Source: Somniosus microcephalus (taxonomy: Eukaryota). From it: a DNA stretch of 64,000 nt. A program made the translations under genes and the position numbers. The notes beneath the pieces are model-generated. The model made no database searches, had not been told where the DNA came from, and saw only the letters and a list, made by a program, of their open reading frames with translations. Below, one piece after another: positions 1 to 64,000 of this stretch; positions within the stretch are counted from its first letter, which is position 1, and every line of letters begins with the position of its first letter. The stretch is taken from assembly GCA_052327205.1 (NCBI GenBank), contig CM126217.1, forward strand, positions 38,564,001-38,628,000. The letters run 5' to 3'.

Positions 1-219
1 TCTTTGCTGCTTATTTTCTTCAGGGCAACCTCGGCCCCCAAGTATAGCACCCTCGATCAGTATGTCTATCACAGACCAGTCTCTGCTCTGGGGGGGGGGG
101 GGGGGGGGGGGGGATACAAAAACTCCAAAGAAATTCAAAAAGATTTTGAAAATATGTTTTAAAGCAATAATATACTATTGATGAACTGAAGCAGGACTAG
201 CCTATCCTCAGTTCCACAG

Positions 220-3200
220 TACACAAGCTGCTACTTTATTGCTATTCCATGAAACCTTCAACATGACAGAAGAGAAATGAGTCTTTTGATGATGAAACCA
301 GTTGGGTTTCCCTATTGAAAAATGTCACTGATTCCATTGAAAATTGTAAACCATGCAGCCCAAAGCACAGCAGCATTGTGTCTCAGGAGGGTATCTCCAT
401 CTGAATGTTAAAGGGCACTCAAGAGCCAATCGGAACACTGGGATGGCCCACCAGTATTAGTGGATAAGGATACAGAAGCTAGGTAAGAAAATATTTGTTT
501 GATTAAAGTTCTACCATTATTAATATAAAGTTCAGTGCTGCTGTTATTCCCAGCCTACCAAGTTTCAGAAAACAGAAAGCAGCACTTAAGTGTTCAAGAC
601 CACCTACTAGTACTGCCTGAAGTGAAAGTTAGTGGGGGGAAAAGAGAGTATTTGTAGCTCTTAAGGAAATACATTTTGTTTTAATATCCTCCCTTTGGAT
701 TCCACTGCTGTAGGCAGCAGGTGACCTTTTTTATCGACAAGGCACTGCTGTACATACCTAACCAAGCCAGCATGTTACCATGGCAATGGGCCCTTCCTGT
801 AGAATCACATCACCAACCTTCTAAGCTGTATATTATCTTTCTCTAACTGCATTATTCAGTGGTTGTTTACTTTCAAACCTTTTCATCAAGGATTGGACTC
901 AAATAAAGCAACTAAAACTTTGTAGGAAAAAACCTAACTGGAGTATCACCAGAATGTTTTGCAAAATTTTCCTGCTCTGTGTTGCCTGAAGTGCAGTGGC
1001 CAATAAATCAATCCTGGGAACTTTCCCACGGGACGTTATCCCTCACATTGGTAAGACATGAAAAGAAAATCAGGCGGCAGATAAATTTAAATATATCTAA
1101 ATTTAAGTAGCTGGAAGTTTGTGGGGGGTTATCTGTACAGGACTGCAGGTGATGTGGTGTCTCACTTGCCTCACCTGATGCACCACCTCTGGGAAGCAGT
1201 CACAACTATATCCACGGCCAATTCAGTTTTCTACAATAGTAGACTCCATTATAAAGATGGCAGCAGTCATACTCCATTTGAATAGATATGCTCCAACATT
1301 TATCTGACCCCAGGCCCTTGCAGAATATCTTCTGATCTGCTGAGCTCCTGGCATCATCCAGTGAGTGGTAATTCATATAAAAAGTGAGAAGCCAGACAGT
1401 AATGAGAAACTAAAAGACAGCAAGTCAGGCGCATTCTTCATCCAAATTAAGGTGTGTGTCAATTTTTGATGGGAAGAGAATAAAAGCCAGAACAACCATG
1501 CATTTATATTAGATCAAGATCACGCAAAAGTGACATGATGTGTTTTCATGAAGACAATGCCCCCTTTAATAAGGGACCCAATAGGTAGAAATTTGGAGAC
1601 TTAAAAAAGTGCACAGCAAACCCGTCAACTACCAGTTCCTCTTGAGGGGGTGGGGGGAGAGGGAGAAGAAGGGCAAAGACAATCTAAAGTGCTTTGTTCA
1701 GTGGCTCAGCATAAAACTCTAATGATTTGTAACAGCTCACGGTCCTACATAGATTAGATCAATTGGCTATGCAATCACTGCAGACTGCCAAAAAAAAAGG
1801 AAAATCTCCAACCTGCAGGGTTCCCTTTAGAAGCTGCAGTTTCCTGTTCCTATTGGCACATTAGAGTTAAAAATAATGTGTTAGCAGACATTGTTACCAC
1901 ATAGGCAATTAATTAAAACAGACATGACAAAGTGTGTATAGATCACACATTTTTCAGCACACATTGGCTTTTGAAAAGTAGGGAATTTCTTGAGGTAATA
2001 AATGGCATTTGTCTCAAAAGCCTAAAGATTTATGTAAACAGCTATTTTACACACACAGTACATTCCCCTTTTCTTTGTTCCATTCCAGTCAAATATTGTT
2101 ACTAACAGAAGTACTTCCAAGGGCTGCATTTCTGGGACCATTTCGGTATTCGTGATAGTCGTGAAGAATACTCGGTATATCAGATGCTATGAAATAGTGT
2201 AGTGTAACCTCAATTAATGAGCAATAAACAATGTAAGTTATACCTGAGGCTATGGTTTATCAGAAAGTATCATAAGCATGAACATTCTTTTGCAGGATCC
2301 TCGGTTAGAGGCATCATGTGAAAAGGTTTGCAAAAACAAAAAAGTTTGTCAAGCACTAACCCCATTGCATCACTCGTGAGTGATTGCATCATGAAAAAAA
2401 TGACAGCTCTGAGCTTTGCTTTCCTTCCCAAAGTTTGCCAAACCATTAAGACATTTCCTTTTAATGAAGGAGCCCTAAAACAATTATGAAATAGCAAGAG
2501 GCTTACTGGGAGGAGCTATTGTACACCAATAAGAGGGTAGCTTTTACAAGACTCCAAAGCATTGTTCAGGAGGCATTTGAGCCAGTTACAGTGCCCATAA
2601 CCAACATTTAAAAGATTATTCAATCCTGGGCTTACATCAGATTGTGATTCCAATGGGCATTTAATAGAGAATGCTCACATTGAAGGTTTCAACCAACCTA
2701 AAACATCATTGCAACTCTAATAGAATTTCAATCAAAATTAGACAAGAGTCCACACATTGTAGCTGAACACTAGTATTTGTGAAAAACAAAGCTCTGCCAA
2801 GGTGGGCACCTATACATTAGTGTGTGTGTCCTGTCCTTGGAAGCACTCTTAACATATTGTTTGACTAGGCTGTCACTTCCAACCTGAAATGATGGGGACG
2901 CAATGATACATATCCTGACTGCACAATGCCTGTGGTGCCACGAGAGTTGGGTAGCACTCAGCAACCACTGGATCCCACACAGCAGACGGTTTTGATCTAG
3001 GCCTGTGATATTGCACAAGTCTTCAATGTAAATAGATACAAGAAATTTGATAATGAAAAAAAACAGGAGAACAAATGAACCAGCATTTTTGTAGCCTCCA
3101 TCTGAAAGCATGCACACACACACACTTATGGATAACAATGTTTCAGCTATAGTTTATCCCTTCTTCATTGCCTAGAACAGGGTACACTCTTAAAAAACTG

Positions 3201-6200
3201 AATCTCCTTCCAGCACATGAAGCAGACCTTTATTTTTCTTTCTTTCGCTCTGAAAGAAATATAATTCCAGGCTGTAGTTGGTGGAAGCACTTCAGCATTT
3301 GACAAAGTAGTGAATGCGTATCTTGCACAACTAAGGTGGCTAGTCAATTCCCTGCAAGGTCTCACAGACAACAACTTACTTACCAAAAGCGAGCCATCAG
3401 TGATTGATTAAAACCTTAACATTTCCTTTCTTAAAAGTTGAGGTTTTGTAGGTGGTGAGGTAAATATGAAAAAGTTAAACAGAAAGAAGATAGCAGAACA
3501 CCCCCAAATACAAATCACGCAGGTGGTTTGTGTTAAAAGATAAAAAGGTGCAAATATCTGACCTGAAAGATAACCTACTAAAAATGTGTAGTTTCCTCAA
3601 AAATGTACGTTTCTAAAATCCTTTATTATTGGTAAGGTGATTTTTTTTTAAATTCTATTAAGATGCTGGAGGAACTGTGCCTTTATGCTGCACCTCCTAA
3701 TCTTTTTAAAGTTACTGCCTACGGAAAGGTTGGAGTCTGTTCCTGTGTCTGACATTGGAGCACTTTTACGACTGGAACAGACGTTCATTAGCTGCTGCTT
3801 TTCTCTCTCCTGCGAGGAGAATCAGGATTTCATTCAATATCTCCCTCAATTAAATACTGCCCCAATCAAAAACTCAAAGAACATACAAGTCTCACTTTTT
3901 TGAAGTGTAAGACAGGACAGGAGAAACAAATAGTGTTTACAAACATGGACGAAAGAAAATGACCCTTCACCTAATCGGAACTTGGCTTTGCCACCTAAAC
4001 TTAACAAAACAGAGTTTAACATTTCAGGTCACTTTCAGGATTTTACTTCTCAAAATCTTGTGCAGGAACACCTGGCTTTTGCACGGAATTTCTTTTGATA
4101 GGAAAAATAGGATCGTGGTCTCCATTTTATCAGCATAATACACATTATTACAGACTAATCCATGCCTTGTGTGTATGAAAATGAGATGGACGGTTATGGT
4201 GGAAAGAAGCACAAGGACAAAAGGAGAGAAAACGAAGAATAGAGGACAATGCGAAAATATAAGAGAAAGGCTGCTAAAAACAAATGGCACATTCTTTCTC
4301 TTCCCCCAACCAGATATTATGAACTTCTCTCAAAACTCTTACAAATAAGTTTGACATATTCAATGTTACTAAGGGAGCAGTGACTGAATTTATATAATTT
4401 CTAAAAGTTTGTACAACATCCCTAAAACTATATATATTGGTTACTACACTTTGGAGATGGCCTTTGTAAATGGTTTCCATTTTATTGCCTTGTAGTTAGC
4501 ACACACTAATTTAGTTTTCTGAAAAGCACCTGCCAAACTTCTACTAAATTAGAAATCTCAGCCTTTTGGTAAAAAGAATTTTGGTGAAAATTACTTTTAT
4601 GTCAATCATCGGCTGTGCAAGGAGAGGCAGGGGCACTGCGTAGGTAATGAAGATTTTTTCAAGTAAATACTTGAACACTGTACCAGCGATATTGGTTTGT
4701 GCGTCAGCACTTAAAAATCTCACCGTATACAAAGAAAACTACAAGGTGCTGAAATAAGAATTATCATGGAGAAAACTTGATTGCAGTTAACCAAATATTT
4801 AGGAAGACTTCTCTATCAAAAGGAAACAATTCTGCCAGTCTTTATATTCCTGTCAGTTTCTTATAATCATACTTCCTTCTACCAAGAGACCAGAGTGGTT
4901 TGAGCCACAGATTTCTTGCTGGCCACATTAACATTTTCCCAATTCAGGAAATGACGTTTGCAGGCTTCTTGCTGATTTGTCATATCTGCCTCTTCAACCC
5001 CATCCCCCTACTGTGAGGCGCTTCACCTAACGTTACTGCTACAGATAGCAGTGCACAAATGTGAACTGAGAAGATGATTGGAAGACAGCTTCCTGCCAAA
5101 GGAATCTAGTGTACTGCTAGAAAATAGACAATATATTAAAAAATTGGACTGCTTTAAGTCAGTATTAGATCACCAATAAAATGCTGCACTGTAAAACAAA
5201 TCTGTGGCTCATTCAGCAGTGCATGTGGGGCTTCTGTACAAAGCAATGAGCAGTAAATATGCTTCATCACTGTTCAAGTTAGAGGAGAAAATCTGCATAC
5301 ATCAAAAAATGAGCATCAGATTCACGGCTGTGAGCCACTGACCACCCAAACATAAATCAATAAAAAAAATGTCTTGCCCGCACACCATGGTGACTTAAGT
5401 GCGGTTCTCCGATTAGAATGTGTTTGGCCTACCATATTTGCTTTTAATAAAAAACATTTCTACGTTTCACACCGAAAGCTCTATCCATCAAAGGTGGCAC
5501 TGAACCAGTGAAGTTGGCATTCAGCCATTACATAATGGTGGCTTTTTCTCTCTTTCCCCCCCCCCCCCAAAGTGATTGTTCTCTGGGCCTCCTGTTCTAT
5601 TCGACGCAATATTATACTGGTCCCGTTATTACTTAACGGACAAGTGGCAGGTGCCACACTCACTCCTTTACTTTAATGCCTATTAGTACAAAAGAATAAA
5701 GCTTTTTAGCAAACTAAATGAAAATATACAACACAACAGTCTGAAAAAACAGTAAAATATCACAAATCCAATCTAGGGCTTTTTTGGGTAGAGAGATGGA
5801 TGAGCTTATTTATATATACATTTAATATTCCTTTCAAACTCCCCAATTCTCACACACTGGTTGGGATTAGTACAGTTTTGCTGTATCAACTACTGTTCTT
5901 TTTTGCCTTCATGTCAAGTATGCCATCATAAAATCTGGATACTTCAAAAGAGACAGACTGGAATGGATCTAATTTTAGCCTGACCATTACGGTTCCACCT
6001 TGCTCCGCATAGAGTTGCCACCTGTTCAGATTGAGTAGTGCATTGAGAAATTTCTAAAATGAAAACCAGATATTAAACGTCTGTTTTTTTAATAAAACTT
6101 AGAAGTCCATTTTTTCCTCCATTGACTTCTATGTTTTATGATGTGGAAACATTAGTTATTAATGCTATTGCAGTTCTTGATTTTTTTTAAAATGAACAGC

Positions 6201-7812
6201 ATGGTAAGCATCCAAACTCAACCCATGATCCCAATCTGCCCCTGGTCTGCAATTGGGTGCAGCAAAATGTGGCAACCCTAGCTGAGCACCACAGAAATAT
6301 GCCATCCAAGCGTTTCTGATTTAACAGCAAATATAATTAACACTGGAAACAAGGCCAAACTGGCTCCTGAAGAGAAAAGGGACAGGTCAGAGTAAAACCT
6401 GCCATCAGTCATATTTCCTGGATTGCAGAAGTAGTGGGATTACAAAATAAAATGAAACTTGGCACACAGGGTTTGGTGAACAATTCATTAAATAGTTGCA
6501 GCATCCCTATTCCAACAAGCTGTTGGCCAATTTTAGTTCAGTTTTGCTTCATCAAGAAAAAACAGCTTGAATGAGGGGGTCGAAATTGATAATCCACAGG
6601 TATGATGGTACAAAGGTATCAACTGGAGAAAAGCTGGATTAAGAATCTCAAGGTGGCAAGATTCCCTCTTCCCCCCACTAAAATTCATTTGTTTTATGGT
6701 CCAGTTTGTGTAAAAAGGTCTCAATATTCTTTACTCAACCATTCTCCAGATGTATCCCCATGGGCTGCTGCTGGGACAACCTATTGCAATACTGCTGGGT
6801 TCTCACAGTAAAACAATCCTCATTGTACAGATGGATTCACCAGGTAGAAGGACTCCAGCTCACTCCAAGCACCTTTGAGAATTTGCCACTCAAATCATAC
6901 CTTGACAGTTTGTCGGTTGCGGCAGCTATCTGGACTAGTGGACCAGGGAAAGAAACAAAGTTCCATCTCACCACATGGAAATAAATATTCCAGGAAAAGG
7001 GATTCTGCAATAACATTAATTTTTACAGTTTCTGCTAAACACGTTCACACCTGATGTATACACAGGTGCAATGCAACAACCAACATCACACTTGCCTGTA
7101 GTATACAAACAGCACAAAACATTTCCCAAACGTTTGTTTCCCTTTCTGAGCACGCTTGGGTTTGACAAGATCAACAAAAGCCATCTTTTTTTTAAAAAGA
7201 GAGGAAGGCCACTTTCCCCCTTCCCCCAACAAATCCCTTTGATTATTAGAATTGATCTGCAAAATTTGATAACACTGTGTGGTCCCAGTGATTCCATGTC
7301 TTTTGTTGTCCTTTCACCCTATTTTAAAAAAGAGTTCAAGAATTACCCTACAACATTACTGGATATGAGCACTCAAATCAAATGGTTCTTTGACAAAGAA
7401 TAGGGTATGGGGAGAAAACTGTTATCTACCTACTGAACACAGTTTCTTGAAGATTTAATTTAATGTTTTTAGTTTAATATCAAGTTCAGCAAATAATTCC
7501 CCTCCGCCTTTTGTTCTCCTTTACTGTTGTTGCTCGATACAAAGTAATTGTCTTCAGAAATTGTTTGTGAAGCATTCTGTATTGGTTTCTTAGTAAGAAG
7601 CAGCTCCTAACTGGATTCTATCAAAACACAAACGCAGTGTGATTGGAAAATGAACACTGGAAATGTCCTGTGGGCAGGTGAAGGAGGCACTTTGATTGGC
7701 TGGTATTCTAATTAACTTCCCTTCCATCCCGACACTAGGTGGTAGTATTGTCAAGAATCCAGTTGCAGTTAGGCACTTGGCTGCGAGTTTGTAAGGCAGT
7801 GCCTGCTCTCTG
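220..7812 (-). other. KIAA0930: Probable long 3' UTR / downstream region of KIAA0930
   Basis: Follows the stop codon; AT-rich, with no recognisable TE over 7.8 kb, unlike the introns; minus-strand AATAAA at 4481-4486, 3622-3627 and 235-240. The true end is unknown. Confidence 0.55.
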
Positions 7813-7853
7813 CTATGTCATCAAGATTGGTTTCTGCCGTATTTCTAGAATAT
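7813..7853 (-). CDS. KIAA0930: KIAA0930 ortholog, last coding exon (to TAG stop)
   Basis: (D)ILEIRQKPILMT*, matching the human C-terminus DILEVRQKPILMT as recalled; acceptor CCCTCAG|AT. Confidence 0.95.
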
Positions 7854-8139
7854 CTGAGGGGAGATAAAAGCAGATTCATTAGTGTAAACCATTTAAACTC
7901 AAGATCAATCCTAAACACTATGTAGAACTTACAATCTCAAACTAATTAAGGTTCTGTGGGTGGGGGAAGAGGGGCTGGTCAATTAATTCCCATCACAATT
8001 TTCTCCATTATTTAGAGCTAAGAGATCAGATACAGAGAAACTTGGAATTTGATGGATCCCTATATGAGGAACATTGAATTATTTTTGGCTCACTTAACAG
8101 GGATTGATAATTATAATTCAGTCAGTTTGTTGTAAAAAG

Positions 8140-8345
8140 AAAAAGACTTGCATTTATATAGCGCCTTTCACGACCACCGGACGTCGCAAAGTGCTTTACA
8201 GCCAATGAAGTACTTTTGAAGTGGACTCCACTGTTGTAATGTAGGAAACGTGGCAGCCAATTTGCGCACAGCATGGTCCCACAAACAGCAATGTGATAAT
8301 GACCAGATAATGTGTTTTTGTTGTGTTGGTTGAAGGATAACTATT
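8140..8345 (-). mobile_element. DeuSINE (SacSINE1-like) 3' half
   Basis: Reverse complement of the 3' part of the SINE at 53767-54216 (tail ggcgctatataaatgcaagtc). Confidence 0.8.
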
Positions 8346-8506
8346 AAGCCATTTTACTTCAATACTGCATGTAGATATTATGTTTGGGAAAAGATTATAA
8401 AAATCGCTGGGATCCGAAAATCTGATGACTAATATGATGTCATCAGGGTTTCTCAGAAAACTGAAAAAAATCATGCATTAAAAATAAAGAGTTCAAAGTA
8501 AACTAG

Positions 8507-8868
8507 GTGTCAGCCTCGTCTCAGTGGTAACACTCATGCCTGTGAGTCAGAAGGTTGTGGGTTCAAGTCCCACTCTGGAGACAATATCTAGTCTAATACT
8601 TCAGTGCAGTACTGAGGGAGTGCTGCACTGTCGGAGGTGCTGTCTTTCAGTTGAGACATTAATCCGAGGAGCCATCTTCCCTCTTGGGTGAATGTAAAAG
8701 ATCCCATGGCACTATTTCGAAGAAGAGCAGGGGAGTTGTCCCAGGTGTCCTGGCCAATATTTATCTCTGAACCAACATCACTAAAGCAGATTATCTGATC
8801 ATTGGCTGTAAAGCACTTTTGGATGCTCTGAGGTCATGAGAGGCGCTATATAAATGCAAGTCTTTCTT
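8507..8868 (+). mobile_element. DeuSINE (SacSINE1-like), internally deleted
   Basis: tRNA-like head (ctcagtggtaacactc...ggttcaagtccc), Deu core gtgcagtactgagggagtgctgcactgtcggaggtgc, L2-type tail. Confidence 0.85.
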
Positions 8869-9050
8869 TAAACTGTAAATAATAAGTTTCCCAGTAACTT
8901 ATAGTATATATGGAGGTTGGGGAGGGAAGTATATTTAAGTTCATTCACAAGCACCACTTAAACACTGGGGAAGCTCTGCCTACCATTCCATGGCACAGTA
9001 GGCTGGTAGACCTGTGTGACAATTGGTAGTTGGAGAAACAAAATTAGAAA

Positions 9051-9365
9051 GGGGGGCACGGTGGCATAGTGGTTAGCACTGTTGCCTCACAGCGCCAGGG
9101 ACCCGGGTTCAAATCCGGCCTCGGGCGACTGTCTGTGTGGAGTTTGCACATTCTCCCTGTGTCTGCGTGGGTTTCCTCCAGGTGCTCCAGTTTCCTCCCG
9201 CAGTCCAAAGATGTGCGGGTTAGGTTGATTTGGCTATGATAAATTGATCCTTAGTGTTAGGGGATTAAATACGTGGGGTTACAGGGATAGGGTGGGATAT
9301 GTGTCGGTGCAGGCTCGATGGGCCGAAATGGCCTCTATCTGCACTGTGGGGATTCTGGGATTCTG
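9051..9365 (+). mobile_element. HE1 (V-SINE) element
   Basis: tRNA-derived head with A and B boxes (tggcatagtggt, ggttcaaatcc); V-domain tgtgtggagtttgcacattctccctgtgtctgcgtgggtttcctcc; CR1-like tail gcaggctcgatgggccgaaatggcct with gggattct repeats. Confidence 0.9.
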
Positions 9366-9585
9366 GGAAACCCCCCCAAAAAACTGAAAATGCTGGAAAT
9401 GAAACCGAAAACTGGGGATACCCAGATGATCAGTCAGCATCTGCAAAGAGAGGTCAACATTTTGAGCAGTGCCCTTCCATTACTTTCATTAATCACATTA
9501 CATACACCTTTCCTTAATTTAAAAAGGGTGAAGAAAGGTTTGCCATCCATTTTTTCCTTGGTGCCTCCTAAGCAACAATTCATTA

Positions 9586-9861
<276 letters not shown>

Positions 9862-10199
9862 TTAAGTTTCAAAATGAAAACATTTATTGCATCAGATAGC
9901 ATTTCAAAATATAATCAAGTAAGAATAAGGGGAAAAAAATGCAAGAATGATGAAACCCAGCAATTTAGAATATTCTTTTAAAAAGTGATAGTAAAGCATA
10001 ATCATAGCAATGGTAATTAGTAGTGCCTTTATGTAATGGATTTTCCTTCTGGCCTAGGGTAAGAGAAAGCCGGTAATAATGCAATTCCTACATTACAAGG
10101 TATCTTCAACTAGCAGTCTTAAGAAAAGGCTCTTACAAATCAATGATAATCCACTGTAAGGCATTAATCCTATTGTATGTCTTGGAAACCAACATTACC

Positions 10200-11500
10200 A
10201 ACAACTTGCATTGATGTAGTGTCTTTTAATAGAAAAACATCCCAACGTCCTTCACAAATGTATTAAGAAAACAAACGCTGAGCCAAGGGAGGAGAGATTA
10301 GGAGGGGTGGTCAAATGCTGGTTAAAGATGCATGTTTTAGGGAGGGTCTTTAGAGGAGGAGGAGAGGGTGGTGGGGAGGCAGAAGGAATTCCAAAACATG
10401 AGGCTTAGGTGGCTGAAGGTACAGTTTGGGGGTTGCATAAGAGGTTTGAGATAAAGGAATGGAAAGTTGGGGCTTGGGGGGGGGGGGGGTGGGCGTGGAG
10501 AAGAAGTGGTTACAGAGATAGGGATTTAAACACAAGGATAGGAATTTTAAATTAGAGGCACTGCGAGACTGGAAGCCAACGTAAGCCAGTGAAGATGGGT
10601 ATAGGCAATTGTAACAATGCAGGATAAGATACAGGCATCAGAGCTTTGAATGAGATGAAGCTTATGGTTGGGGGGGGGGGGGGGGGGGGGGGAAAGAGGG
10701 GATTTCAGCCAGGAGAGCACGCAACTAATTAACTCAAGGTGACAAAGGCATAAATGAGGGTTTCAGCGACGGATGGGCCGAGCTCGCGTCGGTTGAGAGA
10801 TGTTATGCAGGTGCAAGTCTTTGTGATGGAGAGGATATAAATTCAGAAGCTCAGGTCAGGGTCGAACAGAGCTCCAAGGTTGAAAATAGTCTGGTCCAGC
10901 CTGAGAGTGGCCACAGAGGGGAATGCAGTTTGTAGTGAAGGTCGAAAACAGTGGCTTTGGATTTCCCAATGTTTAGCTGGAGGAATTTACAGCTCATGCA
11001 AAAGTCAGAGAAGTAGTCTGACACTATAGAGGCAGTGGAAATGTCAAAAGAGGTGGTGGAGAAACAGAACTAGGTGTGGTCAGCGTGGAAGCAAATCCCA
11101 TGGCTTTGGATGTTACAAAGGGGCAGCCTGTAGATGAGGAAAAGGAGGGGGCCAAGGATGGAGCCTTGGGGATCTGCTAAGGTGACAGTCCAGGAATGGG
11201 AAGAGAAGTCATTGCTGGAGATTCTCTGGCTACGGTTGGATATATACAAGTAGAACCAAGCAAGGGCAGTCGCACGGAGCGGTGAGGATTGAGAGATCAA
11301 CTGTGTGGAAGGTTGCAGCTCAATCAGTAAAGCATAATGCCCCACAGTAACAGATTTTTTTTTGTTTTGTTGTGGCTGTTAAGGCCATTTCAGTGCTGTG
11401 GAATGGGCAGAAATCTAATTGGAGGGATTCAAACAGGGAGTAGTGGGACAGCTGGATAAGGATCTGGGAAGTAACAGCACGTTCAAACACCATGAATTGC
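10200..11500 (-). mobile_element. Degenerate L2-clade LINE fragment
   Basis: RT remnants ALAWFYLYISNRSQRI and PQGSILGPLLFLIY..HGICFH; L2-like 3' tail near 10200-10260. Confidence 0.75.
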
Positions 11501-12790
11501 TCGAGCTTTACTTTCATGGTTTGATGTTTCCCGAATTATCACCCATAATTCATTTAGAAACATGCATCTCACAAACACATTACCTGAACACTGGTCCTAA
11601 AGTATTGCCTATAATTCATTGAGATATCCAATATATACGTACAGAAATACTCTACTTAAAGCCCAATTTTGGATTATTTCCTGTGTATAATTCACAGGTA
11701 ATGGAGTTTCAAGAGATAAGAGATCTGGAATTCCTGTGAGGTTATGGTAGGAAACTGATGTAACCCAGGCAGGTAGGTGCCCATTCCACTGCACCACATT
11801 TCCCCCCCCCCCCCCCCACTCAAGGCACTTTGTTATTTTACTCAAAGAAATGTTGAACACATTATTGACCTGCCCAAACATGGCCAGGTGCATTATAATC
11901 TCAGACAAATGAAGCCGATGTGCCATATGACTTCTTTCCCATCATTTTTACCTTAGTAGCACTGGGGGTGGGAGGGGGAACAAGGCCATGTGTGTGTTCC
12001 TGGCATCGAGCGCTCCTAAAGGCAACAGGGTTGGCGGGGAGATGTAAATGTTAAAAGGCCAGTTTCAGCACCACAAACTTAAAAGCTGACAACTTTTTCC
12101 CCAAGGCCACATTTACACTGTGGCAAGGTACACAAGCAATTCCCTTTACCCTCTGAAGCAGGCACCCCATCAGTGCCATCAATTGCACCAGTGCCTGCCC
12201 AAAATATTTAAATGTGGAGGCAAAGGGTGGGCAACTGTCCCACCCAAGATCTGCCCTTTTTATGTTCCACAAGAATTTCTAACTGCTCAATATTGAAAAC
12301 TGCAGAACTGAATGAATTTTATTCAAATCCCATCAATCCCACCACACAAAGAATGGAGGCCAATTAACACAATGCAAGTTGAATTTGGAAGTTAGCATTT
12401 TCATCTTTTCCCATTGAGCAGCAAAAGGATTAAAAGGGTGAACTTTAACCTCCTTGGGAAGGCCCCGCTTTATTTCATAGCCCCAATAATGACTGGTACT
12501 GCCTATCATGGAAAATCTGTGTGCATTGGAGGTTTCTTTCCCATCTTTTTTTGAATGTTATTTTGCTGTTGGTTGATGTCTTGCCCCAAGACCCCTGCCA
12601 GAGCAAGGTGCACACTGGCTGTCCTCAGCCCAGCTATGTTTGGAACCTCTCGTGAGGAATCAAGAGTACAACCGCCTCCTCTATCTACTGCCACATGACG
12701 GTGCGAGTCAGGACAAAGCAGGTGCGGGTCAGGACAAAAAAGATCAATTCACTACAAGATGCATCATCCAAAAACAAGCATAAGAAACTA

Positions 12791-12997
<207 letters not shown>

Positions 12998-13074
12998 CTA
13001 AAAATGAACCCAAAAAATGAACTGAGCTCCAGTGTTGTTAGTTAAACATGCCCAAATACTGGATTACAGTGTTC

Positions 13075-13445
13075 TAATGTATGGGAATGGGAAATCATAC
13101 AAGGAGATACTGGGACTATTTCCACTGGAACAGAAGGCTGAAGAGATTTAATAGAAGACCTTTTACACTGGTTGGGAATTGGTGATGAGGGGTGATCAAT
13201 TTAACATCGTCACTAAGGTGTGGAGAGGGGTTGGGATAAATTTCTTCATGCAGAGGGTTATTGGAGCATAGTATGTCTTGTCACAAGGAGTGCTTGAGGC
13301 AGAGCGGTTGAATCTTTTAAGGGGAAATTGGATACATTTTTGATACAGGAAAATACAGAGCTACGGGGAGAGAGCAGCGCGGTGGGTTTAACTTTGGATT
13401 GTTCTAAAATAAAGAGCTGAAACAGACACACATTTAACTCCTTCC
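13075..13445 (+). mobile_element. Old CR1 LINE 3' end
   Basis: Degenerate match to the CR1 3' region (ggactatttccactggaacagaaggctgaagagatttaatag; ttcttcatgcagagggtt). Confidence 0.6.
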
Positions 13446-13464
13446 AAGGCTGTTTTCCAACCTA

Positions 13465-13650
13465 TGTACCAGCTTAGTTCAGTTGGTAGCACACTTGCCA
13501 TGGAGTCAGAAGGTTGCGAGTTCAAGCCCTGCTCCAAGGGCAGATAATCTGGGCTGACACTTCAGTGCAGTATTAAGAGAGTGCTCCATTGTCAATGGTG
13601 CGGTCTCTTGGATGAGACGTTAAACTAAGGCTCCACCTGCCTGTTCAGGA
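13465..13650 (+). mobile_element. DeuSINE (SacSINE1-like) 5' fragment
   Basis: gttggtagcacacttgcc..gagtcagaaggttgcgagttcaagccc followed by the Deu core. Confidence 0.75.
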
Positions 13651-13879
13651 GGAGACCGCTTTAATGAGCTAAAGCTGACACTTATGTTCCATTTCCTGTC
13701 ATTGCCCTTTCAATAATACTGGATATAGTCAAGCCTGTACAAAACAGGCATTGCTAGGGACTGTATAAAAGGTGGAAGTAAATTTAAGAGAGCCACAGCA
13801 GGTAATTTAATGAGTCTTGTAAAATCATTAATTTTGAATCATTTTATCAAACATTTCTCCCACTGCTGCTTAAACATCG

Positions 13880-14700
13880 AGCTTAGTCTCTTGCACCGTG
13901 GGGCTTCCCTTTTTGCATTCCTTCCATTTCAAACAGGGCTCTATGGGATTCCCATTTGGAACATCCACGCATCTATATTTGTTGGAGGAAGAGCAGGAGG
14001 CCAGACTGCTCAGGCACTGTAGGGCATATGGCACCTGCCCGCCTGCCTATTACCCCCCCCCCCCCCCGAATGTAGAGACCCGAGTGCTCCGACCTCCAGC
14101 TGACCCAGGAGCAGTGCTTGAAGAGGTTGCGTTTCACAAAGGAAGCCATCAAATGAGTTATGGTACAACCTGAGCTACAGTCCACCTACTCCACAGGTAC
14201 ATTACCAGTGGCTGTGAAAGTCACCATCATCCTCAACATTTATGGTACAGGGTTATTCTGGGCTGCCACTGGAAACATTAGTAACATTCCTGTAAACAGA
14301 CGCATTGTTTGCTCGAGCAAGTTCCCCAAGGTCAGCAGAATAACAGGTGTTACCATTTTAGAGTGGCAGGATTTCCCAAAGTACAAGGAGTCACAGATCG
14401 CACTTGCATGGCCATATATGCTCCCCTCAATCTCATCACCTGCGTCCACTCGGTTGTGACCAGCTGCACTGCAGCATGCAAGGTTCCATCAGCCACGAGT
14501 GTCATCATAGAGCACACTATTGGAATTTTGAAAGCACACTTCAGGTGCCTGGATTGGTCCTTAGGGCCTCCGGGATGAGGCATCAGCTGCAGATCTGCCT
14601 GAAGCTGCCACACACTTCAGGATGGATGGCTGTGTTATCACTCAAAGGGCAAAGCATCATCAGGAGCTGTTTTTTTTAAGCTGCTGCAGGCATTTAAATT
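13880..14700 (+). mobile_element. PIF/Harbinger transposase (HARBI1-like) remnant
   Basis: Frame-shifted fragments TLPVAVKVTIILNIYGTG, AGFPKVQGVTDRTCMAI and IIEHTIGILKAHFRCLD are typical of Harbinger DDE transposases. Confidence 0.8.
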
Positions 14701-15282
14701 CTGTGGCAGCACATTATTTCCTCCCCTCCCTCCCACAGTGGTGCACTTCCAATCAGAGGTGGGAGCCCATCGCCACTGTTCAAACTACGCTGACCTTAGA
14801 ATCTGAGTCAGCGATGAAGTGCTGCTAACTACACTTCAGGCAATTATAGTTGTGGAGGAAACTACTGGTGGCTATGGATTAGGTATTTAGTTAAACCCAT
14901 AATTTGAAGCAGAGTACTTTCAATCCATTCATATTCAGCTAGGTCACCAAGAGTAGCAAAGGAAACAATGACCCATTTGTTTACTCTCCCAATGGCCCAC
15001 AACCGCCCCAGCAGAAGAGATGAGTAACACAATCCAATTAATCAGGTACACTGCACAGGGCCCATGAGGAACTGCAGTTAGACCAGCTCAATTATTTCAG
15101 AAGCTGGCTTTCTATAAAATTAATATATTCTCCTTCCAAACAAAATTAATATGCTAATTAGAAAACAAACTTAAAATCAATCAATATTTAGAAATGGTGT
15201 GGAGATGCCAGTGTTGGACTGGGGTGGACAAATGTAAGAAGTCACACAACACCAGGTTATAGTCCAACAGTTTTATTTGAAA

Positions 15283-15319
15283 TCACAAGCTTTCGGAGCG
15301 CTGCTCCTTCGTCAGGTGA
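15283..15319 (-). ncRNA. Minimal type I hammerhead ribozyme motif (sense to the host gene)
   Basis: TCAC-CTGACGA-A-GGAGC-AGC-GCTCC-GAAA-G-CTT-GTGA with a perfect stem II. Confidence 0.7.
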
Positions 15320-15390
15320 AGTGGAGAGATGCCTATAGACACAGATTATATAGTCAGAGAATAATCTGTGTCTATAGGCATCTCTCCACT

Positions 15391-15427
15391 TCACCTGACG
15401 AAGGAGCAGCATTCCGAAAGCTTGTGA
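15391..15427 (+). ncRNA. Minimal type I hammerhead ribozyme motif
   Basis: TCAC-CTGACGA-AGGAGCAGCATTCC-GAAA-G-CTT-GTGA: stem I TCAC/GTGA, core CUGANGA...GAAA, palindromic AAGCTT in place of stem III. Confidence 0.65.
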
Positions 15428-15909
15428 TTTCAAATAAAACTGTTGGACTATAACCTGGTGTGTGTTGTGTGACTTCTAACATTTAGAAAACGGAAGGTTT
15501 TGAGCAGTCAAGGAGTTAATATTCACTGCATGGATTTGTATATGGCAGGCGGTTTCCTGCAGCTCAGGAGAGATCTGATAACACAAAAATGTCGTGCTCA
15601 GAGGTTGTACTACACATTCCACATAATGGATTTCAAGGGAATCAAAAGCAAACAGAAAGGGAACCACTCTGGCTCCAAGCCGACAAAACCCAAGCACCTG
15701 CTGTCTCTGCTCCAACATCTACTGCAAGCAAACTACAGCCTTGCTAACTCTTTAATTAACTGAACGAGGTACTTGGCAGATCACTGCACTCAGCTCAGTT
15801 ATACTGCAGTCTTAATCACAGCCGTCATAAGACACAGTTCATTACAATGCAGTACGTAACTCCAGCCTTGCAGCAAAAATAATGACCTTTATAAATCTTG
15901 GTATTTCAA

Positions 15910-16135
15910 CAGAGGAGTGAAAGAGAGAGAGCGAGAGAGAGAAGGGAGATGGGGAGAAGAGAACGCGAATGGAGATGGGGAGAGGAGAGAGAGCAACAAG
16001 GGAGGCGGAGAGAGAAGAGAGAAGGAGAAAGGAGGCAGGTAGAAGGCAGAGAGAGACCAGTAAAGGGGGGGTGGGGAGGGGACAGAAAGAGTGAGTGAGA
16101 AGGGAGGGAGGGAGGGATGGATGAAGAGGAAAAAA
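15910..16135. repeat. Purine-rich (GA/GGA) low-complexity tract
   Basis: About 220 nt, almost entirely A/G on the + strand. Confidence 0.85.
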
Positions 16136-17619
16136 CCCAAAACATGCACAATTATCATATTTGAATTATTAAGGAAGATCTGCAGTAGACAACATTTTCA
16201 ATCTCTTGCTCCCATTAATAGCACCTTTGTATTGCACAGAACAATTGAAAATAAAGTGGGTTCAGATCCAGATCAAGCCAATAGGATGGAAGCCTATTTT
16301 CTTTGTCAGCTGTACATGAAATGTGTTTGAGCAACCTCAACCTAGCACCTAAAGGATTCCCGTCGACAGCATAAAAGTCACCATAGTTCAGCAGCAATTG
16401 ACACTAAATACCTATATAACCATAAAAGGTTTATTCATTTGCACAAATAATGATCACAGTCAATTGAATTATCCTCCAGAGGAATCAAAGAGTCTAAATA
16501 ACTGAGTAACCAAGTTGCAAGCCTGCAACATAACCATATGATATAAAAGATTTCATCGATTGCCACAGTTTCAGTGATTAGTGTCTTTTGCTCAAATTAA
16601 GCCTGATTTTGGTTTCAAGCTTCTTGGAAGGCCAAGTGTGCATGTAATGTCATAATTATTGATTACCACACAAGATTAAACAAATGGAGAGGAGGTACTT
16701 TTTAAGTTCAAATGCAACATGTGCAAGAAACAAAAAAATTATCTTGCTGACATTACATGCCTGATGAGTGATTCTATTTAGAAAAAATGGAAAGCCTTAC
16801 CTTCTGGATTCACTAAAACAGGTCCTGTTTATATTTGAGAAGTACCATCATTTCATTCACTGGTTGGGATCAGTGCCGGCCTGATTTGACAGAAAGTTGT
16901 TCTGCCAATAACACCAGAAGTTGAATAATGCTCAGGCAGTGGGGAAGGGAGGGGAAGAAAAAGCCAGCAACAGCACATGGATGGTCACGGTGTTGGGTGG
17001 CAGGATGGCACGCAGGCATTTCTTAAATGAATGAAACAGATTGATGTTTATGGCCTGCAAACCTAGAGTCAGATAATACTAGCAGCTTGATCTTAATATG
17101 CCATGGTAGCTTTTACACTATAGTGAGCAGTACATTGGATTTTAAACAATGTATACACAAATATCCATCACACTCATCTACACATGCAACACTCTAGATC
17201 TAGTCACAAGGTAACAAGGATTTGCACAATTGTGAATATTGAGGGAAAGTAATTATCAGGCAGTGTTTTTGAGCCAAACTTTTTTTTTTAAAGGAAGGCA
17301 CACAACACAACACAGACTAGTGGGGGTGATGTCAACCTACCCAAAATGCACTGCAGGAAGGAGAATCCCCCTGGTGGTGAGAAAGTGCAACGTTACAAGT
17401 TGGACAAGGTCACAACACAACAGAACATGCTTCAGAACAACTGTCAAAGGGGCTCCTTGGCAAAGTATTGGCATTTATTTTTGAAAAGACCCATTGCCAT
17501 GACAGAACTAAACATGAGAGGGGGATAAAAAGTGGTGTGCTTGGGGAAGCACTCTCACATTTCATGAATATCTTTTTTTTTTTTTTTTTTTTTTTTTTAA
17601 GTCCACTCTCTCACCAAGT

Positions 17620-17910
17620 TATCTCCCCATTTCCCCCCTCCTCTCCTGAAGGTAACAATTAATGCTGTCATACAGGCATCAGCTCTCCATCTCACCAAAT
17701 GGCCATTCTATATTTGTGATTCTTAGCAGTATTCAACTGAGCCTAGGGGAGTAAAGAAACGTTAGAACTGAACTAATCCTATCTTCAACCAGGGTCCACA
17801 CACGTGCATCATTTCCAGCAGAGGTTACTAGATAGCAATCAGGAGCAGGAATTGCAGTCGATTTTTCTTTTACTTAGCCTGGGGACAATAAGGACAATTG
17901 TAGCATCCTA
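17620..17910 (-). mobile_element. Old interspersed repeat (SINE-like), family also seen at ~20300-20610, ~35540-35680 and ~38040-38520
   Basis: Shared motifs (ccagcagaggttactagatag..aggagcaggaa; cctagcc..caattgtag); tRNA-like head on the minus strand in the longer copies; family name not recognised. Confidence 0.5.
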
Positions 17911-17934
17911 ACCGGTGCCCTGGAAACAGCAATG

Positions 17935-19120
17935 AAAAGTTTTTGATAAGGTCCCGCATAAGAGATTAGCGTGTAAAGTTAAGGCACATGGGATTGGAGG
18001 CAAGGTATTGACTTGGATAGAGAACTGGTTGGCAGACAGAAAGCAAAGAGTTGGAATAAACGGGTCTTTTTCCGAGTGGCAGGCAGTGGCTAGTGGAGTA
18101 CTGCAGAGACCGGTCCTTGGACCCCAGCTATTCACAATATATATTAATGATCTAGACAAGGGAACTAGATGTAATATCTCCAAATTTGCAGACGACACAA
18201 AGCTGGGTGGGCATGTGTGCTGTGAGGAGGATGCAGAGAAACTCCAGGATGATTTGGACAGGTTGGGTGATTGGGCAGAAGCTTGGCAGATGCAATAGAA
18301 TGTGGATAAATGCAAGGTTATCCACTTTGGTGTCAAAAACAGGAAGGCAGATTATCTGAATGGCAATAGATTGGGAGAAGGTAAAGTGCAATGAGACCTG
18401 GGTGTCCTTGTGCACCAGTCGCTGAAGGTAAGCATGCAGGTGCAGCAGGCAGTTAAGAAGGCAAATGGTATGTTGGCCTTCGTAGCAAGAGGGTTCGAGT
18501 ACAGGAACAAGGATGTCTTGCTGCAGTTGTACAGGGCCTTGGTGAGACCACATCTGGAGTATTGTGTGCAGTTTTGGTCACCTTATCTGAGGAAGGATGT
18601 TCTTGCCATGGAGGGAGTTCAGCGAAGATTCAGCAGGCTGATACCTGGGATGGCAGGAATGATGTACGAGGAGAGATTGGGTCGATTGGGCTTATACTCG
18701 CTGGAGTTTAGAAGAATGAGAGGGGATCTCATTGAAACTTATAAAATTCTGACAGGACTGGACTGGGCAGACTAGATGCAGGAAGGATGTTCCCGATGGC
18801 GGGGGAGTCCAGAACCAGGGGTCACAGTCTAAGGATAAGGATTTAGGACAGAAATGAGGAGGAATTTCTTCACCCAGAGAGTGGTGAACCTGTGGAATTC
18901 TCTAGCACAGAAGGCAGTAGAGGCCAATTCATTAAATATATTCAAGAAGGAGTTGGATATATTTCTTAAGGCTAAAGGGATCAAGGGATATGGGGAGAAG
19001 GCAGGGACAGGGTACTGAATTTGGATGATCAGCCATGATCGCGTTGAATGGTGGAGCAGGCTCGAGGGGCCGAATGGCCTACTCCTGCTCCTATCTTCTA
19101 TGTTTCTATGTTTCCATGTT
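17935..19120 (+). mobile_element. CR1 (HER1-like) LINE, 5'-truncated
   Basis: RT motifs [36 protein letters not shown] and LYRALVRPHLEYCVQFWSP with in-frame stops; 3' UTR and tctatgtt tail. Confidence 0.95.
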
Positions 19121-19597
19121 CCAGAGTACAACAGTCAATGTCACAGATATAGGCATTTATTCTTCTATTTAATTTATGCATGTGAAGTGGGATAATTAAA
19201 ATACAGGCATCCATTTATGAATCCAATCCTCTAGTTGTAGTTTCTATGGAATGGCGAGTGTACAGGTAAGACCGCTAATGGATAAAACTGTAACTATTTT
19301 GGAACGGGCTGGAATAAAAGGTATGGACCACTTCATCCCAGCGCACATATATTGAATTGCAAGTGACTAAGCTTCTGGCCAATCATCTGACAGAGGTGCC
19401 AAAGAACATTCCGAGGATGAATCTCTCACGTTTGCTGCTCCTTTTGGGGAACTGCCCACCTTCATTCAGTTCCTCCTCACCTCCATTCAGTTCCTCCTCA
19501 CTGACTAAGCTGAGACCAGGCACTCAACAGGTGCATGAACCCACATTCTGCCATTGGGTGGCAATATGCTGCAAGCCATTTCAAGGTAGATTTTCCA

Positions 19598-19700
19598 AAA
19601 TAACAACAGAATACGCTGGAAAAACTCAGCAGGCCAGGCAACATCCGTGGAGAGAGAGATAGAGTCAACGTTTCAGGTCGAAACCCTTCTTCTGAACCTT
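19598..19700 (-). mobile_element. Penelope pLTR fragment (family B-like)
   Basis: Similar to the arm at 23901-24000; degenerate hammerhead-like core CAGAAGA...GAAACGTT. Confidence 0.7.
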
Positions 19701-19925
19701 TGCAACTTGCCCCCCACCATGGCATAAAACTAGCATTGCAGATTGCCCGCCCATCATTGGTTTCAAGGACAATGAAAATCAGGTGGTTTCTATAATGGGC
19801 ATCAGCCAGTTTTACACCCAGGTGACAAGTTAAAAATCTACCCCATTGTTACTTGATCAAACAAAGAAATCTAGTCTAAGGGGCGGTAACACAGCTAAAA
19901 GTACGGAGAGATCATTAGATTTCTA

Positions 19926-20291
<366 letters not shown>

Positions 20292-21299
20292 TCAATATTC
20301 TTTGAGCCCCTCTCAAGGCTGGTGGCCCTCCAGTTGCATAATATTGTTTCTGTGTGAGCCAAACAGTCAGTCCTCACAAGTTACTCTACAGTGGGGATCT
20401 CTCAGCTGTGATTCATCTCATACTCCTTTGACATCGACATACTCTCCATTAGGGGGTTACTAGATAGAAACTACATCTAGGAACCACAGCTGACTTCTTC
20501 TCTAACCTAGAAACACAGGTCAATTGTAGTGCTCGCTCAACAGAGACCAGGGATCCAATCCTGGGACTGTCTGGCTGAGCGCTCACACCTTGTGGGTTAT
20601 GCACTGAGCAAAAGGAGCCAGATGTGGTTTTTTTTTTTTATTTTTTTTTTTATAAATGTTAGAAGCCAAGTAGAGGAGATTTTGGAGGGGGGGGGGGGCA
20701 CATTTTTCAGGAGTGCCAGTCTGTCTAAACTTGAATGAGCACTGCCACTACTTACACTGAGCAGTGAAGGGCAGAGCAACAATTATATATAAGATTTGAA
20801 GAAACATCCATGAATCGGAGCAGGATGCCGATCTGATCTCCATTGGGTAGCTTTAAAGCAACACGAACAATATTTACTAAAAGCGGAGAAAAACAGGCAC
20901 TTTTTAATTAAAATTAGTCAAACAGATGAATGATGTAATTGCTAGTTTACACACATTTAAATATAGAGCAGCTGGGTTAGCTACAAGATGGTGCATAAAA
21001 TGCATCTGGGAGCTGGTTACTCATCTCTCATTACTAGAACTGCTAGGAGAGCTGCAGTTTACCCAACAGGAGTCAGTCAGTCAGTCTCTTTCTTGATTTC
21101 TTTCTTTAAACAACCCATTCCCATGCATTTAACAAAGTAATTCTTCATTAGGGCATGAGTAAGCTAGGCAGTGCTTGAGGGAGAAGCCAGCCCAGCATTC
21201 AGCCTCTGAGGCTAGGCACTCTTGGAAGAAAGAGAATTATTGATCTGATGCTGACCCTGCAGTGCATTTCCAGCATTTTCTGTTTTTATGCCAAAGCTA

Positions 21300-21650
21300 T
21301 TTTCATGGTCACATAGTTTCCGCTCAATTCACTGCACGTGCTGTAGTTGATGGTTTATCCAACGGACGTGTTCCTCAGGGCTCGGTCTTCACTCCCACTC
21401 TGTACTTTTCCCACATAAAAGACTGCCTCCACTCATCATCTACCATTATCCAGTCTAGCTGATTATTTTGCTTTACATTCATTAACTTCCTTTAGATCAC
21501 ACATCCTCTGTACTCACCGTGCAATGTTAAATCATTTTAATCTTGATCTCTGTGCCTTTAGTTTGGCACTGAAAATCTTTTTCAATTTTTCTGACACAGT
21601 TTGTTCACGTCTCCAAGCTCAAGTCCATCCAAGATTTGAATTTTGCACCC
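21300..21650 (+). mobile_element. Highly degenerate LINE RT fragment
   Basis: VVDG...RVPQGSVFTPTLYFSHIKD motif. Confidence 0.5.
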
Positions 21651-21845
21651 ATATCTGGGGAGACTCTCCACGCACCCAATAGGAACAAGAGTAGGCCATT
21701 CCGCCATTCAATTAGAAAGGCTGATCTGTACCTCAACTCCATTTAACTGCCTTTGTTCTATATCTTTTGATATCCTTACCTAACAAAAATCAATCGATCT
21801 CAGTCTTGAAAATGTCAGCATCCACAGCCTTTTGGGGGAGTGAGT

Positions 21846-23548
21846 TATATAGAGTCAGAGTTATACAGCACAGAAAGAGGCCCTTCGGCCCATCGGCCCA
21901 TCGCGTCCACGCCGGCCATCAAGCCCTGTCTAATCTAATCCCATTTTCCAGCATTTGGTCTGTAGCCTTGTATGCTATGGCATTTCAAGTGCTCATCCAA
22001 ATGCTTCTTGAATGTTGTGAGGGTTCCTGCCTCTACCACCCTTTCAGGCAGTGAGTTCCAGATTCCAACCACCCTCTGGGTGAAAAAGTTTTTCCTCAAA
22101 TCCCCTCTAAACCTCCTGCCCCTTACCTTGAATCTATGCCCCCTTGTTATTGACCCCTCTACTAAAAGGGAAAAGTTCCTTTCTATCTACCCTATCTATG
22201 CCCCTCATAATTTTGTACACCTCAATCAGGTCCCCCCTCAGCCTTCTCTGCTCCAAGGAAAACAACCCCAGCCTGTCCAGTCTTTCTTCATAGCTGAAGC
22301 GCTCCAGCCCAGGTAACATCCTGGTAAATCTCCTCTGCACCCTCTCCAAAGCAATCACATCCTTCCTATAGTGTGGCGACCAGAACTGCACACAGTACTC
22401 CAGCTGTGGCCTTACCAGCGTTTTGTACAGCTCCATCATAACCTCCCTGCTCTTATATTCTGTGCCTCGGCTAATGAAGGCAAGTATCCCATATGCCTTG
22501 TTAACCACCTTATCCACCTGTTCTGCTGCCTTCAGGGATCTATGTACATGCACACCAAGGTCTCTCTGATCCTCTGTCTTTCCTAGGGTCTTACCATTCA
22601 TTGTGTATTCCCTTGCCTTGTTAGTCCCTCCAAAATGCATCACCTCACACTTTTCAGGGTTAAATTCCATTTGCCACTGTTCCGCCCATCTGACCAACCC
22701 ACCTATATCGTCCTGTAGCCTGAGGCTTCCCTCCTCGCTATTTGCCACCCCACCAATTTTCGTGTCATCTGCGAACTTACTGATCATACCTTTTACATTC
22801 ACATCCAAATCATTAATGTAGACCACAAACAGCAAGGGACCCAGCACCGATCCCTGCGGTACCCCACTGGACACAGGCTTCCAGTCACAAAAACAACCTT
22901 CCACCATCACCCTCTGCCTTCTGCCACTAAGCCAGTTTTGGATCCAATGTGCCAAGGCACCCTGGATCCCATGGCCTCTTACCTTCCTGACCAGTCTCCT
23001 ATGCGGGACTTTATCAAAAGCCTTACTGAAATCCATGTATACCACATCCACTGCACTACCCTCATCCACACACCTAATCACCCCCTCGAAAAATTCAATC
23101 AAATTGGTCAGACAAAGCCATGCTGGCTATCCCTAATTAATCCTTGCCTCTCCAAGTGGAGACTAATTCTGTCCCTCAGAATTTTTTCCAATAATTTCCC
23201 TACCACTGATGTTAGGCTCACTGGCCTGTAATTCCCTGGTTTATCCCTACTACCCTTCTTGAATAATGGTACTACGTTAGCTGTTCTCCAATCCTCTGGC
23301 ACATCCCCTGTGGCCAGAGAGGTTCTGAAAATTTGTGTCAGAGCCTCTGCAATCTCCTCCTTTGCCTCACATAATAGCCTGGGGATTTATCCACTTTTAA
23401 GCCTGCTAAAACCGCTAGTACCTCCTCCCTCTTGATGCTAATATGTTCAAGTATATCACAGTCCCCCTCCCTGTTCCTATGTCCACATCGTCCTTCTCCA
23501 TAGTGAACACAGATGCAAAAAATTCATTTAAAACCCCACCTACATCTT
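21846..23548 (-). mobile_element. CR1 LINE, 5'-truncated, young
   Basis: ORF pieces PEDWRTANVVPLFKKG..NYRPVSLTSVVGKLLE and a 322-aa RT ([27 protein letters not shown]); small deletion at ~23105; CR1 3' UTR. Confidence 0.95.
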
Positions 23549-23900
23549 CTGAGATCGATTGATTTTTGTTCGGTAAGGATATCAAAAGATATAGAACAAA
23601 GGCAGTTAAATGGAGTTGAGGTACAGATCAGCCTTTCTAATTGATTTCCACTACCAATGCTTCTTGATTTCATTCCTAAATGGCCCAGCTCTAATTTTAA
23701 GATTCTGCTATTGTTCTAGATCCCCTGACCAGAGGAAATAGCTTCTCTGTATCGAATCCCTTAATCTTTTTAAATATCTTGATTAGATTACCTTCTAAAC
23801 TCAAAGGATTGCAATCCAAATTTATGCAACCCTTTAAGCCTGATATTATTCTGGTGAATCGGCACTATACCCCTACCAAGGCCAATATACCTTTCCTGAG

Positions 23901-24207
23901 TAACAACAGAAAATGCTGGAAAAACTCAGCAAGTCAGGCAACATCCATGGAGAGAAATTTGAGTTGACGTTTCGGGTTTGACCCTTCTTCAAAACTGGAG
24001 AGAAAAGGAACTAGATCGAAGGCAGGGCTGCGATCGGACAAAAGCCCTGCCTTCGATCTAGTTCCTTTTCTCTCCAGTTTTGAAGAAGGGTCAAACCCGA
24101 AACGTCAACTCAAATTTCTCTCCATGGATGTTGCCTGACTTGCTGAGTTTTTCCAGCATTTTCTGTTGTTATTTCGGATTTCCAACATCTGCAGTATTTT
24201 GCTATCG
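23901..24207. mobile_element. Penelope-derived inverted-repeat insertion (family B)
   Basis: 129-bp arms 23901-24029 and 24043-24171, 13-nt loop, 36-nt tail; 13-bp TSD TACCTTTCCTGAG (23888-23900 and 24208-24220). Confidence 0.9.
24076..24110 (+). ncRNA. Minimal hammerhead-like motif with U3 variant (mirror copy on the minus strand at 23962-23996)
   Basis: AGTT-TTGAAGA-AGGGTCAAACCC-GAAA-C-GTC-AACT; GUC cleavage triplet, stem I AGTT/AACT; C3 replaced by U. Confidence 0.55.
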
Positions 24208-25263
24208 TACCTTTCCTGAGGTTCGGTGCCCAGAACTGAATACAGTATTCCAGGTGGGATCTGACCATGACTCTGTACACCCCTCTCACACTCCTGGACA
24301 GGATACAAGAACAAGCTTGTAGTCCAATAAAATGTGTCTCTATCACCGTCAGCCTCCAATCTCTCTTTCTGCATTGCAATGTTCCTTGTCTTTTTCTACT
24401 TTATGGCTATGGATAGTCATCATTGCTCCTCTGAACTTTGGTAGGTAGATAGTTTGATATACCTACGGTCTATCTTCCAAGCTCCAAATACATATTCTTA
24501 TGCTCTTCTGCCTTGCTACATCCCTACTGTGCTGAAATTAGGACCCCTCAGTCTTTTACTTACCCAAGACCTTAAAACTGTAGAACTCCTTACCTTTTTA
24601 ATTCTTTCCTTCTTCCTGCAATGTTCAGGCATTTAAAACTTAAGCTTGGCATTACCCCATTACTACTTCCTTCCCCCCCACTCCCCCACCCCACCCTTGG
24701 TGGTGTGATACGCAATGGGCCTTAGCCCTACACCTTAGTTTCTTGCAGTTCTTAAGTCAAAACCACAGCAACAGGGAAAGCCCTAACTGGCCAGTGAGAG
24801 TTGCCAGTGGTCCTCACACTTCAGTACACACTGCCCTGGACTCTGGCATCTTAAAATCAGGGTCTTTACGTAATGGAGAAAGGGAAGGGGTAAAACAAAG
24901 AAAAATGGGCAGAAACAAATAGAAAAAGGAGAAACTGAACACTAGAAAATTTAAATATTTTCTAACAAAATAGGTATCATAAAATCACAGAAGTGCCTAA
25001 TCATGGGATGTGGCACAAGCTTGAATATTTAGATGCCTCATCCATTGCACTCTAATAATATGGAGATCCCCGCACAAAGAATTGAGAGCTTTTGTAACAT
25101 TAAGTTGGCAACAAGCTTCTCTTTAGCCTGCCAATGGGGCATCATGCCCAATTTTTAAAGGGGCCTTCACAGGAGGAGGCAGCAGCATTAGTTTGTAGCC
25201 AACACATGAACTAATAAGCTCATTGCTCATATTTTTATTCAACCTTTCTGTCTGAACCACAAC

Positions 25264-25496
25264 TGTTAAGTCTGTGTTCTAGTTATTGTTAATAAGAATC
25301 ACTGCACACAGACCACAAGAATAAATTCAACAGGTCTTTACTAGTCGAAGGTCAGGCTAAACTGCCCAATAAATCATTACACAGCACTTATATACCGGTG
25401 TGGTCACCACCGGTATTACAGTATACAGCAGCCAAGATAAAGTAGTGCATCTCTTAAAATAGTTCTCTTAAAGGTGGAATGGTTACATACACCACA
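25264..25496 (-). repeat. 3' LTR (233 bp)
   Basis: Near-identical to 30256-30491; preceded on the minus strand by the PPT AAAAAGGGAGGAT. Confidence 0.96.
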
Positions 25497-25573
25497 ATCC
25501 TCCCTTTTTAGCTTAACAGTATATATTCCCCCATTTAACATAACATATATACACAACTTCATGTAAAAACAGT

Positions 25574-27336
25574 TCACAGATTCAGTCTCTGAGGAGGCCT
25601 CCTGATCCGAGACGGATAACGCCTTTCAGGGGTCTCTGGTTCTCGTTGCTGGGGTGACTCATCTAGTTGATCCCCTATGGATAGGACATCATCATCAGGT
25701 ATATTCACTTCTGAGGTAAATGCTTCAGGTTCACTAACTTCCTCCACGGTTGTCTCTGTCGTAACCATGGGCTCGACCCCACCAGTTGGTCAGCATGACG
25801 TCGCATTACGTTTTCACCAACATCTACCATGTACATCAGGGGTCCTTGTCTGGCCCGAATTGTTCCAGATTGCCATTTCTCGTTTTTATAGTCCCTGGCT
25901 AACACCGGTTGTCCTATTTCAAAACTCCGAGTGGGCTTGTTATTGATATGCTGGAACTGTTTGTTTTCGACTTCCCTCCGCACATTTGGTTTTAACAAGT
26001 CCAACCTGGACCGCAACCTCCTGTTATAGAACATCATGGCAGGACTTTGGTTTGTTGTTGCATGGGTGGCGTTTCGATATGCCAGTAGGAAATTGTCCAC
26101 CTTGTGTTGCAGTGGAATCTGATCTTCGCTCATGGCCTTTATTGCCTTTTTGAACGTCTGTACAAACCTCTCGGCCAGCCCATTCGTAGCTGGATGATAT
26201 GGGGCAGAGGTATAATGTTTCACCCCATTCTTCTTCAGGAATTTCTGGAATTCCTCTGACACGAACTGTGGTCCGTTGTCTGAACATATTTGCTCTGGCA
26301 ATCCATTTCTTGCAAATATCGTTCTTAGCACCGCGATCGTCTTCTCCGAGGTAGTGGTAGTCATTTTAATCACTTCTGGCCATTTAGAATGTGCGTCCAC
26401 CACAATTAAAAACATGGAATCCATGAATGGACCAGCAAAGTCAATATGTACACGTTGCCATGGGGTTGAAGGCCATTCCCATGGATGCAGCGGTGCAATT
26501 GGAGGTGCATTTTGGACTTTTTGGCACCCTGAGCAGCTTTTCGTCAGATCCTCTATCTGTTGGTCGATACCCGGCCACCACACATAAGCCCTAGCAAGGC
26601 TTTTCATCTTGACTCCCCCCAGATGACCTTCATGTAGTTCTTTTAGAACTCTCTCTCTTAACTTAGGAGGGATAATCACCCTTGTTCCATACATCAATGT
26701 TCCCTGACAGATGGACAGCTGTTCTCGTCTTGCTGAGAATGCCGGTAACAGTGGATCACCATGGGCTGGCCATCCCTTTACTGTCAATTCGTAGACCCGG
26801 GACAGTGTCGGGTCATTCCTAGTCTCCCTTTCAATATTTGCATTGGTGACAGGTAAACATTCGATGATGGTCGAGTGAAATAACTCCACCGGGTCAACCG
26901 TCGGTGCCTCCTCCTCAGTAGGTAGTGGCAGGCGCGACAGCCCATCAGCATTACCATGCTGCTTTGTACCTTTGAATTCTATCTGATATTGATGTGCCCC
27001 TAGGAAAAGGGACCATCTCTGGAGCCTCTGTGCTGTCATCACCGAAACACCCTTCTTAGGGTTAAAAATGGATACCAACGGCTGGTGGTCTGTCAGCAGT
27101 GTAAACTTCTGGCCCTGCAGGTAATGATTAAACTTCTTTACTCCCCACACAAGGCTGAGAGCCTCCCTATCTATCTGAGCATAGTTGCGCTCAGCGGAGG
27201 TCAATGATCTGGATGCAAATGCGACTGGCCTTTCCAAGCCATTTGGCAACTTGTGTGAGAGTACTGCTCCAATACCATAAGGAGAAGCATCACAAGCTAA
27301 ACGAATAGGTAGCGTTGGGTTGAAGTGAGCCAACAC
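25574..27336 (-). CDS. Gypsy RNase H-integrase (second part; further frameshift near 25780)
   Basis: LACDASPYGIGAVL, NYAQIDREAL, HEGH...CSGC, HIDFAGP, SDNGPQF, NGLAERF; the C-terminal RRYPSRIRRPPQRLNL is in another frame. Confidence 0.92.
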
Positions 27337-27377
27337 TTCCTGAGGTGATCAATGCCTTGCTTTTGCGAAAGGCCTTC

Positions 27378-29513
27378 TTAGTCCTCGCTCCACTTCCATG
27401 GTACTTCTTTCTGCAAAAGAGCGTTCAGCGGGTGCAGCACCGTGGATAGATTTGGCAGAAACTTATGGTAATAGTTAATCAACCCTAGGAACGACCTCAA
27501 CTGGGATACATTTTCCGGAGCGGGAGCCTTCACAACAGCTTCGATTTTGTCAGGTGACTTGTGCAGCCCCTCCTGGTCAATGACATGACCACAGTACGAG
27601 ATCCGTTTCTGAAAGAACTCACATTTCTGGCGATTAACTCGAAGTCCATATTCCTTCAATCTGGTGAGCACCAGTTTCAAATTTGCAAGGTGTTCCTCAT
27701 CGTCATCTCCTGTAATCAGGATATCGTCCAAGTAACATTGAGTGCTTGGAATTCCCTGTAATACCTGCTCCATGGCCCTCTGCCAAATTGCTGGAGCCGA
27801 AGCCACTCCAAAAACCAGTCTATTATATCGATACAAGCCTCTGTGCGTGTTGATTGTGAGATACTGGCGCGACTCTTCCTCAACTTCCATCTGTAAGTAC
27901 GCTTGCGCCAGGTCTATCTTGGTGAAGTGTTTCCCGCCAGACAATGAAGCAAAGATATCCTCAATCCGTGGAAGCGGATATTGCACCGTGTGAAGCACCG
28001 GATTAACCGTGATCTTGAAGTCTCCACAGATGCGGACCTTCCCCGGTTCCCCTGGCTTGTTACTCGATGAACGCTTCATGATGGGAACAATGGGCATGGC
28101 CCACTCACTCCAGTCCACCTTAGACAGTACTCCTGAACGTTCTAGCCCTTCCAGCTCAGCTTCCACAGCAGGTCGTATCGCATAAGGTACCGGTCTGGCT
28201 TTGAAAAATTTTGGGTTTGCATGTTCTGCAATCTTGATTTTTGCCTTAATTCCTCTCAGTGTTCCCAGTCCCTGTTGGAACACCTCTTTAGCATCATCCA
28301 ATATTCTGGACAATCGTTCAGGTTTGACATCTTTTTTTCCGGAATCTACCGTTATTGCTTTTAGGGAGTGCCAGTCCATGTTTATTTTCCTGATCCACTC
28401 CTGTCCCAGAAGTGGTGGACCTCCCTCAGGTAGTACATATAAGTCCATTCCTTGGTGTTCTTTGCCCTTGTGTACCACCTTGACTTTTATCTTTCCGATG
28501 GGGTATACTCTTTGCCCCGTGTATGTCTGCAATACTATCTCCGTATCCCGTAGGGGAATATGTGTGAATAACCTTTTGTAATCTTGCTTATTCATGACCG
28601 TCAACGCCAATCCGGTGTCCAATTCCATCTTCACTTGGACTCCTGCTATCTGAAGTGTGACCCAGATAGTTTGTAGGTCAGCTTCCTTACTCACATTGTG
28701 AATTCTCAGACTACCCAGTTCCTTGCTGTTGGAGTCTGAATCCGAATTCTGTTCATCCGAACTCTTCTCAGCCACCTTATGCACCTTTCTGCACTTTTCC
28801 TGCGGTGACTTTTTGTTGCTGGTCTTCTTTCCTGACCGGCATACTTTAGCTATGTGACCAAGCTTGCCACATTTTCTACATTCCTGATTTTTAAACCAGC
28901 ATTGGTTCTGATCGTGTGTTGTCTTTCCACAACGATAACATTTCGCTGTACCCAAAGCCATTTGATCTACGCTGAGTACCGCTGCCTTCAGCTGCATTTC
29001 CGCAGTGCCTCTCGCTGCGGCTTCGTGCGATGCTGCAATAGTGACAGCCTTATCAAGTGTAAGATCATTCTCTTCAAGCAGCCGCTTTTGTGTTCCTTCT
29101 TTCGACAATCCACACATGAATTTGTCTCTCAGTGCCTCTGTCAGTCTTTCCCCAAACTGACAGTATTTCGCTAGCTTACGCAGTTCAATTAAATACTCCG
29201 CGTTGCTTTCCTCTTTCAGTTGCATTCTCGCATAAAATTTAAATCGTTCTGCTAACATCAGCGGTGTGGGATTCAAATGATTTCTCAGGACAGCAACAAT
29301 ATTAGCGAAAGCCTGATCCGCCGGTTTAGCTGGTGATAGAAGATGCTTCAATAGCCCGTATGTCTTCGCACCCATTGAGTTTAGTAAGGTTAGTGCTTTA
29401 TCTTCATCTGATATTTTATTTGCCTTACAATAAATCTCTATGCGTTCTACATACGTGGCCCAATCTTCAACATCGGCATCGAAATCGTTGATGTTACCAC
29501 GCTTAGGCATCCT
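27378..29513 (-). CDS. Gypsy gag-protease-RT (first part of an interrupted polyprotein)
   Basis: CYRCGKTTHDQNQC and CRKCGKLGHIAKVC knuckles; protease LDTG; RT RICGDFK, KIDLAQAY and YLDDILI. Confidence 0.92.
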   Translation of the reverse strand, partial: RMPKRGNINDFDADVEDWATYVERIEIYCKANKISDEDKALTLLNSMGAKTYGLLKHLLSPAKPADQAFANIVAVLRNHLNPTPLMLAERFKFYARMQLKEESNAEYLIELRKLAKYCQFGERLTEALRDKFMCGLSKEGTQKRLLEENDLTLDKAVTIAASHEAAARGTAEMQLKAAVLSVDQMALGTAKCYRCGKTTHDQNQCWFKNQECRKCGKLGHIAKVCRSGKKTSNKKSPQEKCRKVHKVAEKSSDEQNSDSDSNSKELGSLRIHNVSKEADLQTIWVTLQIAGVQVKMELDTGLALTVMNKQDYKRLFTHIPLRDTEIVLQTYTGQRVYPIGKIKVKVVHKGKEHQGMDLYVLPEGGPPLLGQEWIRKINMDWHSLKAITVDSGKKDVKPERLSRILDDAKEVFQQGLGTLRGIKAKIKIAEHANPKFFKARPVPYAIRPAVEAELEGLERSGVLSKVDWSEWAMPIVPIMKRSSSNKPGEPGKVRICGDFKITVNPVLHTVQYPLPRIEDIFASLSGGKHFTKIDLAQAYLQMEVEEESRQYLTINTHRGLYRYNRLVFGVASAPAIWQRAMEQVLQGIPSTQCYLDDILITGDDDEEHLANLKLVLTRLKEYGLRVNRQKCEFFQKRISYCGHVIDQEGLHKSPDKIEAVVKAPAPENVSQLRSFLGLINYYHKFLPNLSTVLHPLNALLQKEVPWKWSED

Positions 29514-30255
29514 TGCAATCTTCTTGAGAAACAAAAAGAAATTTTTCTTTTTTTTTTTTTTCCAAAATGGCGGTTTCCCGCGCTTGTCTTCTTCCCCCGC
29601 CTACGAAAATGGCGGCTTCCCGCGTTTGCCTTTCTCCCCCGCTGGCTGTAATGGTGATTGCCGTATTGCTGCGTTCGCCCTCCCCAGCGGTTCTCAAATC
29701 GTGCCTCCCAGCCCCTCTTGCAGTCCGGTCCTTTCCACCGGCTGCGGCTGAGTTCTCCGCGGTTTTTAAAAAAATTATTTTTATTTTCTCCCGCGCCTCG
29801 CGGCCTCGGTAGCTGCCCGGCCTTTTTCCCCGGTCGTGGTCGAGCTCTCTCGACGCTGTTGCGTCTCCCAGCCCGCTTGCAGCCCGGTCTTTTACACCGG
29901 CTGCGTTTGCATTCACCGCGGCTCCCGTGCCTTACGCTGCCCCAGACTTCTGTCCGGCTCTTTTCCCCAGCCGTGGTCGAGTTCTCCGCCCTTATATCCT
30001 TCGTTTTTCCCTCCCCTACTTCACAGCCAACGTGGCCGACTTGCTGCTCGTCGCTGATCGGCTTACCCACCACCTGTGGTAGAAGGGATGATCACTGCCT
30101 GTTGCTGATGGAAGGCTTCGTGTCAGGATTCTTCCTTGCTCTTCAGACCCGAGTCTTTTCTCGGCAGGATGATGAGGGCGGATGCCTCTTCTCGACGCCC
30201 GTTAAACTGCCTTGGATATATCTCTGCCGCAGGGTAAGATCGTCATCGTCGCCAC

Positions 30256-30491
30256 TGTTAAGTCTGTGTGTTCTAGTTATTGTTAATAAGAATCACTGCA
30301 CACAGACCACAAGAATAAATTCAACAGGTCTTTACTAGTCGAAGGTCAGGCTGAACTGCCCAATAAATCATTACACAGCACTTATATACCGGTGTGGTCA
30401 CCACCGGTATTACAGTATACAGCAGCCAAGATAAAGTAGTGCATCTCTTAAAATAGTTCTCTTAAAAGGTGGAATGGTTACATACACCACA
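30256..30491 (-). repeat. 5' LTR (236 bp)
   Basis: Followed by the PBS TGGCGACGATGACG (30241-30254); contains TATATAA and an AGTAAA poly(A)-like signal. Confidence 0.96.
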
Positions 30492-30524
30492 ACAACCATC
30501 TCTGCTGCCACACCACCACCAACT

Positions 30525-30700
30525 TTCATTTGTATATCACTTTTATCTGTAGAAAAACATCCCAAGACTGTTGATAGAAGCACGTGGGAGGATTGGACAA
30601 TGAGGGGGTTGTCGGCAGGAGGAGGTTACAAGGATAGGGAGGGGGCAAGGTCATGGAGGGATTTAAACACAAGGATAAGAATTTTAAATTTGAGGCTGGA
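30525..30700 (-). mobile_element. L2-like LINE 3' fragment
   Basis: Matches 10200-10560 (gggatttaaacacaaggata.gaattttaaatt). Confidence 0.55.
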
Positions 30701-30880
30701 TGGGGGGACCTGGTTGCCAATACCACTTGGTAGGATATGGGGAGAGATTGGACTGCCACTTCGAGACGACTGTAGTTAGGTACACAAGATTGATTGCAGA
30801 TCAACAATTCTCCTCCCCCCGCCATTCATGAGAAAGAAACCATACTTCCACACAATACAGCAAGCCTACAAGCTCACTCA

Positions 30881-31177
<297 letters not shown>

Positions 31178-32810
31178 TTAAAAAGCCCTCTTTTGATGGG
31201 TTGATTTTTCGGGTGAACCATGCACATTAATCCCATAAGTGGAAATCAAACTTCTTCTTGGGGTACATCTGTAATAGCCCAGCTCCAAGTAGGGTCAGGA
31301 AACTGGTGCAACCAAAGTAGATAATATTAATATATACACAGCATGGAGTCATTAAAGAGAGAGTGAGGGAGCAAAATCATATGTCTGCCTCTTCAACCTA
31401 GGTGGTCATTATCGGAGAGAGAAAATGGATCTAAATTGCTCTTTGTAGCTTACTTTGAATTATCAAAGCCACAAGTTTATGTCATTGTATCTAGAAGGCT
31501 GCAGATCACCTCCCTACCCTCAAATTACAGGCATCTGTCAGTTTTTCATCTATGTGAATAAAACAGTTTACAGTTACAATTAATTCTGCAATTTAGTGCA
31601 ATCTTAGATGTTTCATTTAGAATTGGGACAGGCAGCAATGTTCTTTCTAGAAAGCCAGATGGTGAAGAATTGCTTATTCTAAAATTCTTCCTTGAATTAA
31701 TCAACAAACACACCTGAAAACTGAAAAGAACTCTTCCATTAACCAGCACTCCTGCTGCACAATGGCCGGGGTGAAGGCCCATGGACCGTGCCGCTAATCG
31801 GCTGTGATACCCAACATGCACTACATCTTAGGGGGAGGGGTTGGGTTAGAAAATCAACAGAGAAAGACTTGTCTCATGAAATATTGCTTCCTGCTGAACA
31901 AATAGAAAAACAGCATTGACTGAGGACAAGGAAAACACTTTGTCCCCATGTCCAAGCCCTTTAAAAAAAAAAAAAGCCTGCAAAAAAACTAGGAGATACA
32001 TAGAAATATTTTGCTTGGCTATCATGCACCAGGTATCACACTTTATATAAATTATAACTGAACAATTTTAAAAAGGTATAAGAGGACAGAGAAACTCGGT
32101 TATTGATTTTTTTGTGACATTAAGATAACCTGAAAAGGTTGTTGAACCCCATGTCCTACCGAGCGGTTAAACTAGAGAACCTTCCAACAACAGTGAACTG
32201 CCAATTGACCTCAAGATGTGCCCATCTCTAACCGCTCATTCCTCTGTAAAGTTCGCAAACTCTTCAGTACCACGTCGCTCTGTGTCCATCTCTCTCAAAA
32301 ACTCCCTCCAGTTCTGTTTTCGCCCTGCTTACAGCACCGGCGATGACTCTCATAAGTGGCATCCTTTGTGACTGTGGTGCATTACTACATCTTGTTCTCC
32401 TCAACCTCCCTGCAGCATCGGTTTCCCAGTCTATTTTCATTTCTGAAGCACCTTGTGGCATTTTTTACATTGAAGACACTAACTAAATGCAAGTCACCAT
32501 CGTTGTTTATTGACACCACTTCCCCGTGGGGAATACCTGAGCACTGGTTTAGAGGGATCAGTGCATCGAGTAGAGGGCCATCACACTTCAAAGAGCCACT
32601 CTTTGTGGCAGATGCAAAACCGTTTTTAAAGAACCCAGCATTGACCTGGAGCCCGAAATTTACAAGCAGCTACAATTCCCTGAATTTGCCCATTTAGATC
32701 AGTGCCCCACAGATAGAACTTGTGCAATGGCCTGTGAGAGACAGGCCAATACAGCAGCTAAACATCACAACCATGCTCCAGGCCCCAGTCTACATGTGAG
32801 CATTTCCTCA

Positions 32811-33023
<213 letters not shown>

Positions 33024-33594
33024 TTAAGTATTACCACGGCCATAAGCCCTGTAGGAAATTAATTTTAAAAAGTCTACTGTTTTATACGTAAACTGAACTA
33101 CTGCTGTGGGAGTCACTGCCAGCCACTCATTGTCTGCCAGTCGCTCATTACCTTCCAATTGCAACGACGAGTCTGGTGTTGACACCGCTCACCATTTGCA
33201 AACAGGCCCAACCGCAGCTGGTAACTAACTGGTCGGACTACCTCTTGTACAATTATTGGCAGTTTTCCCACTAAACCCAGTGACGCAGCCTGCCCAATAT
33301 ACCCATTGAGACGGTACGGCTTTTGTTCACCAGTGCACTGGCTGGTTTATTCATTGCTCAGTAGTGCGGAAGATGGATAGGGAAAGAAACCAGATTTAAA
33401 CTTGCATGGAAAGGGTTGAAGCAGCACTAAAAACAGGTCAAAATTGAGAGGTGTGTTACACTTGCTTGTGTTCATGCATAATGTGGTGTGTCATTCACTT
33501 TAAAGCACCAATTCCACACACACATTAAATATAGGTACAGAGATGGCTTTTATAATTCCTGGTTGTTCCGAATTTTAAACTAGTTCAGTTTAAA

Positions 33595-34950
33595 TGGACC
33601 ATGACCCCACCACTGAACATCAAGCCACCATTTCCAAGACAGTCACTAAGCTCATCACCTCTGGAGATCTTCTCCCCATGGTCTCCAACCTCAGTCCCCC
33701 AATCCCACATAGCTGGCTTCTACCTCCTTCCCAAGATCCACAAACAGGACTGTCCTGGCAGACCCATCATTTCAGCCTGTTCTTGCCCCATGGAACTAAT
33801 TTCTTCCTATCTCAACTCTATTTTTTCTCCCCTTGTCTAGTCTGTTCCTGCCTATATCCGCAATTCTTCCAACGCCCTCCGCCACTTTAACAGTTTCCAG
33901 TTTCCTGGCCCTAACCATCTTTTAACTATGGACGTCCAATCCCTCTACACCTCCAACCCCACCAAGACAACCTGAGGGTGCTCCACTTCTTCCTTGAACA
34001 GAGGCCCGACCAGTTCCCATCCACCACCACCCTCCTCCACCTGGCTGAACTTGTTCTCACATTGAACAACCTCTCCTTTAACTCCACTCACTTCCTCCAA
34101 AAAGGTGTTGCTATAGGAACCCGTATGGGTCCTAGAAATGCCTGCCTTTTTGTGGTTATGTGGAACATTCTTTGTTACAGTCTTACTTGTGTCCCCACCC
34201 TCACCTCTTTTGAAAAATTAATGACTGTATTGGTACCAATTTCATCCCTTCCCGTGCCTTCAAATGGTCCATCTCTGACTCTTCCCTTCCTTTACTTCCA
34301 TCTCTCTTTCTGGGGATAGACTATCGACCAATATCCACTATAAGTCCACTGACTCCCACAGCTACCTTGGCTAGACTTCCTCCCACCCCATTTCCTGCAA
34401 GGACTCTATTCCATTCTCCTAGTTTCTCCATCTCCTTCGCATCAGTTCTGATGATGCCACCTTCCATATCAGTGCTTCAGATAGGTCTTCCTTTTTCCTC
34501 AACTGAGGATTCCCCCCCACCGTGGTTGACATGGCCCTCGACCGTGTCCGATCCATTTCCCGCACTTTTGCTCTCACCCCTTCCCCTCCCTCCCAGAACC
34601 ACAATAGGGTTCTCCTGGTCCTCAACCTTTCACCCCACCAGCCTCCACATTCAATGGATCATCCTCCGCCATTTCCAGCGTGACCCCACCACCAAACACA
34701 TCTTTCCCTTCCCTCCCCTCTCCTTTCAGCATTCTGAAGGGACCGCTCCCTCCAGGACACCTTGGTCTACTCCTCAATCACCCCCAACAGCCCCTCCCCT
34801 CCCCACGGTATCTTCCCGTGCAAGCGCAGGAGATGGAACACCTGCCCTTTTTTCTCCTCCCTTCCCACCATCCAGGACCCCAAACACTCCTTCCAGGTGA
34901 AACAGCGATTTACTTGCACTTCTTTTAATTTAGTATACTGTATTCACTTG
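33595..34950 (+). mobile_element. Penelope-like element RT / GIY-YIG remnant
   Basis: FYLLPKIHK..PGRPIISAC, TMDVQSLYT, NNLSFNSTHFLQKGVAIGTRMGP, FPCKRRRWNTCP...RFTCTSFNLVYCI; multiple frameshifts. Confidence 0.92.
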
Positions 34951-35161
34951 GTGGAAAATGTTCTGGACATTCCTACTTTTATATAATTTCTTGTGTAGCA
35001 ATGCAGAAAATGGCAATGCAATACTGAAGTGAGGTTTTAGCAGAAGTAAAATTGGTCTTTTAGGGGTTGGGAGTGAGGTATAGTTACATAAATGTTTCAA
35101 CTATTTAGACAGTTTTGGAATTTTACATGACTCCTCAGCAAAGCTTCTTAAAAAGCACTCA

Positions 35162-35416
<255 letters not shown>

Positions 35417-35780
35417 TCACGGTCAAGACCAATTCTGTTTTCACCGGACATCCACATGTGTGCCTTTTCTAGCATGCGTCGTTGGAGATAGGAGAGGAAT
35501 AGGAATGCTGGCAGATTGTTTTTCCCACTCCATAGCCCACTGAGCTCAGTTGTACTGACCCTATTGCTGCCCTGACTAACATCAGCTAATTCAGCAGTGA
35601 CCAACGTTTGAACCTCCCTGGTCTGGTGGCTCAACACCACAGCAGTAAGGGCTCTTACCCCTGAGCCATCAGGGAGCCAACTGGTTCTCTTCATTGCCAT
35701 AAAGTAATTGTGAAGGTGAATCTATTACCAGATGTTCTGAATGCCATGATGCTATATCAGAGATTGGCTAATTTGAAGCA

Positions 35781-35890
35781 TTTATGGATGTGACTGTCTC
35801 CATCGGAGCGTGCACACGTCACTACATATTCTAGCTGCAGAGAGGAATGCAATTTTTATACCGGTTTTGCAGCCTTCTGGTACCCTGTGC
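35781..35890 (-). pseudogene. Degenerate duplicate of KIAA0930 exon 4 with its acceptor (copy 2)
   Basis: CTGCAG|CTAGAATATGTAGTGACGTGTGCACGCTCCGATGGAGACAGTCACATCCATAAA gives [18 protein letters not shown]; upstream intron is similar too; no donor. Confidence 0.85.
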
Positions 35891-36424
35891 AAGGTAACCC
35901 CCCCCACAAAAACTGAGTAGTTGCTAATGATCACAGAGAGAAGAGGCAAGTTGTGAAGAGTTTGACCTCCAGCACTCCTGTAGGGTTGGGGAGGGGGCTC
36001 ATAGCATCCAGCTCCAGCAGTCAGTGTACCCTCATGTGGGGGGAAAATAACTCTTACAAATTAAAAATACACAAAAATTGAAAAGTGTGCGACTTTGTGC
36101 AATAAAATAAAATTGCACAAATAGAAGGTATCCAATTAAAATAAATCAATGCAACAGATTTCAAAGAGAGATACTACTGACAAGTTCAGTGGGTTTCTTC
36201 CTCCCAGTTCACCAAGTTTTTAAAAAAATTGCAATCTGACAATTTTTTTCAACCAGATATCCATAATTACATTTTCCCCAACTCCAGTAGTTGTTTTTTT
36301 CTGTACTTGGAAATGTGGACAACACTGAGGCATCCCTTGGTGCCCCGAGGGTAATAGAGAGTCAACCAGTGTGGAACTGGAGTCAAATGTAGGCCAGACT
36401 GGGTAGGGCTGGCAGGACATTTCT

Positions 36425-36505
36425 ATGCACACCGCACATGTAAAACGACATATTCCAGCTGCAGAAAGAGCGAGAGAAAAAGAGGTTTTATACTTGTGCT
36501 TTGCC
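36425..36505 (-). pseudogene. More degenerate duplicate of the exon 4 5' part (copy 3)
   Basis: TCTTTCTGCAG|CTGGAATATGTCGTTTTACATGTGCGGTGTGCATA (LEYVV, 2-nt insertion, TCAVC). Confidence 0.75.
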
Positions 36506-36979
36506 ACACATTGACAGGTTTACATTAATCCAATTTCACAATTTGTCACTGTCGGATTTGAATTCACAGCCTCTGGGTTGTTAATCGAGTACCATAACCG
36601 CTAGGCTTCTCCATGTGAAGTAAAGAAGCTCCCTTGTAAAAAGAGTCTTGTCCTATCTCTAATCATTTTAAAATCCTCTCTTTAAAAAAAACCTAAAACT
36701 AAAAGCAGAGATCAGTACTGGTTGTGTGGACAGAATCCCTCTCCACCCCCACCCCCCCCATCCACTGGTTAGATTCACTGACTAATGCAGTCCCTGGGGT
36801 GAAGATCATAGCTGAGATACCCATCACTGCACAAATCGCAAGCTCCGGTCAATCCCTGTCGGATAAAAAGAAATCTGTACTTTCAGAATATTCCATTTGG
36901 TGGTGAAAATAAAAAAGGATTTATTCAATGGAATTTAGGGCAGCGATAACAGAATTGAGCCAAACCCCTTACCCACAAG

Positions 36980-37175
36980 ACTAGCGAAACTGGAATTGTT
37001 CTGCTTAGAGCAGAGAAGGTTAACAGGAGATTTGATAGAGGTGTTCAAAATCATGAAGGGTTTTGATAAAGTAAATAAGGAGAAACAGTTTTCACTGGCA
37101 GGAGGGCAGATAACCAGAGGACACAGATTTAAGGTAATTGGCAAAAGAACCAGAGGGGTGATAAGGAGAATTTTT
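36980..37175 (+). mobile_element. CR1 fragment
   Basis: FCLEQRRLTGDLIEVFKIMKGFDKV...TRGHRFK. Confidence 0.85.
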
Positions 37176-38737
37176 CTTGGAAATTCAAAAGTTGCTGTCG
37201 GAGATATGCTGCTCCACCATTAGCATCACAAAAACGGCATTTCGCTGTCAGCCTCACCATCGATAGGCATTGAATGTTGTGAAGTTGCTGTATTTGCGCA
37301 GTAGGTACAAACTGACCTTGCCACAGAAAGTTGATTTGTCCATTTCGGTCTAAGTACCCTTTTAATGACATAAGTGTTAATTACTGTCAAGCAACCTCCC
37401 TGGCACTGAAAATTAACTATTACAAGTGTTGAGTCTCATTCATTCAGATTTTAATTGTTGTTGGAGATTTAAAATTGTAACATTTAATTTTTTTAAATTA
37501 ATTTTCCTTTGTCTCTTTTCTCTCTTAATCCAATCTTTTTTTCCCGCTCGTTATTTTTCATTCTGTACCTGAATTGGCATTGAATTCATTCACTCTAATT
37601 TACACTTCCTTCTCAGTCCTTGTGCTGTTAATTTCACAATCCTTCAATCTGATTGGTTAAGGAGATGCACAGTTGCTTGCCCTGTTCAGTCAGGTCCCAG
37701 ATGCCCCTCGCTAGATTTGCTCCTACAGCAAATTACGGCCCAGTCAGATTAACAATCAAACATTGAGCTGCCACTAGAGGGTGCTCTGCATCCAGCTGCA
37801 ATTAGTGTGTGATATTGTAGAAAGCTCTAAAGATTCTCAAGAAATTAGTCCCACCCGTGTGAGTCTCCAAGAAGGAAGCCAAGAAAGAGCTCTTATGGGC
37901 AGTGATTATAGCAGTTACATTGTAGTGGGACTGTATGTGGTGTCTGGTCCCAAGGTACTGAACAGAGTATTAAAAGGGTGGGTATTTCTAGTGAAATTTC
38001 TCCCTCCTTATTTACAGTTTTGATAAAGAAAAATAACTCTCCAGTTTTGTCCCCTTACCCCTGAAGTTCATGCAAACTTCTTCATGCGCAGTGCTAGAAC
38101 ATGAAGTTTTACTGAGCTATTCAACTAGAAGGACATCACAGTCAAGCCCAATCTGTCTTCAATTTATGTTCACACATACATGATTTCAGCAGGAGTCACT
38201 GGACAGTGATCAGGAAAGGATAAAGAAAAACCTTACATAGCACATTATCACATCCTCAGAAAATCCCAAAGTGCTTGACAGCAATTAGTTACTTTTAAAA
38301 TTCAATTGTTGTTATGTAAGCAAGTTCCAGAAGTGTGAACCCTGGTTGACTTTCCCCTCCCTAGCCCAGAGACACCAAGTCCAATTTTAGCACCCCCATT
38401 GTCAACCAGGTTGAGGTCAACTCACTTAGAACAGACCAGGGACTAAATATAGAACCTGCCTGACCTGTTCCTTCAGTACCACATCAGACACTGCATTTAG
38501 TCTATTGAGACACTTGGAGCAGGAACACTGTCTTGACTTCCTTTATGCATTAAAAAATATATATAATCAACTGGCAATTGTAAAGATTTCTGACAACACA
38601 AAAGGGAACCACTTGACAGGCCAATGGCCAGCAGGATATTATGAGTTTCAGTAAAGCTGGTCCCTTTGGTTTAGAAAGCATCTCAAGTATTGCAGCTCGA
38701 GCATGGCGTCTGAGCAGCAAGAAACTATCCAGTCTCA

Positions 38738-38911
<174 letters not shown>

Positions 38912-39302
38912 CTAATGCCAGATCAGCAGAGCTACTGATTCGCAGTAACTAAAGTCAAATTCGGTTTTGTTTTTGCATGGTATTCTGGGTTTTCTACTGA
39001 TGTGTTGGGGAATCCAATTCCGTCTTCCCCCCCCCCCATGATTTTGGAAGTGACTCCGGCTGCTGGACACCGAAGGTAGAAATCCTCCCATTCGGCAGAA
39101 TTACTCAGGAAAGCCGAGGGAAAGAGGGGGGGGGGGGGGGGGGGAAAGGGATGACAATGCAGGGAAGAGTGAAAGCAGAAGGAAAAATGAAGGAAAAGGG
39201 ACAAGCTCGTGTGGCATTTAGAGGTGGGGAGGAAGGGGAATGCCAGCACTAGCTTGGGGTGGAGAGGGGGGGATCAAAAAGGACAAGGACGAATGAATTG
39301 GG

Positions 39303-39620
39303 AGGGTTGGAGGGGAGAGTATCTGTGAGGTGGGTCTGGGAGAGTCAGTGCCAGTGTGTAGGGGGTTAGAGGGGAGAGCATCTCGGAGGTGGGTCTGGGG
39401 GGTTCAGTGCCAGTGTGTAGGGGGTTGGAGGGGAAGAGTATCTCGGAGGTGGGTCTGGGGGAGTTCAGTGCCAGTGTGTAGGGAGTTGGAGGGGAGAGTA
39501 TCTCTGACGTGGGTCTGGGGGGGGGGGGGGGGGTTCAGTGCCAGTATGTAGGGGGTTGGAGGGGAGAGTATCTCGGAGGTGGGTCTGGGGGAGTCAGAGT
39601 GCCGGTGTGTAGGGGGTTGG
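39303..39620. repeat. G-rich minisatellite, ~59-bp unit, about 5 copies
   Basis: Unit gtgggtctgggggagtcagtgccagtgtgtagggggttggaggggagagtatctcggag. Confidence 0.9.
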
Positions 39621-42111
39621 ATGTGGGAGGGTGAAAGTTGAGGACACTTGGAGAAAGGGGTGCCTGTTGAAAATTCAAATATCACTTTGTTTTTCCCCTT
39701 TTAACGATTGTAAATCTATTCATTGTGAAGTATAAAAGTCCTTAAAATGAACAAGAAGGCACCTTTTTTAAAATTCTAATGTTTCGGGGGTGCATGCCCC
39801 CAGATACCCTACAAATACAATCACCAAATTTGTGGCATCAATATTTGGATTTCCCCCATCGTGTGGTGACTTATTTGAGGAAAAAGCACGGAGAGAAGGG
39901 CTTGGTATATCCTGCAGCTCAAATGACAACGCCTGTACAACCTACTTGTTTCCACGTACCAAGGGCTTATAATGGTGCCATTTCTGAGGCTTTCACTTTT
40001 TGGGGACAACAGCTTTTCTGAAGATGTTGGGACAGCTTTTATCGTTTCACAACAAAGACGCAAGAGCAGGTTACACATACACCCTCTCAGCCAAGGTGCA
40101 AGGAGTCTGGACAAGGGAAAAGGAAGGAAGAGAAGGTCTGTCCAGTAATGAAAAGACATAACACTCGCCGAATCTGGGCTCCATCATTTAGAGGTTCGGG
40201 AAATTCCCCGACACTTTCACTTGTAATCTCTGACGTTCCTCGTGAAGCCACTTGGCAGCAAACCCTCTTGTATGTTTTGCTTCGTAACTTACTCGCTTCC
40301 TGCCATCAGTGCTGTGTAATCACCGACCAGCAACAGCCAGACAGCATTCTGCCCGGACCTTTCACTCATCATCACCTGGGGACTGGTAAGTACATCACTT
40401 CTACCCATTGCTTCAATGACCTGCTTGAGATCTGAGGGTTTTATCCATGTGGGGAGATTACAGTCACTAAACAGCTACATGGCACAGCTGTCAGAGTCAA
40501 ACAGCCTGAATCCCATCATTTCACAGCCAGATTCCATTCGAGATAACAGTGAGAGCGTGGTCCCTTGTAAAATAGAGAAGATTCACTGAACAGACTGCCA
40601 CGAGGGCCTTATTAAACAAATTCAAATGTTTGAATATTTTCTTTCTTGCAAGAAAATAAAAAGACATTGAACATTTATCGGGCTGCACAGCCCCCATTTG
40701 TACATGGTTGTGTGGCATTTCTGATTTGGTTACTATCCATTGCTTGAACTGTAGTCTTCAATAATTCACAATTGACAGCGGAGGTTCCAACCTGCCGATT
40801 CAGGAGCTATGAAGGCATATTCTCGTTACCATGGAAACAAACATGCCCTCTGGAACTAACAAACTTCAGCCATACAGCAGAGGCCATGGTTCAAAAGGTT
40901 GCAGATTGTGCTGAATGTCAGACCATCAATCAGAGTAAGCTGCTCAATAGAAGGCAGCCAATCTTTTAAAAAAAACATTTACAGTTCAGAATAGTAACTC
41001 GCATCCAATTGATGGCAGCAGAAATATAAAATGTGTATTTTAAAATCATTCCATCCTTCTCAGTCTGCCATCTTCTCTTACCTCCAATGCAGTCTTCCTT
41101 CAGCTGGGGGCAGGGCAGCTGGCCAGTTGGAGCCAACTGCCCCCTCTCCAAACCAAACATACTCCACACAAACTGACAGGAGTGGTGAGTGGTGGTGGTG
41201 GTGGAAATGAAGAAAAGCCTCAAAAGTAATTGTTCTGCCCAAGATACTGGGATAGATCATTGACAACACTCAGATTAATTCTAAATTGCAGAATGTGAAC
41301 ACTGAATACAATGTATTCACGATAAGAGATCAAATTCACAATCAATTATTCCTCCATGGCTTTATTCAGATATTTCTCCTGTTCTCAGCGTCAAAGACCA
41401 TTCCCGTAAGTGAGTCCTCACTTCCCATCACCAGAGTGTGACTTTGTGCACACAATATCTGCTTACATTGTGTTGTCCAGGGTCAAATGAAACTTTTGTT
41501 ACTAAAATACACACTGAATTGATACGAGCCCTCTAGTCTTCAGTGCTGGTTCTTCGACTATCTGATCACGTGATTCGGGTTAAAAGTTAAATCGTAGAAT
41601 TCGTCAATTTAATTTAATTGCAGAACCTTCTACCTCCGCTGCTATAAAACATGCAACATTTTGCTAACCCTCTTCGCAATAGAGGATCAGCGTCTAACTT
41701 AACTTGTATGTGAGGCTTCATCCACCAACAGAGTCTTCAGCATCTATCTCGAAAGGACAAACCTGTGACATCCTAGAAACAATTGGAACTGTTGGTGATT
41801 GCTTACAGTCACCTGCCTCAACAAAAGGACAGACCCTGTGGTATTTCCAAACACACGTGAAGAATGTGGATTATCCCCTGACCAGATAATGTAAGCCAAC
41901 AGTAAGCAAAATTTAAGGTGACTAGTCACATCTCAAATAGGCAATACTGTACAAATATAGAGACTTCATCTTTGCATTGTGACAAAACCCCTATCTGTCA
42001 CAGGTAGGATAAGTCACATGACATCAGATCACTTCTGTTGGGAAACCACAACAGCCAATCCATTCAAGCTTATGTTTGTGCCGGTTAACTTGTTACTTTA
42101 TCCAAGGAGAC

Positions 42112-42802
42112 TGGCTGGAGTTTCCACCTAGGCTGCAACCGGGAAATTGCACCCAAAATTGCCCCGAAGCTACACCAATTTTGCCGATATCAAGTTACAC
42201 CCAAGTATCCTGCCAATCTATTTCGAATACGCCCCAACTTAAAATGGGCAGAAATTAGCATAAACAAACAGGGCCCAAGGAAACACCAACCCCAAACCAA
42301 TATCTTTCTTCTTTGAGTCTTAACATTTAAAGTTTCAATTCATTTCACCATCATTCATACACATCAGGCACAGCATGGTTAAGAACCTGCAATTGGGGAG
42401 CTTTACAATTTTTGTGAATTATACTTTCCAATAAAAATGCATTAAAAGAAACAGAAAATACAGAGCAGGTCTTGGAGGTAAAATTTTTTTGAAAAGGCTC
42501 AAAAAATTGCAATTAAACCAGAAAAATGACTGTTTCCTGCTGCACTTGAAAATCTGGACACAATGCTGAGAAACCCGCGAACAAGCACAATCGGAGGACA
42601 CTCGCAGAGTTGGGGGTGTGACCAGTTTTGTGGGCGGAGACTCATTCAGGCGGATGTAAAAGATCGAGGAGGCTTGGGCGTATTGTAGTTGCACGGGCAA
42701 CTCACTTACGCCCAAAATTCCGTGATCTGTTAAGCCACGTAATTGGTATGTGCCCAGGTTGCGTGTGCATCGGGGCATGATTGCGGAGGAAACATCTGGC
42801 CA
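42112..42802. mobile_element. Possible non-autonomous DNA transposon
   Basis: Imperfect TIRs TGGCTGGAGTTTCC / GGAAACATCTGGCCA; GC-rich ends and AT-rich middle, as in 48283-49017. Confidence 0.45.
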
Positions 42803-44454
42803 GCAGTGGATGTCCAGTGGGTTAGCACACCACCCTTTCACCGGGGAGAAACAGCTTCAAATCCAGCCCAGACTGATGGGAAACTTGTCTTTCTCTGCTG
42901 GTTGTAGGAGTTGCTGAGTTTGAACAGTCTGAACCAAGTCATCTTGCTCTTCATTTGTAATCTCCCCCACTCAGATATGGTTGGTGTGTGAAACAGGAAC
43001 GTCACATTGATGCTCCTCTAGTTTTTTTTAAATTAATAAAAATGTAAAAAAAACTGGCTCAGTTAATTTGCAAGACCAATAACCATAGAAACCATTCTAA
43101 CAACCATCCATGGTGAAAATGTAATCAGGCCATTCAATTTTATATTAAAAACAAATACACAACTCCGATCTGAAATTAACCTGGTAGCAAAGAATAGTTG
43201 GAGAGAGAAACGAAAACCTTTGGGCACAGTATTTGTTTTAGAGCTTGAATGCCGCAGAGTGCATTTCCTAGGAAACGTACATATTGTCCAGTGCTAAATA
43301 ATTACACTTCAAAATGGAACTAATTAAAATCTATGAGAGAGAATTGTAGTGCTCATGAATAATTATCAAGGTGCACTTATTCCCTAGGCAATTACCACAG
43401 AGTTGGATTTTCTGTAGTCCTGAATAATTTGCTGCTTTTAATGGATGGGGGGGGGCACAGAGTAGGGGAGCTGCTTTCAGGCAGGATCAGTCGCTGGAAT
43501 TAACCCCGCTTGCTGTCTAGCTGTGCCCACAACTTGGATTCCCAGGGGAAACTTGTGATGCCACAGCTGCTGTACCGATCACAAAAAGCAAAAATTAAAA
43601 ATATTCCAGTGAACTGTACTGAGACCCAGGGGGAGGGGAGGGAGACACACCCATCCCTGGGGTCTATATTTCGTGCCACAAGCCAAAATTGCTGCCCCTG
43701 CTCCATCATCCAGTATAAAATCCCACTATTTACTCATCATCTGCTCCAGGATGTGTTGTGCATCACCACTCAGCAAATGCTGATACCACTGGCTTCCTCC
43801 CCACTCTGCAATTTGCTCCAATCTCCTCAGGTTGTTGGTGTCAGATTCAATTGGGAAAAAAAAAAATCACTGTTCATGGCTCAATAACTTTTAGTGAAAG
43901 TAGTTTTTAAAAATCACATTTGATATGTCAAAGCCTTTTAATCTAAAGCAACATAGACTGCCGCGCGGAGATACACAGCGCATTGGTCGGGTTGCCAACC
44001 TGCCAGGATTGTCCTGGAATCTTCAGGAATTAAAGATTTTTAAAAAGCATTCACAGTAAAAAAAAACTACAATCAATGCGTCATGTTTTGGTGTCTCCGA
44101 GCACCGAATATCAGAAGGCCAGTAGACGCATCATTAGCACAAGGCAAGTGATTCTATTTGGAGGAATGCTAGGATACAATTTTCAGATCCTAGAGCAGTG
44201 TCCTGGAATCTTCCTTTGCAAATAGTGAATCTCGGAGTAAAGGGCCATTCAGCTCATCAAGCCCACTCCTTTCAAATGGAACGCAGACAACGGTCTCTCT
44301 CATAGGCTGCACTGAAGTTATTAGAGATGCTTTCACATTTAATGCTTCTGTAGTCTGGGTCACAGGAAGGGAGTGCCGGTTCCCTTATCCGGATAGCAGA
44401 ATTAGAGACTTACAAAAACATCGGTTTATAATTCTGCCATCAGCATAAAGCTTA

Positions 44455-44605
44455 TAGCAACGACGTGCATTCATATAAAGCCTTTAACAGAGTAAAATGT
44501 CCCAAAGCACTTCACAAGAACGTAATCAGACTGAATTTGACAGAGCCACAGAGATATTAGGACAGGTGACCAAAAGCTTGGTCAAAGAGGTAGGTTTTAA
44601 ACAGT
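44455..44605 (-). mobile_element. L2-like LINE 3' tail fragment
   Basis: gcattcatataaagcctttaac..gtcccaaagcacttcaca..gtgaccaaaagcttggtcaaagaggtaggtttt; homologous to 10200-10340. Confidence 0.65.
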
Positions 44606-45837
44606 GACTCAAGGTTGTTGTTGTTGTTGTTTATTAGGCTTCTGGAGGAATTTTCTGGGCCTGCAAAAGTAAATGAGTGTGCAGAAGAAGCCAAGGTGAT
44701 TAATTTGCAGACAGCTATAAAATCTTACACAGGGCCCCCAGGAAAACTTAACTAACTGGAGTTTTGCAAGGTATACAGCTATGGAATTGCCTTTCTGGTG
44801 ATGGATAAGAATGTTGTTCTGTCTAAAACCCATTAAGCAGCTGTCTTTGAACTGCAGCCTCAGAAAATCTTGTGTGGACAGGAAATTAAGTGTAATGTTG
44901 GAACTGTTACTCAGGCATTCTGCTCAGATATCCTGTATGCAACAAAACAAAACAGTTTGGTGCTCAGACACAATGCCCTCAATAAACACTTTTATTTTAC
45001 ACAGAGAACCATCAGATAAGAGGGGGACCCTTAAATAATGAACAAATTAAACTGGTTTGTACTGCATGGTTTACTTTATTTTAAAATGCATTATTTCCAC
45101 CAGGCAAATACATGAAAATTTTTATTTATTAGGTTAAAACAAATGTATTTTCTCTCCAGTCCTCAGACTACCACTGACTACTGTCAAAAGGACGATGAAA
45201 TGGCCTGTTCGCTAGTCTTTGTCACTATCAGAAACTACACGCAAGAGCAAGTCTTGGACTTTCCAATTTAGTTTTTTTTGGGGAGAGGTGGGTGAACCAT
45301 TTCTCGATGTGCCACTTTGATGCATCAATATGCTGCTCTATGTATGAACTACCTTTTAAGAAGAAATGGACGGATCTGCTGGCAGGGCACTTGCTGTCGT
45401 GAGCTGGACTCACATGTTGGTGACTTGATCCTGAACCCCAGCCTGCAGTGACATTCCTACCTGCTTCTTCCCAAATGAAGGAGGGAATCAAGTTCATTTG
45501 ACAGCTTGTGCTCGGGACACTAAACTGAATATTTAGGAGTCAAGAGAAATGCAACACTTTCCTCTCCTAGGTTTTACCAAAAGCTTTTCATTTCACTGGG
45601 AGATTAATTAAATTGAGCAAATCCAAAAATGATAACTAGGCTATTTGAAGGAGCAAGCTTTCTTGCCAGTTCTCCAAGTAGCCTTTTCTTGCTCCATATA
45701 AGTATGGGATCAATTAGCTAAAACTAAAAGAGGAAGTCCAAAGAGTGGAAAGTTCAGTTAACAGCAAGTTATTTGGTTGAAAAGTTCAGAAAAACAAGGC
45801 ATAAACTAATTAATAAGAAATTTCTTCAATTGATTTA

Positions 45838-46059
<222 letters not shown>

Positions 46060-47693
46060 TTACCAATAGCTTGTGTAACTAACTTCTGCCAACAGAACTC
46101 CAAACTCTCGTCTCCCCCTGACTGAAATGCTGTTCACACAATACAGTACACAGTTCTAGCCCCATGGCCAAACCTTTTTAATGAAGTAGACCAAACTAAT
46201 TGAAAAGAGCATAGACAACTGGGTTCTTTCAGCAGTGGTAGGCAGGGATTCTATTGACTTTTCCCTCCCTATTTGAAATACTAAAGATACCTTTATCAGA
46301 ACATAGTATTGTCTAACAACAGCTCCGAACACTGGAAGACATTGCCATGCTAGGGAGAGTTACTAGCTTACCGTTCCATTATTGTAATAATTTGGCTTTT
46401 CCCTACGGTAAGAGGAACACTTGTAAATTAAATTTCATAATGCACTTCCTAAAACATGTTGCTACTAAAATCAAGTTTGGTGAAATGCTGACTCAATGTG
46501 CAACCCACAGTTTCAGTTCACTTTCAGTAACTGGAGGGCTGCAGCAAGATGGTTTTACAAACAGCTACTACTATTAGTGTGCAACATGCAAGAAAAGGCC
46601 AAACCTTTGTGACTCATGTAAACCTGTAACAGGAAGCCAGAATTTTTTGGATCACAACAGGTATTAAAAGGCACTCAGTTTGATGTTGACCAAAATTGCA
46701 GCAGTGATGATTTATGGCTGCCTGAAGTTTTCACCGAGTATGAAGGCAATTGTTGCCTTATAAAAGCACTTTCGCTGAAAGGTCTATGCCAATACAGGAT
46801 GGCCTTGGTTATCCCATACTATCACATCGCCCCAATATAACACAAAAACTGCATTCATGATTTGCAGATGTGGCATTTGCTGCAATACAGATTAACCAGG
46901 AAGTGTTCAAAAATATTTTTAGGACTTTATTGTTCCAATAAATCGAGCCTATTCAAACCATAAAGGGCATTAACTCAGAGCTGGGTTTAAATTGCAAAAC
47001 CTGGTACTTGGTATTAATGGGCTCTGATTTTGCATATTTGAGTAGATTTGCGTGTTGATAGACAGGACAGTGGTGATGTGGGGAAGAGTCCGTTAGTGTG
47101 TCAAGCAGATTCAAGTACTTAAAAACACATACTATATTAAAGCTGGTTTATTTCTTGCAACAACAAAAAAATCAGAAAACAATTGATTGTTATAACCCCA
47201 CTGCTGTCTCCAGTTATCAGACAATACAAGTTATCTAAACCTACAGTGGGCAAGGCACAATAGAAGTTAGGCGGCTGAGGAGAGCAATACGAGCTGGCAA
47301 CTTCTCCACAAGCACAATCCAGAGTAATCTGAAGTTGGAGCAGGTAGAACAGTATTTTAATGACTATATGTGGTTACAAGGGTACAAACGAGTCAATTTT
47401 GAGAGAAAAAGAAATATTCTCAAATATTTATATTCAGCAGTGTTTGTGTGCATTGAGATTAGGATTGCCAGTACTAAGAATGGAACAATTCCCTAGTGTC
47501 GGCTTGGACAATTCCCGTGTCAGGTGTTGTATGTACATACAAGGGGAAAACATACTCTACACTCATCTAATCCCAGTTTTTGCAGACTGCCTCTTACTGT
47601 ACCACTAACTTTCCATTTTTCACACCACCCATCCAGTGGCCTAAAATTGACAAATGACCAGATTTCTGCTATCGAGTAATCCCACTACAAGTG

Positions 47694-47743
47694 TAAGAAG
47701 TCACACAACACCAGGTTATAGTCCAACAGTTTTATTTGAAATC
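47694..47743. mobile_element. 50-bp Penelope family A fragment
   Basis: Matches 15235-15284; flanked by acaagtg direct repeats (47687-47693 and 47744-47750). Confidence 0.8.
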
Positions 47744-48282
47744 ACAAGTGGGTTGAAACTTCTAACAAAGCCAGGAGGGGAGAGGAAAGAGGAGAGAGCG
47801 ACGAGAGAATAATGTACATCCCTTCTATTTGAACCTTCCTCCAAAATGAAGTTATTCTAACTCTGTGTCCCCACGTCCTGCAGAAAAAGTTTCAATTGGC
47901 TGCAGAGTAATGCAAAACCTACTCTACAATGAATTTGCATAACCCAAGAACCTTCCATCATTTTGTACAAGAGTTCGTGCTGCCAGCAGCAACTGACTGA
48001 AAATAAAAACAATGTAATAGAAAATGTCCAGATCTACAATTTTATGGAAACTGTAAACTCCAACTTCAATAAACGTTAGATTTTTACTTCACTAGTGTTC
48101 ATTACACCATTTGGCTTTACTTTGTATAGAACGGTTTTATGTAGGTTCTCCTACGCAATACACATCATTGTAAATTAGACCATTGTGGGATTCTACTAAC
48201 CCACAACGCGCTTAAGTCCTTAGCAAATTCTGGCCAGCTCTGGGACAGGCAGAATGAAAAGCTAAGCCACTTTAATATATAA

Positions 48283-49017
48283 TGGGCCGGATATTCCGAT
48301 GCCTACGGGTGTGTACACAACCGTAGGGACATCGGAAAAGCCAGTTTCAGGCATGCACAGCCCATGCGCTGAAAACCGGCATTTCCGATCCGTCAAGAAT
48401 GTTCTTGACAGATCGGACGCCTGCCCTGGAGAAGGGCCTCTGCGGGCGGATAGTTCCGCTTTCTGGAGAACCTCCGCCTGCAGAAAACCCTTAGAAATCT
48501 TACACCTGGTAAAAGCAGGCGTAAGGCCTGCTTTTTCCAGCATAAGATTTGAAAAAAAGAACACTTTTCCCCCCACTCATTTATCATTTAAAAATACTTT
48601 TAAAAAAAGTTTATTTTTAACTCTTAAAAAAAAGTAATTATTTTTTTCAAAAAAATTTAATTTGTTTAAAATATTTAATTTATTGTAATTTCAACTAATT
48701 TTAAAAATGTGATTAAGAAATGTATTTAATGTTTTAGTGTTTTTGGGGTGATCTCCATTCATATATTTGACAGGTTTGTCTGTCAAGTGTATGAAGGGAG
48801 AGTCCCTTCTTTGATTGGTTCCCCATGGCCCACGTGATCCCAGGGACGCTTGCGAACCGCATGTGCCTCTGGGATATGTGGGCCCTGCACATTTCAAGTT
48901 GGAGGCGCCCAGGATTGGATGTGGAGGCGCCTCGGGAGCCCTCAGGGAAGTTCGTAGATTTTTTCCAGATTGGAGGCCTCCGCACGCAGGAAGCCTCCGA
49001 TTGGAAAATATGGCCCA
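48283..49017. mobile_element. Harbinger/Tourist-type non-autonomous element
   Basis: TIRs TGGGCCGGATATTCC / GGAAAATATGGCCCA; TAA on both flanks (48280-48282 and 49018-49020). Confidence 0.75.
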
Positions 49018-49357
49018 TAATATGTGCAGGTTGTTGGGGGGGGCGGGGGGATGGTTGGGGAACGCAGAGAAATGAAGTACTGTAACCTAAACACCCAGCA
49101 TCACCAATTACTGTTCCATCGATCAGTTGAAGCTTTCCTTCACAGCACGCCAAGCGTTTTTGTACACAATAAAATTTGGGGTCAGTTGGGAAAATTTTAG
49201 GACTTTTAACTGCTTCTGCTGATTGTTCCTCCTCCAACCACTGAGTGGAGGCAACAAGTCTCTCTGCCCATCAGCCACAAATCTCCAATCAGCAGTTAAA
49301 AGAACAGCGACCTAGGTCCCAGGAATCTTAAACTTTCTCATCTCTCATTTGGTATAG

Positions 49358-50395
49358 AGTGACAGGCAGTGACTAGTGGGGTACCGCAGGGATCGGTGCT
49401 AGGACCCCAGCTATTCACAATATATATTAATGATCTAGACGAGGGAACTAGATGTACTATTTCCAAGTTTGCAGACAACACAAATCTGGGTGGGCGTGTG
49501 TGTGCTGTGAGGAGGATGCCGAGAAACTCCAGTATGATTTGGACAGGTTGGGTGATTGGGCAGATGTATGGCAGATGCAGTATAATGTGGATAAATGCAA
49601 GGTTATCCACTTTAGTGGCAAAAACAGGAAGGCAGATTATCTGAACGGCAATAGATTGAACGGCAATAGATTGAGCGAAGTGGAAGTGCAACGAGACCTG
49701 GGTGTCCTTGTGCACCAGTCGCTGAAGGTAAGCATGCAGGTGCAGCAGGCGGTTAAGAAGGCAAATGGTATGTTGGCCTTTGTAGCGAGAGGATTCGAGT
49801 ACAGGAACAAGGATGTCTTGCTGCAGTTGTACAGGGCCTTGGTGAGACCACACCTTGAGTATTGTGTGCAGTTTTGGTCGCCTTATCTGAGGAAGGATGT
49901 TCTTGCCATGGAGGGAGTGCAGCGAAGGTTCACCAGGCTGATACCTGGGATGGCAGGAATGACGTATGAGGAGAGATTGGGTCGATTGGGCTTATACTCG
50001 CTGGAGTTTAGAAGGATGAGAGGGGATCTCATTGAAACTTATAAAATTCTAACAGGACTAGACAGACTAGATGCAGGAAGGATGTTCCAGATGGCGGGGG
50101 AGTCCAGAGCCAGGGGTCACAGTCTAAAGATAAGGGGTAAGCCATTTAGGACAGAGATGAGGAGGTGGTGAACCTGTGAAATTCTCTACCACAGAAGGCA
50201 GTTGAGGCCAATTCATTAAATATATTCAAGAAGGAGTTAGATATATTTCTTAAGGCTAAAGGGATCAAGGGATATGAGGAGAAGGCAGGGACAGGATACT
50301 GAGTTTGGATGATCAGCCATGATCTCATTGAATGGCGGAGCAGGCTCGAGGGGCCGAATGGCCTACTCCTGCTCCTATCTTCTATGTTTCTATGT
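49358..50395 (+). mobile_element. CR1 (HER1-like) LINE, 5'-truncated; same subfamily as 17935-19120
   Basis: [46 protein letters not shown]; internal 15-bp tandem duplication aacggcaatagattg; same 3' tail. Confidence 0.95.
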
Positions 50396-51725
50396 GCATC
50401 TTGTAGTTAGATTGATGTACTTGTTGAATTGGTGCAAAGAGCCTCTTAAAGACACTTGTTCTCTTCCTATACCATTTAGAGTCTGTGTTGAGCTTTGTCC
50501 CCTTTCCCAACATTATCTTTGTATTGTGTACTGGGAAAATCCAATCTCAAAAACAAGTCAAATATATCTGAACTTAAAAATTAATAATGCATTAACTGCA
50601 ATGCAAATGACATACACTGGTTTAAAACTGAATATTAGTGCTGAAATAATAAACAAAAGTCATAAATAATCATTATATGAGCGGAACATGTCAGAGCATT
50701 ATAGTGATGGAACAGGTTGTAGAGAGGGCATTTTATTAGGTTCTCTATTAATAAGGGAGTCATAAACAAATGTCAGAGGTCAGAGCAATGGAGGAATGAT
50801 GACCTGTCCCTCATGAATGAGTGAAATATGATCTCTATAAATCTGCAATGCTTCATATTCCCGTGATGGCCTCACTCATGGGATTTTTAAGCATAAATCA
50901 TGTTATGTTGCTTTAACACAACGAAACATCTCTTTTGGAAACAAGTTGCTCTTCAAAAAATAATTAAACATGCACATGGGTCAAAATTTGCAACAGGTGG
51001 GCACTGAACCAAGCAGCAATAAAAAAATCACCCATCATAAAGTTCAGAAAAAACACAAATTAAAAAAGGGCAGTCAGCAACCAATTAAAAAAAATTTGAA
51101 TCAATGAAATTGCTTCATTTTTCTTGTGCAGTTGGTTGGAGCTGCCAGTTGGACTTCTGCCAGTTGAAAAGTTATAAGTAAAAGTAACACTTACAACAAA
51201 AGGCATTAACCGATTCTGCATAAAATGTAGATTCTCTCTCAGGGTTTCCTGTGTAGTAAATCCATGAAAAAAAATCTTGGACCGTCATACTCCTGTGTCA
51301 TGATCTTGAAGCTCAACTTGGAGTACTTGGCTACGGCTTGAATTATTGGGTGGATCTACTCCCAACCGATTCCTGTAAATCCTTGGTTCCTCTTAGTTGA
51401 CCACAGACCATATCAATTGTAACAAGTCTAGCCAGTGCCTTCTCTCTTCATTTTGGCTCCATAGTGCAGCTATACCTTTCCCTTCTGAGTCAAATTAACA
51501 TTCACAAAGCATGCTGGCATTTGTTATTTGTAAGCCCCATCCTCTTGCAGTGACACTGAGGTAACTAAATTTTTTTGTATGAAAATGTCAAGTCAATGTA
51601 TATCATGACCTTTTGGATTTTATGTGACGTATGTGATGCACATCAGAGTTAACTCCCAGAAATTGTTAAATGATTGTCCAGAAGATTCACCATTCACCAA
51701 GTATACTAGGATTTAGTGTTAGTAA

Positions 51726-52086
51726 TAACAACAGAAAATGCTGGAAAAACTCAGCAAGTCAGGCAACATCCGTGGAGAGAAATTTGAGTTGACGTTTCGG
51801 GTTTGACCCTTCTTCAAAACTGGAGAGAAAAGGAACTAGATCGAAGGCAGGGCTGCGATCGGACAAAAGAATAAAAGAACCAAAAGAAGTAAAAGAGATT
51901 AGAAGCTAGACGAGATGGTAATAGGCTGTGATTAGGTGTAAAGTGTACTGGCAGGGCAAAAGATAGCTGCCAGGTGTGAGAGAGAAACAAAAGGAAAGGG
52001 GGGGGGGGCGGAAAGGAAAGGAGTGGAAAAATATAAGTGAAAATGAACATTTCGGATTTCCAACATCTGCAGTATTTTGCTATCGT
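51726..52086. mobile_element. Penelope family B insertion, inverted body plus 36-nt tail
   Basis: Near-identical to 23901-24042, then continues into more internal sequence; tail tttcggatttcc...gctatcg in the opposite orientation; 14-bp TSD tttagtgttagtaa (51712-51725 and 52087-52100). Confidence 0.88.
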
Positions 52087-52579
52087 TTTAGTGTTAGTAA
52101 CCCCATCTCCTCACCCTACTTGTGAAATCAGTTTTTTTTGGACTGCCCTGATGGAAGAAAGACAGCAAACCATTTTGGGGTCTTGAAGGTTAAAAATTGT
52201 ATAAAAATATTAGGACTTTAAAAAGGTAAAAATAAATGATTTTGATATAAAACATGAAAGCAGAGTAAAGCATTAACTTTGTGAGCTAATTTAACAGAGA
52301 AAAAATATATTCATTTTGAGGGGGTATTTATTCATCCAATGTACATCTATTAAAAGCAGCCATGTATTTATTTACTGTTCCTCCATACTCCATCTCAAGG
52401 CAAAGCATGACTCCCAATTTTTACTGAGCAATTCTTTCATTAAGAAATGCAATTTAGGTTACTATATTCAAGGTGGTTCTGCCAAATTTCAAAGTGGAAT
52501 CAATAATCTTTGTAATATGCTCTAAAATAGTACTTGCCTTATTCGTCTGTAAGGAATGTAAAAGAAATGATTATTCATG

Positions 52580-52940
52580 TAAATACAGCACAGAAGGAGG
52601 CCATTCAGCCCATCGTATCTGTGCTGGCTTTTTCAAAGAGCTGTCCAATTAGTGTCCACAGCCCTGCAAATGTCTTCTTTTCAAGTATATATTCAATTCC
52701 CTTTTGAAAGTTACATTGAATCTGCTTCCACCACCTTTTTAGGCAGTGCATTTCAGAACATATCTCTCTGCGTAAAAAAAACTAATTTCCCCCTGGATTT
52801 TTTGGCAATTATCTTAAATCCTCTGGTTACCAACCCTTCTGCCAGTGGAAACAGTTTCTCCCTATTTACTCTGTCAAAACCCCTCATAATTTTGAACACC
52901 TCTATCAAATCTCCCTTTAACCTTCTCTGCTCTAAGGCGA
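52580..52940 (-). mobile_element. CR1 3' fragment
   Basis: acagcacagaaggaggccattcagcccatc tail; LEQRRLKGDLIEVFKIMRGFDRV on the minus strand. Confidence 0.85.
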
Positions 52941-53766
52941 TTTACTTCTTTAGTTGCCATGATTAAGAAAAATGTTTATTTTCCAGTTACTGATCAAAAA
53001 ACATTTACTTTGCCATCTCAAAGGAGATCTCTTAAAAACTTCTTTGCAAAATCTCTTTAGATATATGCACCCCTCCCTCACACCCACCATTTAATGAGGG
53101 AAGAGGTCTGCAGGGTTGTGGCAGGCAGTACAATCTGCTCATCAAGTACCAGTGAGTGAAACCAAGGGGGCACCCACACACCCAGCCACCCCAGAAAGGG
53201 CTTCAGAGATTCCAGCCTGCAGCGAGCTGGGACTCAGTGGAGTGAGAGTCAGGTTCCCAGAGAGTTACCTTCAGGTAATCAGTCATGCTGCAGAAATGCC
53301 AATGACTGACTCTGCTCGCCCTCTGTAGCACGAGAGTATGCGCAACGCACATGCAGTTTAAATTGTTTATTAATATGCATAACTGCATGCAGTTAGAAAC
53401 AAACAAACTGACCATGGTGGCTGCTGGGAATACAGAAAGACTTGTAGAAATTGAACAAGGCTGCAATCGAGGAGCAGATTTCTCAAAGCTCAACACATGG
53501 TGCAGCAACCTTGGTTCACCGAGTAATAATTAAACTCTATCTGAACGTCTGCATGCAAGCAACAGAGTTCCAGACCGGCAGAAGGGATTTGTGAAGTTCT
53601 ATACATAGACTTTTTTTTAAATAAGAAAGTGAACACAGAATAGTGAGGTACAGCTGCAGCAGCTTTTCTGTTCCAATATAAATGTGGTCGTCTGACTTAA
53701 GGACCTACAAGCTCATGTGATGCTTTCCCAGTCATATGTTCCAGTGGTCGCACAAACTGACCACTT

Positions 53767-54216
53767 GTGTCAGCTGTGGCTCAGTGGGTAGCACACTCGC
53801 CTCTGAGTCAGAAGGTTGTGGGTTCAAGTTCCCACTCCAGGGATTTGAGGACATAAAACTAGGCTGACACTCCAGCGCAGTGCTGAGGGAGTGCTGCACT
53901 GTCGGAGGTGCCGTCTTTTGGATGAGACGTTAAACCGAGGCTCCGTCTGCCCTCTCGGGTGGATGTAAAAGATTCCAAGGCACTATTTCAAAGAAGAGCA
54001 GAGGAGTTATCCCCGGTGTCCTGGCCAATATTTATCCCTCAATCAACATAACAAAAACAGATTATCTGGTCATTATCACATTGCTGTTTGTGGGAGCTTG
54101 CTGTGCTTCCCACATTAGAACAGTGACTACGCTTCAAAAATACTTAATTGGCTATAAAGCACTTTGGGACTTCCTGAGGTTGTGAAAGGCGTTATAAATA
54201 ATGCAAATCTTTCTTT
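53767..54216 (+). mobile_element. Full-length DeuSINE (SacSINE1-like)
   Basis: tRNA head (tggctcagtggg, ggttcaagttcc), Deu core, L2-type tail. Confidence 0.9.
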
Positions 54217-55480
54217 TGAACAAGAGAAAAATGCGGTGGACCTCGTAAGTAGAAGTAGATGGCTTTTGGATTTGATTTGATAGTATATTAAGTTTAAATT
54301 AAAAAACACAACTTTGCTTTAAAAGGAAAAATTGCAAAAAATAAAAAAAGTTTGTATTATGTACAAACTGATATTGCACCGAAATTCACAACAAGTAGGT
54401 TACAAATTTGTTTTGAATTGCCGGGAAATAGTGGCCTACACCAGGGATGTCTGAACAGTGGCTCCAGGCCTTGCAAACAAGCACTATTTGTTCTTAAATT
54501 TTTCATTTGCTGGCTTCTTCGACTTAAATTTTGTGAGCCTGGCAGTTTAGAAAAGTTGTGTTTAGCACTGTTGCCTCTTTGGTAACTAAATTTGAAATCA
54601 GAACAGCAAGATTTGTTCCCCTAGCAACTGGAGATAAATGCAGACGATTGGGAACCTGGATTAGAACTTTATATGTGGCCCCGGAGGCTCCATGGTAAAC
54701 CAATGTGGCTGATGAAGACAAAAAGCTCAGGCAGCCTGGCATACACCATAGCTACCAATCAATTTAGTACCCAGCCATTACTGATGTGCGTACCACAGAC
54801 AACCAAACAGGCACCAACGGATTTCTTCTTGGGAGACCAGACCAAACTAAACATTCAGTTCTTTTTTTAAAGTGACATCAATTATCAGCTTCCTTAAATC
54901 CGGTGCAATAAGCAGTTCGACAATGGAAATCTCCCTCAGGAATAATTCAAGATGCTGCCTCATGGCAAAGGCTATGCAAAATAAACCAAATGAGAATCAA
55001 ACAGGAAGATGTCAAAGCAAAAGCTCGCATCTATCGCACGGTTCAGACCTGGAAGGATGGGTAATCGCTGAAGGTACATTTCAATGCAAAAGTAAAATAA
55101 TGAGGATGGGGAATAGGGATGTTTTTACATTAGGAATAAATTCCAGAATGATGCCGTTGGACATAGTAAGCATCCTGAAGTATTCCTTTGAATTGGTACG
55201 TTACCCAAGTGATAATGGACACATGTACACTGTTGGCAAGACACTATAACCAACTACAGAATAAAATAGATATACTGGTTTGCCAGATTCTTCACAGGCC
55301 TTACAGCCATTCATGTGCAGAACACGTCCCTATAGAGATACAGATAGAGCTCTCGCAATTAGCCATGCTGTAAACCTTTGCAGGCATTCCGATTGTAGAT
55401 TCAAATCCCATCCTGAAAACTCCACCACAGGCTGTGCTGGCACACAAGACGGAGATGCCCTCTCTGCAATGACCATGTAA

Positions 55481-55530
55481 TGTAAGAAGTCACACAACAC
55501 CCCAGTCCAACACCAGCATCTCCACACCAC
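55481..55530. mobile_element. 50-bp Penelope family A mini-insertion with internal inversion
   Basis: 20 nt in one orientation plus a 30-nt tail in the other; 10-bp TSD gaccatgtaa (55471-55480 and 55531-55540). Confidence 0.85.
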
Positions 55531-56649
55531 GACCATGTAAGGGAGGATGCTGCATATTTTTTTCTTACTTGAAACCTAGTTGAAGAATAATCAATCCATT
55601 TTCAGTGAAAAAGTTTTAACCTTCACTCTGCTGAACAGGAGCTCGATAGATTTACACAACAAATAGTGTAACTCACATTTTCACTATTACTGTGTCAAAC
55701 AGAAGCTCCACAGGGTCAGCATAAATACTACAATTAATGACCAACAACTAATTTGAAAATCAAAAACTGATCCTTGTATTGGCTTTAGGACAAAGTGCAT
55801 TTCTGATATTTTCCTTTGGTCACAATGTCACTCAAGAAATGATGTTACACCAGTATATCACATCATCTCTTTTCAACACCTCACAACTCCCCATTAGCCC
55901 AATAATCCCATTACGATTGCATTCGAAAGCTGGAGGACAGGTGCACATGACACTGATTAGCAATGAAGCACAATATCATCTTACCACAGAGCAACATCCC
56001 AACTAAGTCACAAAAGCAGCCTGGCTATGGGAAGTTGTAAAAGATTAAGAAACATTTATTAGAAGGTTTAGTAAGCGGGTGTACCTGGTTCAGCTGAAAA
56101 GTTAATTTTTTTCCTTTTTCATTAAAACGGCCCTTCATAAGTCTCTGAAGGGGGCCTCAGTAATAATGTCATGAAAGTTGCTCCCCAATCTGGCATTTTA
56201 ATATTTGTGACTATTTAAGGGCCAATTTCCTGATCTACTGCTTGGGGAGTGACCTTGTGCCCACAGAGTGGCAGCAGCGCTGACGTGGGCAGGTAGGTCT
56301 GCGTGCAAATAGTGCCACAAGCTGGGTTCGTCGATCCCAAAAAGGCCAAACAGCCTCTAGGATAGACACTTGAAAGGGGCCTTTATTTAAGAGGTGACTG
56401 ACTAGATGGGGAAAGTCGCATTTCCAGATTTATTTTAAGAAACTTGTATTATTGCCACTTGTTCTACTGTTTTCTGCAGTACAGGATTCCTTCTGCACTG
56501 ATCGCCAGCCACAGTATTTGTGCTACCAATTGCTGCCAACTTCAGCTAAAACCATACTGGTCATGCAAGCACTCCATTGGGTCTGCTGATGGCTGTCCTG
56601 GAATTGAGAGGCATGGCAGAAGGAAGAGGCAAATACACTGGCATCTCAA

Positions 56650-57473
56650 GGGCTGGATTTTACTCACTGAGACATGTTGGGGGCAGGATTGCTGCCTTCC
56701 AGGTTCTAGTCGGGCCCCCAGCGACATCCGACGCACAGACGCTATTTTCCCGATTGGCCTTGTTAAGCCTGCCCTGCGGGCTTGCTAGCCAATTAAGGGA
56801 AAGCCAGTGTCAGATGATGTCAGTTGATGACGCTTCATCTGCCGGTTTTCTTAAAGACACATGAACCATAAATCTTTGACAGATGATTTGAGTGTGTTTG
56901 ACAGCATGGAGGTGCTGTCAAACACAATCACTGTACACAGGTGAGCCCTTGCACCTAGGCTCTCCAGTGAGTCTCTCCTTAGGATGAAACAGATGGCAGC
57001 TGCAGGTGAGGGTACAGAAGCGATCTGTCACTTCTCCCGTTGAGGTGAGGTGAGGTGAGGTGAGGCCACACAAACACTTCAAAGCTCATCACCTACAGAA
57101 AAATCTAAACACATTAAAAATGACTTTCCGAACATTTCCTTACTCTGATATTCACCAGTGTCCCACTGCATCCTTCACACCACTTCTGCAGCTGTCACCT
57201 ATACACCAACATAACATATTCACAGCACGCCTCACTTACCCTGGTGGGGTTCCCAGACGTCGGGAAGCCCGCAGAAGTCTAAAAATTGGAAAAAGCCTGT
57301 TAACAGACAGTTAAGTGGCTATAATACTCTTTCCGCTGCTAGGAGTCAGGTCCCTGCGCAAATCGGGGACCCAACTCCTGGAAAGATTGGTTGGGAGTGG
57401 GTTCGGGACCCGCTCCCATTCTTTTTGACTTTCCCAGCAGTCCCACCTCCTCAGGGCTGGTAAAATCCAGCCC
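56650..57473. mobile_element. Harbinger-type non-autonomous element
   Basis: Perfect TIR GGGCTGGATTTTAC / GTAAAATCCAGCCC; flanks CAA and TAA. Confidence 0.78.
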
Positions 57474-58920
57474 TAAGTGTCTGCAATCTAATTGGCCGAG
57501 GAACAATGTTCTCCGAACCATACCCTTAGCCATCACTAGTTTGTGACTTATTGGGGCACCTCTAGTCTTGTATGCCAATGCCGTTTGTTCATATACAGAA
57601 CAGCATTGGCATGGAGCACAAGGAGCACCCCAATGAGGAGCCAGCATTTCATCTGGGTTGAAAGATGGAGTACAAAGCCTGCAAGTAGCTTGAGGAGTCA
57701 CAATGAGGTGAAGGTGGCCTTTGCTTTTGCCTGCCACTAATTGGAACGGGGACATCAGATATTGTGTTTATGGAGTGGAAAATGCAAGTGGTGGGGCCCG
57801 TGCTTTGCAGGCTGCATTGTTGATGTAGAGCATATTGTTGCTGAAGTACTTGTTGCATGCACAGTATAGGCATTCCTTTCCTTTGAGCAAGAACATTTTA
57901 TTCAAGCTTTAAACACTCCTTAGCCTGGAGAATTTTATTCTCCATTTACACCCATACCCTGTGCACATTTAAGACTCTGTTGACCATTTCGTGTCCATTC
58001 CTTTCAGCTCCAAAAAGGTGCCTATTTTTCTCTTTGCAACCACCGCCAGTGGGATTTCGAAGCTTCCTTCAGGTGTTGTTGCTGCTCCCCCAGGCATCTT
58101 CACTTCCCCAGTCAGGATTCTTGAAAATAAATGCTGCCTCCCTTTAAAGTGTAGCAGTCCATAAAGAGCTGCTGCACCACAGATACCCCCATCAGACACA
58201 GCATTCACACTGTGCAAAGCATGATCAGATTTGAATGTCAATTTTACCAAAACTGACATTGTTTGCACACTAGACAATATATCACTTTCAGTGCACTTAT
58301 ACTAATTATTTGAATTAGTTAACCCCAGGAGATACAACAAGGTCAGCCAGCCACTCCTACACCAAGGTTATCAGGCTACCGCACTCCCGCCAAAACTTTT
58401 ATTCCATCCAGCATATTGCATTGAGTGCATCATAACAGTAGAATCAATAGACCATAGAAGACAGATTGACTCTTACTCCCTGAACAAATTGCTTTTTTGA
58501 AGAGTTAAATCCATTTTGCCTCCAAGTGGTCAGCAAGCCACATACAGAGAAACAATTCAAGCAACCCATTTATTAAGTGCTGTAGAACCATCAGGAACAT
58601 GCACCAAAGTGCAAACACAAACACTGTCCCTATCCATCCTGAATATCTACTGCTTAGAAGCCAAACATACTAGTTTGATACAAAATGTTCCATTTCTACC
58701 CTTCATATAACTCGTATACAGATCCTATGCCTCACCAGTACCCTCTTGATCAATATCACTTGCTCCACAACTGCAGTGCTTGCCCATTTGCACATCCAAT
58801 TTTTACAAATCCATGATAAAAGAAAGGACACCTTAAATGCTTCCCAACATGAGTCATTATAAAGTTGGAGGTTGAAAGATTCACACTGTCTAGTGTGCAA
58901 ACAATTTCAGCTTGGGTATA

Positions 58921-59247
58921 CAGGAAACTTTCGATTAACCAGCCCCTAAATAATCGGAACGCTCTATCCACCGGCAAAATTCAGGAGTCGGTTCAGGTAA
59001 CTTTTTTTTTTTTTTACTTTTATTACTTTTTTTACTCCATTTGTTGCTGTGCAAGGGTGTAGCTGAAGCTGTTGCTAAGCTACAGAGATGCTTGCAACTT
59101 GTGCCGATTGTTTTGAAGCTGTTTAAGCAACAGGGTATACGGAGCTCTGAGCTCCGTATCTTTTACTATAGCGTTCGGTTATCCGGAATTGTTGATGAAC
59201 CGGCACCACGTCGGTCCCTTCCGTGCCAGATACCAGAAAGTTTCCTG
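58921..59247. mobile_element. Tc1/mariner (Tigger-like) MITE
   Basis: 12-bp TIR CAGGAAACTTTC / GAAAGTTTCCTG flanked by TA on both sides. Confidence 0.8.
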
Positions 59248-60702
59248 TATTTAGCATTCAAACCTGATATTTGTGTTACTGCTCACTGCGAAAAGCGTAA
59301 CATTTTAAGAATAGATGTAGCATTCAGAGGTAGGGAACAAGGATCAAAGTGCCACACTTCGCGGGCTCACACCCGCACATTATTTCTTTCTGCGCTTGCC
59401 GTGGCTAATGTACGAGAAACTGCAGCAGAAATGTTATTAAAATGGACATCAAAATTGCGTTTGTGGAGTGTCCACTCTTTTTAAGCTTTAATTTGCCTGA
59501 AATCACCGATTCATTTTACTGGCCTTACATGCTGATAACTGCAAGTTCAGACTGAATATAATTAGCACAATGTGGAACAAAAGAATGAATTGGCATGTTG
59601 ATTGGATGGTGGGAAACATGCTGAGTCAGGGATATTGCACAACTGGCTGAATGTCAATACAGAGGTCAAAGGCCACATGCTCTTTCTAAAAGCACTTCTG
59701 TTCCTTTTGTAACTCTCATGTGTCATGGACAATTTGGTGCCGCCTGGTCCCAGTGCTCTGCCAAATCAAGAACAGCCATGAGGAAGTGCTTGAGCCCAAC
59801 TTCAGAAAGACTAATCATTTCCCCTCAATGGAACAGTGCAAAGCTTCCCTTTAAAAAGAACAGGTTTTGTTCTCAAAGAAAAACACAGCATTTCTGTGTG
59901 TGGTGGGGTGGGGGTGGGGGGCGATTAGAGCATAGGGGAGGTTTTAACTTTTCACAAACACGTGTTATCCTACAATACTACACTGAATAGTTAAGCGATT
60001 TTATGCCTCTTTATGTCAACACTTGACGTGGTGGAATGGCATAAGTTGGAAGCCTGGGACATCTGCAATACAACTGTATAAGGAAGCGATGAATGGGGAG
60101 TAATCTAAAAAGGACAATTTGCTTACACCAGTGTTGTCCAATAGAAATCACTGACTAACCACAGGTGTGGCTACAGTGACACCATTTCAACCACATGCAC
60201 TCATTTTAGTAGAAAATGCCTTACATACACTAACACAATACAGGTAAATGCATTTCACATGTGTATGTTTACTTAACATCTACCACCATTCAGTAACCAA
60301 GGAAGTAAAGCACTCAACGATCAAAAAACACTGGCACACTCTGCTTTTCGTCTTACCATTTTACCAACAAATGCACAAAAAGGTCAACATACTTGCACAT
60401 ACGCTGTGTGAATAGGAGTAGTGAGGTTACATGCCCAGCAGTGACGGTGTCTTATTATTCGATTTTTACTTACTAATCAGAAATGCAATCCACCACAACT
60501 GGATTCCCAATTCGCCACAAAGGCTGGTGGCTAACACATTGTACAACATTGACTTATATTGCAAGGCTCAATATCAACCCACCATCCCACTGCCCCCATT
60601 GTCTTCTGTGTATAGTACTCACATTGCTTGTACATTATGGTGCCAAAATCCAATAAACCTGCAGTGGTTGGAAAGTTCCTTGCCAGAGACAACCTGTAGA
60701 TT

Positions 60703-60884
60703 GTGCATGAAGACCCCTGCTCTAAACAGTGAGTGCATGAAGACCCCTGCTCTAAACAGAGAGTGCATGAAGACCCCTGCTCTAAACAGTGAGTGCATGA
60801 AGACCCCTGCTCTAAACAGAGAGTGCATGAAGACCCCTGCTCTAAACAGAGAGTGCATGAAGACCCCTGCTCTAAACAGTGAGT
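60703..60884. repeat. 30-bp tandem repeat, 6 copies
   Basis: gtgcatgaagacccctgctctaaacagWga; the single variable base reads T,A,T,A,A,T. Confidence 0.97.
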
Positions 60885-62154
60885 ATCAGCTCAAATTTAA
60901 AGCAACAGACCAGTAATTTGATCAAAATAGCTTATTGGATTGCCCATCACAAACTGAGTAATTCATGTTTCCTAATAGAATAGCCCTAATTTTTTTTTAA
61001 ATCCGTTATGTTTGCCCTACAGCCAGCTTCTCACAATGCTTGTGTGAATGAGGTGACCTATTTTAGAGTTTCTAAAAGAAAAAGTGCTTTGAAAGTCAAA
61101 AATATTTCGTCAAATTAAAAATCACCATATGCACCCCAAACAGAAGGGGCAGGAGGCACATGACCTGGGTTCGAGTCTCTTCTGATGCTCCTGCTGCCAG
61201 TTTCTCAGCTACCCTCCGATGAGATTGCCAGATTTGACCATCAAAAGACCTCCAATGCTCTGCTACTCAACGGGCAACTTGCTGGAAATGTAGTCTAAAA
61301 AAATAGTTGAACTGCATTAAACAAGAGGAAGGATCTCACTTTGCTTTGCCAGGAAAGGAAAGCCACTGTAAGCAGAAAGATAAAATGTTTGAGCAGAGAG
61401 GAAGATTCTGTCTTCCATGAAACAATTTCAAAGCAAAATAAAATAGACCCCCCGCATACTTTGTCCTATAGTGAAACCATTGCACAGCAATGCAAAGAAA
61501 ATTAAATACATTTGTAGCAAGGGCAGAAATAACCACATCTTGGTGAGAATCCTGAATGCAGTCCGCAGGATCAGCCACTACAGTACAACTGTCCATTAGA
61601 TCTTCATTGAGTTCACTCTGACCCCATTTACTCAACTGCTCTAAATTAGGAGAAATGAGTCAACAACTGTCCAAAGCACAATTCAAATAAATATAGAAAA
61701 ATAAATTGGGAAGAAAACAATGTGGGAAATTTGTTTTTTTTTGCTAATCTACCACTAAAGGATTAATTTCTTTGCAAATAATTTGTTGACAAGGCAAAAT
61801 GGCAACATATTATGAACCCTGATAAGTAACGACAATAAATATAGAGATATATAATTTGAGGTATATGTAGAAGTAATAAACTGAGATCTCTCAAGATAGT
61901 CATCACCCTTAACGGAGTTCAGAGACAACTATAGCTGATTATCTGCTGGTATTCTGGTAACTCCGACTGGTCACCTGAAATGAGGCACAAAAATCAAGGA
62001 CATTGTTTTTCTATTCACACCTTGTTGCATCTAATAAACAAATGGAATCAGCCAAGTTTGTGGAACAAGCATAGTAAAATTTTTACTATGTCAACTTCTG
62101 AGTACAGGGAGAAGTGGAGAATCTGCACGTAGTTCAAGTACATATGAGATAGTG

Positions 62155-62440
62155 CGATAGCAAAATACTGCAGATGCTGAAATCCGAAATAACAGAAAAT
62201 GCTGGAAAAACTCAGCAGGCCAGGCAACATCCGTGGAGAGAAAATAGAGTCAACGTTTTGGGTGAAAACCCTTTATCAAGACTAAAGAAGCACAGGAAAT
62301 GAAATAGATTAAGAGGCCAGGCTGGGAGAGAACAAAAAAAAGAGACATTAAGAGGTATTCAAAACGAGACGAGATGGTGATAGGACTAGTGGAGACAAAA
62401 GACGGCTCTAGATTAGGTGTGAAATGCGCTGGATACTTTG
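62155..62440 (-). mobile_element. Penelope family B-like 3' end, no inversion
   Basis: cgatagcaaaatactgcagatgctgaaatccgaaataacagaaaatgctgg shows the tail and body contiguous. Confidence 0.8.
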
Positions 62441-62612
62441 GCTCATTTACCTCATCCTTCCAAAGGAACCTACTGTTGTACACCATCACTGCATCCAACT
62501 GCCCTTAACCAATTCCCCCATATTTACCTCCACAACCCAACCCAGAAGGCTAATATCTGCATAAAGTGCTTCCTGAGCTCAGTCCTAAACTGACCATTTA
62601 TTAATTTGTATC

Positions 62613-62975
62613 TGTGTCAGCCTTGGCTCAGTGGTAGCTTTAGTGCAGTACCGAGGGACGGCAGCATCGTTGGAAGTGTTATCAGTCAGAGGAGACCTTA
62701 AATCAAGGCTCTGTCTGCCCTCTCAGGTGGACATAAAAGAGCAGGGGAGTCCTCCCATATCAAAGCCAATATTTAGCTCCCAACCAACAGCACTAAAAAA
62801 AAATTATCTGGTCATTTATCTCATTGCTGTTTGTGGGACCTTGCTGTATGCAAATTGGCTGCAGCCTTTCCCTACATTACAACAGTGACTATAGTTCAAA
62901 AGAATAACTTCATTGGCTGTGAACCACTTTGGGATGTCCTGAGGTCTGTAAGGCACTATATAAATGTAAATTCTC
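62613..62975 (+). mobile_element. Degenerate DeuSINE (SacSINE1-like)
   Basis: tgtcagccttggctcagtggtagc head, partial core, tail ggcactatataaatgtaa. Confidence 0.8.
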
Positions 62976-63134
62976 TCTATGTCCTACAATCATGGTTTAA
63001 CTTGAAAAATGTTCTAGATTCATCTTTTATATTCTGCTCAGTCTTGAATAGCTCTCAAATATTCCCTCATTCTCCTCTTTTCAATATTTTTTCCTAAATT
63101 TTTCTAACCTTTCCTCAAAACCCAGTCCACTGCT

Positions 63135-63790
63135 GTTAGGGATCAGCCTTGGGGCCCTTCTCGACTGCTTCCGAGGCTTGACGGTTTCCCTCTTGCCTCA
63201 GTGACCAGAACCGAACACATCAGAACACTATACAGCTTCAGCTTGATGCCACAAACATATAATCTACTGATTTGATAATAAAAGCACAGCATGCTGTTTG
63301 CTTTGTTGATTGCACCTGTGCAGGGACTGGACATGATCAATGTTGACCCCAACATCACTCCCAGTCCCAGGCCTCTCATCATCTCTCCTAACCAGATCAA
63401 TGCCATTTGGTAATCATGGATCCCATTTGTTCTCCCAATCTGCAACACCCTGCACTTATTGGCATTGAATAACATTTCCCATAGTTATGCCCACTTCAAA
63501 ATTTTGTGCAGGTCCTTCAGTAATTCTTTGGCTGCTTCATCAAGTCCCGCCCCCCCCCACCCACACACATACCAATTAATTATCATAAATTTGATTGAGT
63601 TGTATTGCATTTCTGAATCTAGGTCAATTATGTCACTTCCAAGTTTTACACTGCCTTAAGCTTGCATAGTTTGCTTTTCATGCAGGTCTTCATCAAAAGG
63701 CTTTGTGGAAATCGAGAGACACTGCATCCTAGAGTTTTCCATCGTCCACTTGGGATGTCACTCCCTCAAAGTCCAGGAGGCTGGTCGAGT
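63135..63790 (-). mobile_element. Old CR1-like LINE remnant
   Basis: MLFNANKCRVLQIGRTN, AINKANSML, DFHKAFDE. Confidence 0.7.
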
Positions 63791-63799
63791 ACGAGCTCA

Positions 63800-64000
63800 C
63801 CTGTCTGCGTGGGAATGTAAGTTGTGAGGAGGATGCAAAGAGGCTTCAAGGGGATATAGACAGGCTAAGTGAGTGGGCAAGAACATGGCAAATGGAATAT
63901 AATGTGGAGAAATGTGAAGTTATCCACTTTGGTAGGAAAAATAGAAAAGCAGAGTATTTTTTTAAATGGAGATTGGGAAATGTTGGTGTTCAGAGGGACC
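63800..64000 (+). mobile_element. CR1 LINE fragment running off the window
   Basis: CEEDAKRLQGDIDRLSEWARTWQMEYNVEKCEVIHFGRKN. Confidence 0.9.

Follow-up and report, generated by a model that had tools for sequence, protein, structure and literature searches.

Host gene and layout of the insert

The window analysed here, the whole 64-kb stretch of DNA, contains six exon matches to DUF2045 (PF09741), all on the minus strand; we take KIAA0930 to be the name of this DUF2045 gene. Between the exon ending at about 20063 and a feature starting at about 12997, presumably also a DUF2045/KIAA0930 exon, these matches predict an intron, and the insert lies within it, as the preliminary description of this DNA had proposed. 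The features are listed below in window positions, with negative numbers counting from the end of the tail.

12998-20062, minus strand: host intron of the DUF2045/KIAA0930 gene, splice dinucleotides as read from the sequence
15183-15194: left target-site duplication (TSD), exact over 9 nt (15186-15194) and 12 nt long if one mismatch is allowed
15196-15229, minus strand: 34-nt tail of a Penelope-like element (PLE), on the left arm only; in full-length copies the tail ends just before the ATG of the ORF (junction of copy L127)
15230-15365, minus strand: left arm, PLE pLTR from -170 to -35, in KIAA0930 sense, 98.8% identical to the L127 reference
15283-15319, minus strand: minimal type I hammerhead, host-sense, with stem I UCAC/GUGA, core CUGACGA at 15315-15309, an extra A and a 5-bp stem II; its 3' part has GAAA at 15294-15291, the palindrome AAGCUU and a predicted cut between 15287 and 15286
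15318-15324, minus strand: Initiator-like (Inr-like) CCACTTC, where 5' ends of the family pile up; putative transcription start
15346-15352, minus strand: TATATAA box, some 30 nt upstream of the Inr-like site; only the left arm has it complete
15350-15360: 11-nt loop
15361-15365: 5-nt microhomology at the inversion junction, common to both arms (arm overlap -5)
15361-15484, plus strand: right arm, pLTR from -154 to -35, lacking a tail and carrying a 4-nt insertion
15391-15427, plus strand: minimal type I hammerhead, host-antisense, with weakened stem II and a predicted cut between 15423 and 15424
15478-15489: right TSD, 9 nt exact at 15481-15489, overlapping the element end

The two arms (15230-15349 and 15361-15484) are identical in 117 of 124 alignment columns and differ by one 4-nt insertion and three substitutions. 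Their inner 101 nt are 98% complementary, 11 nt separate them, and the predicted RNA fold of the hairpin has an energy of -217 kcal/mol (z = -26) that was matched by 0 of 200 shuffles. The near-perfect inverted repeat and the loop had thus been described correctly, but the arms measure about 120 bp and not 113 bp; likewise, the insert placed earlier at 15195 to 15477 is real but extends to 15484, and 15196-15229 forms a tail that is unpaired and present on one side only. A contig of organism C, with flanks about 97% identical, joins 15182 straight to 15478 and represents the empty site, and the insert is present in organism B; the insertion is therefore young and its borders are confirmed. The inversion junction has a single match in the whole genome with up to one mismatch allowed, and this uniqueness rules out spreading of the fold-back as a unit. 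No direct repeat of the hairpin unit, a criterion for non-LTR retrozymes, was found nearby, the pair being inverted.

Other repeats in the window are an LTR retrotransposon in a KIAA0930 intron (25262-30492, with 239-bp direct repeats that are 98% identical and long gag/pol-like frames on the minus strand), two 1-kb LINE 3' fragments that are 90% identical (18074-19111 and 49357-50395), and tandem repeats at 39304-39629 and 60703-60884.

Hammerhead motifs in the two arms

Each arm reads UCAC-CUGACGA-A-stem II-GAAA-GC-UU-GUGA, on the minus strand from 15319 to 15283 and on the plus strand from 15391 to 15427, and AAGCTT is found at 15287-15292 and 15418-15423, in agreement with the motif and the palindrome described before. 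The core CUGANGA, GAAA and UH of the minimal type I hammerhead are present in both arms. On the plus strand two substitutions reduce stem II to 4 pairs, one of them G-U, at -5.7 kcal/mol versus -10.8 for the minus-strand copy. The hammerhead descriptor gave 153 matches in 530 kb (the loci plus the window) and 0 in the reversed sequence. The Rfam scan that had been suggested as a check did not recover the motif: at E<=10, 14000-17000 gave 7 hits, none of them to a hammerhead family, and the miRNA-type matches remained below threshold (MIR3627, 41 bits versus 64 needed).

Covariation of the stems, whose lack was to have refuted the proposal, was observed. Between two PLE families 7 of 11 pairs are changed on both sides, comprising all four of stem I, two of stem II and the palindromic 15.2-16.2, with an unchanged core that was itself part of the search pattern; 96.7% of alignment cells are paired versus 12-47% in slid controls, the set being 14 hand-picked rows that amount to one contrast of two families. 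Because the stems covary between the two families, the ribozyme design is, as far as sequence can tell, genuine. Within the family of the insert, the variable hammerhead positions are N7 and CpG sites. A search pattern with a 14-17 nt spacer was discarded: its matches were limited to 11 indel variants within the same family.

According to the available text of PMC4209133, the minimal type I hammerheads of metazoan PLEs resemble those of the insert in the extra nucleotide between 9 and 10.1, the G10.1-C11.1 pair, a 4-bp helix I, a palindromic 15.2-16.2 without a loop, and location in the pLTR. Schistosoma is reported there to have paired motifs on opposite strands, separated by 100-700 bp (Cervera and De la Pena 2014, PMC4209133), and its helix II has 7-8 bp in contrast to the 5 bp in the window's hammerhead. 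Sharks are not among the genomes named in that text.

The Penelope-like family

The PLE origin proposed for the hairpin is borne out, as the arm corresponds to the terminal repeat of a retroelement of 3,145 nt, whose long copies encode a reverse transcriptase (RT). In the full-length copy L126 the RT domain PF00078 was matched at E 1e-7, over the cut-off. The region after it has VVYL..YIGET..CCHH-type motifs, read by eye, which we take to be endonuclease (GIY-YIG, CCHH) motifs and for which Pfam gave no match. Copy L127, with an inverted pLTR, a partial tandem and a tail ending at the ATG, has the textbook PLE form; partial tandem pLTRs with an inverted 5'-truncated copy are seen in L127, L128 and 42 of 69 position-ordered insertions. 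L126 and L127 share flanks and insertion, lie 1.2 Mb apart and differ by an extra tandem unit in one of them, and represent a segmental duplicate.

Genome-wide, a 27-mer of the arm has 5,856 exact matches (control 0), the core pattern 22,587 (control 9), and the core of the second family 48,017 versus 468 in the control. RNA reads of run X21 over the family ORF come mostly from one strand, and the family is therefore transcribed.

Several more PLE-type pieces lie in the window. The same intron holds a solo host-sense copy of the second family with a changed core (19594-19697, U4 to A), and the next intron upstream in the KIAA0930 gene a second PLE-type fold-back of the other hammerhead family (23901-24208) with one tail, a TSD of about 11-13 nt and a C3-to-U change in the core of each arm. 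An insertion of the latter subfamily at 51724-52093 (99% to 23901-24044) has one long arm, a second arm made up of the tail only, and a TSD-like flanking repeat. Two short fragments belong to the family of the insert, one beginning 3 nt before the cut site (47687-47748) and one in which an antisense piece lacking the tail abuts a sense tail (55479-55529).

Canonical EN+ PLE insertions have an inverted 5'-truncated pLTR, a one-sided tail of 30-40 bp and a TSD of 8-12 bp, as far as described in the available parts of PMC3846280, PMC8557442 and PMC2377424, and the insert shares with them the head-to-head inversion and the optional tail at one end. In contrast to such insertions, both arms in the window are too short for any ORF. 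In the Poseidon element of Anolis (PAc) the ORF begins inside the hammerhead, according to the portions of PMC11167929 at hand, whereas the ORF of the present family starts 92 nt past the cut site, its ATG directly following the tail. Non-LTR retrozymes, as presented in parts of PMC7229834 and bioRxiv 2026.07.22.740005, are likewise small, non-coding and related to PLEs, and carry type I hammerheads; they are direct tandem repeats able to dimerise in cis, whereas the window copy is an inverted pair with a unique junction and no spread. Published work thus already describes inverted pLTRs, one-sided tails and opposed minimal hammerheads, and the copy is ordinary, one among thousands of family members. 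We regard the insert, with a probability of about 85%, as a young, non-coding, 5'-truncated head-to-head PLE insertion whose hammerheads are pLTR passengers, predicted to be inactive here.

Census of fold-backs and their formation

The first 100 matches of one 27-mer on contig 1 gave 70 insertions, whose 70 sequences were all examined; 43 were fold-backs, and dropping L127, which has flanks in common with L126, left 42 of 69. This sample covers the first 73 Mb of one chromosome and is defined by one subfamily-biased 27-mer. Nested insertions or deletions interrupted six arm ends, whose positions were assigned manually. Head-to-head fold-backs make up 61% of the position-ordered insertions (tail-to-tail, 0) and are the commonest product of this PLE family; four loci scored as solo additionally contain an inverted piece that lacks a 3' end. 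Of the 42 fold-backs, 40 have a tail at one end and none at the other, and 36 have a TSD of at least 9 nt (mostly 11-15, one mismatch allowed). Among the 40, it is the tail arm that extends further 5' in 18 and the tail-less arm in 19, and 3 are ties; no count of which arm is longer was found in the available text of PMC3846280, PMC8557442 and PMC2377424. Two loci with different flanks, L070 and L075, have the same inversion junction at the boundary of stem I and the core, which suggests recurrent microhomology.

Non-CpG variants common to both arms amount to 4.7 per kb, versus 0.7 between insertions, and 0 of 300 re-pairings reached as high a value. By this measure both arms of a family fold-back come from one source element; one RNA and two sister RNAs would look the same in these variants, to which gene conversion between arms could add.

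The origin of the inverted repeats and tails of PLEs is described as unresolved in the part of PMC8557442 available. We infer that two-ended synthesis followed by microhomology joining is the simplest model for the family fold-backs, on the basis of the census counts and of the PLE protein of Anolis, which in vitro nicks and extends both strands from two sites bounding the tail (PMC11167929, in part); the two adjacent RT starts and the extension of both strands would be features common to PAc and the present family. At this locus the protein of the element would have made a staggered cut of about 12 nt, and from each DNA end a separate cDNA would have been primed on sense RNA from a single source element, one starting at the tail end and the other 34 nt inward. 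Both cDNAs would have stopped, after about 170 and 120 nt, and then been joined via the 5-nt microhomology.

The strongest competing explanation, which we nevertheless consider unlikely, is a snap-back, in which a single cDNA folded back at the 5-nt microhomology and then served as its own template. The window copy agrees well with it: the tail arm (-170 to -1) spans the whole of the tail-less arm (-154 to -35), a loop of 11 nt with a 5-nt microhomology makes a good hairpin primer, and the arms have 3 non-CpG variants in common. Self-priming was proposed in PMC3846280, and such junctions were read by Arkhipova (2013) as self-priming on an antisense template, in the text available. A snap-back copy must lie inside its template, however, which is impossible for the 19 of 40 family fold-backs whose tail-less arm extends beyond the tail arm, and snap-back as a general route is therefore excluded. 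It also offers no reason for the stop at -35 in 40 of 42 fold-backs. Taken alone, the window copy fits either two-ended synthesis or snap-back.

Arm ends and the putative transcription start

The 5' ends of the arms are not spread evenly: 20 of 111 fall at -130 to -121, at the Inr-like motif 30 nt below TATATAA, compared with 14 ends over the upstream 120 nt and 11 over the downstream 37 nt (p = 3e-13 versus uniform). This pile-up would reflect run-off of cDNA at a transcription start, the alternative being release at the 5' edge of the ribozyme. Since the arms in the window extend past the putative start, their template was likely a read-through RNA. TATA and Inr-like motifs are also present in the pLTR of Adineta Pen2a, whereas the Drosophila promoter is reported as TATA-less, according to the available text of PMC3846280, PMC8557442 and PMC2377424.

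Among the RNA rows listed, no read starts mark the putative transcription start, where both strands rise, and no read ends pile up at the cut site, although these libraries may not show cleavage. Arm 5' ends at the cut site were also considered as a sign of in vivo cleavage and rejected, only 1 of 111 arms ending within 2 nt of it. An absence of RNA ends at the hammerhead cut site is likewise reported for PAc, in the part of PMC11167929 available.

A>G changes and probable editing of family copies

A pair of family members connects the fold-back structure with RNA. L180 (contig 26, about 16.756 Mb) is an unedited fold-back and the parent of L179 (contig 13, about 21.7327-21.7334 Mb), a 753-nt retrocopy with a LINE-like 3' end and short repeats. 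Relative to L180, 14 of 46 A are changed to G in L179 inside the paired part versus 3 of 163 outside (p = 4e-8), and the changes lie on one strand, across both arms, with the hammerhead GAAA included. Because they concentrate in the paired part, they support duplex formation by fold-back hairpins of the family on RNA, and ADAR editing is the likely agent.

Three more A>G-rich copies have 32 of 53, 15 of 25 and 11 of 25 A changed relative to the reference. The A>G-rich arms (L172:1361-1567, L173:1474-1571 and L176:1498-1592) have 44-60% of sense-strand A changed to G, few of them after G. By preceding base, 6 of 31 A are changed after G versus 50 of 66 after A or T, and ADAR disfavours A after G relative to A after A or T. 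The position-ordered census excludes A>G-rich copies through its search pattern.

The genomic sequence of the window copy has no hyper-editing, and no reads on the unique intron flanks were found in the RNA runs X21 and X22, both carrying the same species label (24-31% of each run scanned). Run X22 has strand-skewed A>G at 15257 and 15314, which may come from single loci. A loose end rich in A>G, represented by 60 reads of X22, was rejected as RNA editing, as it matches the genomic copy L172, and a forced search for antisense A>G patterns gave no matches.

Ribozyme locking and host tolerance

The preliminary description had proposed that the host pre-mRNA makes the antisense arm first, that the sense ribozyme is thereby locked in a duplex, and that this may explain why the host tolerates the insert. 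Locking itself is supported by computation, the predicted pair probability of stems I and II being 0.00 in the full insert versus 0.96-0.98 in a lone arm. In the KIAA0930 pre-mRNA the arms would form a duplex of 120 bp, incompatible with the ribozyme fold and probably a substrate of ADAR, which would be removed together with the intron. The antisense arm does come first in this pre-mRNA, but this is nothing specific to the host: in a head-to-head pair either strand presents the antisense core before the sense core, and the direction of KIAA0930 is therefore irrelevant.

A lone minimal hammerhead showed no cleavage in vitro and dimers cleaved weakly (PMC4209133), and the Anolis PLE ribozyme required the protein of the element and was dispensable for insertion in vitro (PMC11167929), both sources as available in part; there is therefore probably nothing to lock, and the predicted locking is likely redundant. 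A mechanism of tolerance appears unneeded, and the insert would persist as neutral DNA.

A fuller form of the tolerance proposal holds that minimal hammerheads cut host pre-mRNA, with the help of protein or of dimers in trans, and that solo sense copies are purged while fold-backs survive via locking. Besides the predicted locking and the edited parent-daughter pair, which indicates that family hairpins form on RNA, it can draw on the KIAA0930 gene, where there is no solo host-sense copy with an intact core (the core at 19594-19697 is changed), one gene providing no statistics. According to the available text of bioRxiv 2026.07.22.740005, tandem hammerhead retrozymes are depleted from Xenopus introns, and for this reason selection against active intronic ribozymes may exist. 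Against the proposal stand the place of CUU among the slowest cleavage triplets, the weak or absent cleavage of minimal hammerheads, the antisense-first order in both directions, the prevalence of fold-backs among insertions whatever their place, and the absence of CUU from the fast triplets named in the part of PMC3138052 available; we consider it very improbable, and locking is not supported as the explanation of tolerance. Still less credible is exaptation of the insert as an intronic small-RNA precursor, an editing inducer or an internal promoter making unlocked ribozyme RNA, for although TATATAA and the Inr-like motif are intact on the host-sense arm and stems I and II are predicted to form in RNA starting at the latter (0.96-0.98), organism C lacks the insert in flanks about 97% identical, the Rfam miRNA matches are under their thresholds, and thousands of equivalent copies exist.

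Conclusions

As a combined account, to which we assign roughly even odds, the fold-backs would record PLE insertion itself: both ends of one staggered cut prime on the RNA of one source at two starts, giving one tail, either arm longer and a head-to-head arrangement, and many cDNAs run off at the transcription start three bases before the ribozyme. The resulting hairpin in a host transcript would be hyper-edited by ADAR through GAAA and could be written back to the germline by another retroelement.

The window copy itself matters little, being one of thousands. The family counts discriminate two-ended synthesis from snap-back, and the edited pair of L180 and L179 provides direct genomic evidence of a fold-back RNA duplex and of heritable RNA edits.
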